A stretch of 64,000 nt of DNA from an uncultured bacterium (GTDB taxonomy: Bacteria > Omnitrophota > Omnitrophia > Omnitrophales > Aquincolibacteriaceae): positions 19,019 through 83,018 of the forward strand of contig CAYPIR010000008.1 of the NCBI GenBank assembly GCA_964410905.1, in the 5' to 3' direction. Within the stretch, counting starts at the first letter, position 1; the number at the start of each line of letters is the position of its first letter. Made by a program: the position numbers and the translations under genes. The notes beneath the pieces are model-generated. The model did no database searches. It saw nothing but the letters and a program-made list of their open reading frames with translations, and had not been told where the DNA came from. Of this stretch, positions 1 to 64,000 are shown one piece after another.

Positions 1-1
1 A

Positions 2-1399
2 ACAATTTTTGTCGATGGATTTCGTCTTGTTTTAGAAAAAACAAATTCACCGGTTGTGCTGACAACGCTTTTGGCTGAAGGTGTAGGCGGCGGAATCCAA
101 ACAGTCGCAACATTTATTCCACCGATATTTTTTATGTTCTTCTGTCTCGCTATTTTGGAAGACTCGGGTTATATGGCGCGCGCGGCGTTTGTTATGGACC
201 GTTTTATGCGCTGGATTGGACTTTCGGGAAAAGCGTTTGTTCCGCTTCTTGTCGGCTTCGGTTGTAATGTGCCGGCTATTATGGCTACAAGAACGCTTGA
301 AAACGAACGCGACAGAGTTTTAACAATTATGATGAATCCTTTTATGTCTTGCGGCGCGAGATTGCCTGTTTACGCGCTTTTTGCCGCGGCATTTTTCCCA
401 ACAAACGGCGGAATAGTAATTTACGCACTTTATCTTACAGGAATTATCCTCGCGATTTTAACCGGGCTGATGCTTAAAAAAACTGTTTTGCAAGGACGCC
501 CGGCACCGTTTATTTTAGAGCTTCCGCCTTATCATATACCGACGCTTCGAGGCGTTTTAACCCACGCATGGACGAGGCTTAAAGCATTTTCTTTCCGCGC
601 GGGTAAAGCGATTTTGCTTGTCGTGGTAATTTTGAGTTTTTTGAATTCTATCGGAACGGACGGCACGTTCGGCAACAATAACAGCGAAAAATCTGTGCTA
701 AGCAAAATTGGGAAATCAGTTGTTACCATTTTTAAACCTATGGGCATGAGAGATGATAATTGGCCTGCTGCGGTAGGAATTTTCACGGGAATTTTTGCTA
801 AAGAAGCCGTTGTTGGAACGCTGGACGCGATTTATGCCCAAATAGACGCTGAAGAAAAAACTGATGAAGAAGGTGCCGAAGAGGAAAAAGAATTTAGTAT
901 CTTGAACGGATTAAAAGACGCGGTTTTGACTATTCCGGAAAACCTCTCAGAGCTAAAATTACCTTTTTCGCTTGCGGGATTAATTGGCGCGGATATTGAC
1001 GCGGCAAAAGAAGATTTAGAAGTTGGAGACGAGACTTATAGCGCTATTAGAAAACGTTTTGACGGACAAGCCGGAGCTTTTGCGTACTTGCTGATGATTC
1101 TTCTCTACATGCCGTGTGTGGCCGCGATTTCCGCTGTGTATCGAGAACTTAACATGGGTTGGACGGTTTTTGCGGCGGTGTATTTGTCAGTATTAGCGTG
1201 GATCACTTCAACTTTATTTTATCAAATCGCTAGATTTAGTGAACATCCGGAAAGTTCGCTTGGATGGATACTTTTTTGTGTTGGAATTTTGACGATATTT
1301 GTTTTGGTGTTGCGCAAAATTTCAGTTCGGAAACATTTGTCCGAATATGTGCCTCCAAGCAAATGTGGAAATGGAAAGTGCGGCGGCTGTTGTTGTTAA
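2..1399 (+). CDS. feoB: Ferrous iron transporter FeoB, C-terminal membrane domain. The gene is 5'-partial: the frame is open from the window start, and the ORF-track start at 56 is an internal GTG.
   Basis: Translation has the polytopic FeoB membrane region (GFGCNVPAIMATRTLE..., gate-motif-like segments). No stop in frame between positions 2 and 56. Ends in a Cys-rich tail, KCGNGKCGGCCC. Confidence 0.85.
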   Translation, partial: TIFVDGFRLVLEKTNSPVVLTTLLAEGVGGGIQTVATFIPPIFFMFFCLAILEDSGYMARAAFVMDRFMRWIGLSGKAFVPLLVGFGCNVPAIMATRTLENERDRVLTIMMNPFMSCGARLPVYALFAAAFFPTNGGIVIYALYLTGIILAILTGLMLKKTVLQGRPAPFILELPPYHIPTLRGVLTHAWTRLKAFSFRAGKAILLVVVILSFLNSIGTDGTFGNNNSEKSVLSKIGKSVVTIFKPMGMRDDNWPAAVGIFTGIFAKEAVVGTLDAIYAQIDAEEKTDEEGAEEEKEFSILNGLKDAVLTIPENLSELKLPFSLAGLIGADIDAAKEDLEVGDETYSAIRKRFDGQAGAFAYLLMILLYMPCVAAISAVYRELNMGWTVFAAVYLSVLAWITSTLFYQIARFSEHPESSLGWILFCVGILTIFVLVLRKISVRKHLSEYVPPSKCGNGKCGGCCC

Positions 1400-1413
1400 T
1401 GTATTAGCCTATG

Positions 1414-1480
1414 GAAATTAGTTTTTAATTCTAAACCTCCGCGTATTTTCATAGCATAGTTTGCCGTTAGAAACTAATTT
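1414..1480. repeat. AT-rich imperfect inverted repeat downstream of feoB; possible weak terminator or regulatory hairpin.
   Basis: aaattagttt (1416-1425) pairs with aaactaattt (1471-1480). The flanking ttctaa(a)c / gttagaa extend the stem. A T-rich tract follows. Confidence 0.3.
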
Positions 1481-1591
1481 TACTCTTTTGTTTCTCGGCA
1501 TATGTTTTCACTTATAGGTTTATGATATTTTATCATTCTTACTTGAAGAGCGGTTGAGCCCGGCTTACTCTAGTGTTAAAATGCTCAATCT

Positions 1592-2209
1592 ATGAAAAAA
1601 AACAACGCTATTAAAGCCGTTATTTTTGACCTCGGGAATGTTCTGATTAATTATGATGTTCATACTGCCGCACGAAATTTTTCTAAAATTTCCGGTATCT
1701 CTGAGAAAGAAATCTGGCGGCGGTTTTTCCTCTCAAACTTTGAGCAATCCTACACGCGCGGCGAAATAACAACACGCGAGTTTTATCTAAAAGCTTCTGA
1801 AGCGCTTGGCATCAAAATCCCATTTAAAACTTTTTGCCATTACTGGAACAATATTTTTTGTGAAAATAACGGCATGGCAAAACTTCTCAGCGAACTTAAA
1901 AAAAATTATCCGCTTTATCTTATCTCCAATACAAACGAACTTCACTTCAACTATGTCCGTAAGCAGTTTAATATTTTAAAGTTTTTCAAAAGAACATTTC
2001 CATCGCATAAAATCGGAGCGAGAAAGCCCGATCCTAAAATTTATAGAAGAGTGCTGCGTCAAATAAATCTTAAACCGCAAGAAGTAATTTTTATTGATGA
2101 TATGAAAAGTTTTGTGGCTGGCGCGAAACGTGTTGGGATTTATGCCGTCCGATTTCAAAGTGTTTTAAAACTTCGAGCGGTTTTGAAAAAAATAGGCATT
2201 CGATTCTAA
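1592..2209 (+). CDS. HAD-superfamily hydrolase (subfamily IA-like).
   Basis: N-terminal FDLGNVL (DxD-like motif I), a conserved S/T (ISNTN), and K...DD motifs (ARKPDPKIY, FIDDM). Confidence 0.7.
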   Translation: MKKNNAIKAVIFDLGNVLINYDVHTAARNFSKISGISEKEIWRRFFLSNFEQSYTRGEITTREFYLKASEALGIKIPFKTFCHYWNNIFCENNGMAKLLSELKKNYPLYLISNTNELHFNYVRKQFNILKFFKRTFPSHKIGARKPDPKIYRRVLRQINLKPQEVIFIDDMKSFVAGAKRVGIYAVRFQSVLKLRAVLKKIGIRF

Positions 2210-3051
2210 TGAATCAACTCAAAACCATTTTTTTGCTAACCTTATTGGGCGGTTTGTTTGCATGGTGCGGCAGCGTTTTGGGCGGCGTAAAAGGTCTGAT
2301 AACGGCGTTTGGTTTATCGCTGGCTATATGTCTTTATTCTTGGTTTATGAGCGACAGGATTGTTCTTTCATCTTATAGGGCACAACTTCTTAAACCGCTT
2401 GACGCACCTGAGGTTTTTGAAATCGTGAAAAATCTTTCTTCAGAGGCCAAACTGTCCATGCCGAAACTTTATGTTTTGCCTTCCGCCGCAGCCAACGCCT
2501 TTGCCACAGGAAGAAATCCTAAACATTCAGCGATAGCCGTAACTCATGGATTAGTGAAACTCCTTAACAAAGAAGAACTTTCCGGCGTTTTGGCACATGA
2601 GTTAGCGCATATAAAATCTCGCGATACTCTTATATCAACAGTAGCCGCAACAATTTGCGGAGCGTTGACAACGTTGGTTTCATTTTCGCGGTTTGGGTTT
2701 GTTTGGGGCGGGGAACGTGATGAACGAGACAGAGATAATCCGTTACCGTTTTTGATTATGGTAATTATTATGCCTATTGTTGCGGCTTTAATAAGATTTT
2801 CCATTTCTAGAGCGCGAGAATATTCTGCGGATGCTTATAGCGCCAAACTTTGCAAAACGCCGGATTATTTAATAAGCGCATTGATGAAACTTGATTCCGT
2901 TAAAGGAAAATATTCGCTATATGAGGCATCTCCCGCGAGTTTGCATATTTTCATAATACGTCCCGTCATGAAAATGAATTGGGCGGGCATATTTTCCACA
3001 CATCCTTCGACAGAAGAGCGTATACAAAAACTAGAACAGTATTGGCAATAG
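2209..3051 (+). CDS. htpX: Zinc metalloprotease HtpX (M48 family).
   Basis: N-terminal TM helices, HELAHIKSRD (HExxH) motif, C-terminal TM pair. Start overlaps the stop of the upstream gene. Confidence 0.85.
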   Translation: MNQLKTIFLLTLLGGLFAWCGSVLGGVKGLITAFGLSLAICLYSWFMSDRIVLSSYRAQLLKPLDAPEVFEIVKNLSSEAKLSMPKLYVLPSAAANAFATGRNPKHSAIAVTHGLVKLLNKEELSGVLAHELAHIKSRDTLISTVAATICGALTTLVSFSRFGFVWGGERDERDRDNPLPFLIMVIIMPIVAALIRFSISRAREYSADAYSAKLCKTPDYLISALMKLDSVKGKYSLYEASPASLHIFIIRPVMKMNWAGIFSTHPSTEERIQKLEQYWQ

Positions 3052-3146
3052 ATTAATAATTCTAAATGATTGACGTTCTCAATAGCGATGATTTAGAATA
3101 ACCCAATTTCAAATAACCCATCTTCAATTTGCATAAGGAGAGAAAA

Positions 3147-3461
3147 ATGGCTTACGTTATTACAGGAAAATGTCACGGTGAACGTTATGGATTATGTGCG
3201 ACGGTTTGTCCGACAGGGGCGATTTCGCCGGGGACATATCAAGGTAAGGATTTTATGGTAATTGATCCCGAACTTTGTATTTCGTGCGGCGCGTGCGCTG
3301 CCGAGTGCCCTGTCGGTTCAATAGTCGAATCAGAAGACCTTTCTCCTGATTGGGCAAAAGTGAATGCGGAGCTTGCTTCTCAATTTAAAAACAACCCGCC
3401 CGTCACGCCGCGCTCCAGGGACGAAGCTCCAAAAAATCCAGAAAACAAAAAAGTTTCTTAG
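3147..3461 (+). CDS. 2x[4Fe-4S] ferredoxin.
   Basis: Two Cys clusters, CATVCPTGAI and CISCGACAAECP. AGGAG RBS sits 8 nt before the ATG at 3147. The ORF track starts earlier at 3129. Confidence 0.8.
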   Translation: MAYVITGKCHGERYGLCATVCPTGAISPGTYQGKDFMVIDPELCISCGACAAECPVGSIVESEDLSPDWAKVNAELASQFKNNPPVTPRSRDEAPKNPENKKVS

Positions 3462-3488
3462 TTTCGTTATTTTATGGAAAGATAACTT

Positions 3489-4064
3489 GTGAACGGCTTT
3501 GTAGATCCTCTCGATAAGATTTTTGATGGCTACATAAAAAATATATGCGAAGACAGCATTGCCATTAAAACTTTCTTTAGAGCTTTGTCTCTTGTTGGGA
3601 TTGGAGCTCGTCCAGTACTGGACCATATAATCTTTAGGACATCTTCTCCGCGCCAAATAATCGCTCCATTTTTGGAATTTGGATATGGCCGCGATTTAAA
3701 CGCGCGAATTTTGCCTGATAGTTCTTCATGGGAAATTTACCGTTGCGAAAACGCTCCCGCAATATTGCTTTCAATTCCGCATACAAAAGAAGAATTGGAT
3801 TGGCTTAATCGTTGGGAAGATGACCATCCTTATGTAATCGCCGTCCGCGTTAAAGATATAGATCAGGCTGTGTTTAATCTTGAAAAACAAGGCGTAATTT
3901 TTCTGCGGCCGTCTACCGGCTCGGCTAAAGAGAATCTTCGCGAAATAGCAATCGCGCCTAGCACTGTAGAGGGAATGGATAAAAGTTTTTTACTTTTGGT
4001 TGAGAGACATCAACAATCGCGAGATTTTTATGCGCCTAATTTTTGGCGTAGATTTAATGTTTAA
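3489..4064 (+). CDS. Hypothetical protein (GTG start; function unknown).
   Basis: 191-aa ORF in a gene-dense region on the coding strand of its neighbours. No motif I can assign with confidence. Confidence 0.4.
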   Translation: MNGFVDPLDKIFDGYIKNICEDSIAIKTFFRALSLVGIGARPVLDHIIFRTSSPRQIIAPFLEFGYGRDLNARILPDSSSWEIYRCENAPAILLSIPHTKEELDWLNRWEDDHPYVIAVRVKDIDQAVFNLEKQGVIFLRPSTGSAKENLREIAIAPSTVEGMDKSFLLLVERHQQSRDFYAPNFWRRFNV

Positions 4065-4072
4065 GAGAGAAA

Positions 4073-5074
4073 ATGATTATTGGACTTTGTGGTAAAAACG
4101 GTTCGGGCAAAGGCGAGGCGGCGAAATTTTTAAAAGAACGTGCTTTTCAATACCACTCGCTTTCAGACGCTATTCGTGAAGAAGCGCAAAAACGCGACCT
4201 GGAAATTTCTCGCGAAACTTTGATCGCGCTTGGAACAGAGCTTCGCGCGAAAGGCGGGGCGGGAGTTTTGGCGGAAAGAATTTTTGAAAAATTAGATCTA
4301 GAAAAAAATTACGTAATTGATTCAATTCGTCATCCCGCAGAGATACAAGTTTTAAGACGCAGAAAAGATTTTATATTAATTCAAATTGTGGCGGATGAAA
4401 AAACTCGTTTTGAGCGGATGAAAATTCGCGCGCGAGAAAAAGACCCTCAAGATTGGGATTCGTTTCAGAAGCTGGAAGAAAAAGAAGCGGCAAGCAGTAA
4501 TGCTGCCGCTCAACAAGTAAACCAAGCCATCGAACTTGCCGACATTGTCATAGATAACAATGCTGAGATAGAAAAACTCCACGAAGCATTGAAAAAAATT
4601 CTTTTAGAAATCACCCAAAAAACTCCGCGTCCCGATTGGGATGAATACTTTATGAATATCGCCAAAGCTGTCGCGCTTCGGTCTAATTGCATGAAACGCA
4701 AAATAGCAGCGGTTATTGTGAAAGACAGACGCATTATCTCCACGGGGTATAACGGAACGCCTCGCGGAATTAAAAATTGCAATGAAGGTGGATGTCCGCG
4801 TTGTAACGCTGTCGAGACTTCTGGGAAAGATCTTGGCGAATGCCTTTGCTCTCACGGAGAAGAAAATGCCATTGTTCAAGCGGCATATCACGGAGTCAGC
4901 ATTAAAGGCGCGACTCTTTATACCACTTTTTCGCCATGTCTTATGTGTACCAAAATGATTATTAACGCGGGGATTTCCAAAGTCGTGTATCAGGCGAGCT
5001 ATCCTTTCCTAGATATTTCACTCAGGCTTTTAGGCGAAGCAGGCGTTGTTGTTAGTAAAATGGCCGTTGCTTAA
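4073..5074 (+). CDS. Fusion protein: N-terminal P-loop nucleoside/nucleotide kinase-like domain plus C-terminal dCMP deaminase (cytidine/deoxycytidylate deaminase zinc-binding domain).
   Basis: N-terminus GLCGKNGSGKGE (Walker A). C-terminal half has HGEENAI and SPCLMC zinc ligands, plus an extra GGCPRC structural zinc site typical of dCMP deaminases. Confidence 0.7.
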   Translation: MIIGLCGKNGSGKGEAAKFLKERAFQYHSLSDAIREEAQKRDLEISRETLIALGTELRAKGGAGVLAERIFEKLDLEKNYVIDSIRHPAEIQVLRRRKDFILIQIVADEKTRFERMKIRAREKDPQDWDSFQKLEEKEAASSNAAAQQVNQAIELADIVIDNNAEIEKLHEALKKILLEITQKTPRPDWDEYFMNIAKAVALRSNCMKRKIAAVIVKDRRIISTGYNGTPRGIKNCNEGGCPRCNAVETSGKDLGECLCSHGEENAIVQAAYHGVSIKGATLYTTFSPCLMCTKMIINAGISKVVYQASYPFLDISLRLLGEAGVVVSKMAVA

Positions 5075-5078
5075 AATC

Positions 5079-6173
5079 ATGCCTAAAGATTTTGAAAAAA
5101 ATTTGATAGAAAAAATAAAAGAAGGCAATATCTCCAAAAAATTTGGACGACTCACGATTTTTTTAGCACGCGAATTTGGATTCTGTTATGGAGTTGAGCG
5201 AGCGGTGCAGTATGCATACGACACTTGCAAGAGATTTCCTGGAAAACGCGTTTTTCTCACCAACGAAATTATTCATAATCCTAGAGTGAACTTTGAACTT
5301 CAAAATATGGGTGTTGAAATTTTGGCGGATGAAAACGCGGCTTCTAAAATCACAGAAGACGATATTGTGATTATGCCGGCGTTTGGCGTAACGGCAGAAT
5401 CGCTCAAAAGATTTCGCGAAAAAAAATGCGTAATAGTTGACACAACTTGCGGTTCCGTGATGAGCGTTTGGAAAAGAATAGAAATGTTTAATCGCGAAAA
5501 ATTCACGGCGGTTATTCACGGTAAATACGACCATGAAGAAACTCGTGCCACTTGTTCGCGTGCGGAAAAGTATCTCGTCGTCCGAAATAAGGAACAAGCG
5601 CAGCTTGTTTGTGATTACATTTTAGGGAATGCGACAAGAGACGTTTTTGACAAAGTGTTCAACGCGGCGTGCTCCGCGGGATTTAATCCAAGCGAAGACC
5701 TTGGAAAAATTGGATTTGCGAATCAGACAACAATGCTTTCAAGAGAGTCTATAGAAATTTCTGAGCTGTTTAAAAAAACGCTTTGCGCGAAGTTCGGCAG
5801 CGGAGAAGTGGAAGCGCGCTTTCGTAAGTTTGATACCATTTGCTCTGCCACGCAAGATAGACAGGACGCGATAAGAGAACTTGGCGAAAAGAAACCAAAT
5901 GTTATACTTGTCATTGGAGGCTATCGCTCAAGCAATACGGGGCATCTAGTGGAGCTTGCTTCAGAGTTTTGCCGAGCATTTCATGTGGAAGATTCGTCTT
6001 CACTTATTTCTAATGAGAAAATAAGGCATAAAAAAACAGGCTCGCAAGAAATTTTAGAAACATTGAATTGGCTGCCCAAGGATGAGGTCTCAGTAGGAAT
6101 TACGGCAGGAGCGTCAACACCTAACAAAGTCGTGGAAGAAGTTATTCAAAGATTGGTCGAAGTGGCAAAATAA
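5079..6173 (+). CDS. ispH: 4-hydroxy-3-methylbut-2-enyl diphosphate reductase IspH/LytB.
   Basis: Conserved IspH blocks FCYGVERAV, VDTTCGSV, ANQTTM, CSATQDRQDA. Start chosen at the ATG at 5079, after the stop of the upstream gene. Confidence 0.85.
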   Translation: MPKDFEKNLIEKIKEGNISKKFGRLTIFLAREFGFCYGVERAVQYAYDTCKRFPGKRVFLTNEIIHNPRVNFELQNMGVEILADENAASKITEDDIVIMPAFGVTAESLKRFREKKCVIVDTTCGSVMSVWKRIEMFNREKFTAVIHGKYDHEETRATCSRAEKYLVVRNKEQAQLVCDYILGNATRDVFDKVFNAACSAGFNPSEDLGKIGFANQTTMLSRESIEISELFKKTLCAKFGSGEVEARFRKFDTICSATQDRQDAIRELGEKKPNVILVIGGYRSSNTGHLVELASEFCRAFHVEDSSSLISNEKIRHKKTGSQEILETLNWLPKDEVSVGITAGASTPNKVVEEVIQRLVEVAK

Positions 6174-6232
6174 TTGTGAGAGAAATAATGGGTAAAGTGC
6201 GTTATGTAATAAAAACCAAAAAGGAGAGCAAA

Positions 6233-6550
6233 ATGAAGAAAATATTAGCGGTTATGTTGGGATTAGGAATGATTTTGTCATTGTCCGCAGTTGGTATCGC
6301 GGCCTGGTCCGATGATATTGTAAATGTCGGAGACAAAGTCCAAACCACGGTTTCTTCCGTTAGCGACGCAGTAGATGCTGTAACCACTGACGTTGCAGAA
6401 ACCGATTTTGATGGTTCTGATTTTATTACAACAGATATAGAAGCAACAGAATTTGTTCCTAGCGCAGATGATATCGAGGAAATCGCGGATGATGTCGCCG
6501 CTGATTCTGAAGAAATAACAGATGTAGAGCCAGAAGTTGTAGTTGAATAA
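6233..6550 (+). CDS. Small secreted acidic protein (signal peptide, D/E-rich).
   Basis: GGAG RBS before the ATG at 6233. N-terminus MKKILAVMLGLGMILSLSAVGIA reads as a signal peptide. Remainder is highly acidic. Confidence 0.5.
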   Translation: MKKILAVMLGLGMILSLSAVGIAAWSDDIVNVGDKVQTTVSSVSDAVDAVTTDVAETDFDGSDFITTDIEATEFVPSADDIEEIADDVAADSEEITDVEPEVVVE

Positions 6551-6564
6551 TATTTTGAAAAAGT

Positions 6565-6600
6565 CGGGCGTGTGTAGTAAGTGCTATACGCGCCCGATAG
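6565..6600. terminator. Bidirectional GC-rich hairpin between convergent genes.
   Basis: GTCGGGCGTGTGTAG...CTATACGCGCCCGAT forms a stem of about 13 bp. It sits between the 6550 (+) stop and the 6615 (-) stop. Confidence 0.5.
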
Positions 6601-6614
6601 CTTTGAGGTTGTTG

Positions 6615-7187
6615 TTACGCGCGTCCTGCGGCTTCTCCAGTTTCGGTATTTACACGAAGAATAGTTCCGACTTCCGCGTATAGCGGAGCTTGAACTTCTA
6701 AACCAGTTTCCAGTTTTGCCCGTTTGGTGGAGCGGCCCGATATGGAAGCACCCTTAATCGCGGGGTCGATTTCGACAATGGCGAGCTCGACATAAACAGG
6801 AAGTTCTAGCGAAACAACAAACCCGTTTAATTTTAACGCTTGCAACTCTTGATTTTCTTTGAGATAAAATTTTTGTTCGCCAAGTTTTTCGGCCGTAAAC
6901 ATAAAACTTTCATAAGTCTCATTATCCATAAAATGATACTCATTGCCTAAAACATACTGAAAAACGGCAGGGATTTTATCAACATTAGGCACATTGAATT
7001 TTTCGCCAGTCTTAAACGTTTTGTCCAGCACGGCGCCGGTTAAAAGGTTGCGGACTTTAGCTCTTACCATTGTGGAAGCGCCTCGCGCGGACGGGGCGGC
7101 GAACGAAACGTCAGTGATGAGATATGGTTGAGAGTCAATTTCGATATAGAGTTTTTTTGCGAAGTCGCTAGCTAGAAGCTGAGCCAT
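6615..7187 (-). CDS. efp: Elongation factor P.
   Basis: Full-length EF-P signature with KPGKG-like loop region (ARGASTMVRAKVRNL) and three OB domains. Confidence 0.9.
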   Translation of the reverse strand: MAQLLASDFAKKLYIEIDSQPYLITDVSFAAPSARGASTMVRAKVRNLLTGAVLDKTFKTGEKFNVPNVDKIPAVFQYVLGNEYHFMDNETYESFMFTAEKLGEQKFYLKENQELQALKLNGFVVSLELPVYVELAIVEIDPAIKGASISGRSTKRAKLETGLEVQAPLYAEVGTILRVNTETGEAAGRA

Positions 7188-7284
7188 TTGTAAAAGTCTC
7201 CATTTTTATTTGAAACAAGTTCGAGTGGAGTATTCTACATCATACCGCAAGCGAAATAGGGTTCAAAAACAAACATGGTGAAAA

Positions 7285-7695
7285 ATGTATCAAGTATCCA
7301 AAACATTGTATTTTAATTATGGGCATAGACTTTTGGGCGGGCACGACAAGTGTTCGCATCTTCACGGGCACAGCGCGCGAGTCGAAATAAAAATGTCGGT
7401 GGAAAAATTGAACAAACAAGGAATGGTAGTGGATTTTTTTGATATTAAAAAAAGCATTGGCGAGTGGATTGAAAAAAATTTAGATCACAAAATGATTCTT
7501 TGTCAAAAAGATCCACTTGTGAAGCTGCTGAAATTGGCGGGCGAGCCTGTTGTAACAATTCAAGAAAATCCCACGGCGGAACGTTTGGCATTTCTTATTT
7601 TCAAAGAAGCACGGCGAGTTAAACTGCCTGTAACAAGCGTAACGCTTTGGGAAAACCAAGATAGTTGTGCTGTCTACAAAGAATCTCTTGGATAA
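7285..7695 (+). CDS. queD: 6-carboxy-5,6,7,8-tetrahydropterin synthase QueD (PTPS family).
   Basis: N-terminal YFNYGHRL and the CxxxxHGH zinc motif (KCSHLHGHSARVEI). Confidence 0.8.
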   Translation: MYQVSKTLYFNYGHRLLGGHDKCSHLHGHSARVEIKMSVEKLNKQGMVVDFFDIKKSIGEWIEKNLDHKMILCQKDPLVKLLKLAGEPVVTIQENPTAERLAFLIFKEARRVKLPVTSVTLWENQDSCAVYKESLG

Positions 7696-7708
7696 AAACA
7701 TATCAGAT

Positions 7709-10700
7709 ATGCAAAAAAAAATCGTGATTGGCCCCGCGGGCTGCGGCAAAACGCATCGGCTTATTGGCGAATTTGCCCAAAAGATTGTATCAAGCGGGTC
7801 TTTGTTTGAAGATGAATTTTATTTTTTAGTCCCCTCCGCTGAACATACCAAACGAGTAATTTCACTTTTGATGGATCGTCTTAAAGAAAAAAGTCTGCAT
7901 GGCTTTTTTCAAAAAAGAGTAACAACGCTTTCGCAGCTTATCACAAATCTTCTTCCCGATGTCTCAAACGACATAATTTCTGACGCGGAACGCCGAGAGA
8001 TTATTCTCAAAATTCTAAATACAAACGAAATAGACTTTTTCAAATCAGCAATGCGTTCAGAACAGTTTTCGCGCGCACTAGGCGAATTTATCTTGGAATT
8101 AAAAGAAGCGAATTTAGATGAGATTTCCTTCAGAGAAAAAATGAACAACATCAAAAAACACAACAAGTCCTTTGAGACGAAATACGAAGCGCTAGCAGTT
8201 TTTTTTGAGCTTTATAACGCGGAACTGACGGAAAGAAAACTATTAGAACGTCAGGACAAGGTTCGTAAGTTTTTAAATAAAAGCACGCATAAATTCAAAG
8301 AGCTTTGGCTTGACGGATTTTTTGATTTTAGCAATTTGCAAATAGAGATAATTAAAAAACTGAGTGAATGCACGGACAAAATTACCGTAACGATTACGGC
8401 CGATACGGCTAGAAATAGCCGCGATTTTTTTAAAGTTACGGACAGGATCAAAGAAGAATTGAAAAAAATAGGTTTTATTGAAGAAGAAACAACGCAAGAA
8501 AATAAACGGACAAGCGATAAGGCTTTAGCCGAACTCTCAAAAAAGATTTTTTGTTCGAGTAAAAAAGAGAAAAAATTTTTTGATACAGGAAACATAAAAA
8601 TTTTAGAATCTGTCGGGCTGGAAGGCGAAATTGAACAAATGGCGCGGCAGATTTATTTTTTAAAAAAAGAAAATCCGGCTAGGTATCTTTGGTGCGACTT
8701 CGCAGTTTTGTTTAGACAGATTGGACAATACGCAAGAATTATAGAATCTGTTTTTGACCGTTACGGAATTCCGGTTGAAATTCATGAGCGTGAAAAAACC
8801 AAAGCGGATTCTTTTTTTGCGGCGATAAAACATTTTTTACTTATCTTTCAAGAAGACGGATGGCAAAGAGAAAATATTTTTGGATTTTTAAAATCCCCAT
8901 ATGTTCAAAATAAAAACGCGGGCAAAGATTTTTTAGAGAAAAAAACGGAAATAGAAGGCGTATTTAAAGGGAAGGAGAATTGGATAAAAGATTGGGCTCG
9001 CGGCGGGGACGATGAAAATATAAAAGTTAATAATGAAAAAAAAGAAATATTTAAAGAGCTAGAAAGAATCGAAGGGGAATTTTATAAAGCAAAATCCGTA
9101 AGAGAGCATATAGGAATTTTGAAATCGGCGATTTATGAAACATTTAAAATGTGTGAAGTGAATAATTCTTACACAAAAGAAAATTTGCGTAATGCGGCCA
9201 GCGTTAAACGTCTCGATATTCTTCTTAAAGAAATCCAAAATAGTTTTTTTTCAAAACGTGGCGATATATCTTTCAAAGAGTTTAGCGAAAGGCTTTTAAA
9301 AATCATAGATGTGGATGTTTACTCAGTTCACGCCAGAGAGGAGAACAGGGTTCATATCTATGGTGTTTCGCTCGCGAGGCAAAAAGAATACAAAGTCGTT
9401 TTTGTGGCGGGCATAGAAGACGGTGTTTTCCCTCAACTCATTAGAGAAAACCCGTTTCTTTCAGACGAGGAAAGACGCGTTTTAAACGTCGACGCAAAAG
9501 ACAATGGCGGAAAGGTTTTGCGGGAGCAACTGCCTAAAAGTGATATCGAACGGTATCTTTTTTATATTGCAATTACACGTGCTAGCGAAAAACTTTTTTT
9601 GAGTTTTTCTTATACGGATTTTCACGGGAAAAAGAATTTGGCGTCGTCATTTCTTCAAGAGGTTAAAGATGTTTTTGATGGAAAAATCGAAATTTTGCAT
9701 ATGTCGCCGAATAATGTTTTTTTATCACCTGAAAATGCGATTACATTGCGAGAAAAAGAGAGAGCTTTCATTGGCGGTTTCTACGATAAAAGCAAAAAAC
9801 AGACAGCAGAAAATTTGCCTAAAAATCGCGAAACTTTAAATAGACTTTCACTCGCGACTCAGGATATAGAAAAACCGGAAAACATAAAGGTGCCCATTGA
9901 GCCGCAAACTCTTTCACCGTCCCGCCTTGAAGTTTACGCGCAATGTCCTTACAGATATTTTGCTGGCAAAGTCTTGAGGCTAGAAGATATTACGGATGAC
10001 GGGATTGCCGCCAAAAAGGGAATTGTCATCCACGCTGTTTTAAAGCAGTATTTTGAAACAGATAAAAAAACTGGAGAAATACTTCGCGAATTTATTAAAA
10101 AGGCAATGGAAGAAGAATTTGGCAAGATTAACTTTGCATGGAAATCATCGCGAGAAGAATTTCTTCTGAAATCTGATTTGATAGAGAAATTGGCGAAATT
10201 TATTGAATGGATGGAATTAGAGTCAGCGGAATCACGCGCGGGAGTTTTGCCATCAAAAACGGAGTTTGGATTAAAAGGACTACCATTAGATGTTGACGGC
10301 GAAAAATCGATTTTAATAAAAGGAACCGTTGATAGAATTGATACGGATGCCAAAAAAAACGCTTATGTCATTGACTATAAAACATCAAAAAGATTTGAGG
10401 CGAAAAAACTTTCAATAGGAACTGCGCTGCAGCTTCCGCTATATCTTGTGGCTGTAGCAGATGAACTTAAATTAACGCCAGCAGCAGGTGAGATTTTTAA
10501 TGTAAATAATAAGAAACGAAGCGGGTTTTATAACAATGAGATTGTTAAAAAAGAATATTTTGGACAAAAAGGGATTAATTGTTCATCGAATGATTTTAAG
10601 GAAAAAATTTTAAATCGCGCTCTTGCCTTTTCAAAGAAATATGCTCGTGAGATTTTGGCGTCAAAATTTCCCGCTCGTCCGCGTGAAAAATGTCCTGAAT

Positions 10701-10813
10701 ATTGCGCCTATGGTGATTTGTGTAGGCTCAGTGAAGATGAGAAAACGCAAATTCCTAAAAAAGTTCAAGAGGAAGATAAAAATGATCCTTTTTTGAGAGA
10801 ATTTTTTAAATAA
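7709..10813 (+). CDS. addB: ATP-dependent helicase/nuclease subunit B (AddB-type: inactive helicase-like N-terminus plus RecB-family nuclease with Fe-S cluster).
   Basis: Walker A GPAGCGKTH. C-terminal PD-(D/E)xK nuclease motif VIDYKTSK. Four-Cys staple CPYRYF...CPEYCAYGDLC. Confidence 0.8.
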   Translation: MQKKIVIGPAGCGKTHRLIGEFAQKIVSSGSLFEDEFYFLVPSAEHTKRVISLLMDRLKEKSLHGFFQKRVTTLSQLITNLLPDVSNDIISDAERREIILKILNTNEIDFFKSAMRSEQFSRALGEFILELKEANLDEISFREKMNNIKKHNKSFETKYEALAVFFELYNAELTERKLLERQDKVRKFLNKSTHKFKELWLDGFFDFSNLQIEIIKKLSECTDKITVTITADTARNSRDFFKVTDRIKEELKKIGFIEEETTQENKRTSDKALAELSKKIFCSSKKEKKFFDTGNIKILESVGLEGEIEQMARQIYFLKKENPARYLWCDFAVLFRQIGQYARIIESVFDRYGIPVEIHEREKTKADSFFAAIKHFLLIFQEDGWQRENIFGFLKSPYVQNKNAGKDFLEKKTEIEGVFKGKENWIKDWARGGDDENIKVNNEKKEIFKELERIEGEFYKAKSVREHIGILKSAIYETFKMCEVNNSYTKENLRNAASVKRLDILLKEIQNSFFSKRGDISFKEFSERLLKIIDVDVYSVHAREENRVHIYGVSLARQKEYKVVFVAGIEDGVFPQLIRENPFLSDEERRVLNVDAKDNGGKVLREQLPKSDIERYLFYIAITRASEKLFLSFSYTDFHGKKNLASSFLQEVKDVFDGKIEILHMSPNNVFLSPENAITLREKERAFIGGFYDKSKKQTAENLPKNRETLNRLSLATQDIEKPENIKVPIEPQTLSPSRLEVYAQCPYRYFAGKVLRLEDITDDGIAAKKGIVIHAVLKQYFETDKKTGEILREFIKKAMEEEFGKINFAWKSSREEFLLKSDLIEKLAKFIEWMELESAESRAGVLPSKTEFGLKGLPLDVDGEKSILIKGTVDRIDTDAKKNAYVIDYKTSKRFEAKKLSIGTALQLPLYLVAVADELKLTPAAGEIFNVNNKKRSGFYNNEIVKKEYFGQKGINCSSNDFKEKILNRALAFSKKYAREILASKFPARPREKCPEYCAYGDLCRLSEDEKTQIPKKVQEEDKNDPFLREFFK

Positions 10814-10884
10814 AATCAAAAATAAATTTTTGAAAAAGAATATTTTTAGTATAAAATGACCGCCTCTAATCAAGGAGGATGTAG

Positions 10885-11640
10885 ATGGCTTTAAAGAAAA
10901 TATTGCTTGCTGACGATGAGCCGGCAATTTTAGAGATTTTAGGGATACGGCTTCGCGCTTCAGGCTATGAAGTTGTTTTTGCTAGTGATGGTGAAGAAGT
11001 AGTTGAAAAAGCCGTTGTCGAAAAACCCGATCTTATTATTACAGATGTCATGATGCCTCGCCTTACGGGATATGAAGCTCTTCGTAAAATCCGAGCAATT
11101 CCTGAATTTTATAAAACGCCCGTACTTGTTATTTCCGCTCGCGAAAGCTGGAAGAATTATTTTTCTGATGTTTTAGATATCGAGTTTGTCGCCAAACCTT
11201 ATGACCTTAAGGAGATAGTAGCAAAAATCGACTCAATGCTAGATAATGGAAAAAACGTAAAAGTAAATTCCAAAATGGCGGTAGTGATTGGCGTAGAAGA
11301 CTTGCTTGTTTTTAAGATCAAATCCCTTCTTACGGCTATTGGTTATGACGTTATTGTGGAACATACGGAATTGGCCGCGATTTCCGTTATTCACAAAAAA
11401 CGTCCTAAACTGGTAATTGCTCAATTTTGGGAAGATGCTGCTATTTTGGACGCGACAAAAATTTATGCGGGTTCAATTAAAAATGGCGAAGAAATTACGC
11501 CGGTCTACGCGTATTGCAAAGAAGCTATTTCTCTGGAGGCAAAAAAGACGTTTAAAGGCGACAGGCTTATAACTTACAACGATAGTTCCTCTCTTATATC
11601 CAAACTCTCTTCACTCATTCCCAAAGTTGCGATTGCTTAG
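10885..11640 (+). CDS. Response regulator with an N-terminal receiver domain and a second, degenerate receiver-like domain; no DNA-binding output domain.
   Basis: DDEP...ITDVMMP...KP receiver motifs in the first half. The second half (VVIGVED...) is receiver-like but lacks the phospho-Asp context. Strong GGAGG RBS. Confidence 0.7.
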   Translation: MALKKILLADDEPAILEILGIRLRASGYEVVFASDGEEVVEKAVVEKPDLIITDVMMPRLTGYEALRKIRAIPEFYKTPVLVISARESWKNYFSDVLDIEFVAKPYDLKEIVAKIDSMLDNGKNVKVNSKMAVVIGVEDLLVFKIKSLLTAIGYDVIVEHTELAAISVIHKKRPKLVIAQFWEDAAILDATKIYAGSIKNGEEITPVYAYCKEAISLEAKKTFKGDRLITYNDSSSLISKLSSLIPKVAIA

Positions 11641-11701
11641 CAATAGCAGCGGCGTATTAACTTTACAGCTCTTTTTCATAAACTCGATAGTTTCTACAAA
11701 A

Positions 11702-13648
11702 CTAAACCCTCAATTGTTTTTCGGCGTCTACAATGTCGCGGTCGATTAAGTCTCTTGCTCGTCTTGCTTTTGCCCGAAGCGATTCTGACGCTTTTGGCGC
11801 ATTCGCAATTTCTCTTAAAAGCTGAATTACCATTCGTATATAACGGACAAGACTTCCTTCATCGGTTGGAGTTAGCGTGCAGACTCTTTCAAAATCTACG
11901 CCGCGGGTCCACGCGTCAATGGCTTTGGAAAGATGAAAATACGGCGGTTTAGTAAACGGTGTAATGCGAAAATGTGACTCCCATTTGAAAACCATTTTGT
12001 GATAATGCTGAGTTAATTTTAAAAGTTCCTCGTGTTGCTTTGAAAGACGCGGCGGAATTTCATTTTTTCTTGGTTCAAAAATAAGACCCGCCAAAAAAAC
12101 ATTAAGCCCCGCTTCGTCCAGCCGTTCAAGAGCGCCGTCCGTATACATTTCTGTCAGCAAGAGTTCAAAACCAAAAATTGATGCGGCAAACTCGCCTTTA
12201 TCCGTAAGCCCTGTTTCTGTCAAATAACCCATTTCAGTCAAAAGTGCTATTTTGTTTTTCAAAAGCTCAAGCCCTGCCTCGCGTCCTTGTTTTGATGATT
12301 GAAAATAATGGAATGATTTTGGATAAATTTCCAAAAGGCGCAGGCCAAGATTTCGATAAAGACTGAGTAAAGTGGCGTAAGTTGCGTTTAATTGACTTCG
12401 GACTGGTTCGGGGCGACCTAAAATAATGCGTTCGACTTCGGGGAACGATATGTCGTTTGGATGAATTCGGCAATAAACAAATCCTTCAGAATCCATTCCT
12501 CGTCTGCCCGCGCGTCCTGCCATTTGGTAAAAATCACGAGTTGTGAGAGGTTTAAAACCCGTGCCATAAAATTTTTCCATCTCGTCAAATATAACCGCGC
12601 GAGCCGGCATATTAATTCCGAGAGAGAAGGTTTCTGTTGTGAATATAAGTTTTAACAGCCTGCTTGTAAAAAGGCGTTCGACAACTTCTTTTAGAGTGGG
12701 TAGCATTCCAGCGTGATGGTACGCGATGCCTTGCATTATGATAGGCCGTATTTCTTCAGCCGTTTTATCATTCATGAGATCATAACGCGCCAAGAGTTCA
12801 TCATAAAGCGTGACGATTTGTTTGCGTTCTGTTTGTCGTAGCAAATCAAAATGCATCGCGTCCCATGCGAGTTGAGCGGTTTTCTTTCGACTGAACGCAA
12901 AATAAACAGCGGGAAGTTGGTTTTCTCCTATTAAGTGATTGAGAAGCGCCCACAATTTATTGGGGAGAGCTCGCGGAGCACGAAACCCGCGTCTGCGTTC
13001 GCGGCTTGATAATTGCCAATTATCACGCTGCATATAACCTTCTTTGCGAAGTGATTTTGTATTAGTGATTATTTTGTTTTGACACTGAAATGAAAAATGA
13101 AGAGGGACGGGACGGTGAGATTCTTCAATCACAACGAAAGAGCGGTTGTGTATTTGTTCAAGCCAAGCGGCAAGTTCTCTGACGTTTGGGATAGTCGCGC
13201 TTAACGCTAGAATGTGAATATGCGGCGGAGTAAAGAGCAAGGCTTCTTCCCAAACTGTTCCGCGCTCTTGATTGTCTAGGTAATGAACCTCGTCAAAAAT
13301 TACCCACGCGACATTTTTAATTCTTTTTGCGTCTTCCAAAAGCGAGTTTCTATAAATTTCCGTGGTCATGATTCGTATGGATGCTTCAGGATTAATTGAA
13401 ACATCGCCTGTCAAAATTCCGACAGAATCTTTACCAAAACGGTTTTGAAAGTCGCGAAATTTTTGATTGCTAAGGGCTTTTATCGGCGCGGTATAAATTA
13501 CGGATTGTCTTTTCGATAGAGCCTTCTCAATGGCGTTTTCCGCTATAAGAGTTTTCCCCGAGCCCGTTGGGGCGGAAATGAGGAGACACTGCTCTTTTCC
13601 TATTTCTTCGATGGCTTTAAGTTGAAATGGGTCAAGTGTAAAAGGCAT
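11702..13648 (-). CDS. Ski2-like superfamily 2 DEAD/DEAH-box helicase.
   Basis: SAPTGSGKT (motif I) and FDEVHYL (DEVH motif II). HAGM...FTTETFSLGINMPA (motifs IV-VI region). Confidence 0.8.
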   Translation of the reverse strand: MPFTLDPFQLKAIEEIGKEQCLLISAPTGSGKTLIAENAIEKALSKRQSVIYTAPIKALSNQKFRDFQNRFGKDSVGILTGDVSINPEASIRIMTTEIYRNSLLEDAKRIKNVAWVIFDEVHYLDNQERGTVWEEALLFTPPHIHILALSATIPNVRELAAWLEQIHNRSFVVIEESHRPVPLHFSFQCQNKIITNTKSLRKEGYMQRDNWQLSSRERRRGFRAPRALPNKLWALLNHLIGENQLPAVYFAFSRKKTAQLAWDAMHFDLLRQTERKQIVTLYDELLARYDLMNDKTAEEIRPIIMQGIAYHHAGMLPTLKEVVERLFTSRLLKLIFTTETFSLGINMPARAVIFDEMEKFYGTGFKPLTTRDFYQMAGRAGRRGMDSEGFVYCRIHPNDISFPEVERIILGRPEPVRSQLNATYATLLSLYRNLGLRLLEIYPKSFHYFQSSKQGREAGLELLKNKIALLTEMGYLTETGLTDKGEFAASIFGFELLLTEMYTDGALERLDEAGLNVFLAGLIFEPRKNEIPPRLSKQHEELLKLTQHYHKMVFKWESHFRITPFTKPPYFHLSKAIDAWTRGVDFERVCTLTPTDEGSLVRYIRMVIQLLREIANAPKASESLRAKARRARDLIDRDIVDAEKQLRV

Positions 13649-13801
13649 AGCCGCAAGTATAACGCAAAGTGTTTGGTAAAAATAGCGGGCTGTGTTTTTG
13701 GGGCGTTATTTTAGGTTGCGGCAGCAGCAAAGTTCGTCTAGTCTATCGCGGTTTATTAATAATTTTGCGGGCGGTTTTAAAGAAATAAAGAAAGTTAAAA
13801 T

Positions 13802-14368
13802 ATGAGTTTTTTAAAGGCGGGTTTTATTTTTGTTTTTGCAAGTTTGTGTTTTTTTACGCAAAAAAACATTGCTTCAGCGGATGACGCGGCAGAAGCTACT
13901 CCCGCATTGACTTTGCTCGGCGCGTCCCTGCCCGTAGAGCAAGAACAGGTTAAAGAGGCTGCCGCTGAAGCAGCTGATCCTCTCCCGCCTATTGTGGAGT
14001 CCCAAGCGTATAAAGCATTTTTGAAAAAGCCTGTGAATAATCTTTCTAAAATGTTTTGTATTTTGAATTATTTCCGTCCGCTTTCCGCTTCGGTTAGATA
14101 TGAAGGCATAGATTATCCAATGGCAATCGCGTATCCCGCGGGAATGATTTATTTGATGACGCATTATAAAAAAGAAGAGCCTGTCGATTGGGCGGAACAA
14201 AATTGCTATCGCTCGCTCATTAAAAACGAAATAATTTATCTGAAATTAGAAGATGGGGAAATGCTTGTCCTGCGGGATGTTTTGCTTAATAAATTTGCAG
14301 AACTTGAAAAAGCGATTGCTGCTGGGGCGCAAGCGCAAGGAGACGTGAAAAATGTCTATGGACGTTAA
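13802..14368 (+). CDS. Hypothetical secreted protein.
   Basis: N-terminal hydrophobic signal-like segment FIFVFASLCFF...ASA. No recognisable catalytic motif. Confidence 0.45.
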   Translation: MSFLKAGFIFVFASLCFFTQKNIASADDAAEATPALTLLGASLPVEQEQVKEAAAEAADPLPPIVESQAYKAFLKKPVNNLSKMFCILNYFRPLSASVRYEGIDYPMAIAYPAGMIYLMTHYKKEEPVDWAEQNCYRSLIKNEIIYLKLEDGEMLVLRDVLLNKFAELEKAIAAGAQAQGDVKNVYGR

Positions 14369-14570
14369 GGCCGTGAGGTCGCAAGAGCTTGCGCTTGTCG
14401 GATATGATAAGGATAAAAATCTTTTGGAAATAACGTTTAGACGCGGCGGCGTTTATCTTTATCGCGATGTTCCCCAAAATGTTTACGAATCACTTTTGCT
14501 AGCGGAATCTCTCGGCATATTTTTCCAAAAAGAAATTAAAGAAAAATACATTTGCGAAAAAATCCGCTAG
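14352..14570 (+). CDS. KTSC-domain small protein.
   Basis: 72 aa with the KTSC-like pattern YDxxxxxLEItFrrGgvYlYrdVPqnVYesLllAeSlGiFF. Overlaps the upstream gene by 17 nt. Confidence 0.55.
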   Translation: MSMDVKAVRSQELALVGYDKDKNLLEITFRRGGVYLYRDVPQNVYESLLLAESLGIFFQKEIKEKYICEKIR

Positions 14571-14737
14571 AGTTTTAATGATTTAATTTTTTTACTTGCG
14601 CCGCTGCCCATTTTTACATTATGGCTAGTCCTTCTGAAAAATGAGAATGGATTGGTTTTAAACCTGACGCGCAACTTGTTGCGATATTTCCCACGAAAGA
14701 CTTGGAGCATGCTTAAGCATAACTCTAAAGGAAATCT

Positions 14738-16015
14738 ATGAAAGAATTCTCTGCCGCAATTATTGGCGGCGGAATTTCAGGTCTTAGTCTTGCCCGCCTT
14801 CTAATAAAAGAAAAAAACATCCCTTCGCAATCTCTGCTTTTATTGGAAGCGAACAACCGACTTGGCGGAATTATAGAAACATATCAGCGAAAAGGGTTTG
14901 AAATAGAAGCCGCAGTTGACAGCATATCCGCCGGCAGCCGCAAAACGCAAGAGTTCTTAAAATCGTTGAATGTTTTTTCTCAGGCAAAAACAGTTTTCCC
15001 TTTGATGAAGCGGATAGGGATTAGAAAGGAAAATGGGGAAGCGTATCTTTTTAATAAAAAAATATTGTTTTTAAAATATGAGGGTTTGACGGCGCGAGAA
15101 AAAATTAGAGCTATTTTGGGTGTTTTTATGGCGCGTAAAAGATCAAACAAGGAGTCATTGGCGGATTTTTTTTCTAGCCGATTTGGAGAAGGTTTTTTCA
15201 AAAAAATAGTAAAACCTATCGCCGAAGGGCTTTTTATGTCGCCGGCAGAAGCTCTTGCCGCCGAGGTTTGCTTTGCGAATGATTTTGAACTAAATAAATC
15301 AAAAGCCAGCTTGTTCTATAATTTTACGGAAGGACTTGAAACGATAGTTTGTGCGATAAGAAAAGAAATAAGCCAAGCAAATGTGCTTTTGAATTCCAAG
15401 GCGGCGGCAATAAGTAAGCCGCGTAACCAGTGGATTGTTGAAACGGCGGGCGGCGAAAAGTTTTTTTCTGACAAGATTTTTTTGGCTGTCCCGCTACGAG
15501 AGTCCGCGGAATTATTAAAAAATGTGGACGCGGACATTTGCGGTGAAATAGAAAAAATCACATTGCAGGATATCGCAAGCGTTGGAATGATTTTTAAAAA
15601 AAGTGATTTGCCAGAGCCGTTGCGAAAACGGTCAGTTTGGGTTTCGGCGAATATTGGCAAAAGCTCGTTTGATTCTCTTAAAGTGCTGGAATATAAAAAC
15701 GATGAGGAATTATTGTTTTTGAGAGCGTTTGTCGGTTCCGGATTCCATGGAGACGGGTTGAAATTGAATGACTCGAATTTGGAAAGAGAAGTTTTATCAG
15801 AGATTAAAATGAAATGGGGAGTTTTAAATAATCCGCTTTTGACAAATATAAAACGATACGAAAAAGTTTTCCCCTGCTATGATATTGAATATTCTGCCAG
15901 AGTTAATAAAATAAAAAATCTTCTAAAAAGACACCAAGGGCTTTATATGCTTGGCAGCAGATTTGGCATCGCGGGCTGTATTGGTGAGGCGCGGGAAATT
16001 GTTCAACAAATTTAA
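14738..16015 (+). CDS. FAD-dependent oxidoreductase (protoporphyrinogen-oxidase/amine-oxidase-like fold).
   Basis: N-terminal dinucleotide-binding motif AIIGGGISGLSLA; length about 425 aa. Confidence 0.65.
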   Translation: MKEFSAAIIGGGISGLSLARLLIKEKNIPSQSLLLLEANNRLGGIIETYQRKGFEIEAAVDSISAGSRKTQEFLKSLNVFSQAKTVFPLMKRIGIRKENGEAYLFNKKILFLKYEGLTAREKIRAILGVFMARKRSNKESLADFFSSRFGEGFFKKIVKPIAEGLFMSPAEALAAEVCFANDFELNKSKASLFYNFTEGLETIVCAIRKEISQANVLLNSKAAAISKPRNQWIVETAGGEKFFSDKIFLAVPLRESAELLKNVDADICGEIEKITLQDIASVGMIFKKSDLPEPLRKRSVWVSANIGKSSFDSLKVLEYKNDEELLFLRAFVGSGFHGDGLKLNDSNLEREVLSEIKMKWGVLNNPLLTNIKRYEKVFPCYDIEYSARVNKIKNLLKRHQGLYMLGSRFGIAGCIGEAREIVQQI

Positions 16016-16033
16016 ATTATAAAGAGGTGGCAA

Positions 16034-17425
16034 GTGAAAGATATTAAAATTACTTTGTCTGAAAAAGAAATTCCCAAGAAATGGTATAACCTCGCGGCTG
16101 ATTTGCCTACACCGATACTTCCTCCAGTAACGCCGGACGGCATACCTGTTTCGCCTAAAATGCTTGAAAAAATTTTCCCTAATAATTTGATAGACCAAGA
16201 GATTAGCACGGACAGATGGATCGATATTCCCGAAGAGGTTTTGGGAATGCTTACGCGCTGGAGACCCGCGCCTCTTCGCCGAGCGGTCTTTCTTGAAAAA
16301 TATTTAAAAACGCCCGCGAAAATTTATTATAAAGACGAAAGCGTCAGCCCTGCCGGAAGTCATAAGCCTAATACGGCGGTCGCGCAGGCTTGGTATAACA
16401 AACAATTCGGCATAAAGAAACTGACCACTGAAACAGGCGCGGGGCAATGGGGAAGCGCGATTGCTTTTGCCGCGAAGTTAGTCGGGCTTGAATGCAAAGT
16501 GTTTATGGTTCGCATTAGTTTTGAGCAGAAGCCGTTTCGTAAAAGTTTGATGAGAGTTTGGGGCGCCGACTGCATTGCCAGCCCAAGCAATGAAACGCAA
16601 GCAGGCAGAGACATTTTAAAACGCGAGCCTAAAACTCCGGGAAGTCTTGGTATTGCTATAAGCGAAGCTATAGAAGTGGCTGTCGGCGATCCAAGCGGAC
16701 AAACTCGTTATTGTCTCGGCAGCGTTCTAAATCACGTTATGCTGCATCAAACAATAATCGGGCTTGAGGCGAAAAAACAATTAGCGCTTGCTGGAATAAA
16801 AAAACCGGACATAGTAATAGGCTGCGCGGGCGGCGGTTCTAACTTTGCCGGTCTTTCGTTTCCATTCGTGCAGGATAAAATTAATGGTGAGAAAATTCGC
16901 ATTATCCCCGTTGAGCCGACAGCGTGTCCGACTCTTACGCGCGGACCATTTAGTTATGACCATGGCGATGTGGCAAAAATGACGCCGCTTTTTCCTATGC
17001 ACACATTGGGACATCATTTTATTCCAGAGCCGATTCACGCGGGCGGGCTTCGGTATCACGGAATGTCGCCGCTTGTAAGTCAAGCTGTTGTGGAAGGGCT
17101 TCTTGAACCGCGGGCTGTCGACCAGCTGAAATGTTATGAAGCCGCGCTTTTATGGGCGCAGACAGAAGGAACGGTTTGCGCGCCGGAAACAAGCCATGCC
17201 ATTGCTTGCGCGATTGAGGAAGCGGTAAGAGCGAGAGAAGAAGGGAAGGAAAAAACAATTGTTTTTTGCTATAGCGGGCATGGGCTTATGGACTTGGCGG
17301 GTTATGACCGATATTTGAATGGAGAGTTGAAAGAATATTCTCTGCCTGAAGATTTGCTAAGGGAATCTATTGCCGGTATCAATCATCACCCGAAACCTGA
17401 AATTAGAAAGAGTGGGAAATGGTAA
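16034..17425 (+). CDS. TrpB-like PLP-dependent enzyme (tryptophan synthase beta-related TrpB2 family).
   Basis: PLP-lysine motif SHKPNTA, glycine-rich [11 protein letters not shown] loop, about 460 aa as in TrpB2. GTG start with an AGAGGTGG RBS. Confidence 0.75.
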
Positions 17426-17766
17426 AAAAAATATTAGCAATGTTTTGTTTTTTGGGATTTTTTGCGGGCTGCTCCGCGCCGAGCGATTCCATTCCTGATA
17501 TTCCGCAAAATCACCCCGCGCAAAAATTTTATAAGTCCGCGCAAACCGGAATGCTGTCGGACAAAGTCTGTAAAGATTTGAATGGGCGGGTGGATATTTC
17601 TGCCAGCGCGATAAACGAAGGCGATAAATTTTTGAAGGCGAAAGATATTTTGCCGGGAGTTTTTTTATTCAGCCCTAAGGATTCCAACAGAAAATATCTT
17701 GGAGTTTCATTTATGCAATATAGCGGATTTATTCAAATTCCAAAAGTTTGTTATTGGGAAAACTAG
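17419..17766 (+). CDS. Small lipoprotein of unknown function.
   Basis: Signal peptide with lipobox FFAGC. Confidence 0.45.
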
Positions 17767-18968
17767 CTGCCGATTCCCCAAGCGAGAATGTTTTGTTCCT
17801 GCCACGAAACTATAGACGGCGCGCCTGAAGCAGTAGAGCTGGAAAGTCCAAGCAGCGCCTCATCAAAATGGATTTTGCCGCTGCCGCTTAGCGTTGTAGA
17901 TTTACTAACCACCGCGCCATATACGCCGCCGTTTCCCGTGATGGCGACATCGCTATCCGGCGCGTATATGGTTCCATAAAAAGCACCGCTGCCTTCAATT
18001 GTTACTTGATGATTTCCCGTTACATAAAGTTGAAAATTTGCCGGGACATTGTCTTGAGTTCCAAACCCAGCTCCCGCGATTTTTACATCGCCGTCGACAA
18101 AAATGATTACTGGACCTTGCGCCTGCACGCTTCCAGACCCGCGAATTTCGTAAGAAGAATAATGGTATGTCCCGGCAGGCAAATAAGTTGTTAAGTAAGT
18201 AGAAGATTGAAATGCTCCTGACGATGCGACAGGAGCGGCGGGAACAGGGTCATAGGTTTGAGCTTCGGCCGCTACCGCCACGCCTCCCGTGATGTAATTT
18301 GTAACAACATTGCCATACCATGGAGGGAAATAAACTGTTGAAGAAGGAGTTCCTCCGGGGCCGATGGTTGCTATGCCGTTAATTTTTACGCTGCCGTCCA
18401 CATAGACAGCGCTTGCCGTTACGGCGTTTGTCGCAACATTCGCGCCGCTATTTTTTTGGGTATTTTGATAAGTGCCGTCATTGGAATTATAACTGTCTAT
18501 GAATGTCCCGCCTGTTAATTTAATTGATGTTGAGGCAAAGACGGCAAACTTAAAAACGCTTGCCGCGGCCGTTCTTGTATAGACGGTAATAACAGAGCGT
18601 TGAAACGCGCGCGCTGAAGGCTCGTCCGTTGGAGCAAAACCTATGGATGTGATTGCGCGGACATCGGGCTGCCCGGAAGGCGTTGTTACTTCTACGGTAA
18701 AACCGCCTTTCATAAAATTGGTGGACATATCAACAAAGTCCGCCGTCCCGGCATATGATGAGCTGGTCGAAAGTTGTTTGAGGGCAAAGTCGACGCCGGA
18801 TTCCGCCATAGCGAACGCGATGGTTTTGTTCCGGTTTCTTTCAGACGCGGCTATAAAAGCATTGCTTCGCGCGAAATATGCCAAAGAAAAAATAGCAAGT
18901 TGGGTGATGACAAGATAAACAGTTATTAGAACAAATCCTTTTTGGGAATGGAAAAGAAAGTTTTTCAT
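17763..18968 (-). CDS. PilX-like minor pilin / pilus tip-associated protein (Gly/Thr/Ala-rich).
   Basis: N-terminus KGFVLITVYLVITQLAIFSLAYF...AFAMAESG resembles the PilX N-terminal domain. Long G/T/A/S-rich beta-strand-like body. 4-nt overlap with the upstream pilin gene. Confidence 0.55.
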   Translation of the reverse strand: MKNFLFHSQKGFVLITVYLVITQLAIFSLAYFARSNAFIAASERNRNKTIAFAMAESGVDFALKQLSTSSSYAGTADFVDMSTNFMKGGFTVEVTTPSGQPDVRAITSIGFAPTDEPSARAFQRSVITVYTRTAAASVFKFAVFASTSIKLTGGTFIDSYNSNDGTYQNTQKNSGANVATNAVTASAVYVDGSVKINGIATIGPGGTPSSTVYFPPWYGNVVTNYITGGVAVAAEAQTYDPVPAAPVASSGAFQSSTYLTTYLPAGTYHYSSYEIRGSGSVQAQGPVIIFVDGDVKIAGAGFGTQDNVPANFQLYVTGNHQVTIEGSGAFYGTIYAPDSDVAITGNGGVYGAVVSKSTTLSGSGKIHFDEALLGLSSSTASGAPSIVSWQEQNILAWGIGS

Positions 18969-19516
18969 GAGTTCCTCACTTTCGCCTGCGCCACCAATTT
19001 AAGAGGAGTTGCTGGAATCGCGCGGCCCGAAGGCAAAGTTTTTTGAGCTTGAATGGTAATAGTGATAATTTTCGGCGGAATTGTATCGCTTGTAAACTGC
19101 AACCCCACAATGTTGTTGGCTATCACGGAAGTCCTTCCGGAAGTTGAATCTGTTCTGATAATTTGGCGGCTGTTTGTCTCTCCTAGCGCGTATTGAATAA
19201 TGTGCGCTTCTGACCATTTGACGGAATAATCAGCGTTGACAAATTCGTTCGGATTGGGAACTTGCAATTGAATAGATGCCATGTCTTCGCTTATGGAGAT
19301 TTTGCTTGGAGCAGTCGCGCGGATTTCCTGCAGCATTTTGTTCATGCCGTTTCTAACGGAGTCTTGAAGCGTCATGCGCGCTTGGCCTAAATTGGTTTGT
19401 TCCGTGCCGATACGGAAAATAATAAAAATACCAAGGACGATAATCGATGAAAGAGCTACGGCTATAAGCAATTCTAATGTCGTAAAAGCTCGGGCGTTTT
19501 TTTTGTGAGTATTCAT
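18965..19516 (-). CDS. Type IV pilin-like / pseudopilin protein (prepilin N-terminal methylation domain).
   Basis: N-terminus ARAFTTLELLIAVALSSIIVLGIFI, i.e. the class III signal G/A-F-T-L-x-E. Confidence 0.7.
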   Translation of the reverse strand: MNTHKKNARAFTTLELLIAVALSSIIVLGIFIIFRIGTEQTNLGQARMTLQDSVRNGMNKMLQEIRATAPSKISISEDMASIQLQVPNPNEFVNADYSVKWSEAHIIQYALGETNSRQIIRTDSTSGRTSVIANNIVGLQFTSDTIPPKIITITIQAQKTLPSGRAIPATPLKLVAQAKVRNS

Positions 19517-19520
19517 GTTT

Positions 19521-19931
19521 TCACCTCTGCCCTATTAAAGTCCGAAGCGAAGCCGTGAGCGTTTTTTCCGTATTAGATTCCCACGAGACTGTTATCAAAA
19601 CATATAAAAGATCGTCCGTTGGATTGTCGTAGTGAACAAGAACTTGTTCTTCAGGTAAACTTGTGAACCCCGTTACTAGGCCGTTTTGCGGAAAAGCGGT
19701 TGTAACATTCGTAGGGAATGAGCCGGTTTGAGAAGCGGTTCTCATTTGTTCTATGACGCGATACGCGTCCTGCACCGCTACTGTCCGTTCAAACGCTTCC
19801 TGCGAATTTTTTTGTATGATTAAATTAGCGCCGACATATCCAGAAATAACAAGCGCCGCAACAAACAGGGCAATGATTACTTCTACAATAGTAAAACCAC
19901 GAGACTGAATTTTGCGGTTTTTTATTATCAT
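19521..19931 (-). CDS. Type IV pilin-like / pseudopilin protein.
   Basis: N-terminus SRGFTIVEVIIALFVAALVISGY (prepilin cleavage/methylation motif). Confidence 0.7.
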   Translation of the reverse strand: MIIKNRKIQSRGFTIVEVIIALFVAALVISGYVGANLIIQKNSQEAFERTVAVQDAYRVIEQMRTASQTGSFPTNVTTAFPQNGLVTGFTSLPEEQVLVHYDNPTDDLLYVLITVSWESNTEKTLTASLRTLIGQR

Positions 19932-20302
19932 ATTAACCTCTTCATATTCTATAAACAGTATACACTGCTACATAAAATAAATATACTTTCCAAAACTAGT
20001 AAATAAAATCTTTTTATATTTTAAAAAGTCTTTTTTATAAAAATAACTAGCAAATTTAACCTATGGTAACGGCTCGTTTATGGCATTCCGCTTTTGCGAC
20101 AATTCGCAAAGACAGGAAGTATTGCAATCTTACGGTTGCTGTCATTCCGCGCGGTGTTTTTTAACATCGTGGAATCCAAAACAGCTGCGACATTTCATTA
20201 ACGGCTAAAAACCATAAAATTTCAATTCTTGATTTTTCCAATAAATGATAAAATGTGAAAGTTTTTAAAGTTTTTTAACCAAAGGAGAAATAAGGAGAAA
20301 TT

Positions 20303-21196
20303 ATGAAAACGATAGGTAAAATTTTGGTTAGTTTTTTAGTGACGGTTGTGGCACTTTTGGCTGTCCTTTTCTTTGCGCGCAATATTATCGTAAAAGCAGC
20401 GGCGGAAACAGTTACGCCGATAGTTCTTGGTACGCCGCTTAAACTACAAAAAGTGGATATTAATTTTGGGAAGACCTATGTTAATTTGGAAGGTATCGTT
20501 TTAAAAAATCCCGATGGTTTTCATGGTACCGAACTCGTCAATATTCCTAAAATACTTGTCGACTATAATTTGAGCGATATTCTTCGCAAGAATTATCACT
20601 TGGAAGATCTCGAATTCGATATGCGACAGTTTACCGTAGTGAAGAATGATAAAGGCGTTTTGAATCTTGATCATTTTATTAAAGAGCAGCAAGGTGACAA
20701 AAAACAAACTACAACGGCTCCGGAAACAAAAAAATCCGAGCCACAAAAATCCGCTGAAACGTTAAATGTGCAAATTGACAGATTCCGTTTGAAAGTGGGC
20801 AAGGTAGTTTATATCGATTATTCGAGCGGCAAGGCCGATTCAAAAGAATTTTTGATTAATCTCGATGAAACTTATCAAAATATCACGGATTTTAAAAAAC
20901 TTGGCGCGTTGATTGTTTTTAAAATTATGACTAAGTCATCACTCGCCAATCTTGCTAATTTTGATGTCTCAAGCCTTGGCAATAGCGTCGTTGGAATTGC
21001 CGGCGGAGCGACAAAGTTGGTTGGGCAGGCCGCAACTACAGCTACTGATACCGCAAAGAATGTCGTCGCGACTGTAACGAACGTTCAAGATACAGCCAAG
21101 CAAACAAAAGAGTCCGCATCCGCCGCGGTAAAAGACGTTACTACAGGAGTAAAAGACGCGGCTGACAGTCTTAAGGGCCTTTTTAGTAAAAAATAA
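20303..21196 (+). CDS. Membrane-anchored hypothetical protein (N-terminal TM helix, AsmA-like N-terminus, T/A/K-rich C-terminal repeats).
   Basis: Single N-terminal TM helix. C-terminus has degenerate repeats (TATDTAKNVVATVTNVQDTAKQTKESASAAVKDVTTGVKDAADSLKG). Confidence 0.45.
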   Translation: MKTIGKILVSFLVTVVALLAVLFFARNIIVKAAAETVTPIVLGTPLKLQKVDINFGKTYVNLEGIVLKNPDGFHGTELVNIPKILVDYNLSDILRKNYHLEDLEFDMRQFTVVKNDKGVLNLDHFIKEQQGDKKQTTTAPETKKSEPQKSAETLNVQIDRFRLKVGKVVYIDYSSGKADSKEFLINLDETYQNITDFKKLGALIVFKIMTKSSLANLANFDVSSLGNSVVGIAGGATKLVGQAATTATDTAKNVVATVTNVQDTAKQTKESASAAVKDVTTGVKDAADSLKGLFSKK

Positions 21197-21224
21197 AATG
21201 TAGCTTTACAAGAAGGATGAAAGA

Positions 21225-22454
21225 ATGCCCGATCGCGAAAAGGAACTTCAAGCGATTCTTCGTATTACGGAAAAAATTAACGGGGGCAAACTTTTAGATG
21301 AAGTTTTAGACGAAGCCTATGTGGTTTTGAAGGAAGTAATTCCTTATGACCGCATAGGCTTTTCTTTTTTAGGCGAAAACAATACTGTGTTGCGTGCTTA
21401 TTGGATACGCTCGGAGCATGAGCAGTTAGGCCTCGACAGAGGCTATTTTGCCAATATGAAAGGAAGCAGTCTTGAAACGATTTTAACGACAGGCGAGCCG
21501 CGAATTATCAATGATTTGGAAAAATATCTTGAGTCTCACCCTAATTCCAATTCGACACAAAAAATAGTTGCCGAAGGAATTCGCTCCAACCTAACTTGTC
21601 CGCTTGTTGCCATGGGAAAACCCGTGGGATTTATTTTCTTTTCCAGCCGTCAAGTCGCCGCTTATGAACAAGCTCATGTTGATTTTTTTAAGCAAATTGC
21701 CGCTCAACTTTCGCTCGCGCTGGAAAAAAGCCGTTTATATGAAGAAGCCTTGCGCGCCAACGATTTGAAAAATGAGTTTCTTGGAATTGCCGTGCATGAC
21801 CTAAGAAGTCCGCTGACAGTGATAAAAGGTTATGCCGACCTTTTAACGCAAGGCCTAATTGGTGAAATTTCTAATGATCAAAAAAAAGCAATAAAAACAA
21901 TACAGCGCAATTGCGATAATATGCTGGCTTTTATTAACGACCTTTTAGATGTTAGCGCAATTGAATCAGGCAAGGTATCCATAAATATTCAAACTGTGAA
22001 TTTAAAAGCGTATTTAGAAGAAGTTTTGAAAAATAATATTTTTATTACGCGGGCGAAATCAATTGAACTTATTTTGCAAAATGAAACGCCCGAGAACATT
22101 TTGGTTCCAATGGATACTAAGAGAATAGACCAAGTTTTAAATAACTTAATTACCAACGCCGTAAAATTTTCTCTTAAGGGCAAAAAAATAATTATGCTCG
22201 CGAAGCAAGCCGGCGATAACGTTTTAATTTCTGTCATTGACGAAGGACAGGGGATCCCGCGCTCCGAAATTCCCAAAATGTTCCAATATTTTGGAAAAAC
22301 AAGCGTTGTGCCGACAGCGGGTGAAAAATCCACGGGGCTTGGGCTCGCGATTTCCAAAAAAATTGTGGAAGCGCATAGCGGAAAAATTTCTGTTACAAGC
22401 GAGATGGGCAAAGGCTCCGCTTTTTCTTTCACGCTTCCGCTAACTTCAAAATAA
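21225..22454 (+). CDS. Cytoplasmic sensor histidine kinase with a GAF domain.
   Basis: No TM segment. H-box [15 protein letters not shown]1 and G2 boxes ([24 protein letters not shown]). Confidence 0.8.
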
Positions 22455-22458
22455 ATTT

Positions 22459-22980
22459 ATGCTAAGTTTAGAAATCAAAGCACGGTTGAAAAATCCCGCA
22501 AAAGTCCGCGAAATTCTCCTTAAGAATAGCGCGGTTTCTAAAGGAACGGACTATCAAAACGATACATATTTTGATTCGCCGTTTGGCAGGCTAAAGCTTC
22601 GCGAAGGCAAAATCGAAACCGCGCTTATTTTTTACAAACGTGAAAATAAAAAAAAATCAAAACAATGCGAGTCAGTTCTTTATAAGACTCAAGCCGCTCG
22701 CGGTTTGAAAAAAGTTTTGGAGAGCGCGCTTAAAAAAACCGCGGTAGTTCGGAAACGGCGTGAAATTTATTTTATCGGCGCCGCGAAATTTCATATTGAT
22801 AAGGTTGAGAAATTAGGAAGTTTTGTTGAAATAGAAGTTTTTGAGCGAAAAGGGAAACGAGACGCGGCTAGTCTTAAAAAGGAAAGTCTTTACTATCAAA
22901 ATCTTCTAGGTATTAGTTCCGCCGATTTGCTCTCTGATTCCTACAGCGATCAGCTGCTGAAAGTGAAAAACAAAATCTAA
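22459..22980 (+). CDS. CYTH-domain protein (class IV adenylate cyclase / triphosphate tunnel metalloenzyme family).
   Basis: N-terminal EIKARL (ExExK-like) start and a beta-rich core typical of CyaB/ThTPase. Lies 4 nt after the kinase gene. Confidence 0.65.
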   Translation: MLSLEIKARLKNPAKVREILLKNSAVSKGTDYQNDTYFDSPFGRLKLREGKIETALIFYKRENKKKSKQCESVLYKTQAARGLKKVLESALKKTAVVRKRREIYFIGAAKFHIDKVEKLGSFVEIEVFERKGKRDAASLKKESLYYQNLLGISSADLLSDSYSDQLLKVKNKI

Positions 22981-24146
22981 CTCGGCCAATACGGACCGTT
23001 GTATTGATTCAAAATTCGGGGCGTTAAATCGCGGTCAAGCGCCAATTGAATTTGCAGATGTTTTGAACCCCACAATCCATGCTCCGCTTCAAAAACTCCT
23101 GTGAGATGCGTTCCGCAATATTCGCAGCCGCCGTCTTTTTTAAGATGCCAATCGGTGATTCTAAATTCTTTACGGCATATTATTTCGCGGCCGCAATAAT
23201 GGCAAAAAGTGTTCTGCGTTTTGGGGTCGTGAATATTACTTGTGTAAACATATCGGAGTCCGCTTTTCAAAGCCCATTTGCGCGCTTTGACAATATCTGC
23301 CGGACGGGTTGACGCGTAATACCTCATTTCATTGCTGGGTAAAAACGCGCTCAGATGAAGCGGCGTGTCGGGCGAAAGGTTTTGAGCAATCCATTCTGCC
23401 ATTTGTCTAATTTCGTTTTCATTGTCATTAACGCCGGGAATAAGAGGCGTTGTGATTTCAAGCCAAGTAGATGTTTTCTTTTTTACATATTCAAGAGTTT
23501 CTAAAACGGGTTTTAATTCTCCTCCGATATAGTCCTTATAAAATTCTTCTGAAAACCCCTTGAGAGAAACAAGCGCGGCGTCCATTTCTTTATAAAATTC
23601 TTCCCGCGGTTTAGGAAGAACATAGCCGTTTGTAATCGCGACAGTTTTTATTCCTTCCAAACGCGCTAGGCGCGCGGTCGCGACGGCAAACTCGTGAAAA
23701 ATTATTGGCTCATTGCGAGTAAACGCTAGCGCGTGGCAATTAAGAGATTTTGCCGCCTTGACTATTTTTTCCGGAGGGGCGAGCGTAAGTTCAGCATTTT
23801 TGACTCCGCAATGACTCAAAAGATAATCTTGGCAAAATTTACATTTGAGATTGCAGCCGGCGGTGCCAAACGACATAACGGGCGTGCCGGGAAAGAAATG
23901 GAAAAGTTGTTTTTTTTCAATCGGATCAATAAAAAATCCGCTGGAAAGGCCGTAGGTCATGGCAATGAGGTCTTTGCCGTCAAATCGGCGGAATTGACAC
24001 TCTCCAGATTGGTCTTCTTCTAAAACGCAGCGTTTAGGACAAAGCTCACATTCTATTTTTTTGTCCGATATTTTTCTCCAGAATTTAGCTATATTTGATG
24101 GCTGCGGCATAAAACCTTTCTTTAGAAGTATACATTCTTTCGGCAA
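22977..24146 (-). CDS. Radical SAM enzyme of the AmmeMemoRadiSam-system type (PflA-like activase fold).
   Basis: N-terminal extra Cys cluster CELCPKRC...GEC, then the radical SAM motif GTAGCNLKCKFCQD. C-terminal CHYCG...CEYCG Cys pairs. Confidence 0.75.
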   Translation of the reverse strand: MPKECILLKKGFMPQPSNIAKFWRKISDKKIECELCPKRCVLEEDQSGECQFRRFDGKDLIAMTYGLSSGFFIDPIEKKQLFHFFPGTPVMSFGTAGCNLKCKFCQDYLLSHCGVKNAELTLAPPEKIVKAAKSLNCHALAFTRNEPIIFHEFAVATARLARLEGIKTVAITNGYVLPKPREEFYKEMDAALVSLKGFSEEFYKDYIGGELKPVLETLEYVKKKTSTWLEITTPLIPGVNDNENEIRQMAEWIAQNLSPDTPLHLSAFLPSNEMRYYASTRPADIVKARKWALKSGLRYVYTSNIHDPKTQNTFCHYCGREIICRKEFRITDWHLKKDGGCEYCGTHLTGVFEAEHGLWGSKHLQIQLALDRDLTPRILNQYNGPYWPS

Positions 24147-24192
24147 AATCGGTTAAAATACTGACCTTTTTAAAAAGGATTTTTAGCAAAAT

Positions 24193-26232
24193 ATGTCAAA
24201 TACTTATCGGGATAAACCACATAAACATAAAAAACAAATTCGCGATATTTCCGCTTCCCCCAAACCAGAAAAAAAAGAGCGGGAAATTTGGGTCGGCGAG
24301 CAGGCGGTTGTTGAAAAACATTTTTTGAAAATGACGCGGCTTTTAAGAAACGAAGAACGCGCCGATGACGAGAGATTTAAAGCCGATGTTTTGGATAGAT
24401 TGCCGGATGAACAAGAGCGGCGCGGGAAAGCGTTGTTTCGTCTTGAACTTGTAGAAACGCATTTTAGTCCATCGGGACAAAAACTTCTTTCATTCGCTCT
24501 TAAAAACGGGCGGCCGCTTCCGCGCTACACGCTGATGCCCGGAGATGTTGTTATTCTTTCAGGATTTCAAACCCCGCTTGTGGATTGCCCCTCAGGAACG
24601 GTTTATGAAAAAGACCGAATGAAAATTATTATAGCGTTTAACCGCGCGATTCCTTCTTGGGTAGAAAGCGAAAAAACATTTCGGGTTTCGCTTTCCGCGA
24701 ACAAAAACACTTACGAGCGGATGTATGAAACCATTCATGTGGTTAACACGGCGGAGCATTCTACGCTTTCAAATGTCAGGGACATTAGTCTTGGACTTAA
24801 AAAACCTACTTTGCTGGATGCCGTTTCTCAGTCAGTTTTAAACGGTTTTGACGCGAGGCTAAACGCTGAACAAAATGAAGCTGTCCGCGGTGCGCTTGAA
24901 GCAAAAGAAATTTTTTTAATTCACGGTCCGCCGGGAACGGGGAAGACTCGGGTGCTGGTTGAAATTGTTAGACAAGCGGTTTTACAAAATCAAAGCGTTC
25001 TTTTGTCCGCGCCCAGCAACGCGGCATGCGATCATCTTGTTGAGTGCCTCGTTGCCGCTAAAATTCCTGTAACAAGACTTGGGCATCCTGCGCGAGTAAC
25101 AGAACGAATTCGAGAACATACGCTCAGTTATAAACTCTCAGCGCATCCGCTTGCGAAAATGATAGACCAAAACGAATTTGCTCTTGAACAAATAGAGCGT
25201 CAAAAAGAACGCAGGCAGGATAGACGAGTGATGAGTTGGGAAGAACGCCGTGAAATGCGGGATGAAATTCATCGTTTGAGGGACGACACAAGAGAGCTTA
25301 AGACGCAAATTTTTAAACAAGTTTGGAACGCGTCCGATGTGGTCGTGGCGACGCATATCGGCTGCGGCGATTCTTTGATACGCGCCAAAGCTTTTGACTG
25401 GGTGATTTTGGACGAAGCGACGCAAGGCATAGAGCCGGCGACCTGGATACCCATGAGGCACGGGGGAAAAATTGTTTTGGCGGGAGACCATGAACAATTG
25501 CCGCCGACGGTTTTTTCTCATCGCGCGAACGAGCGCGATTTGAGTTTTACGCTATTTGAAAGGTTGACCGCGGTATTGCCTAAGGGTTTTAAAATTCGTC
25601 TTGAACGGCAATATCGAATGAATGAAAAAATTATGAGATTTTCTTCAGATGAGTTTTATGACGGAATGCTTTTGGCGGATGAGACCGCGCGCGGTATAAC
25701 GCTTAAAGATTTGTGCCCGGCAATTTTAGAAGCGGATAATGATTCTGTTATATGGCTTGATACGGCGGGAATGGGATATGAAGAAGAAATCGAAGTCGGG
25801 ACAGAAAGCAGATATAACTCTCAGGAAGCAAAATTGGTCGTGCAGGAATTAAATAGATTGCTTGCAAACGGCGTTAAGGCAAAAGACATTGCTGTTATTA
25901 GCCCATATAGCGCGCAAGTAAAACTTTTGACTAGTCTTATTTTAGGAGACAGAGAAGACTTGGGTGATTTAGCGGAGCTTGAAATAGACAGCGTTGACGC
26001 TTTTCAAGGCAGAGAAAAAGAAGCCGTCCTGGTGTCTCTTGTTAGGTCGAATGCCGATGGAGATTTGGGATTTCTAAAAGATATTAGGCGAATGAATGTT
26101 GCGATGACGCGAGCGAAACGAAAACTTATTTTTGTCGGGGACAGCGCCACGCTTTCCGCTGAAGGATTTTATGAACGCTTTGTCGGTTATGTCGAGTCCA
26201 TCAATGGCTATAGAAGCGCGTGGTCGAGTTAG
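24193..26232 (+). CDS. SF1B Upf1-family helicase resembling IGHMBP2/Smubp-2 (DNA2/NAM7-type AAA_11/AAA_12 domains).
   Basis: The N-terminal beta-barrel region aligns by eye with the IGHMBP2 N-terminus. Motifs GPPGTGKT (I), DEATQ (II), VLAGDHEQLPPTV (III) and QGREKEAV (V/VI). Confidence 0.8.
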   Translation: MSNTYRDKPHKHKKQIRDISASPKPEKKEREIWVGEQAVVEKHFLKMTRLLRNEERADDERFKADVLDRLPDEQERRGKALFRLELVETHFSPSGQKLLSFALKNGRPLPRYTLMPGDVVILSGFQTPLVDCPSGTVYEKDRMKIIIAFNRAIPSWVESEKTFRVSLSANKNTYERMYETIHVVNTAEHSTLSNVRDISLGLKKPTLLDAVSQSVLNGFDARLNAEQNEAVRGALEAKEIFLIHGPPGTGKTRVLVEIVRQAVLQNQSVLLSAPSNAACDHLVECLVAAKIPVTRLGHPARVTERIREHTLSYKLSAHPLAKMIDQNEFALEQIERQKERRQDRRVMSWEERREMRDEIHRLRDDTRELKTQIFKQVWNASDVVVATHIGCGDSLIRAKAFDWVILDEATQGIEPATWIPMRHGGKIVLAGDHEQLPPTVFSHRANERDLSFTLFERLTAVLPKGFKIRLERQYRMNEKIMRFSSDEFYDGMLLADETARGITLKDLCPAILEADNDSVIWLDTAGMGYEEEIEVGTESRYNSQEAKLVVQELNRLLANGVKAKDIAVISPYSAQVKLLTSLILGDREDLGDLAELEIDSVDAFQGREKEAVLVSLVRSNADGDLGFLKDIRRMNVAMTRAKRKLIFVGDSATLSAEGFYERFVGYVESINGYRSAWSS

Positions 26233-26312
26233 ATGCGGAGTTGCATTAACAAAATGTATTAACTAGATTGCCTCATTTGACGTAAAGGCGTAAACAACGA
26301 ACACAAAAATTT

Positions 26313-27176
26313 TTAAATTTTGAAAATACTAGGCAGCGGAGTTTGGAATGTTTTTGTTTCGCGCGTTCGCGGATGCGTGAACGATAAAAAATAAGCGTGA
26401 AGCGCGAGGCGTTTAAAAGGATTTGTTTTTGCTCCGTATTTCGTATCTCCCGCTATGGGGCAGCCAAGACTTGCCAAATGAACACGAATTTGATTTTTCC
26501 TTCCCGTTTTGAGTTCCACCTCGACAAGAGAATAGGATTTATTTTCACTAATGACTCTGTATAAAGTTACGGCATCACGGGCATTCGGGCGGCTTTTTGA
26601 CGCGACAAATACTCGTCTAAACGCGTCTTCGCAAAGCGGGGCATCGATTACGCCGCTCTTTCTATCCGGGCAGCCTTCTGCCACAGCGTAATACCTTTTT
26701 GTCGCTGTTTGCCAATTCTCCTGAAGAGCTTTTTTTGCCTGCTCCGTTTTTGCAAAAACAATAAGGCCTGAGGCGTCGCGGTCAAGACGGTGAACTATGA
26801 AAATACGATTTTTCTTATCTTGCAAACGGACATATTCAGTCAGCTTGAAATAAAGCGTTTGGCGTTTTTCTTCTTCCGTTCCCATCGTGAGAAGTCCCGA
26901 AGGCTTTTCTACTACCAAAATATCCGAGTCCTCAAAAATAATTTTTAACCGCAAATCCTCTCTGGATTTTTGGGCAATACTTTGATTTTTATCAAGGATT
27001 TCGACAATGTCGCCGGCGGTTAACTCTTCGCGGTAAAAATGAGTTTTTTCACCGTTTACAAGAATTGCGCCAAATTTTAAAAGTTGTTTTATTTTAGTTT
27101 TGTTGAGTAAGGGGGAACGAGATTGCAGCAAAAAATCCTGCAGCAAACAATCAGCCGCCACAGTAAAACGCCGCAC
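26313..27176 (-). CDS. RluA-family pseudouridine synthase.
   Basis: Catalytic motif HRLDRDASGLIVFAKT. N-terminal S4-like region. Lies 4 bp downstream of nuoN on the same strand. Confidence 0.8.
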   Translation of the reverse strand: MRRFTVAADCLLQDFLLQSRSPLLNKTKIKQLLKFGAILVNGEKTHFYREELTAGDIVEILDKNQSIAQKSREDLRLKIIFEDSDILVVEKPSGLLTMGTEEEKRQTLYFKLTEYVRLQDKKNRIFIVHRLDRDASGLIVFAKTEQAKKALQENWQTATKRYYAVAEGCPDRKSGVIDAPLCEDAFRRVFVASKSRPNARDAVTLYRVISENKSYSLVEVELKTGRKNQIRVHLASLGCPIAGDTKYGAKTNPFKRLALHAYFLSFTHPRTRETKTFQTPLPSIFKI

Positions 27177-27179
27177 GGT

Positions 27180-28586
27180 TTATCCTAAAATTTGCGTGAT
27201 AAAAAAGTTGGGGAAAACACCAAATACGATTGTTGCTGCCGCTAAAATCCAAAGAAGCGCGGATAAAGCAAAGGAAGGTTCCCCAAGAATTGGCTGATCG
27301 CTTGAGGATAGATACATTAAGCGGACAACGCGGAAGTAATAATAAACTGCGACCACGCTGTTGATTGCCGCCGCAACGGCGAGCAAAATGGCGTTTGATT
27401 CAATCGCCGCGGCAAAGACATAATATTTTCCTATAAAACCCGCGAGCGGCGGAATACCCGCGAGAGACAATAAAAAGACTGTTAGCAAAGCGGCTTGCGC
27501 GGGCGCGCGCTTAGCAAGTCCTGAAAAAGCATCAAGCGTTCCGTCTTGAGTTTTTTCTTCGACAAAAGCGATAACGGCAAACGCTCCAAGATTTGTGAAA
27601 AGATAAGCCGCGAGATAAATCAAAACCGCGTTCGCTCCGAGTCCTGAGGCGACTGCCAAACCCATCAAGATGTATCCAGCTTGCGCGATGCTGGAATAAG
27701 CGAAAAAGCGTTTGGCGTTGTTTTGCGAAATTGCCGTGAGGTTTCCAATGGACATTGTCAAAATGGAAATGGTTGTCAAAACAACAGACCAAAATTCGGC
27801 GTAAGCGATGAAAGCGGTCGCCAAAACACGCAGCAAAACAATAAAACCCATTGCCTTTGGTGCGACAGATAAAAACGCGGTTACGGGAGTCGGCGCGCCT
27901 TCGTAGACATCTGGCGACCAAAGATGAAACGGCGCCATCGCGACTTTGAACCCAAGTCCTGCAAAAAAGAATAGGACGGAAATCACCGCGATTGGATGAA
28001 ATGAATCATGAAAAAGAGATACCATAATTTGCGGAAGTTCAAGAGAACCCGACACGCCAAAAATAAGCGACATTCCGTATAGCATCACGGCGGAGCAAAC
28101 CGTCCCGAAAAGAAGATATTTAAGAGATGACTCCTTGGCTTTGGGATCGTTTTTTAAGAATCCGACTAAAAGATACGAAACAATTGAAACCGCTTCGACG
28201 CTTAAATAAATCATTAAAAGATTGTTTGCCGCACCGGCGCAAATAAGAAAAAACGCGACAAAAAGTAAAAGCGCGTAAAACTCGTTTGAATGATTTTTCT
28301 TAAGCGGGCTATAGGAAAACGCGAGAACAAGAGTAGACGCCGTGGCAAACAAAGCGATAAAGCGTGAAATGTTTGCTATCGCGTCAAAATAAAACATTCC
28401 AAAGAAAAGAGGCAGAGGAGAGTCTGTCTGGCGAGTTACCAAAAGCGTCGAGATGACTACAGTCAGGCAAAACCAGCCGATTATTTTTTTCGCGGATTTA
28501 AAAAAATCTAAAAATAAGGCAAGAAACGCTCCGCCGAGAAGAACAAATTCTGGAATGAAATATTTTAAACTCTCGATAGCGTTCAT
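27180..28586 (-). CDS. nuoN: NADH-quinone oxidoreductase subunit N.
   Basis: Polytopic antiporter-like subunit, last gene of the nuo operon. Confidence 0.85.
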   Translation of the reverse strand: MNAIESLKYFIPEFVLLGGAFLALFLDFFKSAKKIIGWFCLTVVISTLLVTRQTDSPLPLFFGMFYFDAIANISRFIALFATASTLVLAFSYSPLKKNHSNEFYALLLFVAFFLICAGAANNLLMIYLSVEAVSIVSYLLVGFLKNDPKAKESSLKYLLFGTVCSAVMLYGMSLIFGVSGSLELPQIMVSLFHDSFHPIAVISVLFFFAGLGFKVAMAPFHLWSPDVYEGAPTPVTAFLSVAPKAMGFIVLLRVLATAFIAYAEFWSVVLTTISILTMSIGNLTAISQNNAKRFFAYSSIAQAGYILMGLAVASGLGANAVLIYLAAYLFTNLGAFAVIAFVEEKTQDGTLDAFSGLAKRAPAQAALLTVFLLSLAGIPPLAGFIGKYYVFAAAIESNAILLAVAAAINSVVAVYYYFRVVRLMYLSSSDQPILGEPSFALSALLWILAAATIVFGVFPNFFITQILG

Positions 28587-28591
28587 AAAAA

Positions 28592-30064
28592 CTATCCCTT
28601 CACTATTTTGAGAAGACCATCAAGAGTGGGAATCATATAATTTAAAATAATTTTGGGATAAAGCCCGATTCCGAGAATGAAAACCATCAAAGGGACAAGA
28701 GTTAAAACTTCCGAAGTTTTTATGTCGGGCAGCGATTTCCATTTGTCGTTTAATTTCCCAAGCAGAACGCGCTGGACAGTATAGAGAAGATAAGCCGCCG
28801 CGAGAATAATTCCTATCGCGGCAAGACCTGTGATTATTTTGGAATATTGGTATGACCCAAGCATTACTAAAAATTCGCTTACAAATCCGCTTAATGCCGG
28901 AAGCCCGAGAGACGCCAGCGCGAAAAATGTGAGAAATCCGGAATAAACAGGCATTTGCGAGCTTAGCCCGCCAAAGCCGTTTAAGTCGCGAGTATGCGCG
29001 CGGTCGTATAAAACTCCGACAAGCAAGAATAACCCGCCCGTGATTGTTCCGTGCGTGAACATTTGAAGCATCGCGCCGCGGAATCCATCAGCGTTGAGCG
29101 CCGCGAGTCCAAGCAGCACAAAACCCATATGGCTGACGCTTGAATACGCGACCATTTTTTTGAAATCCGTTTGAGCGAGCGCGACAAAGCCGCCGTAAAT
29201 TATGCCTGCTATGGCGAGCACTCCCATTGCCGGTTGAAACCATTTCGCGGCGTCAGGGAAAAGCGGATAACTAAAACGCAAAAAACCATAAGTTCCCATT
29301 TTGAGCAAAACGCCGGCAAGAATTACGCTTATCGGCGTTGGTGCTTCCACATGCGCGTCAGGCAGCCAAGTATGAAAAGGGAATATTGGAACTTTGATAG
29401 CGAAGCCTAAAAAGAACGCGAGAAATACAATTTTTTGGAAAAATAAATCGCGGGAAAATCCAACGAGCTGCGTTACATCAAATGTATGAACTGGCGCGGC
29501 AAAATAAACCGCTAAAATCCCAAGCAGCATAAAAAGACTGCCGGCAAGAGTGTAAAGGAAAAACTTGATGGCGGCATATTCGCGGCGAGGTCCGCCCCAA
29601 ACGCCAATTAAAAAATACATCGGGACAAGGACTACTTCCCAGAACACATAAAACAGAAAGAGGTCAAGCGCCAGGAACGTTCCCATCATTCCTGTTTCAA
29701 GCAGTAAAAAGAGAAAATAATATTCCTTTTCTCTTGGACCTTTTGACGCGGCGTGAGGAAAAGAATTAAAGCAGGCGAGAAGGGAAATAAGCGCGGTCAA
29801 AAACACCATCGGGAAACTGATGCCGTCTGTCCCCACAAGATATTGAACGCCGAATTGCGGTATCCAGGCTAGCCGTTCTATCATCTGAAAATCGCTGATA
29901 GATGTCTGGAATTGCGTCAGCGCGTAAGCCGTAAGAGCGAATGTTACGGCAGTTGTTCCAAAAGCGATGAAGCGAAAAAACCGCGATAAACTTTTTGGCG
30001 TTAGCAAAATAATTCCGGCACCGATTAAAGGCGTAAAAATAATCCAAGACAAAATGTGAGACAT
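28592..30064 (-). CDS. nuoM: NADH-quinone oxidoreductase subunit M.
   Basis: Antiporter-like subunit, 490 aa, with a conserved WLPDAHVEAPTP segment. Confidence 0.9.
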   Translation of the reverse strand: MSHILSWIIFTPLIGAGIILLTPKSLSRFFRFIAFGTTAVTFALTAYALTQFQTSISDFQMIERLAWIPQFGVQYLVGTDGISFPMVFLTALISLLACFNSFPHAASKGPREKEYYFLFLLLETGMMGTFLALDLFLFYVFWEVVLVPMYFLIGVWGGPRREYAAIKFFLYTLAGSLFMLLGILAVYFAAPVHTFDVTQLVGFSRDLFFQKIVFLAFFLGFAIKVPIFPFHTWLPDAHVEAPTPISVILAGVLLKMGTYGFLRFSYPLFPDAAKWFQPAMGVLAIAGIIYGGFVALAQTDFKKMVAYSSVSHMGFVLLGLAALNADGFRGAMLQMFTHGTITGGLFLLVGVLYDRAHTRDLNGFGGLSSQMPVYSGFLTFFALASLGLPALSGFVSEFLVMLGSYQYSKIITGLAAIGIILAAAYLLYTVQRVLLGKLNDKWKSLPDIKTSEVLTLVPLMVFILGIGLYPKIILNYMIPTLDGLLKIVKG

Positions 30065-30126
30065 TTTTTAATCTCCTTAATATTTGTATCGAAATCGAAA
30101 AGTAATTTGCAAAACAACTAGTTCGA

Positions 30127-30212
30127 GCAACAGGAAAATTTGTTACCAAAAATAAACCTCCGCTATTTCATGCGGCATTGTTTATTTTCTGGCAACAAAT
30201 TTTCTTGTTGCC
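30127..30212. repeat. Pair of related hairpins in the 178-bp nuoL-nuoM intergenic spacer.
   Basis: A perfect 8-bp stem GGCAACAA-attttc-TTGTTGCC at 30191-30212. An imperfect reverse-complement copy GCAACAGG-aaaattt-GTTACC at 30127-30147. Confidence 0.4.
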
Positions 30213-30242
30213 GCCGGCTGACAAAACCTGTTTGTTAAGTTT

Positions 30243-32195
30243 CTAAACCAACTTCAATTCCAGAATAATAAAAACAAGAAGCCCCAAAATCGCGAAAAGT
30301 AAGTAGTTTTGGATAAAGCCCGTCTGAAGACGCTTTGTAATATTGTTTAAAGAATGTGTCCAAGTTCCCGCAAGATTAACGAGAGCATCTATCACATTCG
30401 CGTCAAACCATTGTTTTACGCGGCTAATCCAGCCAGTCGCCGCCGCCGTTCCGTTTACCGCGCCGTCTATAACTTTGGAATCGAATGAAAAAAGTTTTTG
30501 TCCTAAAGCGTGAAAAGGCTGTATTAAAAATTTGGAATAAATTTCATCAATATAGAATTTATTGAGCGATAAGCGGTAGAGAACTGAAAAACGGGAAGCG
30601 ATAGCGGCGGGAACGGATGTTTTTTTCAAATATAAAACAAACGCCAGCCCGATGCCAAGCACCGCCGCCGCGACAGAACAAGCCATTACAAACGCCGAAG
30701 GTTCGTATTCGGGATAGTGAGTCATTTTTGCCAAGAATCCTTGAAACCAATGATGCATAAAAGGCGAGCCGGGAAACCCGACAACAATGGAGCCGATAGC
30801 GAGACACCAAAGCGGCAAAGTCATTACGGCGGGTGATTCATGAGCGTGGACTGCGTGGTTGCGGGCTTTGCCGAAGAATGTTAGGAAAATAAGACGGAAC
30901 ATATAAAACGCGGTCATAAAAGCGGTCAAAAGAAGAATGCCGAACACCCAAAAATTTCCCGCGCCATACGCGGCGAGCAGAATCTCATCTTTAGACCAAA
31001 ATCCCGAAAGCGGCGGGATACCAGCTATAGCAAGACTCGCGATAATAAACGTTGTTGCCGTATGAGGCATTTTTTTAAATAGGCCGCCCATTTCGCGAAT
31101 GTCTTGAACATGTGAACCGTGAATTACGCTTCCCGCGCCGAGGAACAACAATGCTTTAAAAAACGCGTGTGTTATTAAGTGAAATGTTCCCGCGCCGAGG
31201 CTGGAGAGTCCAAGCGCCGCGACCATATAACCTAATTGTGAAATTGTCGAATAAGCGAGAACGCGCTTTATGTCGTTCTGCGTTAATGCGATAAATGCGG
31301 CTCCAAACGCCGTGATTGTTCCTATGGCGGTTACAATTGGAAATATATTGGGAACGGACATAAAAAGAGAAAAAGAGCGCGCTACAAGGAATACTCCCGC
31401 CGCGACCATCGTGGCCGCGTGAATTAACGCGCTGACTGGCGTTGGACCTTCCATAGCGTCAGGAAGCCAAACATGTAAAGGGAATTGCGCGGATTTTCCA
31501 ATCGTTCCGCAAAAAATAAGAAGAGCGGATAAAACAAGAAGTCCCGCTGGGAAAGCTATCGCGGTTCCGTGATGGGCGGTAAGAAGCGACTGGATTTTTG
31601 CGAAATCAAAATATCCTACGGTTGTAAAAAGAGTCAAAAAACCGAGCAGAAACCCGACATCTCCGATACGCGTTGTTAAGAACGCTTTTTTGCTGGCGTT
31701 CGCGGCGGAATCTTTTTCAAAATAAAAACCAATCAAAAGATAAGAGCAGAGTCCCATAATTTCCCATGACATAAAAAACAAAAGATAATTATTGGATATG
31801 ACAAGCGTAAGCATCGCGGACATAAAAAGTGAAACATAGGCAAAAAAACGGCTGTAACGCGCTTCTCCGCGCATATATCCCGAAGCGTAAATTTGAATAA
31901 GCGTTCCGACAATCGTTACCATAAAAAGAAGCGACGCGGAAAGCGGATCTATTAAATAACCGAATTGCAGAGAGTCTTGACCGATAGGAAGCCAAGAGAA
32001 ACTATTCGCAAAATACGCGCCGTTAAAAGCCGCCCAGCAAACAGGAAGCGCTATGACGCAAGAAACCGCGCTCGCGATTATGGAGACGAGCGATGAACGT
32101 TCTTTTAAAAACCGTCCGGCAAAAATATTTATCACAAACGCGATAAACGGCAAAACGGGGACAATGCAAATTTGATTAGCGGTTGCGGCTACCAT
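30243..32195 (-). CDS. nuoL: NADH-quinone oxidoreductase subunit L.
   Basis: 650 aa antiporter-like subunit with a conserved WLPDAMEGPTPVSALIHAATMV segment and a long C-terminal extension typical of NuoL. Confidence 0.9.
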   Translation of the reverse strand: MVAATANQICIVPVLPFIAFVINIFAGRFLKERSSLVSIIASAVSCVIALPVCWAAFNGAYFANSFSWLPIGQDSLQFGYLIDPLSASLLFMVTIVGTLIQIYASGYMRGEARYSRFFAYVSLFMSAMLTLVISNNYLLFFMSWEIMGLCSYLLIGFYFEKDSAANASKKAFLTTRIGDVGFLLGFLTLFTTVGYFDFAKIQSLLTAHHGTAIAFPAGLLVLSALLIFCGTIGKSAQFPLHVWLPDAMEGPTPVSALIHAATMVAAGVFLVARSFSLFMSVPNIFPIVTAIGTITAFGAAFIALTQNDIKRVLAYSTISQLGYMVAALGLSSLGAGTFHLITHAFFKALLFLGAGSVIHGSHVQDIREMGGLFKKMPHTATTFIIASLAIAGIPPLSGFWSKDEILLAAYGAGNFWVFGILLLTAFMTAFYMFRLIFLTFFGKARNHAVHAHESPAVMTLPLWCLAIGSIVVGFPGSPFMHHWFQGFLAKMTHYPEYEPSAFVMACSVAAAVLGIGLAFVLYLKKTSVPAAIASRFSVLYRLSLNKFYIDEIYSKFLIQPFHALGQKLFSFDSKVIDGAVNGTAAATGWISRVKQWFDANVIDALVNLAGTWTHSLNNITKRLQTGFIQNYLLFAILGLLVFIILELKLV

Positions 32196-32497
32196 TTAAG
32201 TAAATTAACCTCATCGGTGTAAATTGTTTTTTTGACGCGATAAAGAGCGAGAACAATCGCGAGTCCGACCGCGGCGGCGGTCGCGGCAAGCGCTATTGTA
32301 AAAAGAGTAAATATTTGTCCTGTTTCGGGAGAAGCGGATGTGTATTTTGAAAAAGCGATTAAATTGATATTTGCCGCGTTAATCATTAATTCAATAGAAA
32401 TCAAAATGCCGATGATGTTTCGGCGGACAAGCGCGCCGTATATGCCGATAGCAAACAACAAAAGAGAAAAAATTAAAATATGCTCAAGCGGTATCAT
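32189..32497 (-). CDS. nuoK: NADH-quinone oxidoreductase subunit K.
   Basis: 102 aa, three TM helices, overlaps nuoL and nuoJ. Confidence 0.85.
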   Translation of the reverse strand: MIPLEHILIFSLLLFAIGIYGALVRRNIIGILISIELMINAANINLIAFSKYTSASPETGQIFTLFTIALAATAAAVGLAIVLALYRVKKTIYTDEVNLLKW

Positions 32498-33015
32498 TTC
32501 TCCTCCGAGGAATCTGTTTTGGCAATAATCACGGTTCCTATAAGCGCGGCGATAAGGACAACAGAGATTACTTCAAAAGGGAAAACATAAATTCCCATCA
32601 ATGCCGTGCCGATTTCCATCACGCCCGCCGATGTTCTTTTCGCGGCTTCGATGATAGGCCAAGGCGTTGTGATAATAAGTTTTGCCATTACCACTACAAA
32701 AGCAAGAGACGCGATTATCGCGATGGGTAGTTGTTTGTTGGTTTGCTTTATTTTTATATTTGAAAAATTTTCCGTGAGCATAATGGCGAAAATAATCAAA
32801 GTGATAATTCCGCCCACATACAAAAGGATTTGAACCGCCGCGACAAACTCGGCGTGAAGAACAACGTAAATTCCCGCGATGCCGATAAGAGCGGCGGCGA
32901 GAGACAGAGCTGAGTGAAAGAGATTTTTAAACACAACTACGCCGAGCGCGAAAGCGAGAATTACGCCAAGTCCCAAATAAATACCAAGTTTTGTTAACAG
33001 CGCAAGAATTTCCAT
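32494..33015 (-). CDS. nuoJ: NADH-quinone oxidoreductase subunit J.
   Basis: 173 aa, hydrophobic; position between nuoH/I and nuoK. Confidence 0.8.
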   Translation of the reverse strand: MEILALLTKLGIYLGLGVILAFALGVVVFKNLFHSALSLAAALIGIAGIYVVLHAEFVAAVQILLYVGGIITLIIFAIMLTENFSNIKIKQTNKQLPIAIIASLAFVVVMAKLIITTPWPIIEAAKRTSAGVMEIGTALMGIYVFPFEVISVVLIAALIGTVIIAKTDSSEEK

Positions 33016-33129
33016 ATAACCTTTTTGACTTTTACAAAGATGACGGACTAAAAAATAACAATAATGACAAACGATGCAGCAAAAAACACGAGGTTTGGCA
33101 TAATGTTGTTTTTTAGTCCGTTGCTATGC

Positions 33130-34299
33130 CTACTCCTCAAACAAATATTCGCGTTTTTGCGGAACAAATGCTTTGTTTACTTTAACAAGCGCTCCAAACA
33201 AAATTGCGATAATAACAACCGAGCTAATCCAACCTATAACAGGTGATACGAAATACCAAAATCCCGCCAAAAGAATATTGGCTAAAACAAGCGGTAATAA
33301 AAATTTCCACGCGAAGTTCATTAAATGGTCAACGCGAAATCTGGGGAAGGTTCCGCGAAACCAAATCATCACGCAAACTAGAAACAACGTTTTCCCGAAA
33401 AACCAAATCCATGACGGCAAAATGGGACCTTGCCAGCCGCCAAGAAAAAGCGTTGCCGCGATACCGCAAAGAGTGAACGCATTCATATATTCAGCCATAT
33501 AAAAGAGCGCGAATTTCATTCCGCTGTATTCAGTATGAAAACCCGCGACAAGTTCGGACTCCGCTTCAGGTAAATCAAATGGCGGACGATTGCATTCAGC
33601 GGTCGCGCATAAGAAAAATACTATGAAGCCAACCAATCCCCAAGGTGTGAAAATAAACCAGTTTAATCCCCAGAACGCGCCTTGTGATAACACAATGTCG
33701 TTAGTTGAAAGACTTCCAGCGATCATAATTGACGGAACTACAGCAAGCGTCATCGGCACTTCATAAGAAACCATTTGAGCCGCAGTTCTCATTCCGCCCA
33801 AAAAAGAATATTTGTTGCGGGACGCCCAGCTTCCCATAAAAATCGGAAGAATTGTAATAGATGAAACGGCAATGAAATAAAGAAGCCCGATGTTGAGATT
33901 GACGGCTGTCATTTTTTCACCGAACGGTACGACTACAAAAATCATTAAAGCGGGAACGACAGTAACGATCGGAGCGAGAAGATGAACAATTTTGTCGGCG
34001 TTTTCAGGAACTATATCTTCTTTTGTGAACATTTTGATACCGTCCGCGATTGGCTGCAAAAGACCCCATTTGCCGACTCGGTTTGGACCAATACGGTTTT
34101 GAATTCGTCCGATGAGTTTTCGTTCTAGCAGAGTGAGATACATCATGATTAGCGGACCGAGACACAAAATTGCCACGCCGCTTATTACGATGGATGCAAC
34201 TCCGATAATCCAATCGGGAAGAAAAAGTCCAAGCAAAGACAAAACCCAACCCTTTGCGATAACAAAAATAAAATTTCCAAAATCGAGAACAGTATGCAT
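33130..34299 (-). CDS. nuoH: NADH-quinone oxidoreductase subunit H.
   Basis: Conserved NuoH segments LLERKLIGRIQNRIGPNRVG and AECNRPPFDLPEAESELVAG. Confidence 0.9.
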   Translation of the reverse strand: MHTVLDFGNFIFVIAKGWVLSLLGLFLPDWIIGVASIVISGVAILCLGPLIMMYLTLLERKLIGRIQNRIGPNRVGKWGLLQPIADGIKMFTKEDIVPENADKIVHLLAPIVTVVPALMIFVVVPFGEKMTAVNLNIGLLYFIAVSSITILPIFMGSWASRNKYSFLGGMRTAAQMVSYEVPMTLAVVPSIMIAGSLSTNDIVLSQGAFWGLNWFIFTPWGLVGFIVFFLCATAECNRPPFDLPEAESELVAGFHTEYSGMKFALFYMAEYMNAFTLCGIAATLFLGGWQGPILPSWIWFFGKTLFLVCVMIWFRGTFPRFRVDHLMNFAWKFLLPLVLANILLAGFWYFVSPVIGWISSVVIIAILFGALVKVNKAFVPQKREYLFEE

Positions 34300-34862
34300 T
34301 ATTTAGTTGTATCCGTTGATTTTGCCTCAGCCGCCGCTTTCTTTTTTTCTTCCGCGAGTTTTCTTTTTTTGTCTACTTCGGCGGCTTTTGTAGGACGTAT
34401 TTTTTGAAAATAGGAATTTGGTTTTGCCAAGTCTTTTATATCAGCGATGAGAGTTGTCTCGCGGTTTGGAACAGCAATTTCAAAAATTTTGTCCATAAAA
34501 ATCGAATCGAACGGGCAGACATCTTCACAAATTCCGCAATTCATACATAAACCTTGATCAATTTTAAATACAGCGGGTTTTCTTACCGGTTTTCCCGCCG
34601 CGTCTTTTGCCATTTCGATATGAATGCATTTTGTCGGACATTCCCGTTCGCAAATCCCGCAAGCGACACAACGAATATTTTCTTCCGTTTCGTCATAAAC
34701 CAAAAAGGGAAGATTACGGAAAGTCTCAATTTCTTTATCGTGTTGTTCGGGATATTCTACCGTTACCAGCCCGCCATTTTCAGGTTTTTTTAAATATGAA
34801 AAAATAAAATTCTTAAGCGTTACCATCATTCCTTTGAAAATGCCCATGCCGAATAAACTCAT
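34299..34862 (-). CDS. nuoI: NADH-quinone oxidoreductase subunit I (2x[4Fe-4S]).
   Basis: Two CxxCxxCxxxCP motifs ([24 protein letters not shown]). K/A-rich C-terminal tail. Confidence 0.9.
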
Positions 34863-35989
34863 CGATCGGTCTCCCCAAGAACAATGTCAATACTGCCGAG
34901 AATAATAATCGCGTCCGCTATTTTCTGTCCCAAACACATTTCTTCTAAGAATGACAAATTGATAAGAGAAGGCGCACGGACATGATAACGCCAAGGCTGC
35001 GGCGAGCCATCGCTTACAAGATAAAATCCAAGCTCTCCTTTAGGAGATTCTGTTCTCGCGTAAGCGTCTCCAACGGCGGGTTTGAAATTGCGCGGCATTT
35101 TTAGATACACGAGAGTTTTCGGGTTTATAAAATCGCCGTTAGGAATTCCGGCTAAAGCTTGCGACAATATTTTTAAACTTTCTCTGATTTCAAGAAGACG
35201 GACGTAATAACGGTCGTAAACATCGCCGACTTTTCCAAGCGGTATTTTAAAATCAAACTTTTTATAAACGCTGTAGCCGTCAATTTTGCGGATGTCGTAA
35301 TTAACGCCCGACGCGCGAAGTATGGGGCCGGAAAGTCCGGCGCCTATCGCGTCGCTCGCTTTTAATATGCCGACATTTTGGCAGCGCATACAAAGAATTT
35401 CGTTTTGTGAAAGAAGCGTTTCAAACTCCTTTAAGAATGACGGGAAACGGTCAACAATTTGTTTTACGCGTTCGAGTTGTTCCTTTGTTATATCGCGTTT
35501 GACGCCGCCGATGCGGAAAAAATTGCACATAAGCCGCGAGCCGGTGATTTCTTCAAACAAATCAAGAATATGTTCGCGTTCGCGGAAAGCGTAGAGAAGA
35601 GGCGTAAAAAACGCGCCTAAATCGTTAAGCATAAATCCAATAACGGTTATGTGATTAACTACTCGGGCAAGTTCTGCCATTATGACGCGTAAATATTCCG
35701 CGCGTTCTGGGACTTCGACATTACCAAGTTTTTCAACCGCCATCGCGTACCCGAAATTATTCGCGAGGGAGTTCACATAATCAAGGCGATCGGTATAAGC
35801 CATGATTGCCGAATAGGGAAGATTTTCCGCGATTTGTTCGTGATTGCGGTGAAGATACCCAAAAACAGGTTTTAGTCCGCAAATTTTCTCGCCTTCCAAT
35901 TGAACGGTCATACGAAACACGCCGTGAGTAGAAGGGTGCTGGGGACCAAAATTCACTTCCAAAGTTGATTTTAAAGTTGTATTTTCCAA
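34859..35989 (-). CDS. nuoD: NADH-quinone oxidoreductase subunit D (49-kDa subunit).
   Basis: N-terminal [14 protein letters not shown] signature; not fused to NuoC. Confidence 0.9.
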
Positions 35990-35995
35990 AATAAT

Positions 35996-36574
35996 TTAAA
36001 CTCTCGGTTGAATCGCCTTTTCACTTATCGCGCGTTTGCCTGACGAACTCAATTCTTTAGCCTTAGCACGCGCTTGTTCCGGGACTTTGACATTGTGTTT
36101 ATCGAGCCAGTCGATGTCGGTCGCCTCCAAAACGTCAGTGTCTTCTTGTATATAATCTTTACGCAAAGGGAAACCGACAAATTCTTCCCACATAAAAAGC
36201 CGTCTTAAATCGGGATGCCCCGAAAATTCAATTCCAAATGTGTCAAATGCCTCGCGTTCCTGAAGTTCCGCGCTTTTGTATAGGGAAACAAGAGAGGGGA
36301 TTGGGGACGAATCTTTTTTGACTCTGACGCGAAGGACAAGTGCGGAGGATTTTTTTTCTATGGAATAAAAATGATAAACAGATTCTAAAAAATCCAAATA
36401 ATCAACAGCCGTGATAGAAGATAAATAATTAAATTTGAGTTTTTCTTTTAAGAACTTTGCGACTTCAAAAATGTCCGCTGGATTTTCCAGCAAAATTGAA
36501 TCTCTCACCAATCTGGACGAAACTTTTGGCAAACTTGTTTTAATTTCTTTTTGAATGATTTCTGCGGTAGACAT
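35996..36574 (-). CDS. nuoC: NADH-quinone oxidoreductase subunit C (30-kDa subunit).
   Basis: Conserved REAFDTFGIEFSGHPDLRRL segment. Confidence 0.85.
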   Translation of the reverse strand: MSTAEIIQKEIKTSLPKVSSRLVRDSILLENPADIFEVAKFLKEKLKFNYLSSITAVDYLDFLESVYHFYSIEKKSSALVLRVRVKKDSSPIPSLVSLYKSAELQEREAFDTFGIEFSGHPDLRRLFMWEEFVGFPLRKDYIQEDTDVLEATDIDWLDKHNVKVPEQARAKAKELSSSGKRAISEKAIQPRV

Positions 36575-36575
36575 T

Positions 36576-37304
36576 TTATATGGTTTTTTCTACTGACGCG
36601 GCAGGTTTTAGGGCGGCTTCTAAATCCGGCGCTTTTAGTTTTTTACCAACAAGAATTGTTTGCCCATAATGCGTTGTTCGGGGATTTTCCGCCGGCGGCT
36701 GCCAAACTTCAGGATTGTATTTAGGAATAAGCCCGTTCGGTCCAAGTTCGGGAATGGGAAATTCGCGTTTTAAACCCTTTTGATACCATTCCGTTTTCAA
36801 AATTTCTTGCGATGCGATTTTCTTTTGCAATTCAATTAAACCGTTTAAAAGAGCTTCAGGGCGCGGCGGGCAGCCGGGAATATGTAAATCTACAGGAATA
36901 AAACGGTCAACACCGCGCAGAACATTATAGCCATCGATGAACGGTCCGCCGGAAATCGCGCAGGCGCCCATCGCTATTACATATTTAGGCTCCGGCATTT
37001 GATTAAACAAGCGGACGACCTGAGGAGTCATTTTTTTTGTAACTGTTCCCGAGATAATCATTAAATCGGCTTGGCGGGGTGAAGCGCGGAAAAGTTCCGC
37101 TCCGAATCTTGCTATGTCGTAACGGGCGCAGGCTGCCGCGATCATTTCAAAGGCGCAGCACGCGAGACCAAACTGCATTGGCCATATAGAAGAGCGGCGG
37201 CCCCAATTGTATAAGAAGTCAAGAGTTGTCCAAATGACACCTTTTGGGGCTAATTCGGCTTGAAGATTTTTATCAACTACACTTGTGTTTTTAGTAAGAT
37301 TCAT
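36576..37304 (-). CDS. nuoB: NADH-quinone oxidoreductase subunit B (20-kDa, N2 cluster).
   Basis: CCAFEM, GACA and PGCPP cysteine motifs. Confidence 0.9.
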
Positions 37305-37320
37305 GAAAGACGGTTAACCT

Positions 37321-37692
37321 TTATTCCCATTCCAGCATCCGCTTTTTCCAGACATAACCAAGTCCAAATGCTAAAATACAGATGAAAATAACCATTTCTA
37401 CGAAGGCAAAAAGCCCAAGTTGTTTGAAGGCAACTGCCCAAGGATAAATAAAAATTGTTTCAATATCAAAAATAACAAATATGAGCGCGAATAAATAATA
37501 TTGAACGCGGTATTGAGTCCATGGATCGCCCTTTGAGGCGAGCCCGCATTCATAGGTCGCTTGTTTTTCCGGATTAGGCTTTTTAGGGGCAAGGAACCAC
37601 GCCAAAACTAGCGGGATAGCCGCGAAGATAAGGGCGAATAGGAAAAAAATGCCGATAAAAAGATATTGGTAAAAGTAGGAACCGCTAGACAT
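37321..37692 (-). CDS. nuoA: NADH-quinone oxidoreductase subunit A.
   Basis: 123 aa, three TM helices, first gene of the operon. Confidence 0.85.
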
Positions 37693-37705
37693 AGCGCGTC
37701 ATTAT

Positions 37706-38173
37706 ATGGACAATAACCACAAAGTCAAACGAGGTGAGAGAAAGGTTTCTCCTTTTAATATGGAATCAAAAATTCTAATAGATGTGGGTTGCGCGGTTAT
37801 TCATCGCGAAGCGGAATTGCTTATAACAAGACGGCATTTGAACGATAGTTTTGGAGGCCTTTGGGAATTTCCGGGCGGAAAACGGGAAGGGACAGAAACT
37901 ATAGAAGAATGTTTAATCCGCGAAATCGGAGAAGAGCTAGGAATTGAAATCGCGCCGGAAAAAGAGTTTTTCAAAAAAGAAATTATTACCCCGCAAAAAA
38001 AATTGATTTTGCATTTTTATTTTTGCAAATGGGCAAGCGGAACGCCGCGTCTTATTGATTGCCTTGACGCTAAATGGATTTCGCGCGACCAAATTTCAAA
38101 ATACACTTTTTTGCCCGGCGACAAAGAAGTTCTTGCTGATTTGAAGATGAATTGGAATAAATATTTTTCATAA
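37706..38173 (+). CDS. NUDIX hydrolase (MutT-like).
   Basis: Nudix box GGKREGTETIEECLIREIGEELGIEI. Alternative start at 37760. Confidence 0.75.
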   Translation: MDNNHKVKRGERKVSPFNMESKILIDVGCAVIHREAELLITRRHLNDSFGGLWEFPGGKREGTETIEECLIREIGEELGIEIAPEKEFFKKEIITPQKKLILHFYFCKWASGTPRLIDCLDAKWISRDQISKYTFLPGDKEVLADLKMNWNKYFS

Positions 38174-38207
38174 TAAGTTTCTATAACGGAAATGTTAGCA
38201 GTAGCCT

Positions 38208-40043
38208 ATGACATTAAGCGAAACGAATAAAAAAACAAATTCTTCTAGCGACCCCGATTTATTTAGGCGCGGTTGGCGGCTGCCCATCAGATATAAACTC
38301 GCGCTCCCCGAGTTGGCGCTTTTTCTTGGGGTGGTATTTTTTGTTTTGATAACAACGTTCAATGTTTTTAGGGATATTGTTGTTAAGGCCAAAGAATCCC
38401 GTTTGCAAACGATAGCGGACGTGTTAGCGGAATCTCTGAAAATTCCTCTTGAGACCAATGATAAAAAAACGTTGATGGACTATATACATCTTTTTGCTAA
38501 TCAGGAAGAAGTTGACTCCGTTCAAGTGGAAGATACCGAGGGAGTAATTTTAGGACGAAGCGCGGCAGATTCAGAGCCGCTTATATCGGGAGGTTTGCCG
38601 GAGAACTTTTTGGGTGTTAGGAAAACAGAAAAAAATACCTATATTGCAGTTGCCCCGATTAAGTCGGCTGAAAAAAACTTTGGGCGAATATTTATAGTTT
38701 TTTCGGAAAGCTGGTATGAGTTTGAACTTCGCACGGTATTTATAGAGAAATTTTTCATAGCGTTTTTATTAGTTGTTTTGTCGACTTTTGCGATGCTGTT
38801 TATAACATGGCTTGTGATGCGGCCTCTTACGACTTTGCAGAAAACGGCGCGAAGTATTTTGTCGGGAGACTTGGACGCGAGGGCGAAGGTGTCTTCGCGT
38901 GATGAAATAGAGGAAGTTGGGACTGCGTTCAATAAAGTGGTTGGACGGCTTACCCAAAGCCTCGAAAATTTAAAGTCTCGCGCCCAAGCGTTGGAAGAAT
39001 CCGAAATGAAATATCGTTCAATAGTAGATGAAGTGAGCGACATTATTTTTTCCATTGCGCCTGACGGCGAACTTTTGCTTCTTAATCGCGGGTTTTCAGG
39101 CTATGAGCGAGATGAGATTTTGTCTGGAGGTTTATCGCTTTTCGTGTCGCTGCACGGTGAGGGAGAGGCGCAAAAATTTCAAGACGCGCTTGAGACAATT
39201 ATTAGAACTAAAAAACCAATCGAACATTTAAACACTCAACATATCCACCGCATTTATCATACAAAAATTTTTTATCAGACCAATCTTACTCCTGTTTTAG
39301 ACGAAGAAGGAGATTTGAAATTAATTCAGGGTGTTATGCGCGATATGACGGATTTGCGCCGCGTCGAGATGATGAAAGAGTCTTTAATTCGCGATGTCGC
39401 TCACGAACTCAAAACCCCAACGGCGAAATTTATGATGACCACGGATTGGCTTGAAAAACAAATGGACGAGAGCGGCGAAAAGGAAAAATTTTTACCAATT
39501 ATCAAAATGCTTCGGGCAAATGCCGATCGTCTTATGCACACCATTTCAAGCATTCTTGATTTGAACAAAGTGCAATCGGGAATGGCTAATATACAAAAAA
39601 AGGAAATTGATTTAAACCAAGTATTGACTCTTGTCGCGAGCGATTTGGAACCCATTGTTGAGCAAAATCATTTAAAGTTAGAAACGCAATTGCAAGCCGG
39701 CGAGCTTAAAATGTTTGGCGATCCGGATATGCTTTATAGAGTTTTTATAAATCTTATTACTAACGCGATAAAGTTTACGCCAAATGGAGCCATTACCGTG
39801 AAATCGTTCTCGCGCGGCGCTGAGATTTGTGTTGAAGTTTCTGATATGGGCATTGGTATTGAAGATGAGAATTTGAAGAATATTTTTGAAGCGTTTTTTC
39901 AAAAGACGGCATCTTCAATAGGGATTGGAGTCGGACTTACTATCTCAAAAAAAATAGTTCTTCTTCACGATGGAACTATTTGGGCGGAGTCGGACGGAGT
40001 CGGACAAGGCAGCGTTTTTAAAGTGGTGTTCCCAGCGATTTAA
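38208..40043 (+). CDS. Membrane sensor histidine kinase (periplasmic sensor, HAMP, PAS, HisKA, HATPase).
   Basis: Two TM segments flank a periplasmic domain of about 140 aa. HAMP-like segment, PAS-like region, H-box HELKTPTAKF, N/G boxes (NLITNAIKFT, DMGIGI, GVGLTISKK). Confidence 0.8.
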   Translation: MTLSETNKKTNSSSDPDLFRRGWRLPIRYKLALPELALFLGVVFFVLITTFNVFRDIVVKAKESRLQTIADVLAESLKIPLETNDKKTLMDYIHLFANQEEVDSVQVEDTEGVILGRSAADSEPLISGGLPENFLGVRKTEKNTYIAVAPIKSAEKNFGRIFIVFSESWYEFELRTVFIEKFFIAFLLVVLSTFAMLFITWLVMRPLTTLQKTARSILSGDLDARAKVSSRDEIEEVGTAFNKVVGRLTQSLENLKSRAQALEESEMKYRSIVDEVSDIIFSIAPDGELLLLNRGFSGYERDEILSGGLSLFVSLHGEGEAQKFQDALETIIRTKKPIEHLNTQHIHRIYHTKIFYQTNLTPVLDEEGDLKLIQGVMRDMTDLRRVEMMKESLIRDVAHELKTPTAKFMMTTDWLEKQMDESGEKEKFLPIIKMLRANADRLMHTISSILDLNKVQSGMANIQKKEIDLNQVLTLVASDLEPIVEQNHLKLETQLQAGELKMFGDPDMLYRVFINLITNAIKFTPNGAITVKSFSRGAEICVEVSDMGIGIEDENLKNIFEAFFQKTASSIGIGVGLTISKKIVLLHDGTIWAESDGVGQGSVFKVVFPAI

Positions 40044-40055
40044 AAAGGAGAGGAT

Positions 40056-40418
40056 ATGTCTAAAAAAATTTTGGTGGTCGAAGACGATACTGATTTTCAA
40101 GATCTTTATAAGCTTTATCTTCAAGGATCATCTTATGAAGTAAGAGTAGCGGGTAATGGTCAAGAAGGGCTTGAGGTTTTGGCGGATTGGTCGCCGGATT
40201 TGATAGTGCTGGATTTAATTATGCCCGTTATGGATGGTGAAACATTCTATGTTTCGCTGCGGGCAAAAGAAGAATGGAAAAATATCCCTGTTGTCATCGC
40301 AAGTGTTAACGAGCTCTTGCCCGCAAAAATTTTGGAGTTGGGCGGCGTTTCAGAAAATCTTAAAAAACCGTTTACCATGCAAGCTTTTTTGGAGACTATT
40401 CGCGAGCATATAGGGTAG
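40056..40418 (+). CDS. Single-domain response regulator (CheY-like).
   Basis: VEDD...LDLIMP...KP receiver motifs. 12 nt after the kinase gene. Confidence 0.8.
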   Translation: MSKKILVVEDDTDFQDLYKLYLQGSSYEVRVAGNGQEGLEVLADWSPDLIVLDLIMPVMDGETFYVSLRAKEEWKNIPVVIASVNELLPAKILELGGVSENLKKPFTMQAFLETIREHIG

Positions 40419-40552
40419 ATGGCGGAGACTGAGCAGCGTTTGGAAAAATTTTACCTATGTTAGTCGAATGGGCTGGTGAAACGATAAAATTTTATGTCCT
40501 TCCAAAAGTAATAAGGAAAGATTAAAATCCAGCTCTTATTACTGGAGGATTT

Positions 40553-41290
40553 GTGATTAATGTTTTTTTATCGATTTTTTTTTGGGTGGCATGCGTAACA
40601 CTTCTTGCGGCATTGTATCTCACAATGCTGCTGCTTCTTGTTCTTACCTTTCCTTTTGACCCGCAGCGTAAAATTTTGCATCGCCAATGTTTTTGGTGGT
40701 CGAGTTCTGTTATCGGATTAAATCCATTTTGGAAGTTGAAAGTGGAAGGGCTTGAAAATATCGACCACAAAAAAACTTATGTCATTGTCGCTAATCATCA
40801 GAGTCTAGCGGATATTGTCGTGCTTTATCAAATCCGCGCGCAGTTCAAATGGGTTGCAAAAGAGAGTTTGTTTCGCATACCGTTTTTGGGCTGGTGTCTT
40901 GGGCTTTGCCGTCATATCGCGCTTAAGCGAAACGATATGGCGAGCATTCGCGAAGTTTATGCTGAGGCGCGCAAATATATTCAATCCAAAATGTCCGTTC
41001 TGTTTTTTCCTGAGGGCACACGAAGCGAAACCGATGAAATGAATCCGTTCCAAAACGGCGCGTTCAAGCTCGCGATTTCAGAAAAAGTTCCAATTCTTCC
41101 AATAGTTTTGCACAATACGCGGGACGCGATCCCAAAAGGCGATTGGGTTATGAAATCAGAAATGCGCTGCCGCCTTACGGTTTTAAAACCTATAGAGACA
41201 GAGACGTTTTCCGTCGGAGATTTTGCGCTCGTTCGCGATAAAGTGCGAGCGCGGATAAATGACAAACTTGTGCTATATCGCGATGAATGA
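40553..41290 (+). CDS. plsC: 1-acyl-sn-glycerol-3-phosphate acyltransferase.
   Basis: HxxxxD motif NHQSLADI and FPEGTRS motif. GTG start after a GGAGG RBS. Confidence 0.8.
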   Translation: MINVFLSIFFWVACVTLLAALYLTMLLLLVLTFPFDPQRKILHRQCFWWSSSVIGLNPFWKLKVEGLENIDHKKTYVIVANHQSLADIVVLYQIRAQFKWVAKESLFRIPFLGWCLGLCRHIALKRNDMASIREVYAEARKYIQSKMSVLFFPEGTRSETDEMNPFQNGAFKLAISEKVPILPIVLHNTRDAIPKGDWVMKSEMRCRLTVLKPIETETFSVGDFALVRDKVRARINDKLVLYRDE

Positions 41291-41371
41291 ACAATCGAAC
41301 GGCGTATCCGCTCTTTATAAAATTTTGCGATTCAGATAAAATGCGTTTTTTAAATAAAAAGGAAACTTTGT

Positions 41372-41656
41372 ATGGATTTAAATATTGAAAAAACGGCAAA
41401 TCTCGCTCGGCTTAGTTTGAGCGATGATGAAAAACAAAAATTTGGCAATGATTTGTCCGCAATTTTGGAATATGTCAAAAAGCTGGAGAGGCTGGACACA
41501 ACAAGCGTGGAACCGACAAGCCATGTTTTGGACTTACAAAATGTTTTTAGAGAAGATAAAGTTCAGAAGTCAATGGCAGCTGAAAGAGCGTTGAAACATG
41601 CGCCGGAATCGGACGGGCTTTTTTTCAAAGTTCCTAAAATTGTTCAAAGGGATTAA
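41372..41656 (+). CDS. gatC: Asp-tRNA(Asn)/Glu-tRNA(Gln) amidotransferase subunit C.
   Basis: 94 aa; typical GatC N-terminus IEKTANLARLSLSDDEK...VEP. Confidence 0.85.
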   Translation: MDLNIEKTANLARLSLSDDEKQKFGNDLSAILEYVKKLERLDTTSVEPTSHVLDLQNVFREDKVQKSMAAERALKHAPESDGLFFKVPKIVQRD

Positions 41657-41661
41657 GCGAT

Positions 41662-43077
41662 ATGGACTTAACAAAACTCAGCTTAAAGGAAGCGATTGAT
41701 TTTGCGAAAGCGAATGGAGCGGACGCGATTATTGAGGCGTTTTCCGAGCGGACGGAAAAACTCAATCCAAAAGTAAACGCGTTTTTGCGGTTTGATAAAG
41801 ATAAAATCGAAGCGGGTTCTCGGGGCGAACTTTTCGGCGTGCCGATTTCTTTTAAAGACAACATTTGTATTGAGAACCGCGAAGTAACTTGCGCGTCTAA
41901 AATTCTTAAAAATCATATCGCGCCATATGACGCGACTGTAACTGAAAAATTAAAAAATGTCGGCGCGACAATTTTTTCGCAGTGTAATATGGACGAGTTC
42001 GCTTTCGGTTCATCTTGTGAGACTTCGGCGTTTGGCGCGTGCAGAAATCCTTGGAATCTTGATTTTGTTCCCGGCGGCTCAAGCGGCGGTTCTGCCGCGG
42101 CTGTCGCGGCGGATATGACTGTCGCGGCGCTTGGCAGTGATACTGGCGGTTCGATTCGTCAGCCCGCGGCGCTTTGCGGAGTTGTCGGTGTAAAACCGAC
42201 TTACGGACGAGTTTCAAGGTATGGCTTAATAGCGTTCGGCTCCAGCTTTGACCAAATTGGACCCATTACAAAAACGGTTGAAGACGCGGCAATTCTTTTG
42301 AATATTTTAAGCGGGCATGACACAAAAGATTCGACATCTGCGCCCGTTCAAACCCCGGATTTTACAAAATCTCTTAGACAAGATTTGAAGGGAATTCGTA
42401 TCGGCCTTCCTAAAGAATATTTTATAGATGGTATTGATACTGAGGTTGAGCGTGCGGTTCGTGCCGCTGCGGATTTTTATAAATCTCAAGGCGCGGAGAT
42501 AAAAACAATCAGTCTTCCTCATACGGAATATTCTGTTGCGGTTTATTACATTGTTGCGGTGGCTGAAGCGAGTTCAAACCTTGGACGGTTTGACGGCGTT
42601 GAGTATGGGCTTCGTATCCCTACAAAAGATTTGCGCGAGATGTATTTTGAAACTCGCGGGCAAGGTTTTGGGCAGGAAGTTAAACGTCGAGTTTTGCTTG
42701 GAACATTTGTTTTGTCGGCGGGTTATTATGAGGCTTATTATTTGAAAGGGCAAAAAGTGCGCACGCTTATCCGTCAAGATTTTGAAAATGCTTTCAAAGA
42801 AGTCGATGTGATATTGTCGCCGACATCGCCAACGCCGGCGTTTAAAATTGGAGAAAAAACCGCCGACCCAATCGCGATGTATCTTTCAGACATTTTTACA
42901 ATACCAGCCAACTTAGCTGGAGTTCCAGCAATGTCTCTCCCGTGCGGCTTTACCTCAAACAAACTCCCAATCGGACTGCAATTAATGGCGCGTCCATTTG
43001 AAGAGACTACAATGTTCCGCACCGCGCACGCGCTTGAGCAGTCTCTTGGCCTCTACAAATCCCGTCCTAATTTATAA
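41662..43077 (+). CDS. gatA: Glutamyl-tRNA(Gln) amidotransferase subunit A.
   Basis: Amidase signature GGSSGGSAAAVAA and the catalytic Ser-cisSer-Lys context. Confidence 0.9.
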   Translation: MDLTKLSLKEAIDFAKANGADAIIEAFSERTEKLNPKVNAFLRFDKDKIEAGSRGELFGVPISFKDNICIENREVTCASKILKNHIAPYDATVTEKLKNVGATIFSQCNMDEFAFGSSCETSAFGACRNPWNLDFVPGGSSGGSAAAVAADMTVAALGSDTGGSIRQPAALCGVVGVKPTYGRVSRYGLIAFGSSFDQIGPITKTVEDAAILLNILSGHDTKDSTSAPVQTPDFTKSLRQDLKGIRIGLPKEYFIDGIDTEVERAVRAAADFYKSQGAEIKTISLPHTEYSVAVYYIVAVAEASSNLGRFDGVEYGLRIPTKDLREMYFETRGQGFGQEVKRRVLLGTFVLSAGYYEAYYLKGQKVRTLIRQDFENAFKEVDVILSPTSPTPAFKIGEKTADPIAMYLSDIFTIPANLAGVPAMSLPCGFTSNKLPIGLQLMARPFEETTMFRTAHALEQSLGLYKSRPNL

Positions 43078-43117
43078 GCGTAAAATTTTTCATGGTCTAT
43101 TACTGCTCTTAGCGAGC

Positions 43118-43810
43118 ATGCAAACTAGTAATGGATTGCATAAAAAGCAAAATAAGCAACTTATCAAAAATTGTTTGGTAGGGCTGTATAACACAATTTT
43201 TCAAAAGGACATTGTTTTGCGAGAGAAATTTAAAGATATTTCAAAGTTGAAAAGTGTTGTTAACTTTGTTTTTGACAATATAGGAAGTGAAACTTCGATC
43301 AGAAATATCAGCAATTCTTTGGCGCTCGATGACCGCAAAATTTATCCGCAAACAGTTGAGACGTATTTGCAGGCTTTGAGCGACAGTTATTTATTGTATA
43401 AAGCCGATAGATACAATATTAAAGGCAAACAATATTTGCAATTTAACTCAAAATACCATGTGGCGGATATTGGACTGCGCTACGCTTTGCTCGGAGCAAA
43501 AACTGGAGATGCTGTACATAATTTTAGAAAACATAGTTTTTTTGGAGCTGTTTGCAGAGGATATAAGATTTCAATAGGTAAAATTAATGATTTGGAAGTC
43601 GATTTTATCGCGCAAAAATTTTTTGACGAAGTTGAGTATTATCAAGTTTGCGAGAATATAAATGACAGTAAAACTTCAAAACGAGAACTTAAAAGTTTGC
43701 AGAGTATAAACGATAATTATCCAAAATTTTTGTTGTCTAAAAGTTATTCCACCAGCACATATGACGGCATAAAGTATAAAAATGTTTTTGAATGTCTTTT
43801 GGAAGGTTAG
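43118..43810 (+). pseudogene. N-terminally truncated COG1373-type AAA+ ATPase (only the DUF4143-like C-terminal part remains).
   Basis: Translation matches the C-terminal DUF4143 region of COG1373 ATPases (KYHVADIGLRYALLG, EVDFIAQK). There is no Walker A/B AAA domain. The upstream in-frame ORF (42998-43117) runs into the gatA coding region. Confidence 0.5.
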
Positions 43811-43823
43811 GGAATAACAGATT

Positions 43824-44042
43824 TTAAAAATCCAAAAGTCGCGAGCAAGTGATTTTAAATACCTTGGCGAGTTTTTCTAAAGTGTCTAGCGTCGTAGCGG
43901 TGGGATTTTTTGATTCCAGCATTTGATAGAAACGCGTGCTTACTCCAATAATTTCCGCAGTTTTTTCCTGCGTCAAACCAGCCTTTTTTCTTTCTCTCTT
44001 TAGCGCTTCCGCAAATTGAAGCCTGATTTTTGGGATAGACAT
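43824..44042 (-). CDS. XRE-family helix-turn-helix transcriptional regulator.
   Basis: 72 aa with the HTH core LKRERKKAGLTQEKTAEIIGVSTRFYQMLESK. Confidence 0.75.
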   Translation of the reverse strand: MSIPKIRLQFAEALKRERKKAGLTQEKTAEIIGVSTRFYQMLESKNPTATTLDTLEKLAKVFKITCSRLLDF

Positions 44043-44227
44043 GACCCAAATTATCCCGATAAACTCGTCTTATAACCACGAAGTATTGCTTCGTAAAAAC
44101 TTATTGTTTGAAAATTGTTTAAGGGTTATTATTTGCAGCCTTAACGAAGAGAAGTTCTGGGTTTGGGATATGTTATTTTAAAAAAGTTGTTTACTAGTGA
44201 CAGTTTCTCAAAACAAGAGGAGAAAAA

Positions 44228-45181
44228 ATGATTAAAAAAGCGGTTTTATTCTTATTGGTGTTTTGTTGCGCTGTGGATTTTGCGGCGTTTGCTGATGTCT
44301 ATCGGCGAATCAAAGTCACGGCGGTTAGCGAAAATGAAGCCAAGCTTGCAGCGCTTGAAAAATATGTTAGCGAGCAAGATTCTCAAAAGGCGATTCTTCT
44401 TGAGGGCGGGCGGCAAAAAATCACAGAGAATATTAATCTTTACTTCCCAGAATATGTAGATATGGGCGGAGGCATAGGACAAGTTTCCGTAAACGAGCAG
44501 CAACTAGATTTGTTGATACGGCAATCGTCTTCAAACAATGAATCTCTGCCTCTTTCCTTTATTTTTGTTGCTAGGAAAGTTACGGAGGTTAAAAGTTTTA
44601 AAAAACGAGAAGTTGTTCGCAACGAAGAAAGCGAAAACATTTCAGAGTCTGAAGATGGAACGTTAAAGCATTCGTTTTCTACACAATCGGGCGGCTCCAC
44701 TACTCAGAAAAAAGACAAAATTATTTACGAAGCTTGCAATATGACAGACGTAATTTCAAAAGTAACGGAAGTTTTTTCAAAGGCAGGTTTTGACGTTGTG
44801 TCTCCCGCGGACATTGGTTTAGAGCAAATAGAATTTTCTGAAAATTACGTAGAAAACGATAATTTGCCAGCGGATATGGAAACAAAAGCTAAACGTGCGG
44901 CTCGTGAGGCGGAGCTTCCTTTGTTGTCTATAGCGACTATGACTGTAGGAAGACCGGAGGATGATGACGCGTCAGGGATGAAAAAAATAGCAGTGTCTAT
45001 TACCGGAAATATTTGGGACACAAGAGGGAAATTTGCTAAATCCGTAGGCGCGGTGGGGCCTGTGCAGCATTACGGTATGGGAAACAACTCTGATGTCGCG
45101 GAAAAGAACGCGCTTATTGAGGCTGCGACTATAGCAGCAGAAGACCTTGTAAATCAATTGCGTGTTCGCGGCATTAACTAA
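44228..45181 (+). CDS. Secreted protein with an LPP20/FlgP-like C-terminal region (first gene of a six-gene secreted-protein operon).
   Basis: Signal peptide MIKKAVLFLLVFCCAVDFAAFA. C-terminal alanine-periodic helix NNSDVAEKNALIEAATIAAEDLVNQL resembles LPP20-family lipoproteins. Confidence 0.5.
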   Translation: MIKKAVLFLLVFCCAVDFAAFADVYRRIKVTAVSENEAKLAALEKYVSEQDSQKAILLEGGRQKITENINLYFPEYVDMGGGIGQVSVNEQQLDLLIRQSSSNNESLPLSFIFVARKVTEVKSFKKREVVRNEESENISESEDGTLKHSFSTQSGGSTTQKKDKIIYEACNMTDVISKVTEVFSKAGFDVVSPADIGLEQIEFSENYVENDNLPADMETKAKRAAREAELPLLSIATMTVGRPEDDDASGMKKIAVSITGNIWDTRGKFAKSVGAVGPVQHYGMGNNSDVAEKNALIEAATIAAEDLVNQLRVRGIN

Positions 45182-45194
45182 CAAGGAAAATCAA

Positions 45195-46229
45195 ATGATA
45201 TACAAAAAAATTCTTATTTTGATTTGCGTAATTTCCTTATTTCAAAACATCGCTTGGTCGCAAGAAGCGAAAGGGAAGATATTGAAAGTTGCTATTTTTA
45301 CGGAAGACAAAGCGATTAGCAGCGGCGGGGCGGTAGACAAAATCAAGGAATTTTTCAAAGGAAAAAATGCTGAAAGCAAGGAAATTTTAAATGACTTTAT
45401 TACATCTGGATTTGCCCAAACCGGGTATTTTTCAGTCATTGATAAGAATTATACGGCGCAAACCTTTGAAAAAGATTTTAATGGTGAGAGCGGGCTGGAG
45501 TCTTTGCAAGGGACTTCAGCCTTGCGTTTAGCGCAAATGCTTGGTGCTGATTATTTGTTAATAGCAACTATTACATCAGTAGAAGAAACTGAAAAAATCT
45601 TTGAGGGCTACGGAAGTAAAACAAAAAATCTCATAGTCGAAATGAATGTAAGTGTTCGACTTTTAGACGGGAACGGAGGTTCTTCTATTTATGCGGATAC
45701 CGTAAGCGCTTCAACCGTTATTAGAAATAATGAGTTTTTAAAACAGAAGTCATCAAACAATCTTCCGCCGCTTATCAGAGAAGCCTCTGCCAAAATAGTT
45801 AAGAATGTTAGCAAGGTCATAGAGCAAATAAGCGGGAAAGCGAAATCATTAGAGCAATTACAGGGTGTTAATTTTATTATTAATTGCGATGTCGAAAACG
45901 CCAATGTCGAATTGGATGGCGCGGTGATTGGTGTCGCTTCGGGCGCGTTTGTTGCCAAACCGGGACTTCACAGTTTGAAGATTTTTAAAGAACGTTACTC
46001 TCCTTGGATAAAAAGGGTAAATATTTTTGCTGATCAGATTATATCGGTTCACTTGGATAAGAGCGATGAAGGTTTTGTTGAAGATATGAAAGAAAGACAG
46101 TTTGAATCTCAAATGAAAAGATATGACGCGGAGACAGATGCGCAGACGACATTGGTTGAGGCAAAAGCGAAAATGTTAAATAAATCTAAGGCTGAAGTGA
46201 AAATAAAAGGCAATATAAAAAATGTTTGA
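45195..46229 (+). CDS. CsgG-family lipoprotein-like protein with a C-terminal PEGA domain.
   Basis: Signal peptide. CsgG-like core ILNDFITSGFAQTGYFSVIDKN...LAQMLGADYLLIATITSVEE...VSVRLLDGNGGSSIY. PEGA-like segment CDVENANVELDGAVIGVASGAFVAKPGLHSLKIFKERYSPW. Confidence 0.6.
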   Translation: MIYKKILILICVISLFQNIAWSQEAKGKILKVAIFTEDKAISSGGAVDKIKEFFKGKNAESKEILNDFITSGFAQTGYFSVIDKNYTAQTFEKDFNGESGLESLQGTSALRLAQMLGADYLLIATITSVEETEKIFEGYGSKTKNLIVEMNVSVRLLDGNGGSSIYADTVSASTVIRNNEFLKQKSSNNLPPLIREASAKIVKNVSKVIEQISGKAKSLEQLQGVNFIINCDVENANVELDGAVIGVASGAFVAKPGLHSLKIFKERYSPWIKRVNIFADQIISVHLDKSDEGFVEDMKERQFESQMKRYDAETDAQTTLVEAKAKMLNKSKAEVKIKGNIKNV

Positions 46230-46239
46230 AAGGAGCCAG

Positions 46240-47139
46240 ATGAATATTAAGAAAACATTTTCCTTTTTTGTAGTTATTTGTTTGTTGAGTTCGACAAATC
46301 TTTTTGCGGATGAGGGAAAATCATCTCTTGCCGTCGCTGAGATAAAAAACACATCAGGCAAAGCCCCAAATTCTTTTGTTGTGGCGTTAGACGGGATATT
46401 AATCGAAGCAATTTCAAACACACGAAAATTTAATTTGGTTGACAGGAGCCGATGGAAAGATTTGCAAAAAGAACAAAGTTTTTCTGACTCTGGCGAAGTC
46501 GACTTAAACGATGAATCTCGCGCGCAGTTTGGAAAAATTGCCGGGGCGAAATATTTGTTGCTGCCAGACATCATTGAGTTCAGCGATAAGTTGCAACAAA
46601 TAAATTATGAAAAAATGCAGAAAACAATAGAAAAGAAAAGCGTGTCATTAACTTTGAATGTGCGTATTGTGGACTCATCAACAGGGAAAATCGTTTCTTC
46701 TGCTACCGTTTCAGATGCGAAAACTGGCAATGGCGATTTGCTTACGGAAGTTTCAAAATCTGTTGCGGAACAAACGGCGCAAAGAGTGATAGACGTGATT
46801 TATCCTGCCAAAGTTTTATCTGTTATCGGGAGCCAAGTGATATTTAATAGAGCCATAGGCGGCGGCTTCAATGAAGGTGATTTTATAGCCATTTATGCGG
46901 TTGGGAAGGAATTGATTGACCCAGACACACAAGAATCTTTGGGTAAAGAAGAAATTTTGGTCGCGGATGCGCAAGTTTTTGAGGTTGATTCAAAATTTTC
47001 TAAAGCGGAAATAAAAGGAGACAATTTGGGAGTTCAAAAGGGAAATATTATTAAGCACAAAACGATAACTAAACCTGATGTTGTAGAAAATAGAAAAGAT
47101 AAAAGTAAGAAGAAAGCGAACAATGATGAAGATTGGTAA
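46240..47139 (+). CDS. CsgG-family lipoprotein-like protein (second, divergent paralogue).
   Basis: AGGAG RBS and signal peptide. Core SLAVAEIKNTSGK...ILIEAISNTRKFNLVDRSRWKDLQKEQSFSDSG...KIAGAKYLLLPDIIEFS...LNVRIVDSSTGKIV matches the CsgG pattern. Confidence 0.6.
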   Translation: MNIKKTFSFFVVICLLSSTNLFADEGKSSLAVAEIKNTSGKAPNSFVVALDGILIEAISNTRKFNLVDRSRWKDLQKEQSFSDSGEVDLNDESRAQFGKIAGAKYLLLPDIIEFSDKLQQINYEKMQKTIEKKSVSLTLNVRIVDSSTGKIVSSATVSDAKTGNGDLLTEVSKSVAEQTAQRVIDVIYPAKVLSVIGSQVIFNRAIGGGFNEGDFIAIYAVGKELIDPDTQESLGKEEILVADAQVFEVDSKFSKAEIKGDNLGVQKGNIIKHKTITKPDVVENRKDKSKKKANNDEDW

Positions 47140-47338
47140 AATTTATATAGGTATATTTTGCTTTTTGATTTTGACGGGCTGCGCGGCTCAGCCGGTTGAG
47201 ACAAATAACCAAGCGGATTTGATTAGGTATATGGAAGAGCAAAATACCGACCAGAAGTACTGCTCTGTTTGCGGAAGGCATTTTCCAGCGTCTGTTAAGT
47301 ATTGTTCTAAAGATGGGAGCCTTTTGAAAAATGGCTAA
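47123..47338 (+). CDS. Small lipoprotein with a C-terminal CxxC...C zinc-ribbon-like motif.
   Basis: Lipobox ILTGC, then CSVCGRHFPASVKYCSKDG. Translationally coupled (overlaps) to both neighbouring genes. Confidence 0.4.
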   Translation: MMKIGKIYIGIFCFLILTGCAAQPVETNNQADLIRYMEEQNTDQKYCSVCGRHFPASVKYCSKDGSLLKNG

Positions 47339-48443
47339 AAAAAGCATTTTGCTTTTCGCGGCAGTTTTGGGGGTGATTATAAATTCATCAGTGGCATTTG
47401 CGGAAACAGATGTTTTTTATGCTGGGTTTGCTTATAGCGGTAAGTTCTCTGATATTGAATCTAATTTTAAATACACGGCTATGTTTAATAAGCCAAATGC
47501 GGAAGACCGCACATATTTAAACCAACTTTTTGGCGATTTTTTTAAAGACAATAATGTTTTTAATGAAATTAATTTAAAAATTGGCGAGATGAGCAAGCGA
47601 AATGATTCTCCTGTTGTTATGGCGATTACCGTCATTCGAGAGGGGGTAGCGATAGATGAATTTAGTGATTTTTTTAAAATAGTCGGAAATTTATTTTGTA
47701 ATGTTGTGTTTATGGATTTTAAGGAAAAGAGAATTGTAAGTTCGTACCCTGTGTTTGTTGAGTATGTTGATGCTGCGAAAGAAAGACCTTCCGATGCCTA
47801 TCTTGCTGAAATGATCAAAAAGATGTATTCGAGCGAGGAGTTTGGAATAATTGCCTCTATAAAACAGCGGATGAATAGCTTCCGGGCGGAGAACAGTTCT
47901 ATTTTGGCTGCCCAGATTGAAAATATTGAAATTTCTTTGAATGCACAAGAAATGCTAGAGACAAATGCTGACGGGATTGAACGCTTAAAAAGTTTTATGG
48001 TCTATAAATATTCTAGCGTTCTTTCGAGCGACCTTGGGATTTCTGTTCTTCCTCCATATCGCGACTGTTTGACTGGGAAAATGTCATTGGTCTTTTCTGA
48101 CGCGACAGAACAAAATTTTTTAATTCCGGAACCCGCCTATTCTGTTGATATGTCAGTAACTGATCTAAAAACAAAAATTCTCAAAGAAACGCCGTCGCAG
48201 ATAGGCTACGCATTTGGCGGCTATATTCATATAAAAGTTTATGAAAAGAAATTTAATAAAGTTTTTTTTGATAAGGAGGTAAAACACGGAGCGTCAAAAA
48301 ATGTTCCAAGTTCACAGAAAGGAGGAGATAAAAAAGAAATATTTACGGATGTTCTAGGTGGCGCGATGCAAAAATCGATAGATGAAATGAGAAATAATGA
48401 CGAGACGAATAAAACTTTTATTCGACTTTGTCAGAATTCGTAA
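47331..48443 (+). CDS. Hypothetical secreted protein (370 aa).
   Basis: Signal peptide MAKKSILLFAAVLGVIINSSVAFA; no recognisable domain. Confidence 0.5.
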   Translation: MAKKSILLFAAVLGVIINSSVAFAETDVFYAGFAYSGKFSDIESNFKYTAMFNKPNAEDRTYLNQLFGDFFKDNNVFNEINLKIGEMSKRNDSPVVMAITVIREGVAIDEFSDFFKIVGNLFCNVVFMDFKEKRIVSSYPVFVEYVDAAKERPSDAYLAEMIKKMYSSEEFGIIASIKQRMNSFRAENSSILAAQIENIEISLNAQEMLETNADGIERLKSFMVYKYSSVLSSDLGISVLPPYRDCLTGKMSLVFSDATEQNFLIPEPAYSVDMSVTDLKTKILKETPSQIGYAFGGYIHIKVYEKKFNKVFFDKEVKHGASKNVPSSQKGGDKKEIFTDVLGGAMQKSIDEMRNNDETNKTFIRLCQNS

Positions 48444-48464
48444 ACATAAAAAGAAAGGTAAAAT

Positions 48465-49112
48465 ATGAAGAGAATAACGCTTTTAGCAGTTTTGTTTTTA
48501 GTGGTCGGTTCAATTTCAGCATTTGCTTTTGGATTGCCTAAATTAGGCGGCTCAAGTTCTCAAGATGTTGGCGAAGATAAAGCAACGCCGGTAATTGTGG
48601 CGTATACGGCCTCATTAGAATTATTTAAAAAGGCAGAGGCTAGTGCGCTTGAGGCTTTTGGATTTAAGACAGAAGCGGCGATATCGCAAGCAGAGGCTGA
48701 AAGTGCGGGTAAGGGGAATCTAAACTCAGACGATATCAGCAAAAGCGCACAGGTCAGCACGGACGCTCAAAAGTTGATTCTGGAAGCAATCGCCAAAGGT
48801 GAAGTCTTGTCTGATGAAGCAAAAGCAAAGCTGAAAGAATCAGCGGTAAATGCAGGCAAGGGCTTAGTTGCGGAAACCGCCGTTGGTACTTTAGTAGCGG
48901 ATGCTGTTTCGGCAACGCAAACACAAGTTCAGCAACTCTCTTCAAATCCTATGCAACTAGGAGCGGTTAAAGGAAGACTAGATACTTTGCTGACCGTCTC
49001 GAAACTTATTCCTGATGACCTTGTTCAAAAGAAAAATTTATTGTCCGCGTATATCAATTATTTTAAAAGTCAGAATATTGAACTTCCAGCCGATGTAACA
49101 GATTTAATTTAA
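48465..49112 (+). CDS. Hypothetical secreted Ala/Gln/Lys-rich protein (215 aa).
   Basis: Signal peptide MKRITLLAVLFLVVGSISAFA. Low-complexity A/E/K/Q-rich helical-looking body. Confidence 0.5.
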   Translation: MKRITLLAVLFLVVGSISAFAFGLPKLGGSSSQDVGEDKATPVIVAYTASLELFKKAEASALEAFGFKTEAAISQAEAESAGKGNLNSDDISKSAQVSTDAQKLILEAIAKGEVLSDEAKAKLKESAVNAGKGLVAETAVGTLVADAVSATQTQVQQLSSNPMQLGAVKGRLDTLLTVSKLIPDDLVQKKNLLSAYINYFKSQNIELPADVTDLI

Positions 49113-49538
49113 GAGAAAAGTAAGTTTTAAAGATAAGGGCATTAAAGGCTGGGCGATTTTTCGTCCAGCCTTTTTTATTTCTTTAGAAGAGAATAAAGTT
49201 AATTCTTTTTGGAATTTGAAGAGACGCGCTATCGCGCCTTTGCTGGTAGCGCAAGGAAATTTTGTATATTTTTTGATAACGGAAAAATTTTTAGAACCAA
49301 TTAAGTCTTTGCGGAAAACACTTGCGTCGAACGCTACGGCGTTTGCGCCATTCTCAAAATACTCTTTTATGTTTTCCTCCCTAACGCTGTCGCACGCTAA
49401 AAGTTGAATGTCTGAAAATGGCCCGCGAAGTTCTTTAAAATATTTGGGAGTGAAGCAACTAACGGAAAAAACTTTGACCATTGTCGCTCCGCCGTCCCAT
49501 ATTGTGCAGTTCAAAACCTTAATTTGTTCGCGATACAT
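49104..49538 (-). pseudogene. Fragment of a KDPG/KHG aldolase (Eda)-like gene (C-terminal portion only).
   Basis: The translation TMVKVF...PKYFKELRGPFSDIQLL...NIKEYFENGANAVAFDASVFRKDLI aligns with the C-terminal third of Eda. The catalytic N-terminal two-thirds is missing. The ORF tail reads through the convergent terminator. Confidence 0.4.
49145..49178 (+). terminator. Rho-independent terminator ending the six-gene secreted-protein operon.
   Basis: GGCTGG-gcgatttttcgt-CCAGCC stem followed by TTTTTTATTT. Confidence 0.65.
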
Positions 49539-49715
49539 AATGGAACTCCTTTGTTAATTATAATTAATATTGCGATGGTGCTTTGCGGTGGGAAATAAGA
49601 TTGAGGTTTACCTTATCTTTCAACAAGAATCCAATGCCGGTAGGCCTTATTGTTTTGTCTGAGTTGACGCGATAAAATTATGATAGTTTAATGATATTTA
49701 AAACAGGAGGTTTCA

Positions 49716-49979
49716 ATGTTAGACATAAGACCGGTATCAGATTTGAGAAATAGATTTCCAGAGATTGAAAAAGCTGTCAAAGAGGGAAACCGGTTTACTT
49801 AACAAAAAAATGGTTACGGAGCAATGGTTGTGTTAAGTTTAGAACAATATGAAGATTTGACAAACGATACTGAATTTAAAAAGGATGAGGCGGATGAGTT
49901 TGCGAAGACAAATGATGTTCGCTATGAGCACAAAGACGTTTTTACCCGCCTGAAAAAAAGAGCGACAAAAAATGGATAA
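49716..49979 (+). pseudogene. Frameshifted Phd/YefM-family antitoxin remnant.
   Basis: AGGAGG RBS, then MLDIRPVSDLRNRFPEIEKAVKEG, stopping after 28 codons. The Phd-like continuation KPVYLTK / NGYGAMVVLSLEQYEDL is in other frames, around an A7 run. Confidence 0.55.
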
Positions 49980-50305
49980 AAAATGTAAAGCAGTTTATTT
50001 GCCGCTTTTTGAAAAGGACTTGTCAAAGGCCATTGATTACATCGCGGTTTAATTAAAAAATCCAGCAGCCGTCCTTAAATTAGTTGAAATTGTTGAACCT
50101 CTCATATTTAAAAGACTCGCCGCGCCAACTTTGTTTGAGCCTTATCGATTTATAAAGGATAGACCGAATATTTATTACAGAATATACGCAAAAAATTTTA
50201 CGGTTTTTATGTTGTTATAGAGGATGTGATGGAAGTCCGCCGATTTGTTTGAAGCAAGAGAAACTTATCAAAAATTATTTAAATACGGAGACCGAGTTTT
50301 AGTTA
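49972..50305 (+). pseudogene. Decayed RelE/ParE-family toxin remnant.
   Basis: The ATG overlaps the antitoxin stop. ParE-like N-terminus AVYLPLFEKDLSKAIDYIA, then a stop. Downstream frames carry ...EPYRFIKDRPNIYYRIYAKNF..., interrupted by several stops. Confidence 0.45.
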
Positions 50306-50309
50306 GTTT

Positions 50310-51473
50310 TTAACATAGCCGGACTTCGACATTTTTTTGATATTGTTCGCGGAGGATTTTGGCGATGTCGGACACTAAATTGACGCGTATTGAGACGCTT
50401 TTGGGCAGAAGCGGATTTTGATAATAAGGGTTTATGCTTTGTCCAACCGTAAAGTGAATGGCATCGGCGTTCATCATTTCGGCAGCTAGTAATATCGCGG
50501 CGTTTGATCTCGGCGATTTTTTTTCAAATCTAGGCGTGTCTTTCTTTATGAGCTCCAACGTTTTTGAAAGCGTGATGATCCCTTCCGTAACAAGGTCGAC
50601 TCCTTCTAATTCTCCGGGAGGAGGAACATCGCGGTAAGGCTCGTTTATTTTTGCCTCTACTCTACGGCCGATGGTTTTAGCTACGAGGTTGGCGGTAGTT
50701 CCTCCGCAAATTACTTTTCGCCCCTCGGAATGCAAAAACTGGCGGATGTAAAAATCTTGAGAATTTTTATCAACGGGAGGCCCTGTAAAGATGTGTAGAG
50801 ACGAACTTTCGCGGGCGAGAACGCCGACAAAAGTTGTGTCATCTCCGGGTTTTCCGGAATAAAGTTTTTCCGCTTCATCAATTACAAGTTTTACCGCGCG
50901 CGCGGCGCGATGGATTTTTTTTTGAAATGATAATTCTAAAAAACTCGCGATGTTATCCCAGCCCCATCCACATTGATTGTCTTCGCCCAGCCCCGCGTGA
51001 AGCACCCCGTCTGACATAAGCCCCAAAAAGTCGCCTTCAATAATATTTCCTGAAAAAGACATAACTTTTCTTCCAAGTATTTCTGTTGTGACCGTTTCAT
51101 GCCGAAGAATTTTGCCGCCGCGGATATGAAAAAATGGCGGATTGTCGAAGTTTATTACTTGAAAAGTTTTGCTGCGTTCGTTAATCACAAGAGCGGTAAA
51201 GGTCGCATAAGCCATTTTTCGGATTTGGCATATTGGGAGAGTGTCAAGAAGAGTGCGAATAATTTCTTCCAAAGGGATATCGTTCTGAAGCAGTGTCATT
51301 AAAATTTCAGTCGTGAGAGTCGCGAGGATATTCGCTTTGACTCCGCAGCCAAGCCCATCGGAGAGAGCGATCATTGTTTTGCCCGCTTCTTTTACTGTTT
51401 TGATATTGTCGCCGGATAATTCTTCGCCCGATTTGTTAAGACGAGCTTCCGCGACATCATAAAAAAGCGGCAT
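50310..51473 (-). CDS. PP2C-family (SpoIIE-like) serine phosphatase with an unassigned C-terminal domain of about 160 aa.
   Basis: N-terminal PP2C motifs SGDNIKTV, ALSDGLGCG, MSDGVLHAG, GDDTTFVGV. The C-terminal region (ICGGTTANLVAKTIGRR...) is not assignable by eye. Confidence 0.7.
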   Translation of the reverse strand: MPLFYDVAEARLNKSGEELSGDNIKTVKEAGKTMIALSDGLGCGVKANILATLTTEILMTLLQNDIPLEEIIRTLLDTLPICQIRKMAYATFTALVINERSKTFQVINFDNPPFFHIRGGKILRHETVTTEILGRKVMSFSGNIIEGDFLGLMSDGVLHAGLGEDNQCGWGWDNIASFLELSFQKKIHRAARAVKLVIDEAEKLYSGKPGDDTTFVGVLARESSSLHIFTGPPVDKNSQDFYIRQFLHSEGRKVICGGTTANLVAKTIGRRVEAKINEPYRDVPPPGELEGVDLVTEGIITLSKTLELIKKDTPRFEKKSPRSNAAILLAAEMMNADAIHFTVGQSINPYYQNPLLPKSVSIRVNLVSDIAKILREQYQKNVEVRLC

Positions 51474-51973
51474 TAGGATTCTTGCTCCAATGTTTTTAAA
51501 AGTTGAATAAGACTGACCTTTGTGTTTGCCGTTGTTTCGCCAAGCAGACTCGCGATTTCCTGCGCGACTTTCATTTGCTTGTCGACAACTTCATTCACGC
51601 GTTGAATAGTTTGCTTTTTTATTTTCTGAAGTTCGCGCTGTTGCTTCCATTCGCGCGTTGTGTCAACCACGATGCAGGCAATCAGATTGTGATCTTTTAG
51701 AGGGAAAATCACTTCGCGGACATATAGATTATGATTGGGATAATCTTTATTCTTCGCGCGTATAACTTTGTTGGTTTCCCATGCTTGCTGGAAATCCCGC
51801 GCGTCTCCGCGCAAATCCTCAACATGTCTGCCAACTATTTTTTCAGACACGGTTTCAAACATTTGGCAAAGCGCGGGGTTCGCTATTTTGATTTTCATCT
51901 CAAGGTCCACCACGAGCAGCCCGTTAGGATCATATTCCCAAAGAAGTTCCCAAAGCGTTTTTTCTGTAGACAT
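51473..51973 (-). CDS. PAS-domain protein (stand-alone sensor module).
   Basis: PAS-like fold signature LLVVDLEMKIKIANPALCQMFE...GRHVEDL; 166 aa; 1-nt overlap with the phosphatase gene. Confidence 0.6.
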   Translation of the reverse strand: MSTEKTLWELLWEYDPNGLLVVDLEMKIKIANPALCQMFETVSEKIVGRHVEDLRGDARDFQQAWETNKVIRAKNKDYPNHNLYVREVIFPLKDHNLIACIVVDTTREWKQQRELQKIKKQTIQRVNEVVDKQMKVAQEIASLLGETTANTKVSLIQLLKTLEQES

Positions 51974-52065
51974 AAATACCTCACTGTTGATTTATTTTGA
52001 CATTGTATCGGCTACACACATAAAAAACAAAATGTAATTATGCGATCTGCCCGGCATACGAATTT

Positions 52066-52153
52066 CTTGTACAAGCGATTGACTTATTCGCTATATGAGT
52101 TATACTTCGATAAGGAAACATCGATGTATTTTTATCGATATAAATACATCGAT
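52066..52153 (+). promoter_or_regulatory. Putative sigma70-type promoter (TTGACT-16-TATACT) flanked by palindromes: CTTGTACAAG upstream, and a 12-bp inverted repeat ATCGATGTATTT/AAATACATCGAT with four ATCGAT hexamers downstream.
   Basis: Read directly: the 10-bp palindrome at 52066-52075 sits just upstream of the -35 at 52079-52084; -10 at 52101-52106. ATCGAT copies near 52107, 52121, 52135 and 52150; IR arms at 52120-52131 and 52142-52153. Confidence 0.3.
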
Positions 52154-52196
52154 AAAAAAATATTTAATATGACGATTTGAGACAAAAAGGCGCATA

Positions 52197-52877
52197 ATGA
52201 ACACACAAAATGATAAAAAACTGCTGAGTTATCCTTCAATACGGCGAATGCCTTCTTATTTGAGGCTGTTAAAAGAACTTTTGGCGAAGGGAGGGAAGAC
52301 GGTTTCTGCTACTGTTTTGGCGGATGTTCTTGGGCTAGAGTCAATAGTTGTTCGTAAGGATTTTGAGTCGCTTCCTATCATAGGAAAGGCTGGTATCGGT
52401 TATGAGATTCCGGAACTTATAAAAGCTATAGAAGATCATCTAGGGTGGAATAAAGTTACGGACGCGTTTCTGATTGGAACGGGACATCTTGGGACAGCAC
52501 TTTTGGGTTACAGAGGATTTGAGCAATATGGTGTAAGAATTGCGTTGGCGTTTGATGCCGACCCTAAAAAAACTCATCAAACTATAAGTGATATTCAAGT
52601 TAGACCAATCGAAGAGTTGCCGCAGATGGCGGAGAAAATGAAAGTTAAAATAGGGATTTTGACCGTGCCCGCTGAGCAAGCGCAAGGCGTTGCGGAAAAA
52701 ATGGTTGCGGCTGGGATTCGCGGAATTTGGAATTTCGCGCCGGCAAAATTGATGTTGCCGCCTGATGTGGTTGTTCAAAATGAGGATTTGGCTGAGGGCT
52801 TGGCGGTTTTGTCTGTGAAACTTGACAGACTAAAAGCAAAGGCGATGGACGAGAATGTTGAGGGTTTGAGAAGTTAA
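52197..52877 (+). CDS. rex: Redox-sensing transcriptional repressor Rex.
   Basis: N-terminal winged-helix RRMPSYLRLL...VSATVLADVLGL and Rossmann motif LIGTGHLGTAL. Confidence 0.85.
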   Translation: MNTQNDKKLLSYPSIRRMPSYLRLLKELLAKGGKTVSATVLADVLGLESIVVRKDFESLPIIGKAGIGYEIPELIKAIEDHLGWNKVTDAFLIGTGHLGTALLGYRGFEQYGVRIALAFDADPKKTHQTISDIQVRPIEELPQMAEKMKVKIGILTVPAEQAQGVAEKMVAAGIRGIWNFAPAKLMLPPDVVVQNEDLAEGLAVLSVKLDRLKAKAMDENVEGLRS

Positions 52878-52922
52878 GGTTTGATTTATTTATAAAATTT
52901 TTTAAACAAGGGGAGAAAGAGA

Positions 52923-53426
52923 ATGTCAAAGACGATTCTTTTTAGGAAATTTCAAAGAGTGGGAGAAATTCTCGAAGCGCACAATTATAGCGCGTCAAAC
53001 CTGATAGCGATTTTGCAAAAAGTTCAGGAAGAATACCGCTATCTTCCAGAAGAAGTGCTTCTTTATATTGCCGAAATGCTTGAGATTCCGCCGGCGCGTA
53101 TTTACGGCGTCGCGACTTTTTACTCGCATTTTACTCTCAATCCCAAAGGGAAATATTTAATCAGACTTTGCGATGGAACGGCTTGCCATGTCAAACGATC
53201 AACAGGGATTTTAGAAAAACTCCGCGAAAAACTCGGGCTAAACGAAACCAAAATAACAACGGACGATATGCTTTTTACGGTTGAAACAGTGTCTTGTCTT
53301 GGGGCTTGCGGACTTGCTCCGGTAATTATGATCAATCACGACATACACGGACAAATGACGCCGCAAAAAGCCGTAGAACTTGTTGACTCGATTATCGCGA
53401 AGGAGGATACAAATGTCGCAGCTTAA
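52923..53426 (+). CDS. NuoE-like [2Fe-2S] thioredoxin-fold subunit of the NADH-dependent [FeFe] hydrogenase (HydC/HndA-type).
   Basis: Cys motif CDGTACH...CLGACGLAPV. Confidence 0.85.
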   Translation: MSKTILFRKFQRVGEILEAHNYSASNLIAILQKVQEEYRYLPEEVLLYIAEMLEIPPARIYGVATFYSHFTLNPKGKYLIRLCDGTACHVKRSTGILEKLREKLGLNETKITTDDMLFTVETVSCLGACGLAPVIMINHDIHGQMTPQKAVELVDSIIAKEDTNVAA

Positions 53427-55302
53427 TATTGAAATAAAATCTTCCGGCGTTCTGAAACGCAAACTTACTGTATGCGCAGGAACGGCGTGTCGGGCAAACG
53501 GCGCGCTTAAAGTTTACGCGGCGTTTGTTGAAAAAATTAAACAAGCGGGATTTGATGTCGTTGAGTCTTTGTCTGAAGAGAACAAGCACAAGGACGATCC
53601 GAAGGTTTTCAGGACTTCCAAAAGCGGCTGCCAAGGATTTTGTCAAATGGGGCCTCTTGTAACTATTGAGCCGGAGGGCTTTCTCTATGTCAAAGTTCAA
53701 GAATCCGACGTCGTGGAAATTGTCGAGCAAACGCTTGTTAAAAATGAACTTGTAGACCGTCTTCTTTATGTCGATCCCGCGACAAAAGAAAAATATCCTA
53801 AACACGATGAAATTCATTTTTATAAAAAACAATCACGCTCCGTTTTGAAACTTTGCGGCGCGATTGATCCGGAATCCATCGAGGAATATTTTGCTAAAGG
53901 AGGATACGAGGCCTCTAAAAAAGTTTTGACCACAAAAACTCCTGAAGAAGTTTGTAAAGAAATGATGGATTCAGGGCTTCGCGGCCGCGGCGGCGGGGGA
54001 TTTCTCACAGGAAAAAAATGGGATTTAACGCGTCTGCAAAAGGGAGATGTTAAATATCTAATTTGTAATGGCGATGAAGGCGACCCCGGCGCGTTTATGG
54101 ATAGGTCGGTGATGGAAGGAAATCCTCATAGCGTTCTTGAGGGAATGACTATAGCGGCATACGCCATTGGAGCGTCTGAAGGCGTGATTTATGTTCGAGC
54201 GGAATATCCGCTTGCGGTTGAAAATATGCGTAAGGCGGTGGAGAGCGCGCACAGCGCGGGAATGCTCGGTAAAAATTTATTTGGAACTAATTTTAGTTTT
54301 AATTGCCGCGTTGTTGAAGGCGCCGGAGCTTTTGTATGCGGAGAAGAAACCGCGCTTATAGCATCTGTTGAAGGCTGCCGCGGCATGCCTCGTCCTAAAC
54401 CGCCGTTTCCCGCGCAGAGCGGACTTTGGGGAAAGCCGACTTGCATCAACAATGTTGAAACTTTGGCGAGCGTTCCAATCGTATTTCGCATGGGCGCGAG
54501 TGAATTTAAAAAAATCGGCGTGCCGACTTCCACGGGAACAAAAACTTTTGCGCTTACGGGACATGTGGCCAATACCGGACTTATTGAAGTTCCGTTTGGA
54601 ATGACTCTCCGCGAAATCGTTTTTGACATTGGCGGTGGGGTTACGGACGCTAAGGGCAAAATTATGAAAGATGGTTTTAAGGCGGTGCAGATCGGAGGTC
54701 CGTCCGGCGGGTGTCTCACATCTGAGCATTTGGATTTGCCGCTTGAATATGAATCTCTTAAAAAAGTCGGCGCTATGATTGGTTCCGGCGGGCTTGTTGT
54801 TATGAACTGTGATACTTGCATGGTAAACGTAGCCAGATATTTTATGCAATTTACGCAAAATGAATCTTGCGGGAAATGCGTTCTTTGCCGTGAAGGCACA
54901 AAGCAAATGCTGTCGCTTTTAGACGACATAATAGAAGGTCGCGCGACAATGGCGACTTTGGATTTAATGAAAGAACTTGCTGAGGTTGTGCAAAAAGGTT
55001 CTCTTTGCGGTTTAGGGAAAACGGCGCCGAATCCGGTGCTTTCTACCATGAAATATTTTAGAGAAGAATATGAGCAGCATGTCCGCGATAAGTGGTGTCC
55101 GACTGGGGCGTGTAAGTCGCTTGCGCGGCCTGAAATTATCGCCGAAAAATGCTGCGGTTGCGGGATGTGTAAAAAAGTTTGCCCTGTCAGCGCTATTACG
55201 GGAGAAATTAGACAAGCGCACGTGATTAATTCAGCGATTTGCATCAAATGTGGAGCTTGTGCTCAAGCTTGTAAATTTAACGCGATTGTGGGGGTGGCGT
55301 AA
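53413..55302 (+). CDS. NuoF-like flavoprotein subunit of the [FeFe] hydrogenase (HydB/HndC-type), with NADH/FMN site and Fe-S clusters.
   Basis: AAGGAGG RBS. N-terminal 2Fe-2S-like Cys (CAGTACRANG). FMN/NADH motif GLRGRGGGGFLTGKKW. ESCGKCVLCREG. Two C-terminal CxxCxxCxxxCP clusters. Confidence 0.9.
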   Translation: MSQLNIEIKSSGVLKRKLTVCAGTACRANGALKVYAAFVEKIKQAGFDVVESLSEENKHKDDPKVFRTSKSGCQGFCQMGPLVTIEPEGFLYVKVQESDVVEIVEQTLVKNELVDRLLYVDPATKEKYPKHDEIHFYKKQSRSVLKLCGAIDPESIEEYFAKGGYEASKKVLTTKTPEEVCKEMMDSGLRGRGGGGFLTGKKWDLTRLQKGDVKYLICNGDEGDPGAFMDRSVMEGNPHSVLEGMTIAAYAIGASEGVIYVRAEYPLAVENMRKAVESAHSAGMLGKNLFGTNFSFNCRVVEGAGAFVCGEETALIASVEGCRGMPRPKPPFPAQSGLWGKPTCINNVETLASVPIVFRMGASEFKKIGVPTSTGTKTFALTGHVANTGLIEVPFGMTLREIVFDIGGGVTDAKGKIMKDGFKAVQIGGPSGGCLTSEHLDLPLEYESLKKVGAMIGSGGLVVMNCDTCMVNVARYFMQFTQNESCGKCVLCREGTKQMLSLLDDIIEGRATMATLDLMKELAEVVQKGSLCGLGKTAPNPVLSTMKYFREEYEQHVRDKWCPTGACKSLARPEIIAEKCCGCGMCKKVCPVSAITGEIRQAHVINSAICIKCGACAQACKFNAIVGVA

Positions 55303-57326
55303 TGGATAATACAATTAAAACAATAAAAGTTGACGGCATTGAACTTCCAATCGAAGGAGAACGAAACCTTTTGGAAGTAATTAGAAAAGGAGGAATTGAA
55401 ATTCCGACTTTTTGTTATCACTCTGAACTCAGCATTTACGGCGCGTGCCGGTTGTGCATTGTCGAAGTCGAAGGTCGTGGAATTATGGCGTCTTGCTCTA
55501 CGCCGCCTGAATCGGGGCTTAAAGTTCATACGGCAACGGCTGAAGTTCGTAAGATGCGTAAAGTTGGTCTGGAGCTTTTGCTTGCAGGACACGAACAAGA
55601 ATGCACGACGTGTTATAAAAATACAGCTTGCAAACTTCAAACGCTATCCAAGAACTTTGGCATTGAAAAAGTCAGATTTCGTCAAATGCAAAAAAACTTG
55701 CCGTCAGATTTTTCTTCGCCGTCGCTGGTCCGCAATCCTAATAAATGTATTTTATGCGGCGACTGCGTCCGTATGTGCGAAGAAGTGCAGGGGATTGGAG
55801 CGATTGATTTCGTGCATCGCGGGCATAAGGCAATTGTGCTTCCATCGTTTGGCAAAGATTTAGCAAAAGTGGAATGTGTAAATTGCGGACAATGCGCTCG
55901 CGTGTGTCCGACAGGCGCGCTTACGCCTAGGTCTGAAGTGGATGAGGTTTGGAAAGATGTAAACGATCCGACAAAAAGAGTTATTGTTCAGATCGCTCCC
56001 GCCGTGCGCGTCGCACTTGGCGAAGAGTTTGGACTTGAACCCGGCAGTATTTCTACGGGGAAAATGGTAACGGCGCTTCGCATGATGGGCTTTGATGCCG
56101 TTTATGACACGTGCTTTGCCGCGGATCTTACTATAGTTGAAGAGGCGGAAGAATTTGTTCGCCGCATTCAATCCGGAGGAGTTTTTCCGCAATTTACATC
56201 CTGCTGCCCGGCATGGATTAAATATGCTGAGCAATATTATCCTGAAATTTTTAAAAATATTTCTAGTTGTAAATCTCCGCAGCAGATGTTTGGCGCGGCG
56301 GCGAAAGAGGCGCTTGTTAAATCAAGCGGTGTTGAGCGCAAAGATTTTGTGGTTGTATCCATTATGCCCTGCACGGCAAAGAAATTTGAAGCGAAACGTC
56401 CGGAGTTTTTTGTCGATGGAAACCCGGATGTCGATCACGTTTTGACGACTCAGGAGCTTGCGCAGATGATACGCGAACGCGGTATTTGTTTTAATCAACT
56501 TAAGGCGCAGGACTTTGATCACCCGTTCGGCGAAGCCACCGGAGCGGGCGTTATATTTGGAAATTCCGGCGGAGTAACGGAAGCGGCGCTGAGGTATGTT
56601 GTGGAGAAAATAACTAATCAGCCTCTCCAGAATGTTGAGTTTAAGGAAGTTCGCGGCGAGGATGGCGTGCGCGAAGCGAGTCTTAATGTTGCGGGAAAAA
56701 CTGTGAATGTAGCGATAGCGTTTGGGCTCGCGAACGCGAAGCTGCTCTGCGATCAAGTGAAAAAAGGCGAAAGTAAATATCATTTGATAGAAGTTATGGC
56801 ATGCCCCGGAGGCTGTGTTGGAGGTGCCGGGCAGCCCGTTGTTTTAACGGGAGATACGCGTCGTAAGCGCGCTAAGGGGCTTTATGACTCGGACAAGATG
56901 AAGAAGGATCACAAGGCTCAAGAAAATGCCGAGATAAAAAAACTTTATGCTGATCACATCGGCGAAATAGGCGGCGCGAAAGCGCATCAGCTTTTGCATA
57001 CGCATTATCATAATCGCAGAAGATTTACGTCTGAAGGGTTGCCGCTTATTAAGAGCGACGCGCCGGAGCATGTCGATGTCGAGGTCTGCGTTGGGACGGC
57101 GTGTCACACGCGTGGAGCTGAGAGTCTTTTAAGCGGACTTGTTAAATATGTGGAAGAGGCGAAGTTAAAAAACATTGTTAACATTAAAGGAACATTTTGT
57201 TTTGAAAATTGTGGGAAAGGCCCAAGCGTCAGAATTGGCGATAAAATTTATAACGAATGCACGCTTGCTTCCACGAAAGAAATTTTAGACAAGCAAATTT
57301 CCGCGTTATCGCTTAAAAACTCTTAA
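55302..57326 (+). CDS. hydA: [FeFe] hydrogenase catalytic subunit (NuoG-like N-terminus; H-cluster domain; C-terminal thioredoxin-like 2Fe-2S domain).
   Basis: H-cluster motifs TSCCPAW (L1), MPCTAKKFE (L2) and EVMACPGGCVGGAGQP (L3), with N-terminal 2Fe-2S/4Fe-4S Cys clusters. Confidence 0.9.
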   Translation: MDNTIKTIKVDGIELPIEGERNLLEVIRKGGIEIPTFCYHSELSIYGACRLCIVEVEGRGIMASCSTPPESGLKVHTATAEVRKMRKVGLELLLAGHEQECTTCYKNTACKLQTLSKNFGIEKVRFRQMQKNLPSDFSSPSLVRNPNKCILCGDCVRMCEEVQGIGAIDFVHRGHKAIVLPSFGKDLAKVECVNCGQCARVCPTGALTPRSEVDEVWKDVNDPTKRVIVQIAPAVRVALGEEFGLEPGSISTGKMVTALRMMGFDAVYDTCFAADLTIVEEAEEFVRRIQSGGVFPQFTSCCPAWIKYAEQYYPEIFKNISSCKSPQQMFGAAAKEALVKSSGVERKDFVVVSIMPCTAKKFEAKRPEFFVDGNPDVDHVLTTQELAQMIRERGICFNQLKAQDFDHPFGEATGAGVIFGNSGGVTEAALRYVVEKITNQPLQNVEFKEVRGEDGVREASLNVAGKTVNVAIAFGLANAKLLCDQVKKGESKYHLIEVMACPGGCVGGAGQPVVLTGDTRRKRAKGLYDSDKMKKDHKAQENAEIKKLYADHIGEIGGAKAHQLLHTHYHNRRRFTSEGLPLIKSDAPEHVDVEVCVGTACHTRGAESLLSGLVKYVEEAKLKNIVNIKGTFCFENCGKGPSVRIGDKIYNECTLASTKEILDKQISALSLKNS

Positions 57327-57381
57327 TTAGCAGGTTGTTTGCAGCTTTTTTTCGCTTTAGTTATTAAGCCGAACTTAAATA

Positions 57382-58440
57382 ATGTTAAGGGAAAATAATT
57401 TCGCGTATATGAAAATCTTGTCTGATTATTCCCTCAAATCCCTCAATACATTTGGTCTTGACGCGAATGCCGAATATTTCGCGGATATAGACTCCGCAGC
57501 CTCGCTTCAATTTATCTTCTCTGAGCCTAAGTTGGCAAAACTTCCCAAATTTGTTTTGGGCGGCGGCAGTAATATTCTTTTTACGCAAAATGTGAAAGGG
57601 CTTGTTCTTAAAAATAATTTTCAAGGAATTTCTGTGGCAGGAGAAACTGAAACGCAAGTTGTCGTCAGAGTTGGCGGCGGAGTTTTGTGGCACGACTTTG
57701 TTATTTGGTGCGTTGAACGAAATTATGGGGGAGCTGAAAACTTGGCGTTAATCCCGGGGACAGTTGGAGCGGCGCCTGTTCAAAATATTGGCGCGTATGG
57801 CGTTGAACTTAAAGATTTCTTTTTGACACTTAGAGCAATAGACCTAGAGACTTTAGACGAGCGTGAATTTTTAGAGCAGGATTGTAAATTCGGCTATCGC
57901 GACAGTATTTTTAAAAATAAATATAAAAATAAATGGTTTATCTCTCATGTGTCATTTCGTTTGGAAAAAATTTCGCTTGAAAATCCTTATAAGTTTAAAA
58001 TTAGTTATGGAAATATTAGGCAGACATTGGAGAAGTTGCCGCAAGGTGAATTAGACATTAAAAAAGTTTTTGATGCCGTCTGCCAAATTAGGCAGGAGAA
58101 ATTGCCTGATCCAAATGTGCTTGGTAATGCCGGGAGTTTTTTTAAAAATCCGTTGGTGGAAAAAGGAAAATATGAACAGATAAAAAAAACATATCCACAA
58201 GTCCCGTCTTATGAAGCGGATTGCGAGATGCTGAAAATTCCTGCAGCGTGGTTTATTGATAATTGCGGGTTTAAAGGAAAACGCGTTGGCGATGTCGGCT
58301 GTTACAAGGATCAAGCGCTTGTTATCGTGAATTATGGTTCGGCACGGGGGAAAGAAATTTTAGATTTCGCGATGCGCATTCAAAACGCGGTGCTCAAAAA
58401 ATTCGGCGTTGAACTTTCTATGGAAGTGAATGTTATTTAA
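57382..58440 (+). CDS. murB: UDP-N-acetylenolpyruvoylglucosamine reductase.
   Basis: FAD-binding GGGSNILF, then the C-terminal MurB domain. Alternative start at 57409. Confidence 0.85.
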   Translation: MLRENNFAYMKILSDYSLKSLNTFGLDANAEYFADIDSAASLQFIFSEPKLAKLPKFVLGGGSNILFTQNVKGLVLKNNFQGISVAGETETQVVVRVGGGVLWHDFVIWCVERNYGGAENLALIPGTVGAAPVQNIGAYGVELKDFFLTLRAIDLETLDEREFLEQDCKFGYRDSIFKNKYKNKWFISHVSFRLEKISLENPYKFKISYGNIRQTLEKLPQGELDIKKVFDAVCQIRQEKLPDPNVLGNAGSFFKNPLVEKGKYEQIKKTYPQVPSYEADCEMLKIPAAWFIDNCGFKGKRVGDVGCYKDQALVIVNYGSARGKEILDFAMRIQNAVLKKFGVELSMEVNVI

Positions 58441-58565
58441 TATAGAATGCAAAAACTTGCTAAGTGGAATGCAAAAAAAAGACAGTTGTTTCTGACTCGG
58501 ATTATAGCGGTTGAGCGAATTAATTATTAACCCGTAAACCCTTACATTTTGAAAGCGAATCGATA

Positions 58566-59591
58566 ATGCCCCCTCAAATAGTAGACGTAGTAATGCCCGT
58601 TTACAATTCTTGCACTTGGACAAAACAGGCGATTGAAAGCATCTTTTTAAATGTTAAAACTCCTTCCCGAATACTTGTCATCAATAACGCAAGCGTAGAC
58701 GAGACAACGAAAATTCTTGAAGACCTAAAAGCGAAATCTCCCAATCATATAGAACTAATTCACGTTCAAAATTCTCAAAACTTGGGTTGGATTGGAGCAA
58801 TAAACAAAGGGTTTGAAATGGCGGCAGCGCCCTATGTGGTAATGGCGAACAATGACATTTTTATTTATAAAAACACGATAGAGGAAATGATAGCGATATT
58901 TGAAGCGAACCCGCAAATTGGTTTGGTAAATCCCGACTCAAACGAATTTGAATCCGAATTAGTCAAAGCTCACCGTCCTTTTACGGAAGAAGAAGTTTTG
59001 GAAATTTATGAGACAAATAAAGGGAAATGGACAGAAAGGTGTTCTGCCATAGGTTTTTTTGCGATGGTGCGACGGGATGTTTTAAAGTCAGTTGGCGGGT
59101 TGGGAATAGAATATGGTTTGGGCTATGCCGAAGATATAGATTTTTCAGAAAAAGTACTTAAAGCCGGATTTTTAATCGTCCGCGCCCGCGGAGCGTACGC
59201 ACATCATTTTGGCTCCAAAACCTTCAAAAAAGAAAGTGAATCGATAAGAAAATTAAAAGAAGAAAACCGCAAACTGTTGAGGGCGAAATGGGGAGAGAAG
59301 CGACGCGAGGCCATTTTGCTGAAAAACAAGATTTGCGAAGACAATGGTAGGCTGAAAGTTGTCTTGGATTTATTGGCGGAAAAACTTCGTGAGAAAACAG
59401 GGTTTATTTATGTGTTTGTTCCCAAGAAATATGAGCAAGAGGTCAAATCGCGCCACGATCATTTTAGAGTAAAACCGTATCGTTTTTGGGGCGGCGCGTA
59501 TTTGTTCTTTTATAAATTATTCCAAAAAAAGAAACGCCGTTTCAAAACAATATCAGACACGGTTGGCCTTGAGGAAAATAAAAATGCCTAA
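58566..59591 (+). CDS. Family 2 glycosyltransferase.
   Basis: VVMPVYNS N-terminus, a DxD-like element (NNDIF / YAEDID), about 340 aa. Confidence 0.7.
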   Translation: MPPQIVDVVMPVYNSCTWTKQAIESIFLNVKTPSRILVINNASVDETTKILEDLKAKSPNHIELIHVQNSQNLGWIGAINKGFEMAAAPYVVMANNDIFIYKNTIEEMIAIFEANPQIGLVNPDSNEFESELVKAHRPFTEEEVLEIYETNKGKWTERCSAIGFFAMVRRDVLKSVGGLGIEYGLGYAEDIDFSEKVLKAGFLIVRARGAYAHHFGSKTFKKESESIRKLKEENRKLLRAKWGEKRREAILLKNKICEDNGRLKVVLDLLAEKLREKTGFIYVFVPKKYEQEVKSRHDHFRVKPYRFWGGAYLFFYKLFQKKKRRFKTISDTVGLEENKNA

Positions 59592-59802
59592 ATGGAATTG
59601 GCAGAGGTCCGGCAACGAATATTGTGATGAAGCAGAATGTCCGGAATGTCAAAATCAAGACAGGGACGGGCGGGGTAAAATAATTTATAAATCAGAAATA
59701 GAAGCGCAAAAACGGGCCGATTATAAAAAGCGAAGTGAAAATCTGCGTCTCTATCCATATAAATGTCCATATGGTTATGGATGGCATTTAACAAAAGGCT
59801 GA
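59584..59802 (+). CDS. Small Cys-containing hypothetical protein (72 aa).
   Basis: CDEAECPEC ... YKCPYGYGWHLT. Start overlaps the stop of the glycosyltransferase. Ends 10 nt before addA. Confidence 0.35.
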   Translation: MPKWNWQRSGNEYCDEAECPECQNQDRDGRGKIIYKSEIEAQKRADYKKRSENLRLYPYKCPYGYGWHLTKG

Positions 59803-59811
59803 TACTCCAAT

Positions 59812-62800
59812 ATGCCGGAATTCTCTCTTACAACCGACCAAAAAACAGCCATAAACACGCTTGATAAAAATCTTGTTGTCGCGGCGGGCGCGGGAACTGG
59901 AAAAACTAGAGTTCTCACCGAGCGTATTATTGAAATTCGCAAACGGAATAGTGATATATCTTTCAAAAACATTCTTGCACTGACATTTACGGACAAAGCC
60001 GCCGCCGAAATGAAAGAGCGGCTTGATAAAAGGCTCCGCGCTGACGAACGCCTAGCGAAGTTTCTGCCTGATTTAGAAAACGCGCAAATTTCCACAATAC
60101 ACAGTTTTGCTTTCGAATTTTTAAAAAAGTATCCAATAGAAGCGGGAATAGATCCTAATTTTTCGGTTCTTGATGAAGAACAGGCGGACATTCTGCGGGA
60201 AGAAATTTTGGATGGAATTATCGAAAAACGTTTTGAAGATGATAAGGAAACTTTTGAAATATTTACGGTTTATGCCGAAGGCGCTGTTCGCGACGGAATA
60301 ATCAAAATATACGATAAAGCTATGAGTTTAGGGAAAACGGTTGAAAATTTTTTTCAAACCAGAGCTAAAAAACGTGATGAGTTTTGCGAGGACTTAGAAA
60401 AAAAAATAGAAATTTCTATTAAAAGTTTGCCGGATTTAAAAGGTAGGAACGCAAAAGATGAAAAGCAAACACTTCAGATGTTTTTCAATAATAAATTTTG
60501 GGATGAAAAGGTGCTTGAAGATTTTAAGACGTGGAGAAGCGGATACAAACGACGTGGTAAAGGTAAGGACGAATGGCGCGGTGTCGCTGACGAACTCTTG
60601 TCATTACGTAAAGAATATTTAACAAATAAATGGCGGACGAAATTAGAAAAACTCGTGATTGAATTTGAAAAAAAGTATCACGAAAAAAAAACAAAAAAAG
60701 GATTGCTCGATTTTGAAGATTTGCAAAATAAAGCGGTTGAGCTTTTGCGGGGAGAAACCGCGATTTCTCAAAAAATACGGCTTGATACGCAGGCGCGGTA
60801 TAAATTTATTTTAGTTGATGAATCTCAAGACACGAATGATTTGCAAATGGAATTAATTGGGCTGATCGCGTCGGAAAAAAATTTATTTTATGTAGGGGAT
60901 TACAATCAATCTATTTATGGGTTTCGCGGAACCCGCCCTGAAAATTTCAAGAAAATAGAAAACGATTTTCAAATCTCAGAAAGCGCAAAGTGCGTAAAAC
61001 TTAGAGATAATTTCAGAAGTTCCCCTGCGATATTAAAAGTTGTGAATTCTTACTTTGAAGACAAGTTGAAGATCCTAGAGCTGCAGGCAAGCGGCCAAAG
61101 AAACAGGGAAAAAGATTTTTATCAAAATGAAAAAGAGGCTGTGAAATGGAATATTCAATTTTATGCCGATGGCGAAGACAATGTCGACGGCGCAAGAATA
61201 AAAGAAGCTCAGCATATCGCGCGTCAAATCAAGGCTATTGTCGAAAAAGAAGAGACATTTGATGAAGAAACAAAAGAGGAAAGAAAACTTGCTTTTGGCG
61301 ATATCGCTATTCTTTTTAGAGCGATGTCAAATGTTTTGCTTTACGCGACGGCGCTGAAGGCGCAAAACATACCTTTTTTTATCGCTTCCGGGCGCGGCTT
61401 TTATGACCAATCTGAAATTCGAGACATGCTCAATTTTTTAACATTTCTTGAAAAACCTTTTGCTGAAGTTTCTCTCGCCGCCGTGCTGCGATCTCCCTTT
61501 TTTCATATTAACGATGAAACGCTTGCGCGCCTTGCGAACAGAGCAAAAAAAGGCAAAGCCGATAATGACGCCGGAACGCTTTATGACGCATTCGCGGAGT
61601 TGGAGAATATTGATAGCATTGCGGATGAACAGAAAAAACGTCTAAGACATTTTGTGAATGTCGTTCAAGAGCTTTTGAGTTTAAAAGAAAAAATTCTTGT
61701 GTCTGACCTTATGGAAAAAATTCTCGAAAAAACGGGATATGACCTTTTTCTTTTAATGGAACAAAAAGGAATTCGGCAAGACGCGAATATAAAAAAACTG
61801 ATAACTATGACGCGTGAATATGAGGCTGACGAGCATTTGAGTTTGGCTGATTTTTTAAAACGAGTGAAACGACGAACAGATAATAAAGTAAAAGAAATGG
61901 AAGCTCAGATTTATTTAGAAAAAGAAGCGAATGCCGTCAGGTTGATGACAGTTCACGCGGCCAAAGGATTGGAATTCCCCGTTGTGTTTGTTGTGGATAT
62001 TTTTAGAAAAGCGAATTCTGGCGGGAAAAAGAAAATCATAAAGGAATCAACGGAAGGTTATTCAATGGGTCTTCCGAATGATGACGATAAGCCTTGCTTC
62101 TGGCAAAAAATTAATAAAGTATTAAATGACCGGGATAATGAGGAAAAAAATAGAGTTCTTTATGTCGCAATGACTCGCGCTAAAGAACGTCTTTTTTTAA
62201 GCGGTGGGAAAAAGAAAAAAGATAACGAAGATGAATATTCTTCGGCTGAAATTATAAAATACTGCAACGACAATGATTTTAAAACCGAACAATTCACGGA
62301 TGAAAGCAAAACGGAATTTGCCGAAGAGAATTTCAGGGAACGCATAAGCAAAGTTATAGATGAAGCAAAAGATTGGGGAAATGAGACGACGGCGGAACAA
62401 ATTTTAAAGCCGTATTGGGAACGCATTGATTTGCCTGTGTCCGCTTTTTGCCTTTTCAAAAAAGATCCGGAAAGTTTTTGGCGAGTTTATTTATTGGGCG
62501 CTAAACAAAATTGTTTACCTAATCAAAATGATTTTGAAATAAAAGAAAAAGAAATGCCGAGCGTTGAAAAAACAGATGCTGATGAGCCGCTTTCGCATGC
62601 TGAATTTGGCACGGCAATACACTCGTTTTTGGAAAAAAAACTTGATGATTTGGACACCATGGATTTGGGGGCGGAGACAAACGCCGTGTTTAAGCGCTTT
62701 GGCGAGACCGCGAGAAATGCGCAAAAGATGCTTGAGGATTTTGCGAAGTCCGAAATGTATAAAAAAATAAAAAATGCTCAAAAAACTTACAAAGAGGTGC

Positions 62801-63144
62801 AGTTTTTTTTACGCACCGATTTTGGAACGATTGAAGGTATAATCGATGTTCTGTTTCAAGACAAGGACGGAGCGTGGCATATTGTTGATTATAAAACAGC
62901 GTCCGGGGACGATGAGAAAGCCCGCCGAAGTGCTTATGATTTGCAGCTTGAAATTTATGCGGCCGCGGCGGAAAAGATACTAAATATAAAAATTGAAACG
63001 ACTGCGGTTTATTACCTAGAGAATCAAACTGTCGTTTCGGTCGAGATAAACCGCGGAGATGAAAACTCACTTGAGAAAATTCACAAGCTGCAAAGGGATG
63101 TTTTGAATTTTTGCAATTCAAATATTCAAAAACAAATATTATGA
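59812..63144 (+). CDS. addA: ATP-dependent helicase/nuclease subunit A (UvrD-like helicase plus C-terminal RecB-family nuclease).
   Basis: Walker A AGAGTGKTRVLTERI; UvrD motifs (ILVDESQDTN, GDYNQSIYGFRG, VHAAKGLEFP, YVAMTRAKERLFLSG). Nuclease motif IIDVLFQDKDGAWHIVDYKTA. Confidence 0.85.
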   Translation: MPEFSLTTDQKTAINTLDKNLVVAAGAGTGKTRVLTERIIEIRKRNSDISFKNILALTFTDKAAAEMKERLDKRLRADERLAKFLPDLENAQISTIHSFAFEFLKKYPIEAGIDPNFSVLDEEQADILREEILDGIIEKRFEDDKETFEIFTVYAEGAVRDGIIKIYDKAMSLGKTVENFFQTRAKKRDEFCEDLEKKIEISIKSLPDLKGRNAKDEKQTLQMFFNNKFWDEKVLEDFKTWRSGYKRRGKGKDEWRGVADELLSLRKEYLTNKWRTKLEKLVIEFEKKYHEKKTKKGLLDFEDLQNKAVELLRGETAISQKIRLDTQARYKFILVDESQDTNDLQMELIGLIASEKNLFYVGDYNQSIYGFRGTRPENFKKIENDFQISESAKCVKLRDNFRSSPAILKVVNSYFEDKLKILELQASGQRNREKDFYQNEKEAVKWNIQFYADGEDNVDGARIKEAQHIARQIKAIVEKEETFDEETKEERKLAFGDIAILFRAMSNVLLYATALKAQNIPFFIASGRGFYDQSEIRDMLNFLTFLEKPFAEVSLAAVLRSPFFHINDETLARLANRAKKGKADNDAGTLYDAFAELENIDSIADEQKKRLRHFVNVVQELLSLKEKILVSDLMEKILEKTGYDLFLLMEQKGIRQDANIKKLITMTREYEADEHLSLADFLKRVKRRTDNKVKEMEAQIYLEKEANAVRLMTVHAAKGLEFPVVFVVDIFRKANSGGKKKIIKESTEGYSMGLPNDDDKPCFWQKINKVLNDRDNEEKNRVLYVAMTRAKERLFLSGGKKKKDNEDEYSSAEIIKYCNDNDFKTEQFTDESKTEFAEENFRERISKVIDEAKDWGNETTAEQILKPYWERIDLPVSAFCLFKKDPESFWRVYLLGAKQNCLPNQNDFEIKEKEMPSVEKTDADEPLSHAEFGTAIHSFLEKKLDDLDTMDLGAETNAVFKRFGETARNAQKMLEDFAKSEMYKKIKNAQKTYKEVQFFLRTDFGTIEGIIDVLFQDKDGAWHIVDYKTASGDDEKARRSAYDLQLEIYAAAAEKILNIKIETTAVYYLENQTVVSVEINRGDENSLEKIHKLQRDVLNFCNSNIQKQIL

Positions 63145-63791
63145 AAAAATTGATACTTTATGATTTGGACGGCACGATCGTGGATACAAGACGCGATATA
63201 ATTGAGGCTGTCAGATTTACTCTCGCGAATTTAAATGCTCCTGAAATGACCGATGAGGAGATAAAAAAATGCGTTGGGACAGGTTTGCATTCCTTGATTC
63301 GCCAAGTTCTTAAAACAGATGATGAAAAGCTGCTGGAGCGGGCAGCCAAACTTTACCGTAAATTTTATGAGGCGCATATGCTTGATAATACGGCGCTTTA
63401 TCCGAGCGTGATAGAAACTCTCGAATATTTTAAAACTAGAACGCAAGCGGTAATTACAAACAAGCCTAATCCTTTTTCCACGCAAATTCTGGACTCGCTT
63501 GGCATTTTAAAGTATTTTGCCGGGGTTTTTGCCGGAGATCAGGGATTTGCGTTTAAGCCCGACCCGGCGGCGATAAAATATATGAGGGAAAAAGCGAACG
63601 CGGCAAAAGACGAGACGATTTTTATCGGTGACAGCGAGGTCGATATACAGACCGCGGGTAACGCTGATGTTGAAGCGGTGATTGTCGCACATGGATTTGC
63701 CCGCGCTGAAACGCTTGAAAAATTAAAACCAAATTATTTGGTAAAAGATTTTCAGGAGTTTTTGGCATTAGCAAAAAAAATGAATTGGTAA
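63141..63791 (+). CDS. HAD-superfamily phosphatase (phosphoglycolate-phosphatase-like).
   Basis: LYDLDGTIVDT motif I, ITNKP motif II, and K...GDSEVD motifs III/IV. ATGA overlap with the addA stop. Confidence 0.75.
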   Translation: MKKLILYDLDGTIVDTRRDIIEAVRFTLANLNAPEMTDEEIKKCVGTGLHSLIRQVLKTDDEKLLERAAKLYRKFYEAHMLDNTALYPSVIETLEYFKTRTQAVITNKPNPFSTQILDSLGILKYFAGVFAGDQGFAFKPDPAAIKYMREKANAAKDETIFIGDSEVDIQTAGNADVEAVIVAHGFARAETLEKLKPNYLVKDFQEFLALAKKMNW

Positions 63792-63824
63792 ATTAAACAT
63801 AACATTATTTAAAAGGAATAAAAA

Positions 63825-64000
63825 ATGAGTGAAATGGATATAGATATTAAAGATAGCGATGCGACTAAAAAAGGCGGAACGATTTCAGAAGGCGATCTTG
63901 TTCTCGTTTGGTTTGATGACGAACGGACTTACATGGTTGATGTAACAAAGGGGAAGCGCGTGGCGATTCATTGCGGAAAACCGCTTGATGTCGAAACATG
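63825..64000 (+). CDS. 3'-truncated gene. The N-terminal beta-barrel region resembles tRNA (m1A) methyltransferase TrmI/Gcd14-type proteins (tentative).
   Basis: AAAAGGA RBS. Translation MSEMDIDIKDSDATKKGGTISEGDLVLVWFDDERTYMVDVTKGKRVAIHCGKPLDVET. Runs off the window end. Confidence 0.35.
   Translation, partial: MSEMDIDIKDSDATKKGGTISEGDLVLVWFDDERTYMVDVTKGKRVAIHCGKPLDVET

Follow-up and report, generated by a model that had tools for sequence, protein, structure and literature searches.

LpoB, LptE and the TolB N-domain are monomeric adaptors that have one fold in common with a set of ring-forming envelope proteins. Rings of this fold occur in the periplasm (PelC, 12-mer; PqiC, 8-mer; CsgG, 9-mer), and LptE plugs a barrel (PMC13631591). 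PelC, PqiC and LptE are single small lipoproteins with defined partners (PelB, PqiB and LptD), the curli protein CsgG comes with CsgE and CsgF, FlgT belongs to the Vibrio H ring, and TsaP is the secretin-associated ring protein of type IV pili. A cluster of CsgG/HfaB, GNA1162 (DUF799) and a lipoprotein, which brings together a CsgG-family protein and TolB-like lipoproteins, is widespread and poorly understood (Acinetobacter baumannii UPAB1, Neisseria, Vibrio). Here, we report a six-gene operon in a 64,000-nucleotide stretch of DNA (the window), whose four-gene core recurs, entirely without annotation, as an operon of at least 77 bacterial species and points to an undescribed periplasmic complex, not a curli-type secretion channel.

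ORF reading of the window placed six genes (P1 to P6) on the plus strand between 44228 and 49112. The features of the locus are as follows.

43824..44042, minus strand: XRE/HTH_3 regulator (Pfam HTH_3 at 1e-12), divergent from the operon
44043..44227, plus strand: presumed promoter region, 185 bp, intergenic, upstream of P1
44228..45181, plus strand: P1, 317 aa, B-family component
45195..46229, plus strand: P2, 344 aa counted from ATG, lineage-variable partner of P3
46240..47139, plus strand: P3, 299 aa (alternative ATG at 46222), D-family component, shortened
47126..47338, plus strand: P4, 70 to 71 aa, lipoprotein
47331..48443, plus strand: P5, 370 aa, A-family component
48465..49112, plus strand: P6, 215 aa, C-family component
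49144..49183, plus strand: rho-independent terminator (13-bp stem, 4-nt loop, T-run)

Intergenic distances from P1 to P6 were, in order, +13, +10, −14, −8 and +21 bp, and a purine-rich, ribosome binding site (RBS)-like stretch lies 5′ of every start (aagaggag upstream of the P1 ATG). The hairpin at 49144 to 49173 (13 pairs, then a T-run) is the top terminator-like site within 43.5 to 49.8 kb. Tight packing and a single terminator make P1 to P6 one operon, in agreement with the first-pass annotation, which had described six packed, co-directional genes closed by a terminator. Because only weak sigma-70-like matches were found in 44043..44227, we infer the operon promoter, which presumably lies there. 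The divergent XRE gene reported earlier is present but is not kept beside the module elsewhere (none adjoined related clusters in the neighbourhoods of related loci), and its functional tie to the operon is uncertain.

All six N-termini carry two K/R residues, a hydrophobic stretch (Kyte-Doolittle 10-aa mean, 2.8 to 3.5) and an AXA-like site; by this heuristic, which alone was used to call signal peptides, all operon products are predicted to be Sec exported, as had been proposed. A motif scan of the N-termini with the canonical lipobox pattern [LVI][ASTVI][GAS]C found no match in P2 or P3 (P3 N-terminus, …FVVICLLSSTNLFA/DEG, thus lacking CsgG-type lipidation), so the earlier label of two tandem CsgG-like lipoproteins is unsupported as to lipoprotein status. 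P4 (lipobox LTGC) is the operon's sole canonical lipoprotein and has the cysteine pattern CxxC-x10-C foreseen for it, with a zinc-ribbon-like CxxC...CxxD motif and only sub-threshold zinc-ribbon matches. Its single homologue is a 71-aa gene of a marine relative (L002; 38% identity); P4 is absent from L091/L092 and from all 77 genome loci and, on this distribution, is lineage specific.

The module was defined by four families, A (P5), B (P1), C (P6) and D (P3). P5, P1, P6 and P3 match genes 1, 2, 3 and 4 of the proteobacterial clusters, respectively (BLASTP, 3e-36, 7e-37, 4e-6 and 8e-12), and a genome scan located module loci in several phyla; the synteny check suggested by the first-pass annotation thus returned the four core genes together in 77 species. 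Exact ABCD order was found in 62 of the 77 loci; most of the others were contig-end cuts or ORF-calling artefacts, and five were true rearrangements (four DABC, one CABD). All four families stand adjacent and co-directional in the window in the order B..D..A C, and its operon (B-P2-D′-P4-A-C) is a permuted, expanded form of the conserved, self-contained A-B-C-D. Contig L092 has the order A-B-C-P2like-P3like, and the marine relative L002 has B-P4like-A-C. No other gene family was conserved in the module flanks, where genomic contexts vary. A small Transgly-like gene lies near one related locus. RefSeq calls the homologues "hypothetical protein," A, B and C (three of the four families) are without any database model (Pfam, NCBIfam, PADLOC), and no paper on the cluster was found; the earlier description of the module as uncharacterised holds.

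After its signal peptide, P3 has a CsgG-like core together with a TsaP-like beta domain, and its basic tail ends in NDEDW; the LPP20-like N-domain and lipobox seen in proteobacterial D are missing. LPP20 itself matched only a single canonical D protein, in its N-domain and with a sub-threshold score (20.9 bits versus a cut-off of 25.9). An HMM search bore out the CsgG-family core claimed for P3 (PF03783, 5e-14, 52.5 bits versus a cut-off of 20.8), and canonical D proteins scored 33 to 49 bits. Structural matches of the D-family profile included TsaP (6ve2_O, 5e-6), 3jc8 (3e-4) and CsgG (4e-4), and the beta domain is homologous to that of TsaP. Besides the TsaP-like domain, D carries a long disordered tail, whose C-terminal acidic-x-Trp is conserved in the family. 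In P2, the signal peptide precedes an alpha/beta domain of CsgG type (roughly residues 25 to 220), a PEGA domain and a charged C-terminal helix. The PEGA domain predicted for it was recovered (PF08308, residues 227 to 287, 1e-6, 28.8 bits versus a cut-off of 20.8). Its CsgG-like core was confirmed by homology of the N-domain to that of P3/D (hhalign 96.8%, E = 3e-10; BLASTP 3e-5), through which alone P2 links to the CsgG family. A P2 homologue (31% identity), also annotated PEGA, follows A-B-C on contig L092.

In P1, the signal peptide is followed by a helical N-domain of reduced size; the C-domain is TolB-N/CsgG-like and contains a disordered insert ending GGSTTQK. The Ala-rich C-terminal helix, previously taken for an LPP20/FlgP-like end, is the final helix of this C-domain, and Pfam returned no LPP20 match at E ≤ 1 in P1 or, for PF02169, at E ≤ 0.1 in 22 B-family members. 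P5, thought to have no recognisable domain, does show a recognisable fold: behind its signal peptide, the secondary-structure pattern beta-alpha-alpha-beta-beta-beta-beta-alpha occurs twice, which we read as two CsgG/LptE/FlgT-type domains in tandem, and the protein ends in a helical hairpin and an invariant Cys367. P6 is not of low complexity, as one of the last two products had been described, but belongs to a well-aligned helical family (26 to 35% identity to the third gene of related clusters). Its signal peptide and a Gly/Ser linker lead into some 170 aa of helical domain, the C-terminus bears a conserved I-x-(V/L)-P-x-D motif, and no relatives were found in PDB or Pfam.

Four products (P1, P2, P3 and P5) thus share the fold of the ring-forming envelope proteins CsgG and PelC and of the TolB N-domain; C is a conserved helical protein. 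The alpha/beta domain of A, B, P2 and D is common to the TolB N-domain, CsgG, PelC, LptE, PqiC, LpoB and FlgT, and its reuse several times per system offers a compact natural experiment. Because the four families showed no sequence relation to one another in profile-profile comparison, the fold that A and B have in common with D is taken from two AF2 models (overall pTM for P1, 0.57). In contrast to PelC, PqiC and LptE, the module has four to five different fold-bearing proteins and optional lipidation. Unlike FlgT and TsaP, it has no flagellar or pilus genes nearby; Pfam matches to FlgT_M (PF16539) were below cut-off, and neither FlgT family membership nor a flagellar context was found. The module is present in Chlorobaculum, known as a non-motile genus. 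A domain search found no LysM domain in P1 to P6 or canonical D proteins, a difference from TsaP, and flank comparison found no secretin gene conserved near the module. The Helicobacter pylori Lpp20 operon (HP1454, Lpp20, HP1457) and HpaA have no sequence-level relation to the locus, where P1 lacks an LPP20 match and P3 an LPP20-like domain.

We favour, at about even chances, a passive, periplasmic, sometimes lipid-tethered hetero-oligomeric scaffold that is not a CsgG-type pore. The proteins would assemble in the periplasm, probably into a ring like those of PelC, FlgT and TsaP; ring formation is argued solely from fold analogy and domain homology. A membrane tether would exist where one component is lipidated, namely D in most beta- and gammaproteobacteria and P4 in the window lineage. 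D is not lipidated in delta- and alphaproteobacteria or Chlorobaculum, and in several lineages no component has a lipid anchor; outer-membrane tethering is therefore not general. The acidic-Trp C-terminal peptide of D and the invariant C-terminal Cys of A, two simple and testable sequence features, may be points of inter-subunit docking or cross-linking. A-B-C-D encodes no ATPase, inner-membrane protein or beta-barrel and for this reason its role would be a passive one, that of a structural part or an adaptor where outer membrane and peptidoglycan meet. More tentatively, and with somewhat less than even probability, A-B-C-D could be an unrecognised, widespread periplasmic nanomachine, a multi-layered ring or cage of four proteins (three with the TolB-N/CsgG fold) joined by the acidic-Trp docking peptide and the C-terminal Cys, with a function that has no counterpart in named secretion, flagellar, pilus, Lpt, Pel or Tol systems and with the window holding a six-gene rearrangement of it, in an anaerobic lineage that is poorly sampled. 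If true, its role might be, for instance, that of a new trans-envelope conduit or of a structure that organises outer membrane and peptidoglycan.

It is unlikely that the module anchors or assembles surface polysaccharide or matrix in the manner of the three-gene A. baumannii CsgG/GNA1162 (DUF799)/lipoprotein cluster or Caulobacter HfaABD. P2 recalls that cluster in a weak GNA1162-like match (PF05643, 3.7e-4), but the score is under the curated cut-off (20.5 versus 25.9 bits), the composition differs, and neither A, B nor C is represented there or related to DUF799 or DUF4810. Genes for polysaccharide synthesis or export are not conserved near the module, which has no known link to PNAG or pili. 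Similarly improbable is a non-ring adaptor or regulator of the LpoB or TolB-N type, in which the D linkers would reach through peptidoglycan to an envelope enzyme (peptidoglycan synthase or hydrolase) or Tol-Pal. P3 scores below the cut-offs of LpoB models (PF13036, 19.8 versus 22.3 bits; the equivalog TIGR02722, 19.9 versus 110.55); four co-conserved proteins exceed the need of any known Lpo-type activator, and the cluster has no conserved PBP or hydrolase neighbour, although one locus has the Transgly-like gene.

Curli-like (type VIII-like) export or assembly, with a CsgG-like outer-membrane conduit, P6/C and perhaps P5/A as substrates or a surface structure and P1/B as a CsgE-like periplasmic cap or chaperone, is slightly more doubtful. 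P3 and D exceed the Pfam CsgG threshold, every protein is predicted to be exported, the operon logic is akin to csgEFG, and P6/C is helical, Ala rich and without fold relatives, with conserved termini that could be targeting signals. However, the CsgG profile match in P3 spans only positions 6 to 151 of 210, and the D-family alignment to the PDB entry goes no further than CsgG residue 196, short of the second transmembrane hairpin (TM2); in the alignment, the TM1-equivalent segment is charged (K/E/Q rich in P3, R/D rich in D), with TM1 and TM2 placed as in the CsgG structure papers. P3 therefore does not show the two amphipathic transmembrane beta-hairpins that each subunit gives the 36-stranded CsgG barrel, and is unlikely to be a CsgG-type pore. 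The lipid anchor is missing from P3 and, in several phyla, from D; module proteins add TsaP-like or PEGA domains and the acidic-Trp tail to what CsgG has, and no beta-barrel partner is encoded. Nor was there a CsgA, CsgB, CsgE or CsgF match (Pfam, NCBIfam) or an amyloid-type repeat in the six proteins, the former as noted before. The earlier suggestion that P5 and P6 might be cargo is not supported: as A and C they show the highest conservation among the core components of a cross-phylum four-gene operon, and they have a fixed length and are as conserved as "machinery," which is unusual in cargo. Of the earlier proposal of an uncharacterised outer-membrane assembly or secretion module distinct from curli, the exported, uncharacterised and non-curli parts stand, but the idea of a CsgG-type channel is weakened. 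That the genes are chance neighbours with no functional unit is hardly credible and effectively refuted by synteny: the families are mutually unrelated in sequence, but they stand side by side in 77 species from several phyla and in shifting genomic contexts, with genes that overlap or almost abut.

If the scaffold reading holds, the module is a conserved envelope complex so far unnoticed. Carriers include Xanthomonas, Lysobacter, Variovorax, Desulfobacteraceae and Chlorobaculum, as well as opportunistic pathogens and model strains (Stenotrophomonas, including S. maltophilia; Pandoraea; Burkholderia/Paraburkholderia; Cupriavidus metallidurans CH34), and its function is directly testable because genetically tractable hosts carry it.

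The six plus-strand genes at 44228-49112 (P1 to P6, in gene order) form a single operon of exported proteins. The operon is one form of a conserved module, self-contained and without annotation, that occurs in other bacteria as a four-gene operon, A-B-C-D (A, P5 family; B, P1 family; C, P6 family; D, P3 family). The window genes were as follows.

44228-45181, + strand, P1, 317 aa
45195-46229, + strand, P2, 344 aa counted from ATG (the mechanically longest ORF begins with GTG at 45162)
46240-47139, + strand, P3, 299 aa (alternative ATG at 46222)
47126-47338, + strand, P4, 70 aa
47331-48443, + strand, P5, 370 aa
48465-49112, + strand, P6, 215 aa

Measured from these starts, the successive intergenic distances from P1 to P6 were +13, +10, −14, −8, and +21 bp. 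A purine-rich, ribosome-binding-site-like stretch lay 5' of each of the six starts, and a 13-bp hairpin (49144-49173) followed by a T-run was the sole strong terminator-like site within 43.5-49.8 kb. The GC content of the operon region (0.36-0.41) was slightly below that of most of the window. At all six N-termini, two K/R residues came before a hydrophobic core whose Kyte-Doolittle mean over 10 residues was 2.8-3.5, and a cleavage motif of small residues was present; signal peptides were predicted heuristically from the N-terminal sequence.

One genome per species was searched with the B-family motif, yielding 77 loci. Genera included Stenotrophomonas, Xanthomonas, Lysobacter, Luteibacter, Dyella, Rhizobacter, Cupriavidus, Burkholderia/Paraburkholderia, Pandoraea, Variovorax, Comamonas, Polaromonas, and Roseateles, and the scan also recovered Desulfobacteraceae, Maridesulfovibrio, Kordiimonadaceae, Aliidongia, Colwellia, and Chlorobaculum. 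By HMM mapping, 62 of the 77 loci had A-B-C-D order; the others were contig truncated, affected by ORF-calling artefacts, or rearranged (DABC, Burkholderia type; CABD, once). A conserved extra partner was rejected, as the flanks of the 77 loci held no further conserved family (barrel, ATPase, or regulator) beyond within-genus synteny. A-B-C-D is a self-contained unit that moves between genomic contexts; in C. metallidurans CH34, it lies on the chromid. The A-family profile, run as a full HMMER search, matched 728 clusters at 50% identity among 1.84 billion representatives, 371 of them at an E value of ≤1e-30. All cluster genes on a Caballeronia plasmid are annotated “hypothetical protein,” and literature searches returned nothing specific on the A-B-C-D/P1-P6 cluster; that so conserved an operon (Stenotrophomonas, Burkholderiales, and others) is entirely uncharacterised would surprise specialists. 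Plasmid pSBC2-3 of Caballeronia sp. SBC2 (L094; 755325-760689) has the Burkholderia-type arrangement, as do L044, L045, L050, and L055, with a shorter D-like gene (end SDY) and two extra small hypothetical genes upstream of A-B-C; on the plasmid, a “cell wall anchor protein” gene and two integrase genes come after the cluster.

The exact proteins of the window operon were found on one short Logan contig only (3.7 kb, SRR11845623), and all window housekeeping proteins tested were singletons at 90% identity, so the window’s lineage is poorly sampled. Its closest relative (L002; marine metagenomes and one metagenome-assembled genome) showed 45-49% identity and the order FecR-domain protein, P1-like, P4-like, P5-like, and P6-like, with no CsgG-like gene in between and no D-like gene within the 21 kb examined. 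The FecR-domain protein (L002:7842-8609), 5' of B-P4-A-C, has a highly basic C-terminal tail and no counterpart at the window operon. Remoter P1 homologues sit in a four-gene cluster (381 aa, 377 aa, 217 aa, and a CsgG protein of 482-502 aa), whose products were homologues, by BLASTP, of P5 (3e-36), P1 (7e-37), P6 (4e-6), and P3 (8e-12), in that order. On metagenome contig L092, genes for a P2-like PEGA protein (31% identity) and a P3-like protein with the C-terminal end ...SDDW come after A-B-C, so counterparts of five of the six window genes keep together outside the window as well. The P3-like gene (L092:11890-12796) is split into 118-aa and 162-aa ORFs, the second keeping the ...SDDW end, which may reflect a frameshift, pseudogenisation, or an assembly error. 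Chlorobaculum has B, then a FlgT_M-like protein, then D. Thus, the window holds a permuted form, B-P2-D'-P4-A-C (D' being P3, a shortened D-family protein), in which P2 and P4 are lineage-variable additions to A-B-C-D. A metagenome scan for P2-like genes found two distant loci only, both with a P2-like lipoprotein and a P3-like protein among other lipoproteins and without A, B, or C. In L096 (1582-7798), the pair lies amid at least five other predicted lipoproteins, one of them LpoB-like in sequence pattern; A, B, and C are missing there, so P2 and P3 can be found as a pair away from these genes.

The first-pass annotation had described two adjacent CsgG-like genes, and profile searches agreed. 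P3 matched Pfam CsgG (5e-14, profile positions 6-151 of 210 only), and the N-terminal domain of P2 matched the CsgG-like domain of the P3 family (hhalign, 96.8%, E value of 3e-10; BLASTP, 3e-5). The PEGA domain proposed for P2 was recovered at residues 227-287 (Pfam, 1e-6). Sub-threshold Pfam matches were to GNA1162-like, FlgT_M, and DUF3280 for P2 and to LpoB and FlgT_M for P3. P4 had weak zinc-ribbon matches only, and P1, P5, and P6 had no match in Pfam or NCBIfam; the LPP20 assignment of P1 therefore fails, its helix being part of a TolB-N-like domain. Across 45 A-family, 22 B-family, and 34 C-family members, there was no consistent Pfam match, and window, Stenotrophomonas, and Pandoraea members belonged to no named NCBIfam family. 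A role in anti-phage defence was rejected, as PADLOC gave no match for the window or Stenotrophomonas proteins.

P5, earlier thought to lack a recognisable domain, was modelled with AlphaFold2 from the 45-sequence family alignment (pLDDT, 90; pTM, 0.86). The model has a beta-alpha-alpha-beta-beta-beta-beta-alpha pattern, twice, plus a C-terminal helical hairpin, and Foldseek matched it to HP0492, FlgT, LptE, and CsgG with a probability of 1.0. The TolB-N/CsgG-type alpha/beta fold is present in four of the six proteins (P1, P2, P3, and, probably in two copies, P5); such a domain has been described as common to the outer-membrane lipoproteins PqiC, LptE, PelC, and CsgG (PMC13631591). Kinship of A and B with D is at the fold level only: the four families A to D showed no paralogy in sequence (hhalign probabilities of <1%), with only P2 and P3/D related. 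All 45 aligned A-family members share one invariant Cys 3-4 residues before the C terminus (Cys367 in P5, about 48429-48431), a sequence pattern that suggests an intermolecular disulfide or other modification. In the B family, a nearly invariant GGS(T)TQK motif closes a disordered insert. P6 had been called low complexity; the C family is instead a well-aligned helical protein, and its motifs at both termini are conserved. It had no relative in PDB or Pfam, the best PDB profile match (BID, E value of 0.32) being treated as noise and no Pfam match being consistent across members.

The architecture of D was derived from a 33-sequence alignment and a profile search of PDB sequences. An LPP20-like N-terminal domain, weak (20.9 bits in one member) and missing in P3, is followed by a CsgG-homologous core (E value of 4e-4) aligned to CsgG residues 72-196 only; this alignment spans the position of the first hairpin, which is rich in charged residues in D and P3, and ends before the second. 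The third part, a beta domain, shares homology with the domain that is repeated in TsaP of P. aeruginosa (E value of 5e-6) and Myxococcus (3e-4), the protein that forms a ring around the secretin of the type IV pilus. D closes with a long disordered basic/Ala/Pro tail ending nearly always in acidic-x-Trp (DDKW, DPNW, and DADW; examples of such D proteins are L016:9707-11359 and L065:9467-10882). P3 ends in NDEDW (47122-47139), and Burkholderia-type D has Tyr for Trp in its SDY end. In Xanthomonadales-type D (L016, L017, L023, L024, L027, and L049), the LPP20-like and CsgG-like domains are separated by an additional S/A/E-rich stretch of ~60-80 aa that is missing from other lineages.

The only canonical lipobox among P1-P6 is LTGC in P4. 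P1, P2, and P3 have a Cys within the hydrophobic region (LVFCC, LILIC, and VVIC) that does not match the standard motif, so P2 and P3 were not borne out as lipoproteins. Most beta- and gammaproteobacterial D proteins have a lipobox, then a 25- to 45-aa Ala/Pro linker; delta- and alphaproteobacteria, Colwellia, and Chlorobaculum have D with a plain signal peptide, and A, B, and C at these loci are likewise without lipidation.

The module encodes no curli partner, ATPase, inner-membrane component, or beta-barrel, and the view of it as a distinct, uncharacterised module other than curli stands. It would not work as a CsgG-type pore, given that the hairpins which form the pore are absent or charged and that lipidation is optional. 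A-B-C-D combines known domain types in a composition unlike any named system, with three families lacking a database model, and we place it with CsgG/PelC/FlgT/TsaP-type periplasmic ring or adaptor modules, the assembly model being a fold analogy. By that analogy, we give about an even chance to P1-P6 and A-D forming a hetero-oligomeric scaffold in the periplasm, which would probably be a ring like those of PelC, PqiC, FlgT, and TsaP. Its role would be passive, as a structural or adaptor element, and in some lineages a lipid would tether it (through D in many Proteobacteria and P4 in the window), with the acidic-Trp end of D and the terminal Cys of A as putative docking or cross-link elements. 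It is unlikely that the module instead anchors matrix or polysaccharide in the manner of the A. baumannii CsgG/GNA1162 cluster, deletion of which reportedly abolishes PNAG, CUP pili, and biofilm, and an LpoB/TolB-like adaptor regulating an envelope enzyme is a similarly improbable reading. Curli-like export of C and/or A is rather more doubtful, since TM2 is missing and the conservation of A and C matches that of the remaining components. The proposed outer-membrane secretion, with P5 and P6 as cargo, was not supported. Chance juxtaposition of the genes is negligible, being excluded by synteny. The observations of the first-pass annotation on the operon were largely correct, the exceptions being LPP20 in P1, the lipoprotein status of P2 and P3, the lack of a recognisable domain in P5, and the low complexity of P6.

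The surroundings of the operon include the following features.

42998-43810, + strand, DUF4143 ORF; DUF4143 is its only match (residues 69-184); overlaps the 3' end of gatA (41662-43077)
43824-44042, divergent from the operon, HTH_3/XRE gene
49104-49538, − strand, KDPG/KHG aldolase ORF, 144 aa; only the last third matched (profile positions 121-195 of 196)
52197-57326, + strand, Rex-like regulator, then HydABC-type [FeFe] hydrogenase genes

The XRE gene reported divergently upstream is present, but its link to the operon is not conserved. Gene remnants lie on both sides of the operon and fit an accessory insertion beside gatCA. Upstream is the DUF4143 fragment, probably left from an AAA-ATPase/DUF4143 gene and marking the upstream limit of the accessory stretch; downstream is the C-terminal fragment of a KDPG aldolase, probably a truncated gene. 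The end of the aldolase ORF overlaps the P6 stop, and this ORF contains the operon terminator. gatC lies next to gatA (41372-43077), with no gatB after, and the accessory stretch begins directly after gatA. No Rfam family reached the gathering score anywhere in the 64-kb window. The hydrogenase genes encode 2Fe-2S thioredoxin-like, Nuo51-like, and Fe-only hydrogenase large-subunit proteins; the HydABC-type [FeFe] hydrogenase, Rex, and Nuo-like genes suggest an anaerobic fermentative organism. An AddB-like gene (ADDB_N plus PDDEXK; 7667-10813, + strand) lies ~49 kb from, and not adjacent to, an AddA-like gene (UvrD helicase plus PDDEXK; 59812-63144, + strand).

Follow-up and report, generated by a model that had tools for sequence, protein, structure and literature searches.

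The PAS protein and the PP2C phosphatase encoded divergently from rex-hydCBA in the window (the whole 64,000-nucleotide stretch of Omnitrophota DNA analysed here) correspond, judged by their sequence relationships, to the [2Fe-2S] ferredoxin–HydS–PP2C cassette in a form that lacks the H-cluster. The gene layout given by an earlier, sequence-only reading of this DNA was right: the PAS and PP2C genes on the minus strand are divergent from rex, hydC, hydB and hydA on the plus strand, and all six genes were confirmed at the following positions, listed together with the phosphatase domains and the shared control region.

50310-51473, minus strand: PP2C phosphatase gene, 387 aa, with a Pfam SpoIIE match
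50811..51473, minus strand: Ser/Thr phosphatase domain of PP2C (SpoIIE/RsbU) type, residues 1-221 of 387
50313..50810, minus strand: C-terminal alpha/beta domain (CTD), residues 222-387, family-specific
51473-51973, minus strand: PAS gene, 166 aa, with PAS_9 and TIGR00229 matches
52079..52153, plus strand: shared control region between the divergent operons, a promoter-like site and then a hexamer array
52197-52877, plus strand: rex, encoding Rex, the NADH/NAD+-sensing transcriptional repressor (NCBIfam NF003994, Pfam Put_DNA-bind_N and CoA_binding)
52923-53426, plus strand: hydC, NuoE-like [2Fe-2S] subunit (Pfam 2Fe-2S_thioredx, 1.2e-51)
53413-55302, plus strand: hydB, NuoF-like FMN/NADH subunit (Pfam Complex1_51K, NADH_4Fe-4S, 2Fe-2S_thioredx, Fer4)
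55302-57326, plus strand: hydA, catalytic [FeFe] hydrogenase subunit (NCBIfam FeFe_hydrog_A6, Pfam Fe_hyd_lg_C, 1e-98)

HydA scored 787 bits (cutoff 765) against the NCBIfam model ‘NADH-dependent [FeFe] hydrogenase, group A6’ and further matched Pfam Fe_hyd_SSU, Fer2_4 and 2Fe-2S_thioredx (residues 590-664), and the H-cluster motifs previously claimed for it were readable in the translation as TSCCPAW, MPCTAKKFE and EVMACPGGCVGGAGQP. Its C-terminus is a thioredoxin-like [2Fe-2S] domain showing 42% identity to the C-terminus of another HydA and 28-33% identity to the cassette ferredoxins described below. HydB, whose 629-aa form corresponds to the public gene call, comprises an N-terminal thioredoxin-like 2Fe-2S domain, an FMN domain, NADH_4Fe-4S and two C-terminal Fer4 ([4Fe-4S]) domains. 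The locus thus contains, contiguously, an H-cluster HydA with a NuoG-like N-terminus, a NuoF-like HydB with extra Fe-S domains and a NuoE-like HydC, and by this gene architecture hydCBA is predicted to specify a trimeric NADH/ferredoxin-dependent, bifurcating-type hydrogenase and is a candidate for HydDB group A3. On the opposite strand the stop codon of the PAS gene and the start codon of the PP2C gene overlap (TAATG), by which the two genes are predicted to be translationally coupled.

The N-terminal domain of the phosphatase matched Pfam SpoIIE on residues 30-216 with 62.8 bits (cutoff 25, E 5.6e-17), its AF2 model had a pLDDT of 83, and Foldseek matched its PP2C fold to 3pu9, 5mqh and 5ucg at E 1e-16 to 1e-14; the profile score above the curated threshold and the fold match together place it in PF07228. 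When aligned to SpoIIE, D22, D39, D155 and D211/D212, which are invariant in 40 phosphatase homologues, fell on the SGD, SDGMG, MSDG and DDMT motifs, whose Asp residues we take to be the metal-binding ones of SpoIIE. With these four conserved PP2C Asp motifs intact, the phosphatase is predicted to be metal-dependent.

For the CTD (approximately residues 222-387) no match was obtained in Pfam at E<=10, in NCBIfam or among PDB sequences, and the best Foldseek PDB match of its AF2 model (pLDDT 83) was a generic flavodoxin/methylglyoxal-synthase-like sandwich at E=0.012 and TM<0.5. The sequence-only reading had termed this domain extra and unassigned and had suggested a profile search, which returned 1074 clusters at 50% identity covering both phosphatase subfamilies, most of them the C-terminus of ~380-405-aa proteins and a few stand-alone proteins of ~160-180 aa. 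The domain is therefore unassigned as regards Pfam, NCBIfam and PDB relatives, but it is not peculiar to this gene, being the rule across the phosphatase family. That it might be an unrelated enzyme was rejected, as it proved to be a family-specific domain common to the HydS-linked phosphatases: its invariant motifs FTGPP, CGGTT.N, PP.G, TEGI.T and G..N..YQNPLLPK..SIR have counterparts there in TGPP, CGGTT, TEG and G..IN..Q.P.LP...IR. The window phosphatase and the HydS-linked PP2C P0319 were 34% identical over 390 columns (E 3e-70), that is, over the full length including the CTD. The group of HydS-type phosphatases about 34% identical to that of the window directly followed the HydS gene in five of five loci examined. 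The window phosphatase is not directly downstream of HydS; the gene upstream of it encodes the 166-aa PAS-only protein. The two subfamilies were cleanly apart, with 42-99.7% identity within the PAS-only type and 27.7-40.3% between the types.

The PAS protein scored 26.8 bits against Pfam PAS_9, slightly below the cutoff of 27, and 23.7 bits against TIGR00229, exceeding the cutoff of 22.9. As had been stated from the sequence, it lacks an H-cluster domain: Pfam and NCBIfam profile searches revealed no Fe_hyd_lg_C, Fer4, FeS, Fe-S or H-cluster domain in it, and an H-cluster domain was present in the PAS gene upstream of the phosphatase in none of 80 related loci. In BLASTP its residues 16-165 aligned with residues 421-569 of HydS-type proteins (E 4e-9 and 5e-12), and by this alignment the stand-alone PAS protein is homologous to the C-terminal PAS module plus terminal helix of HydS (HfsB). 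LW..LWEYDPNGL, VNPAFC and VNEVVD.QMKV.QEIAGLLGETTAETKVSLL are conserved over 80 orthologues, and the protein has a conserved C-terminal helix. The protein has only two Cys residues, C36 and C100, the former lying within VNPAFC and occurring in 97% of these orthologues.

The closest known systems are HfsA-HfsB-HfsC(-HfsD) of Thermoanaerobacterium saccharolyticum, whose hfsABC has the Fdx–HydS–PP2C layout, and HydS of Ruminococcus albus and Thermotoga maritima. The phosphatases of these group C / M2f ‘sensory’ [FeFe] hydrogenase cassettes share the PP2C plus CTD architecture, both sensors possess a PAS module and the C-terminal helix motif LLGE..A.T, a small thioredoxin-like [2Fe-2S] ferredoxin is encoded upstream in the HydS cassette and in most PAS-only lineages, and rex, hydCBA and HfsD-like hydrogenases are neighbours common to both. 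The earlier idea of a ‘reduced’ regulatory circuit was borne out by homology. Unlike HydS, the PAS-only sensor lacks the N-terminal [4Fe-4S] domains, the H-cluster domain and the Cx2Cx4Cx16C cluster, and would therefore have no H2 binding or splitting of its own; its phosphatases form a separate subfamily, no more than 40% identical to HydS-type ones, and cyanobacterial [NiFe] hox operons are home to this variant. HfsC is a serine-phosphatase homologue, and deletion of hfsB alters hydrogenase activity and adhE transcript levels, with a phenotype differing from that of hfsC/D deletions (PMC5707799, PMC11837493); the T. saccharolyticum authors found hydrogenase activity to rise upon hfsB deletion and the hfs effect to seem partly post-transcriptional (PMC5707799). 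The mechanism of HydS signal transduction is still unknown (PMC11376134).

Species-level genomes or loci carrying the PAS-only cassette were retrieved (80 in all), of which a well-flanked subset comprised 42 loci of different species with at least 7 kb upstream and at least 5 kb downstream. The PAS gene adjoined the phosphatase gene in 76 of the 80 loci and in all 42 well-flanked ones, 31 of which had a hydrogenase catalytic or NuoE/F-type gene within 10 kb of the cassette, rising to 37 for hydrogenase-related genes including hoxW. Because the pairing was complete and a hydrogenase-related gene was near in 37 of 42 loci, the adjacency is not due to chance; the other five loci (L035, L037, L063, L067 and L077) had no hydrogenase gene within 10 kb. 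The linkage is kept across at least six phyla, and at 42-70% protein identity in Omnitrophota, Cyanobacteria, Chloroflexota, Planctomycetota and Moduliflexus, so the pair was found beside hydrogenase genes and not, as the sequence-only reading had considered, in unrelated contexts. HydABC precedes the cassette in Omnitrophota, Chloroflexota and Moduliflexus, and an HfsD-like enzyme does so in Planctomycetes; many cyanobacteria have the order hoxEF(hcp)UYH-Fdx-PAS-PP2C-hoxW, with the cassette between hoxH and hoxW and immediately upstream of this maturation protease gene in 35 of the 80 loci. The proposed tie to a bifurcating-type [FeFe] hydrogenase thus held as to hydrogenase linkage but not as to specificity, given the [NiFe] hox operons. 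The divergent layout of the window is kept in its Omnitrophota relatives.

As a third member, the usual PAS-only cassette has a [2Fe-2S] ferredoxin of ~90 aa, 45% identical to the HydS-cassette ferredoxin and paralogous to the [2Fe-2S] domain at the C-terminus of HydA (E about 1e-13); the window's clade, differing in this from the HydS cassette as well, lacks it. In one Omnitrophota clade, sister to the window's, this ferredoxin is fused to the C-terminus of Rex. Rex–Fdx fusion proteins occurred in seven sequence clusters, and hydCBA-[Rex-Fdx]-PAS-PP2C operons were seen in the two fusion contexts looked up and at the locus of first sighting. Rex also adjoins the cassette in loci of Planctomycetes, Ignavibacteria and Bacillota. 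Neither a kinase nor a STAS gene nor any further substrate candidate recurred in the 80 loci, which extends the earlier remark that the pair has no kinase beside it, and clustering of the gene families within +/-9 kb in ~85 loci yielded none that recurred beyond Fdx, PAS, hydrogenase, hoxW and PFOR genes. The signalling genes checked in the window were classical histidine kinases and response regulators, with no partner kinase or STAS among them.

The window Rex scored 262 bits against the equivalog NF003994 (cutoff 130). Directly upstream of the PAS gene lies a 224-bp promoter region, whose best promoter match is TTGACT-16-TATACT at 52079-52106 (10 of 12 positions), and four TTCGAT/ATCGAT hexamers follow one another with an exact 14-bp period at 52106, 52120, 52134 and 52148. 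Apart from this array, the rex/PAS intergenic region of four Omnitrophota relatives contains no strongly conserved block, and we regard the array as a putative operator-like element common to both divergent operons and in support of co-regulation. As in Rex-controlled hydrogenase operons of anaerobes, rex is directly upstream of hydCBA; unlike there, the canonical Rex operator TTGTGAA-N4-TTCACAA had no match at <=3 mismatches between 51974 and 52196 (nine matches across the whole window, 6.9 expected), the ATCGAT array being present instead, and the Rex of the sister clade bears the C-terminal ferredoxin domain.

Two other signalling systems were compared. The partner-switching phosphatases RsbU, RsbP and SpoIIE have the PP2C subfamily and fold found here (Foldseek 5mqh, 5ucg, 3w40), their conserved Asp motifs align with those of the window phosphatase, and regulation by a sensor module is plausible here too; in the window, however, the PP2C domain is N-terminal with the extra domain C-terminal, and the context is hydrogenase rather than sigma-factor genes. 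In RsbP, which has RsbQ as its partner, a PAS domain forms the N-terminus, whereas the window PAS is a separate polypeptide. A partner-switching module (STAS substrate plus HATPase_c_2 Ser kinase of the RsbW/SpoIIAB type) was not linked within +/-9 kb in ~85 loci. The regulatory [NiFe] hydrogenase system HoxBC–HoxJ–HoxA of Ralstonia eutropha is likewise dedicated to signalling, is encoded alongside hydrogenase genes and has a PAS-containing transducer, but differs in its true H2-splitting sensor and in its histidine kinase and response regulator output. Its proteins have no sequence relationship to those of the window, nor is Hfs related to it in sequence (PMC5707799).

The explanation that we favour, with moderate confidence, is a redox-gated PAS–phosphatase switch that, jointly with Rex, controls the expression or activity of the hydrogenase. 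The PAS protein would bind the phosphatase and gate its activity according to the cell's redox or H2 status; analogy with other phosphatases of the SpoIIE/RsbU family suggests that the gating may run through helices close to the metal site. In most lineages the signal would enter through the small thioredoxin-like ferredoxin; as the window's clade lacks that gene, the signal there would be direct (the conserved Cys36) or come from the paralogous [2Fe-2S] domains within the hydrogenase itself. The phosphatase would then dephosphorylate a Ser/Thr-phosphorylated target encoded outside the cassette, and its output would, together with the response of Rex to NADH at the promoter region common to both operons, set HydABC expression, direct control of activity being less likely. 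Against this explanation stand the missing ferredoxin input in the window's clade and the lack of any recurrent kinase, STAS or substrate candidate in the 80 loci, and against its Rex part the non-canonical ATCGAT array. To our knowledge cyanobacteria generally lack Rex, and a Rex-centred output is therefore not universal.

A rather unlikely, though not negligible, alternative is that the phosphatase acts post-translationally on a hydrogenase or diaphorase subunit (HydB/HoxF, HydC/HoxE or the mobile [2Fe-2S] domains), switching activity or coupling mode and not transcription. NuoE/NuoF-type genes were the most constant neighbours of the cassette (30 of 42 loci), Chloroflexota operons consist only of CBS-HoxE-HoxF-Fdx-PAS-PP2C and have no gene for a catalytic subunit within 10 kb, the cyanobacterial cassette lies inside the structural operon, the hfs effect in T. 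saccharolyticum points the same way, and the paralogy of the cassette ferredoxin to the HydA C-terminal domain suggests docking on the enzyme. Yet the literature searched yielded no report that Hox or HydABC subunits are phosphorylated, the cassette has no linked kinase, cassettes of the HydS type also stand beside monomeric HfsD/HydA2-type enzymes without NuoE/F, and the Rex fusions point to control at the DNA level.

We consider it improbable that the cassette is an accessory or maturation factor that assembles, repairs or reactivates the hydrogenase or diaphorase (Fe-S or flavin handling, reactivation after O2 exposure) without signal transduction. The position before hoxW, the missing kinase partner, the Rossmann-like, possibly ligand-binding fold predicted for the CTD and the Fe-S protein in the cassette would suit such a role, but the intact Asp motifs, the PAS domain with its homology to the sensory HydS cassette, the Rex fusion, the regulatory phenotype of the hfsB deletion and the five well-flanked loci without a nearby hydrogenase gene speak against it. 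A generic partner-switching or stress phosphatase placed beside hydCBA by accident and with no functional tie to it, to which the usual role of SpoIIE/RsbU-type enzymes and the same five loci might lend some colour, is already disfavoured and very improbable in view of the synteny across five lineages and of the absence of any recurrent STAS or RsbW-type gene nearby.

By homology, the PAS-only cassette is a stripped-down form of the known but poorly understood ‘hydrogen-sensor’ cassette, and it occurs at [FeFe] and [NiFe] hydrogenase loci alike.

All the genes that the sequence-only reading had named at the rex-hyd locus were present according to the ORF list and family scans, with the hydrogenase operon divergent from a gene pair for a PAS protein and a SpoIIE/RsbU-type (PP2C) phosphatase:

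50310-51473, minus strand: PP2C phosphatase, 387 aa; Pfam SpoIIE at residues 30-216 (62.8 bits, cutoff 25)
51473-51973, minus strand: PAS protein, 166 aa; PAS_9 (26.8 bits, cutoff 27) and TIGR00229 (23.7 bits, cutoff 22.9), both matches weak
52197-52877, plus strand: Rex; NCBIfam equivalog, 262 bits
52923-53426, plus strand: HydC, NuoE-like
53413-55302, plus strand: HydB, NuoF-like, with an N-terminal [2Fe-2S] and two C-terminal [4Fe-4S] domains
55302-57326, plus strand: HydA, above the cutoff of NCBIfam 'NADH-dependent [FeFe] hydrogenase, group A6'

Three H-cluster motifs were visible in HydA, which ends in a C-terminal thioredoxin-like [2Fe-2S] domain. The stop codon of the PAS gene overlaps the start codon of the phosphatase gene (TAATG), and the two therefore form one translationally coupled operon. 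HydC and HydB were the only NuoE/NuoF homologues within the window, where a complex-I-type operon (27180-37692, minus strand; nuoA-B-C-D-I-H-J-K-L-M-N) is devoid of NuoE, NuoF and NuoG genes; its 20, 30 and 49 kDa subunits, NuoH, NuoI-like, NuoL and NuoN are backed by Pfam and the remaining subunits were assigned by size and order. A 110-aa 2x[4Fe-4S] ferredoxin (3129-3461, plus strand), not of the thioredoxin-like [2Fe-2S] type and 47 kb away from the hydrogenase operon, may serve the hydrogenase as electron partner. A frameshifted Phd/YefM-type antitoxin (about 49716-50100, plus strand) lies between the phosphatase gene and a 144-aa ORF (49104-49538), possibly a gene fragment, for which a weak, partial match to KDPG aldolase was the only one. 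The antitoxin matched PF02604 at 6e-11 when joined over the frameshift and is followed by a short toxin-like remnant.

Protein searches retrieved full-length phosphatase homologues of about 386-388 aa with 49-72% identity from Omnitrophota-like metagenome bins, many filamentous cyanobacteria, Anaerolineae and others. Both halves of the protein were strongly conserved in an alignment of 40 homologues (mean column identity 73%), with invariant PP2C motifs containing D22, D39, D155 and D211/D212 and invariant motifs FTGPP, CGGTT.N, TEGI.T and YQNPLLPK..SIR in the C-terminal domain (CTD, residues 222-387). The former align to SGD, SDGMG, MSDG and DDMT of SpoIIE, the aspartates of which we take to be its metal-binding residues. 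An AF2 model of the full-length phosphatase (pLDDT 83) matched SpoIIE- and RsbU/RsbX-type structures, PP2C folds being the only structures retrieved with it.

The last ~165 residues of the window's phosphatase matched no family in the family scans, and the CTD sequence gave no match in Pfam (E<=10), NCBIfam or a PDB sequence profile. Its model (pLDDT 83, pTM 0.81) is an alpha/beta sandwich of strands alternating with helices, for which Foldseek found nothing significant in the PDB, the top match being methylglyoxal synthase (E 0.012) and all TM values lying below 0.5. When 1.84 billion representatives were searched with a CTD profile, 1074 clusters matched with E<=1e-3, of which 728 also passed E<=1e-10. 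Proteins of about 380-405 aa that end in the CTD predominate among these clusters, and a smaller number of clusters consist of genuine stand-alone versions, about 160-180 aa long and beginning at the TGPP strand. Four such stand-alone homologues of 160-180 aa, likewise beginning at this strand, are P0144, P0145, P0152 and P0239; nothing significant was found for the stand-alone homologues in Pfam or NCBIfam. Identification of the CTD as an unrelated enzyme, which had been named as an argument against a regulatory module, thus did not materialize, as no family or structure matched and the domain is typical of this phosphatase family. The CTD is an undescribed, autonomous domain characteristic of phosphatases linked to PAS proteins or to HydS, the group C 'sensory' [FeFe] hydrogenase with a C-terminal PAS domain, and with ~1000 clusters at 50% identity it is a candidate new domain family.

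The association of HydS with PP2C phosphatases is known, and carries the label 'phosphatase-linked group C3' in HydDB. More distant phosphatases of the CTD family (392-413 aa; Ignavibacteria, Bacillota, Bacteroidota, Acidobacteriota and Wallbacteria) were encoded directly 3' of a 575-586-aa HydS-type protein (Fer4, Fe_hyd_lg_C, FeS/PF04060 and PAS domains) in all five loci examined. An 84-95-aa ferredoxin (Fdx) precedes the HydS gene in four of these, its place being taken in L097 by a 116-aa ORF for which no Pfam match was found. These Fdx-HydS-PP2C cassettes either follow rex or rex-hydCBA or precede an HfsD/HydA2-like hydrogenase, and their layout agrees with that of hfsABCD in Thermoanaerobacterium, where HfsB is a hydrogenase with a PAS domain, HfsC is homologous to serine phosphatases and HfsD resembles HydA2 (PMC11837493, PMC5707799). 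Deletion of hfsB led to higher hydrogenase activity and adhE transcripts, and deletions of hfsC/D behaved differently (PMC5707799); a regulatory role of the HydS version fits these data. In three Hfs-like loci (L093:9390-11101, L096:8199-9891 and L082:11174-12931) a protein of 85-97 aa is encoded between the phosphatase and the HfsD/HydA2-like hydrogenase; that of L082 resembles a second thioredoxin-like [2Fe-2S] domain, and those of L093 and L096 had no Pfam match.

Residues 16-165 of the window's PAS protein aligned with residues 421-569 of HydS proteins at 24-26% identity (E 4e-9 and 5e-12), including the terminal helix motif, and its phosphatase showed 34% identity to a HydS-linked phosphatase over the whole length (E 3e-70). 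The ferredoxins that accompany the two kinds of cassette, PAS-only and HydS, share 45% identity. On the basis of this homology of PAS, phosphatase and ferredoxin, the window's pair is the counterpart of the Fdx-HydS-PP2C cassette devoid of an H-cluster. Phosphatase identity was 42-99.7% within the PAS-only type, at least 36.8% within the HydS type and 27.7-40.3% between them, and by sequence the two are discrete subfamilies.

At least 568 stretches encoding relatives were found in species-representative genomes, and the best 80 were analysed by BLASTP with the proteins of the window and of Arthrospira on genes from a simple ORF finder. As top-scoring loci these 80 are biased towards cyanobacteria; 42 of them, with flanks of at least 7 kb on the upstream and 5 kb on the downstream side, were considered well flanked.

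Table. Genes accompanying the phosphatase gene in the 80 top-scoring loci and in the 42 well-flanked loci.
PAS gene adjacent: 76/80 (three of the four exceptions at contig ends); 42/42 well flanked
Ferredoxin of ~90 aa upstream: 65/80; ferredoxin in 38/42 well flanked
NuoF-type gene: 43/80
HoxH: 33/80
HydA: 12/80
HoxW: 35/80
Rex: 7/80
Hydrogenase catalytic subunit: 29/42 well flanked
NuoE/F-type gene: 30/42 well flanked
Catalytic subunit or NuoE/F-type gene: 31/42 well flanked
Any hydrogenase gene including hoxW: 37/42 well flanked

The pairing of a PP2C phosphatase that has intact Asp motifs with a PAS module of the HydS type is strict. Partnership with a [2Fe-2S] ferredoxin is conserved except in the window's clade, and linkage to Rex and to NADH-linked hydrogenases, both [FeFe] and [NiFe], is conserved as well. 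The sole exception to PAS adjacency away from a contig end was a Planktothrix MAG (L036:1-8931), in which the phosphatase gene is followed by hoxW and neither PAS nor ferredoxin was detectable in ~8.9 kb upstream. All-against-all clustering of neighbours in ~85 loci, in which many 'families' were antisense shadow ORFs, revealed no recurrent kinase, STAS or other partner gene; at the window's own locus, absence of a kinase and a cassette ferredoxin refers to 64 kb of genome.

The divergent layout of the window was found again in relatives at ~69% identity, and its Omnitrophota clade (L011-L013, L021) shows the order HydA<HydB<HydC<Rex / PAS>PP2C without ferredoxin. In cyanobacteria the order is hoxEF(hcp)UYH-Fdx-PAS-PP2C-hoxW, the cassette being present in the hox operons of Arthrospira/Limnospira, Planktothrix, Coleofasciculus, Oscillatoria and many others. 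In Arthrospira, hoxE-hoxF-hcp-hoxU-hoxY-hoxH is followed by a 92-aa ORF, a 167-aa PAS protein, a 388-aa SpoIIE-family protein and a 159-aa ORF; the pattern CxxxxC...CxxxC and a weak PF01257 match led us to read the first as a thioredoxin-like [2Fe-2S] ferredoxin, and by its sequence we read the last as HoxW. The hox/PFOR surroundings of a homologue labelled 'Actinomycetota' (P0023) are typical of cyanobacteria; it may have been misbinned and was not counted as a separate phylum. Further orders were Fdx-PAS-PP2C-NuoE-NuoF-HydA in Moduliflexus, Rex-Fdx-PAS-PP2C-(2Fe-2S)-HfsD-like hydrogenase in Planctomycetes and NuoE-NuoF-HydA-Fdx-PAS-PP2C in Chloroflexota. A second Chloroflexota layout, 4xCBS-HoxE-like-HoxF-like-Fdx-PAS-PP2C (L070:5659-11152; L075:6005-11158), has no catalytic subunit within 10 kb, suggesting that the cassette may work with the NuoE/F diaphorase module and not with the H2-activating subunit. 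One Anaerolineae locus carries Fdx-PAS-PP2C with no hydrogenase genes nearby.

In an Omnitrophota bin, a single ORF (L060:8568-9467) encodes Rex with the cassette ferredoxin, of the thioredoxin-like [2Fe-2S] type, fused in frame to its C-terminus. Two further fusions with genomic context were L094:8001-8900 and L095:8001-8906, and the order in all three loci is hydC-hydB-hydA-[Rex-Fdx]-PAS-PP2C. Altogether the fusions make up seven clusters (299-302 aa, 48-100% identity) from independent Omnitrophota assemblies, five of which showed Pfam Put_DNA-bind_N, CoA_binding and 2Fe-2S_thioredx; the fusion is thus real and recurrent, and suggests that NADH sensing and Fe-S redox sensing are directly linked at hydrogenase promoters. 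As a substitute for the missing ferredoxin, the C-terminal [2Fe-2S] domain of the window's HydA was considered and rejected, for it is an ordinary HydA C-terminus, 42% identical to that in locus L091 and 28-33% to cassette ferredoxins; in L060, L091, L094 and L095 this HydA domain occurs alongside a cassette ferredoxin, either separate or fused to Rex.

The 224-bp gap between the PAS and rex genes contains, as best promoter match, TTGACT-16-TATACT (52079-52106), followed immediately by four TTCGAT/ATCGAT hexamers (52106-52153) that repeat exactly every 14 bp. The array recurs in the rex/PAS gap of the four Omnitrophota relatives (L011, L012, L013 and L021) as the one strongly conserved block there, and as it is conserved between divergent operons, these probably share it as a putative operator. 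A canonical Rex operator was not found in the window's divergent promoter region.

The signalling mechanism of 'sensory' [FeFe] hydrogenases has been stated to be unknown (PMC11376134, 2024). In the mechanism that we propose, the PAS protein would gate the phosphatase according to redox or H2 status, relayed to it by the cassette ferredoxin, itself paralogous to the [2Fe-2S] domain at the C-terminus of HydA (E about 1e-13). The phosphatase would act on a phosphoprotein encoded outside the cassette, and the outcome would be altered hydrogenase expression, jointly with Rex, or altered hydrogenase activity. Within the PAS family Cys36 is nearly invariant and the helix VNEVVD.QMKV.QEIAGLLGETTAETKVSLL invariant; the 'A(E/D/N)T' stretch of this helix has a Thr that the two aligned HydS sequences share and that could, speculatively, be a phospho-acceptor. 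We hold it possible, if on balance doubtful, that the PAS-only cassette serves signalling for either hydrogenase class, having dispensed with an H2-splitting site of its own. On this view it would read the electron-transfer chain of the catalytic NADH-linked hydrogenase ([FeFe] HydABC or [NiFe] HoxEFUYH) via a thioredoxin-like [2Fe-2S] module, in some cases even one fused with Rex, and would convert redox state into Ser/Thr dephosphorylation.

In the literature searched we found no description of the PAS-only variant, of the cassette between hoxH and hoxW in cyanobacteria, of Rex-ferredoxin fusions or of the phosphatase CTD as a family. The 'three ORFs between hoxH and hoxW' of Anabaena PCC 7120 are probably another set, one flanking gene being acetyl-CoA synthetase. 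A PAS-PP2C-CTD core without any H-cluster separates the output machinery from H2 sensing and, as a minimal two-protein system, should be easier to reconstitute. The cassettes in hox operons suggest an extra layer of control over bidirectional hydrogenases, for which the literature searched gave no description and which is of interest for H2 production and for the fermentation that takes place in mats and blooms. If the cassette does read redox state, cyanobacterial bidirectional hydrogenases would be under previously unrecognised phospho-regulatory control, and the PAS-only version would offer a route to learning how 'sensory hydrogenases' pass on their signal.
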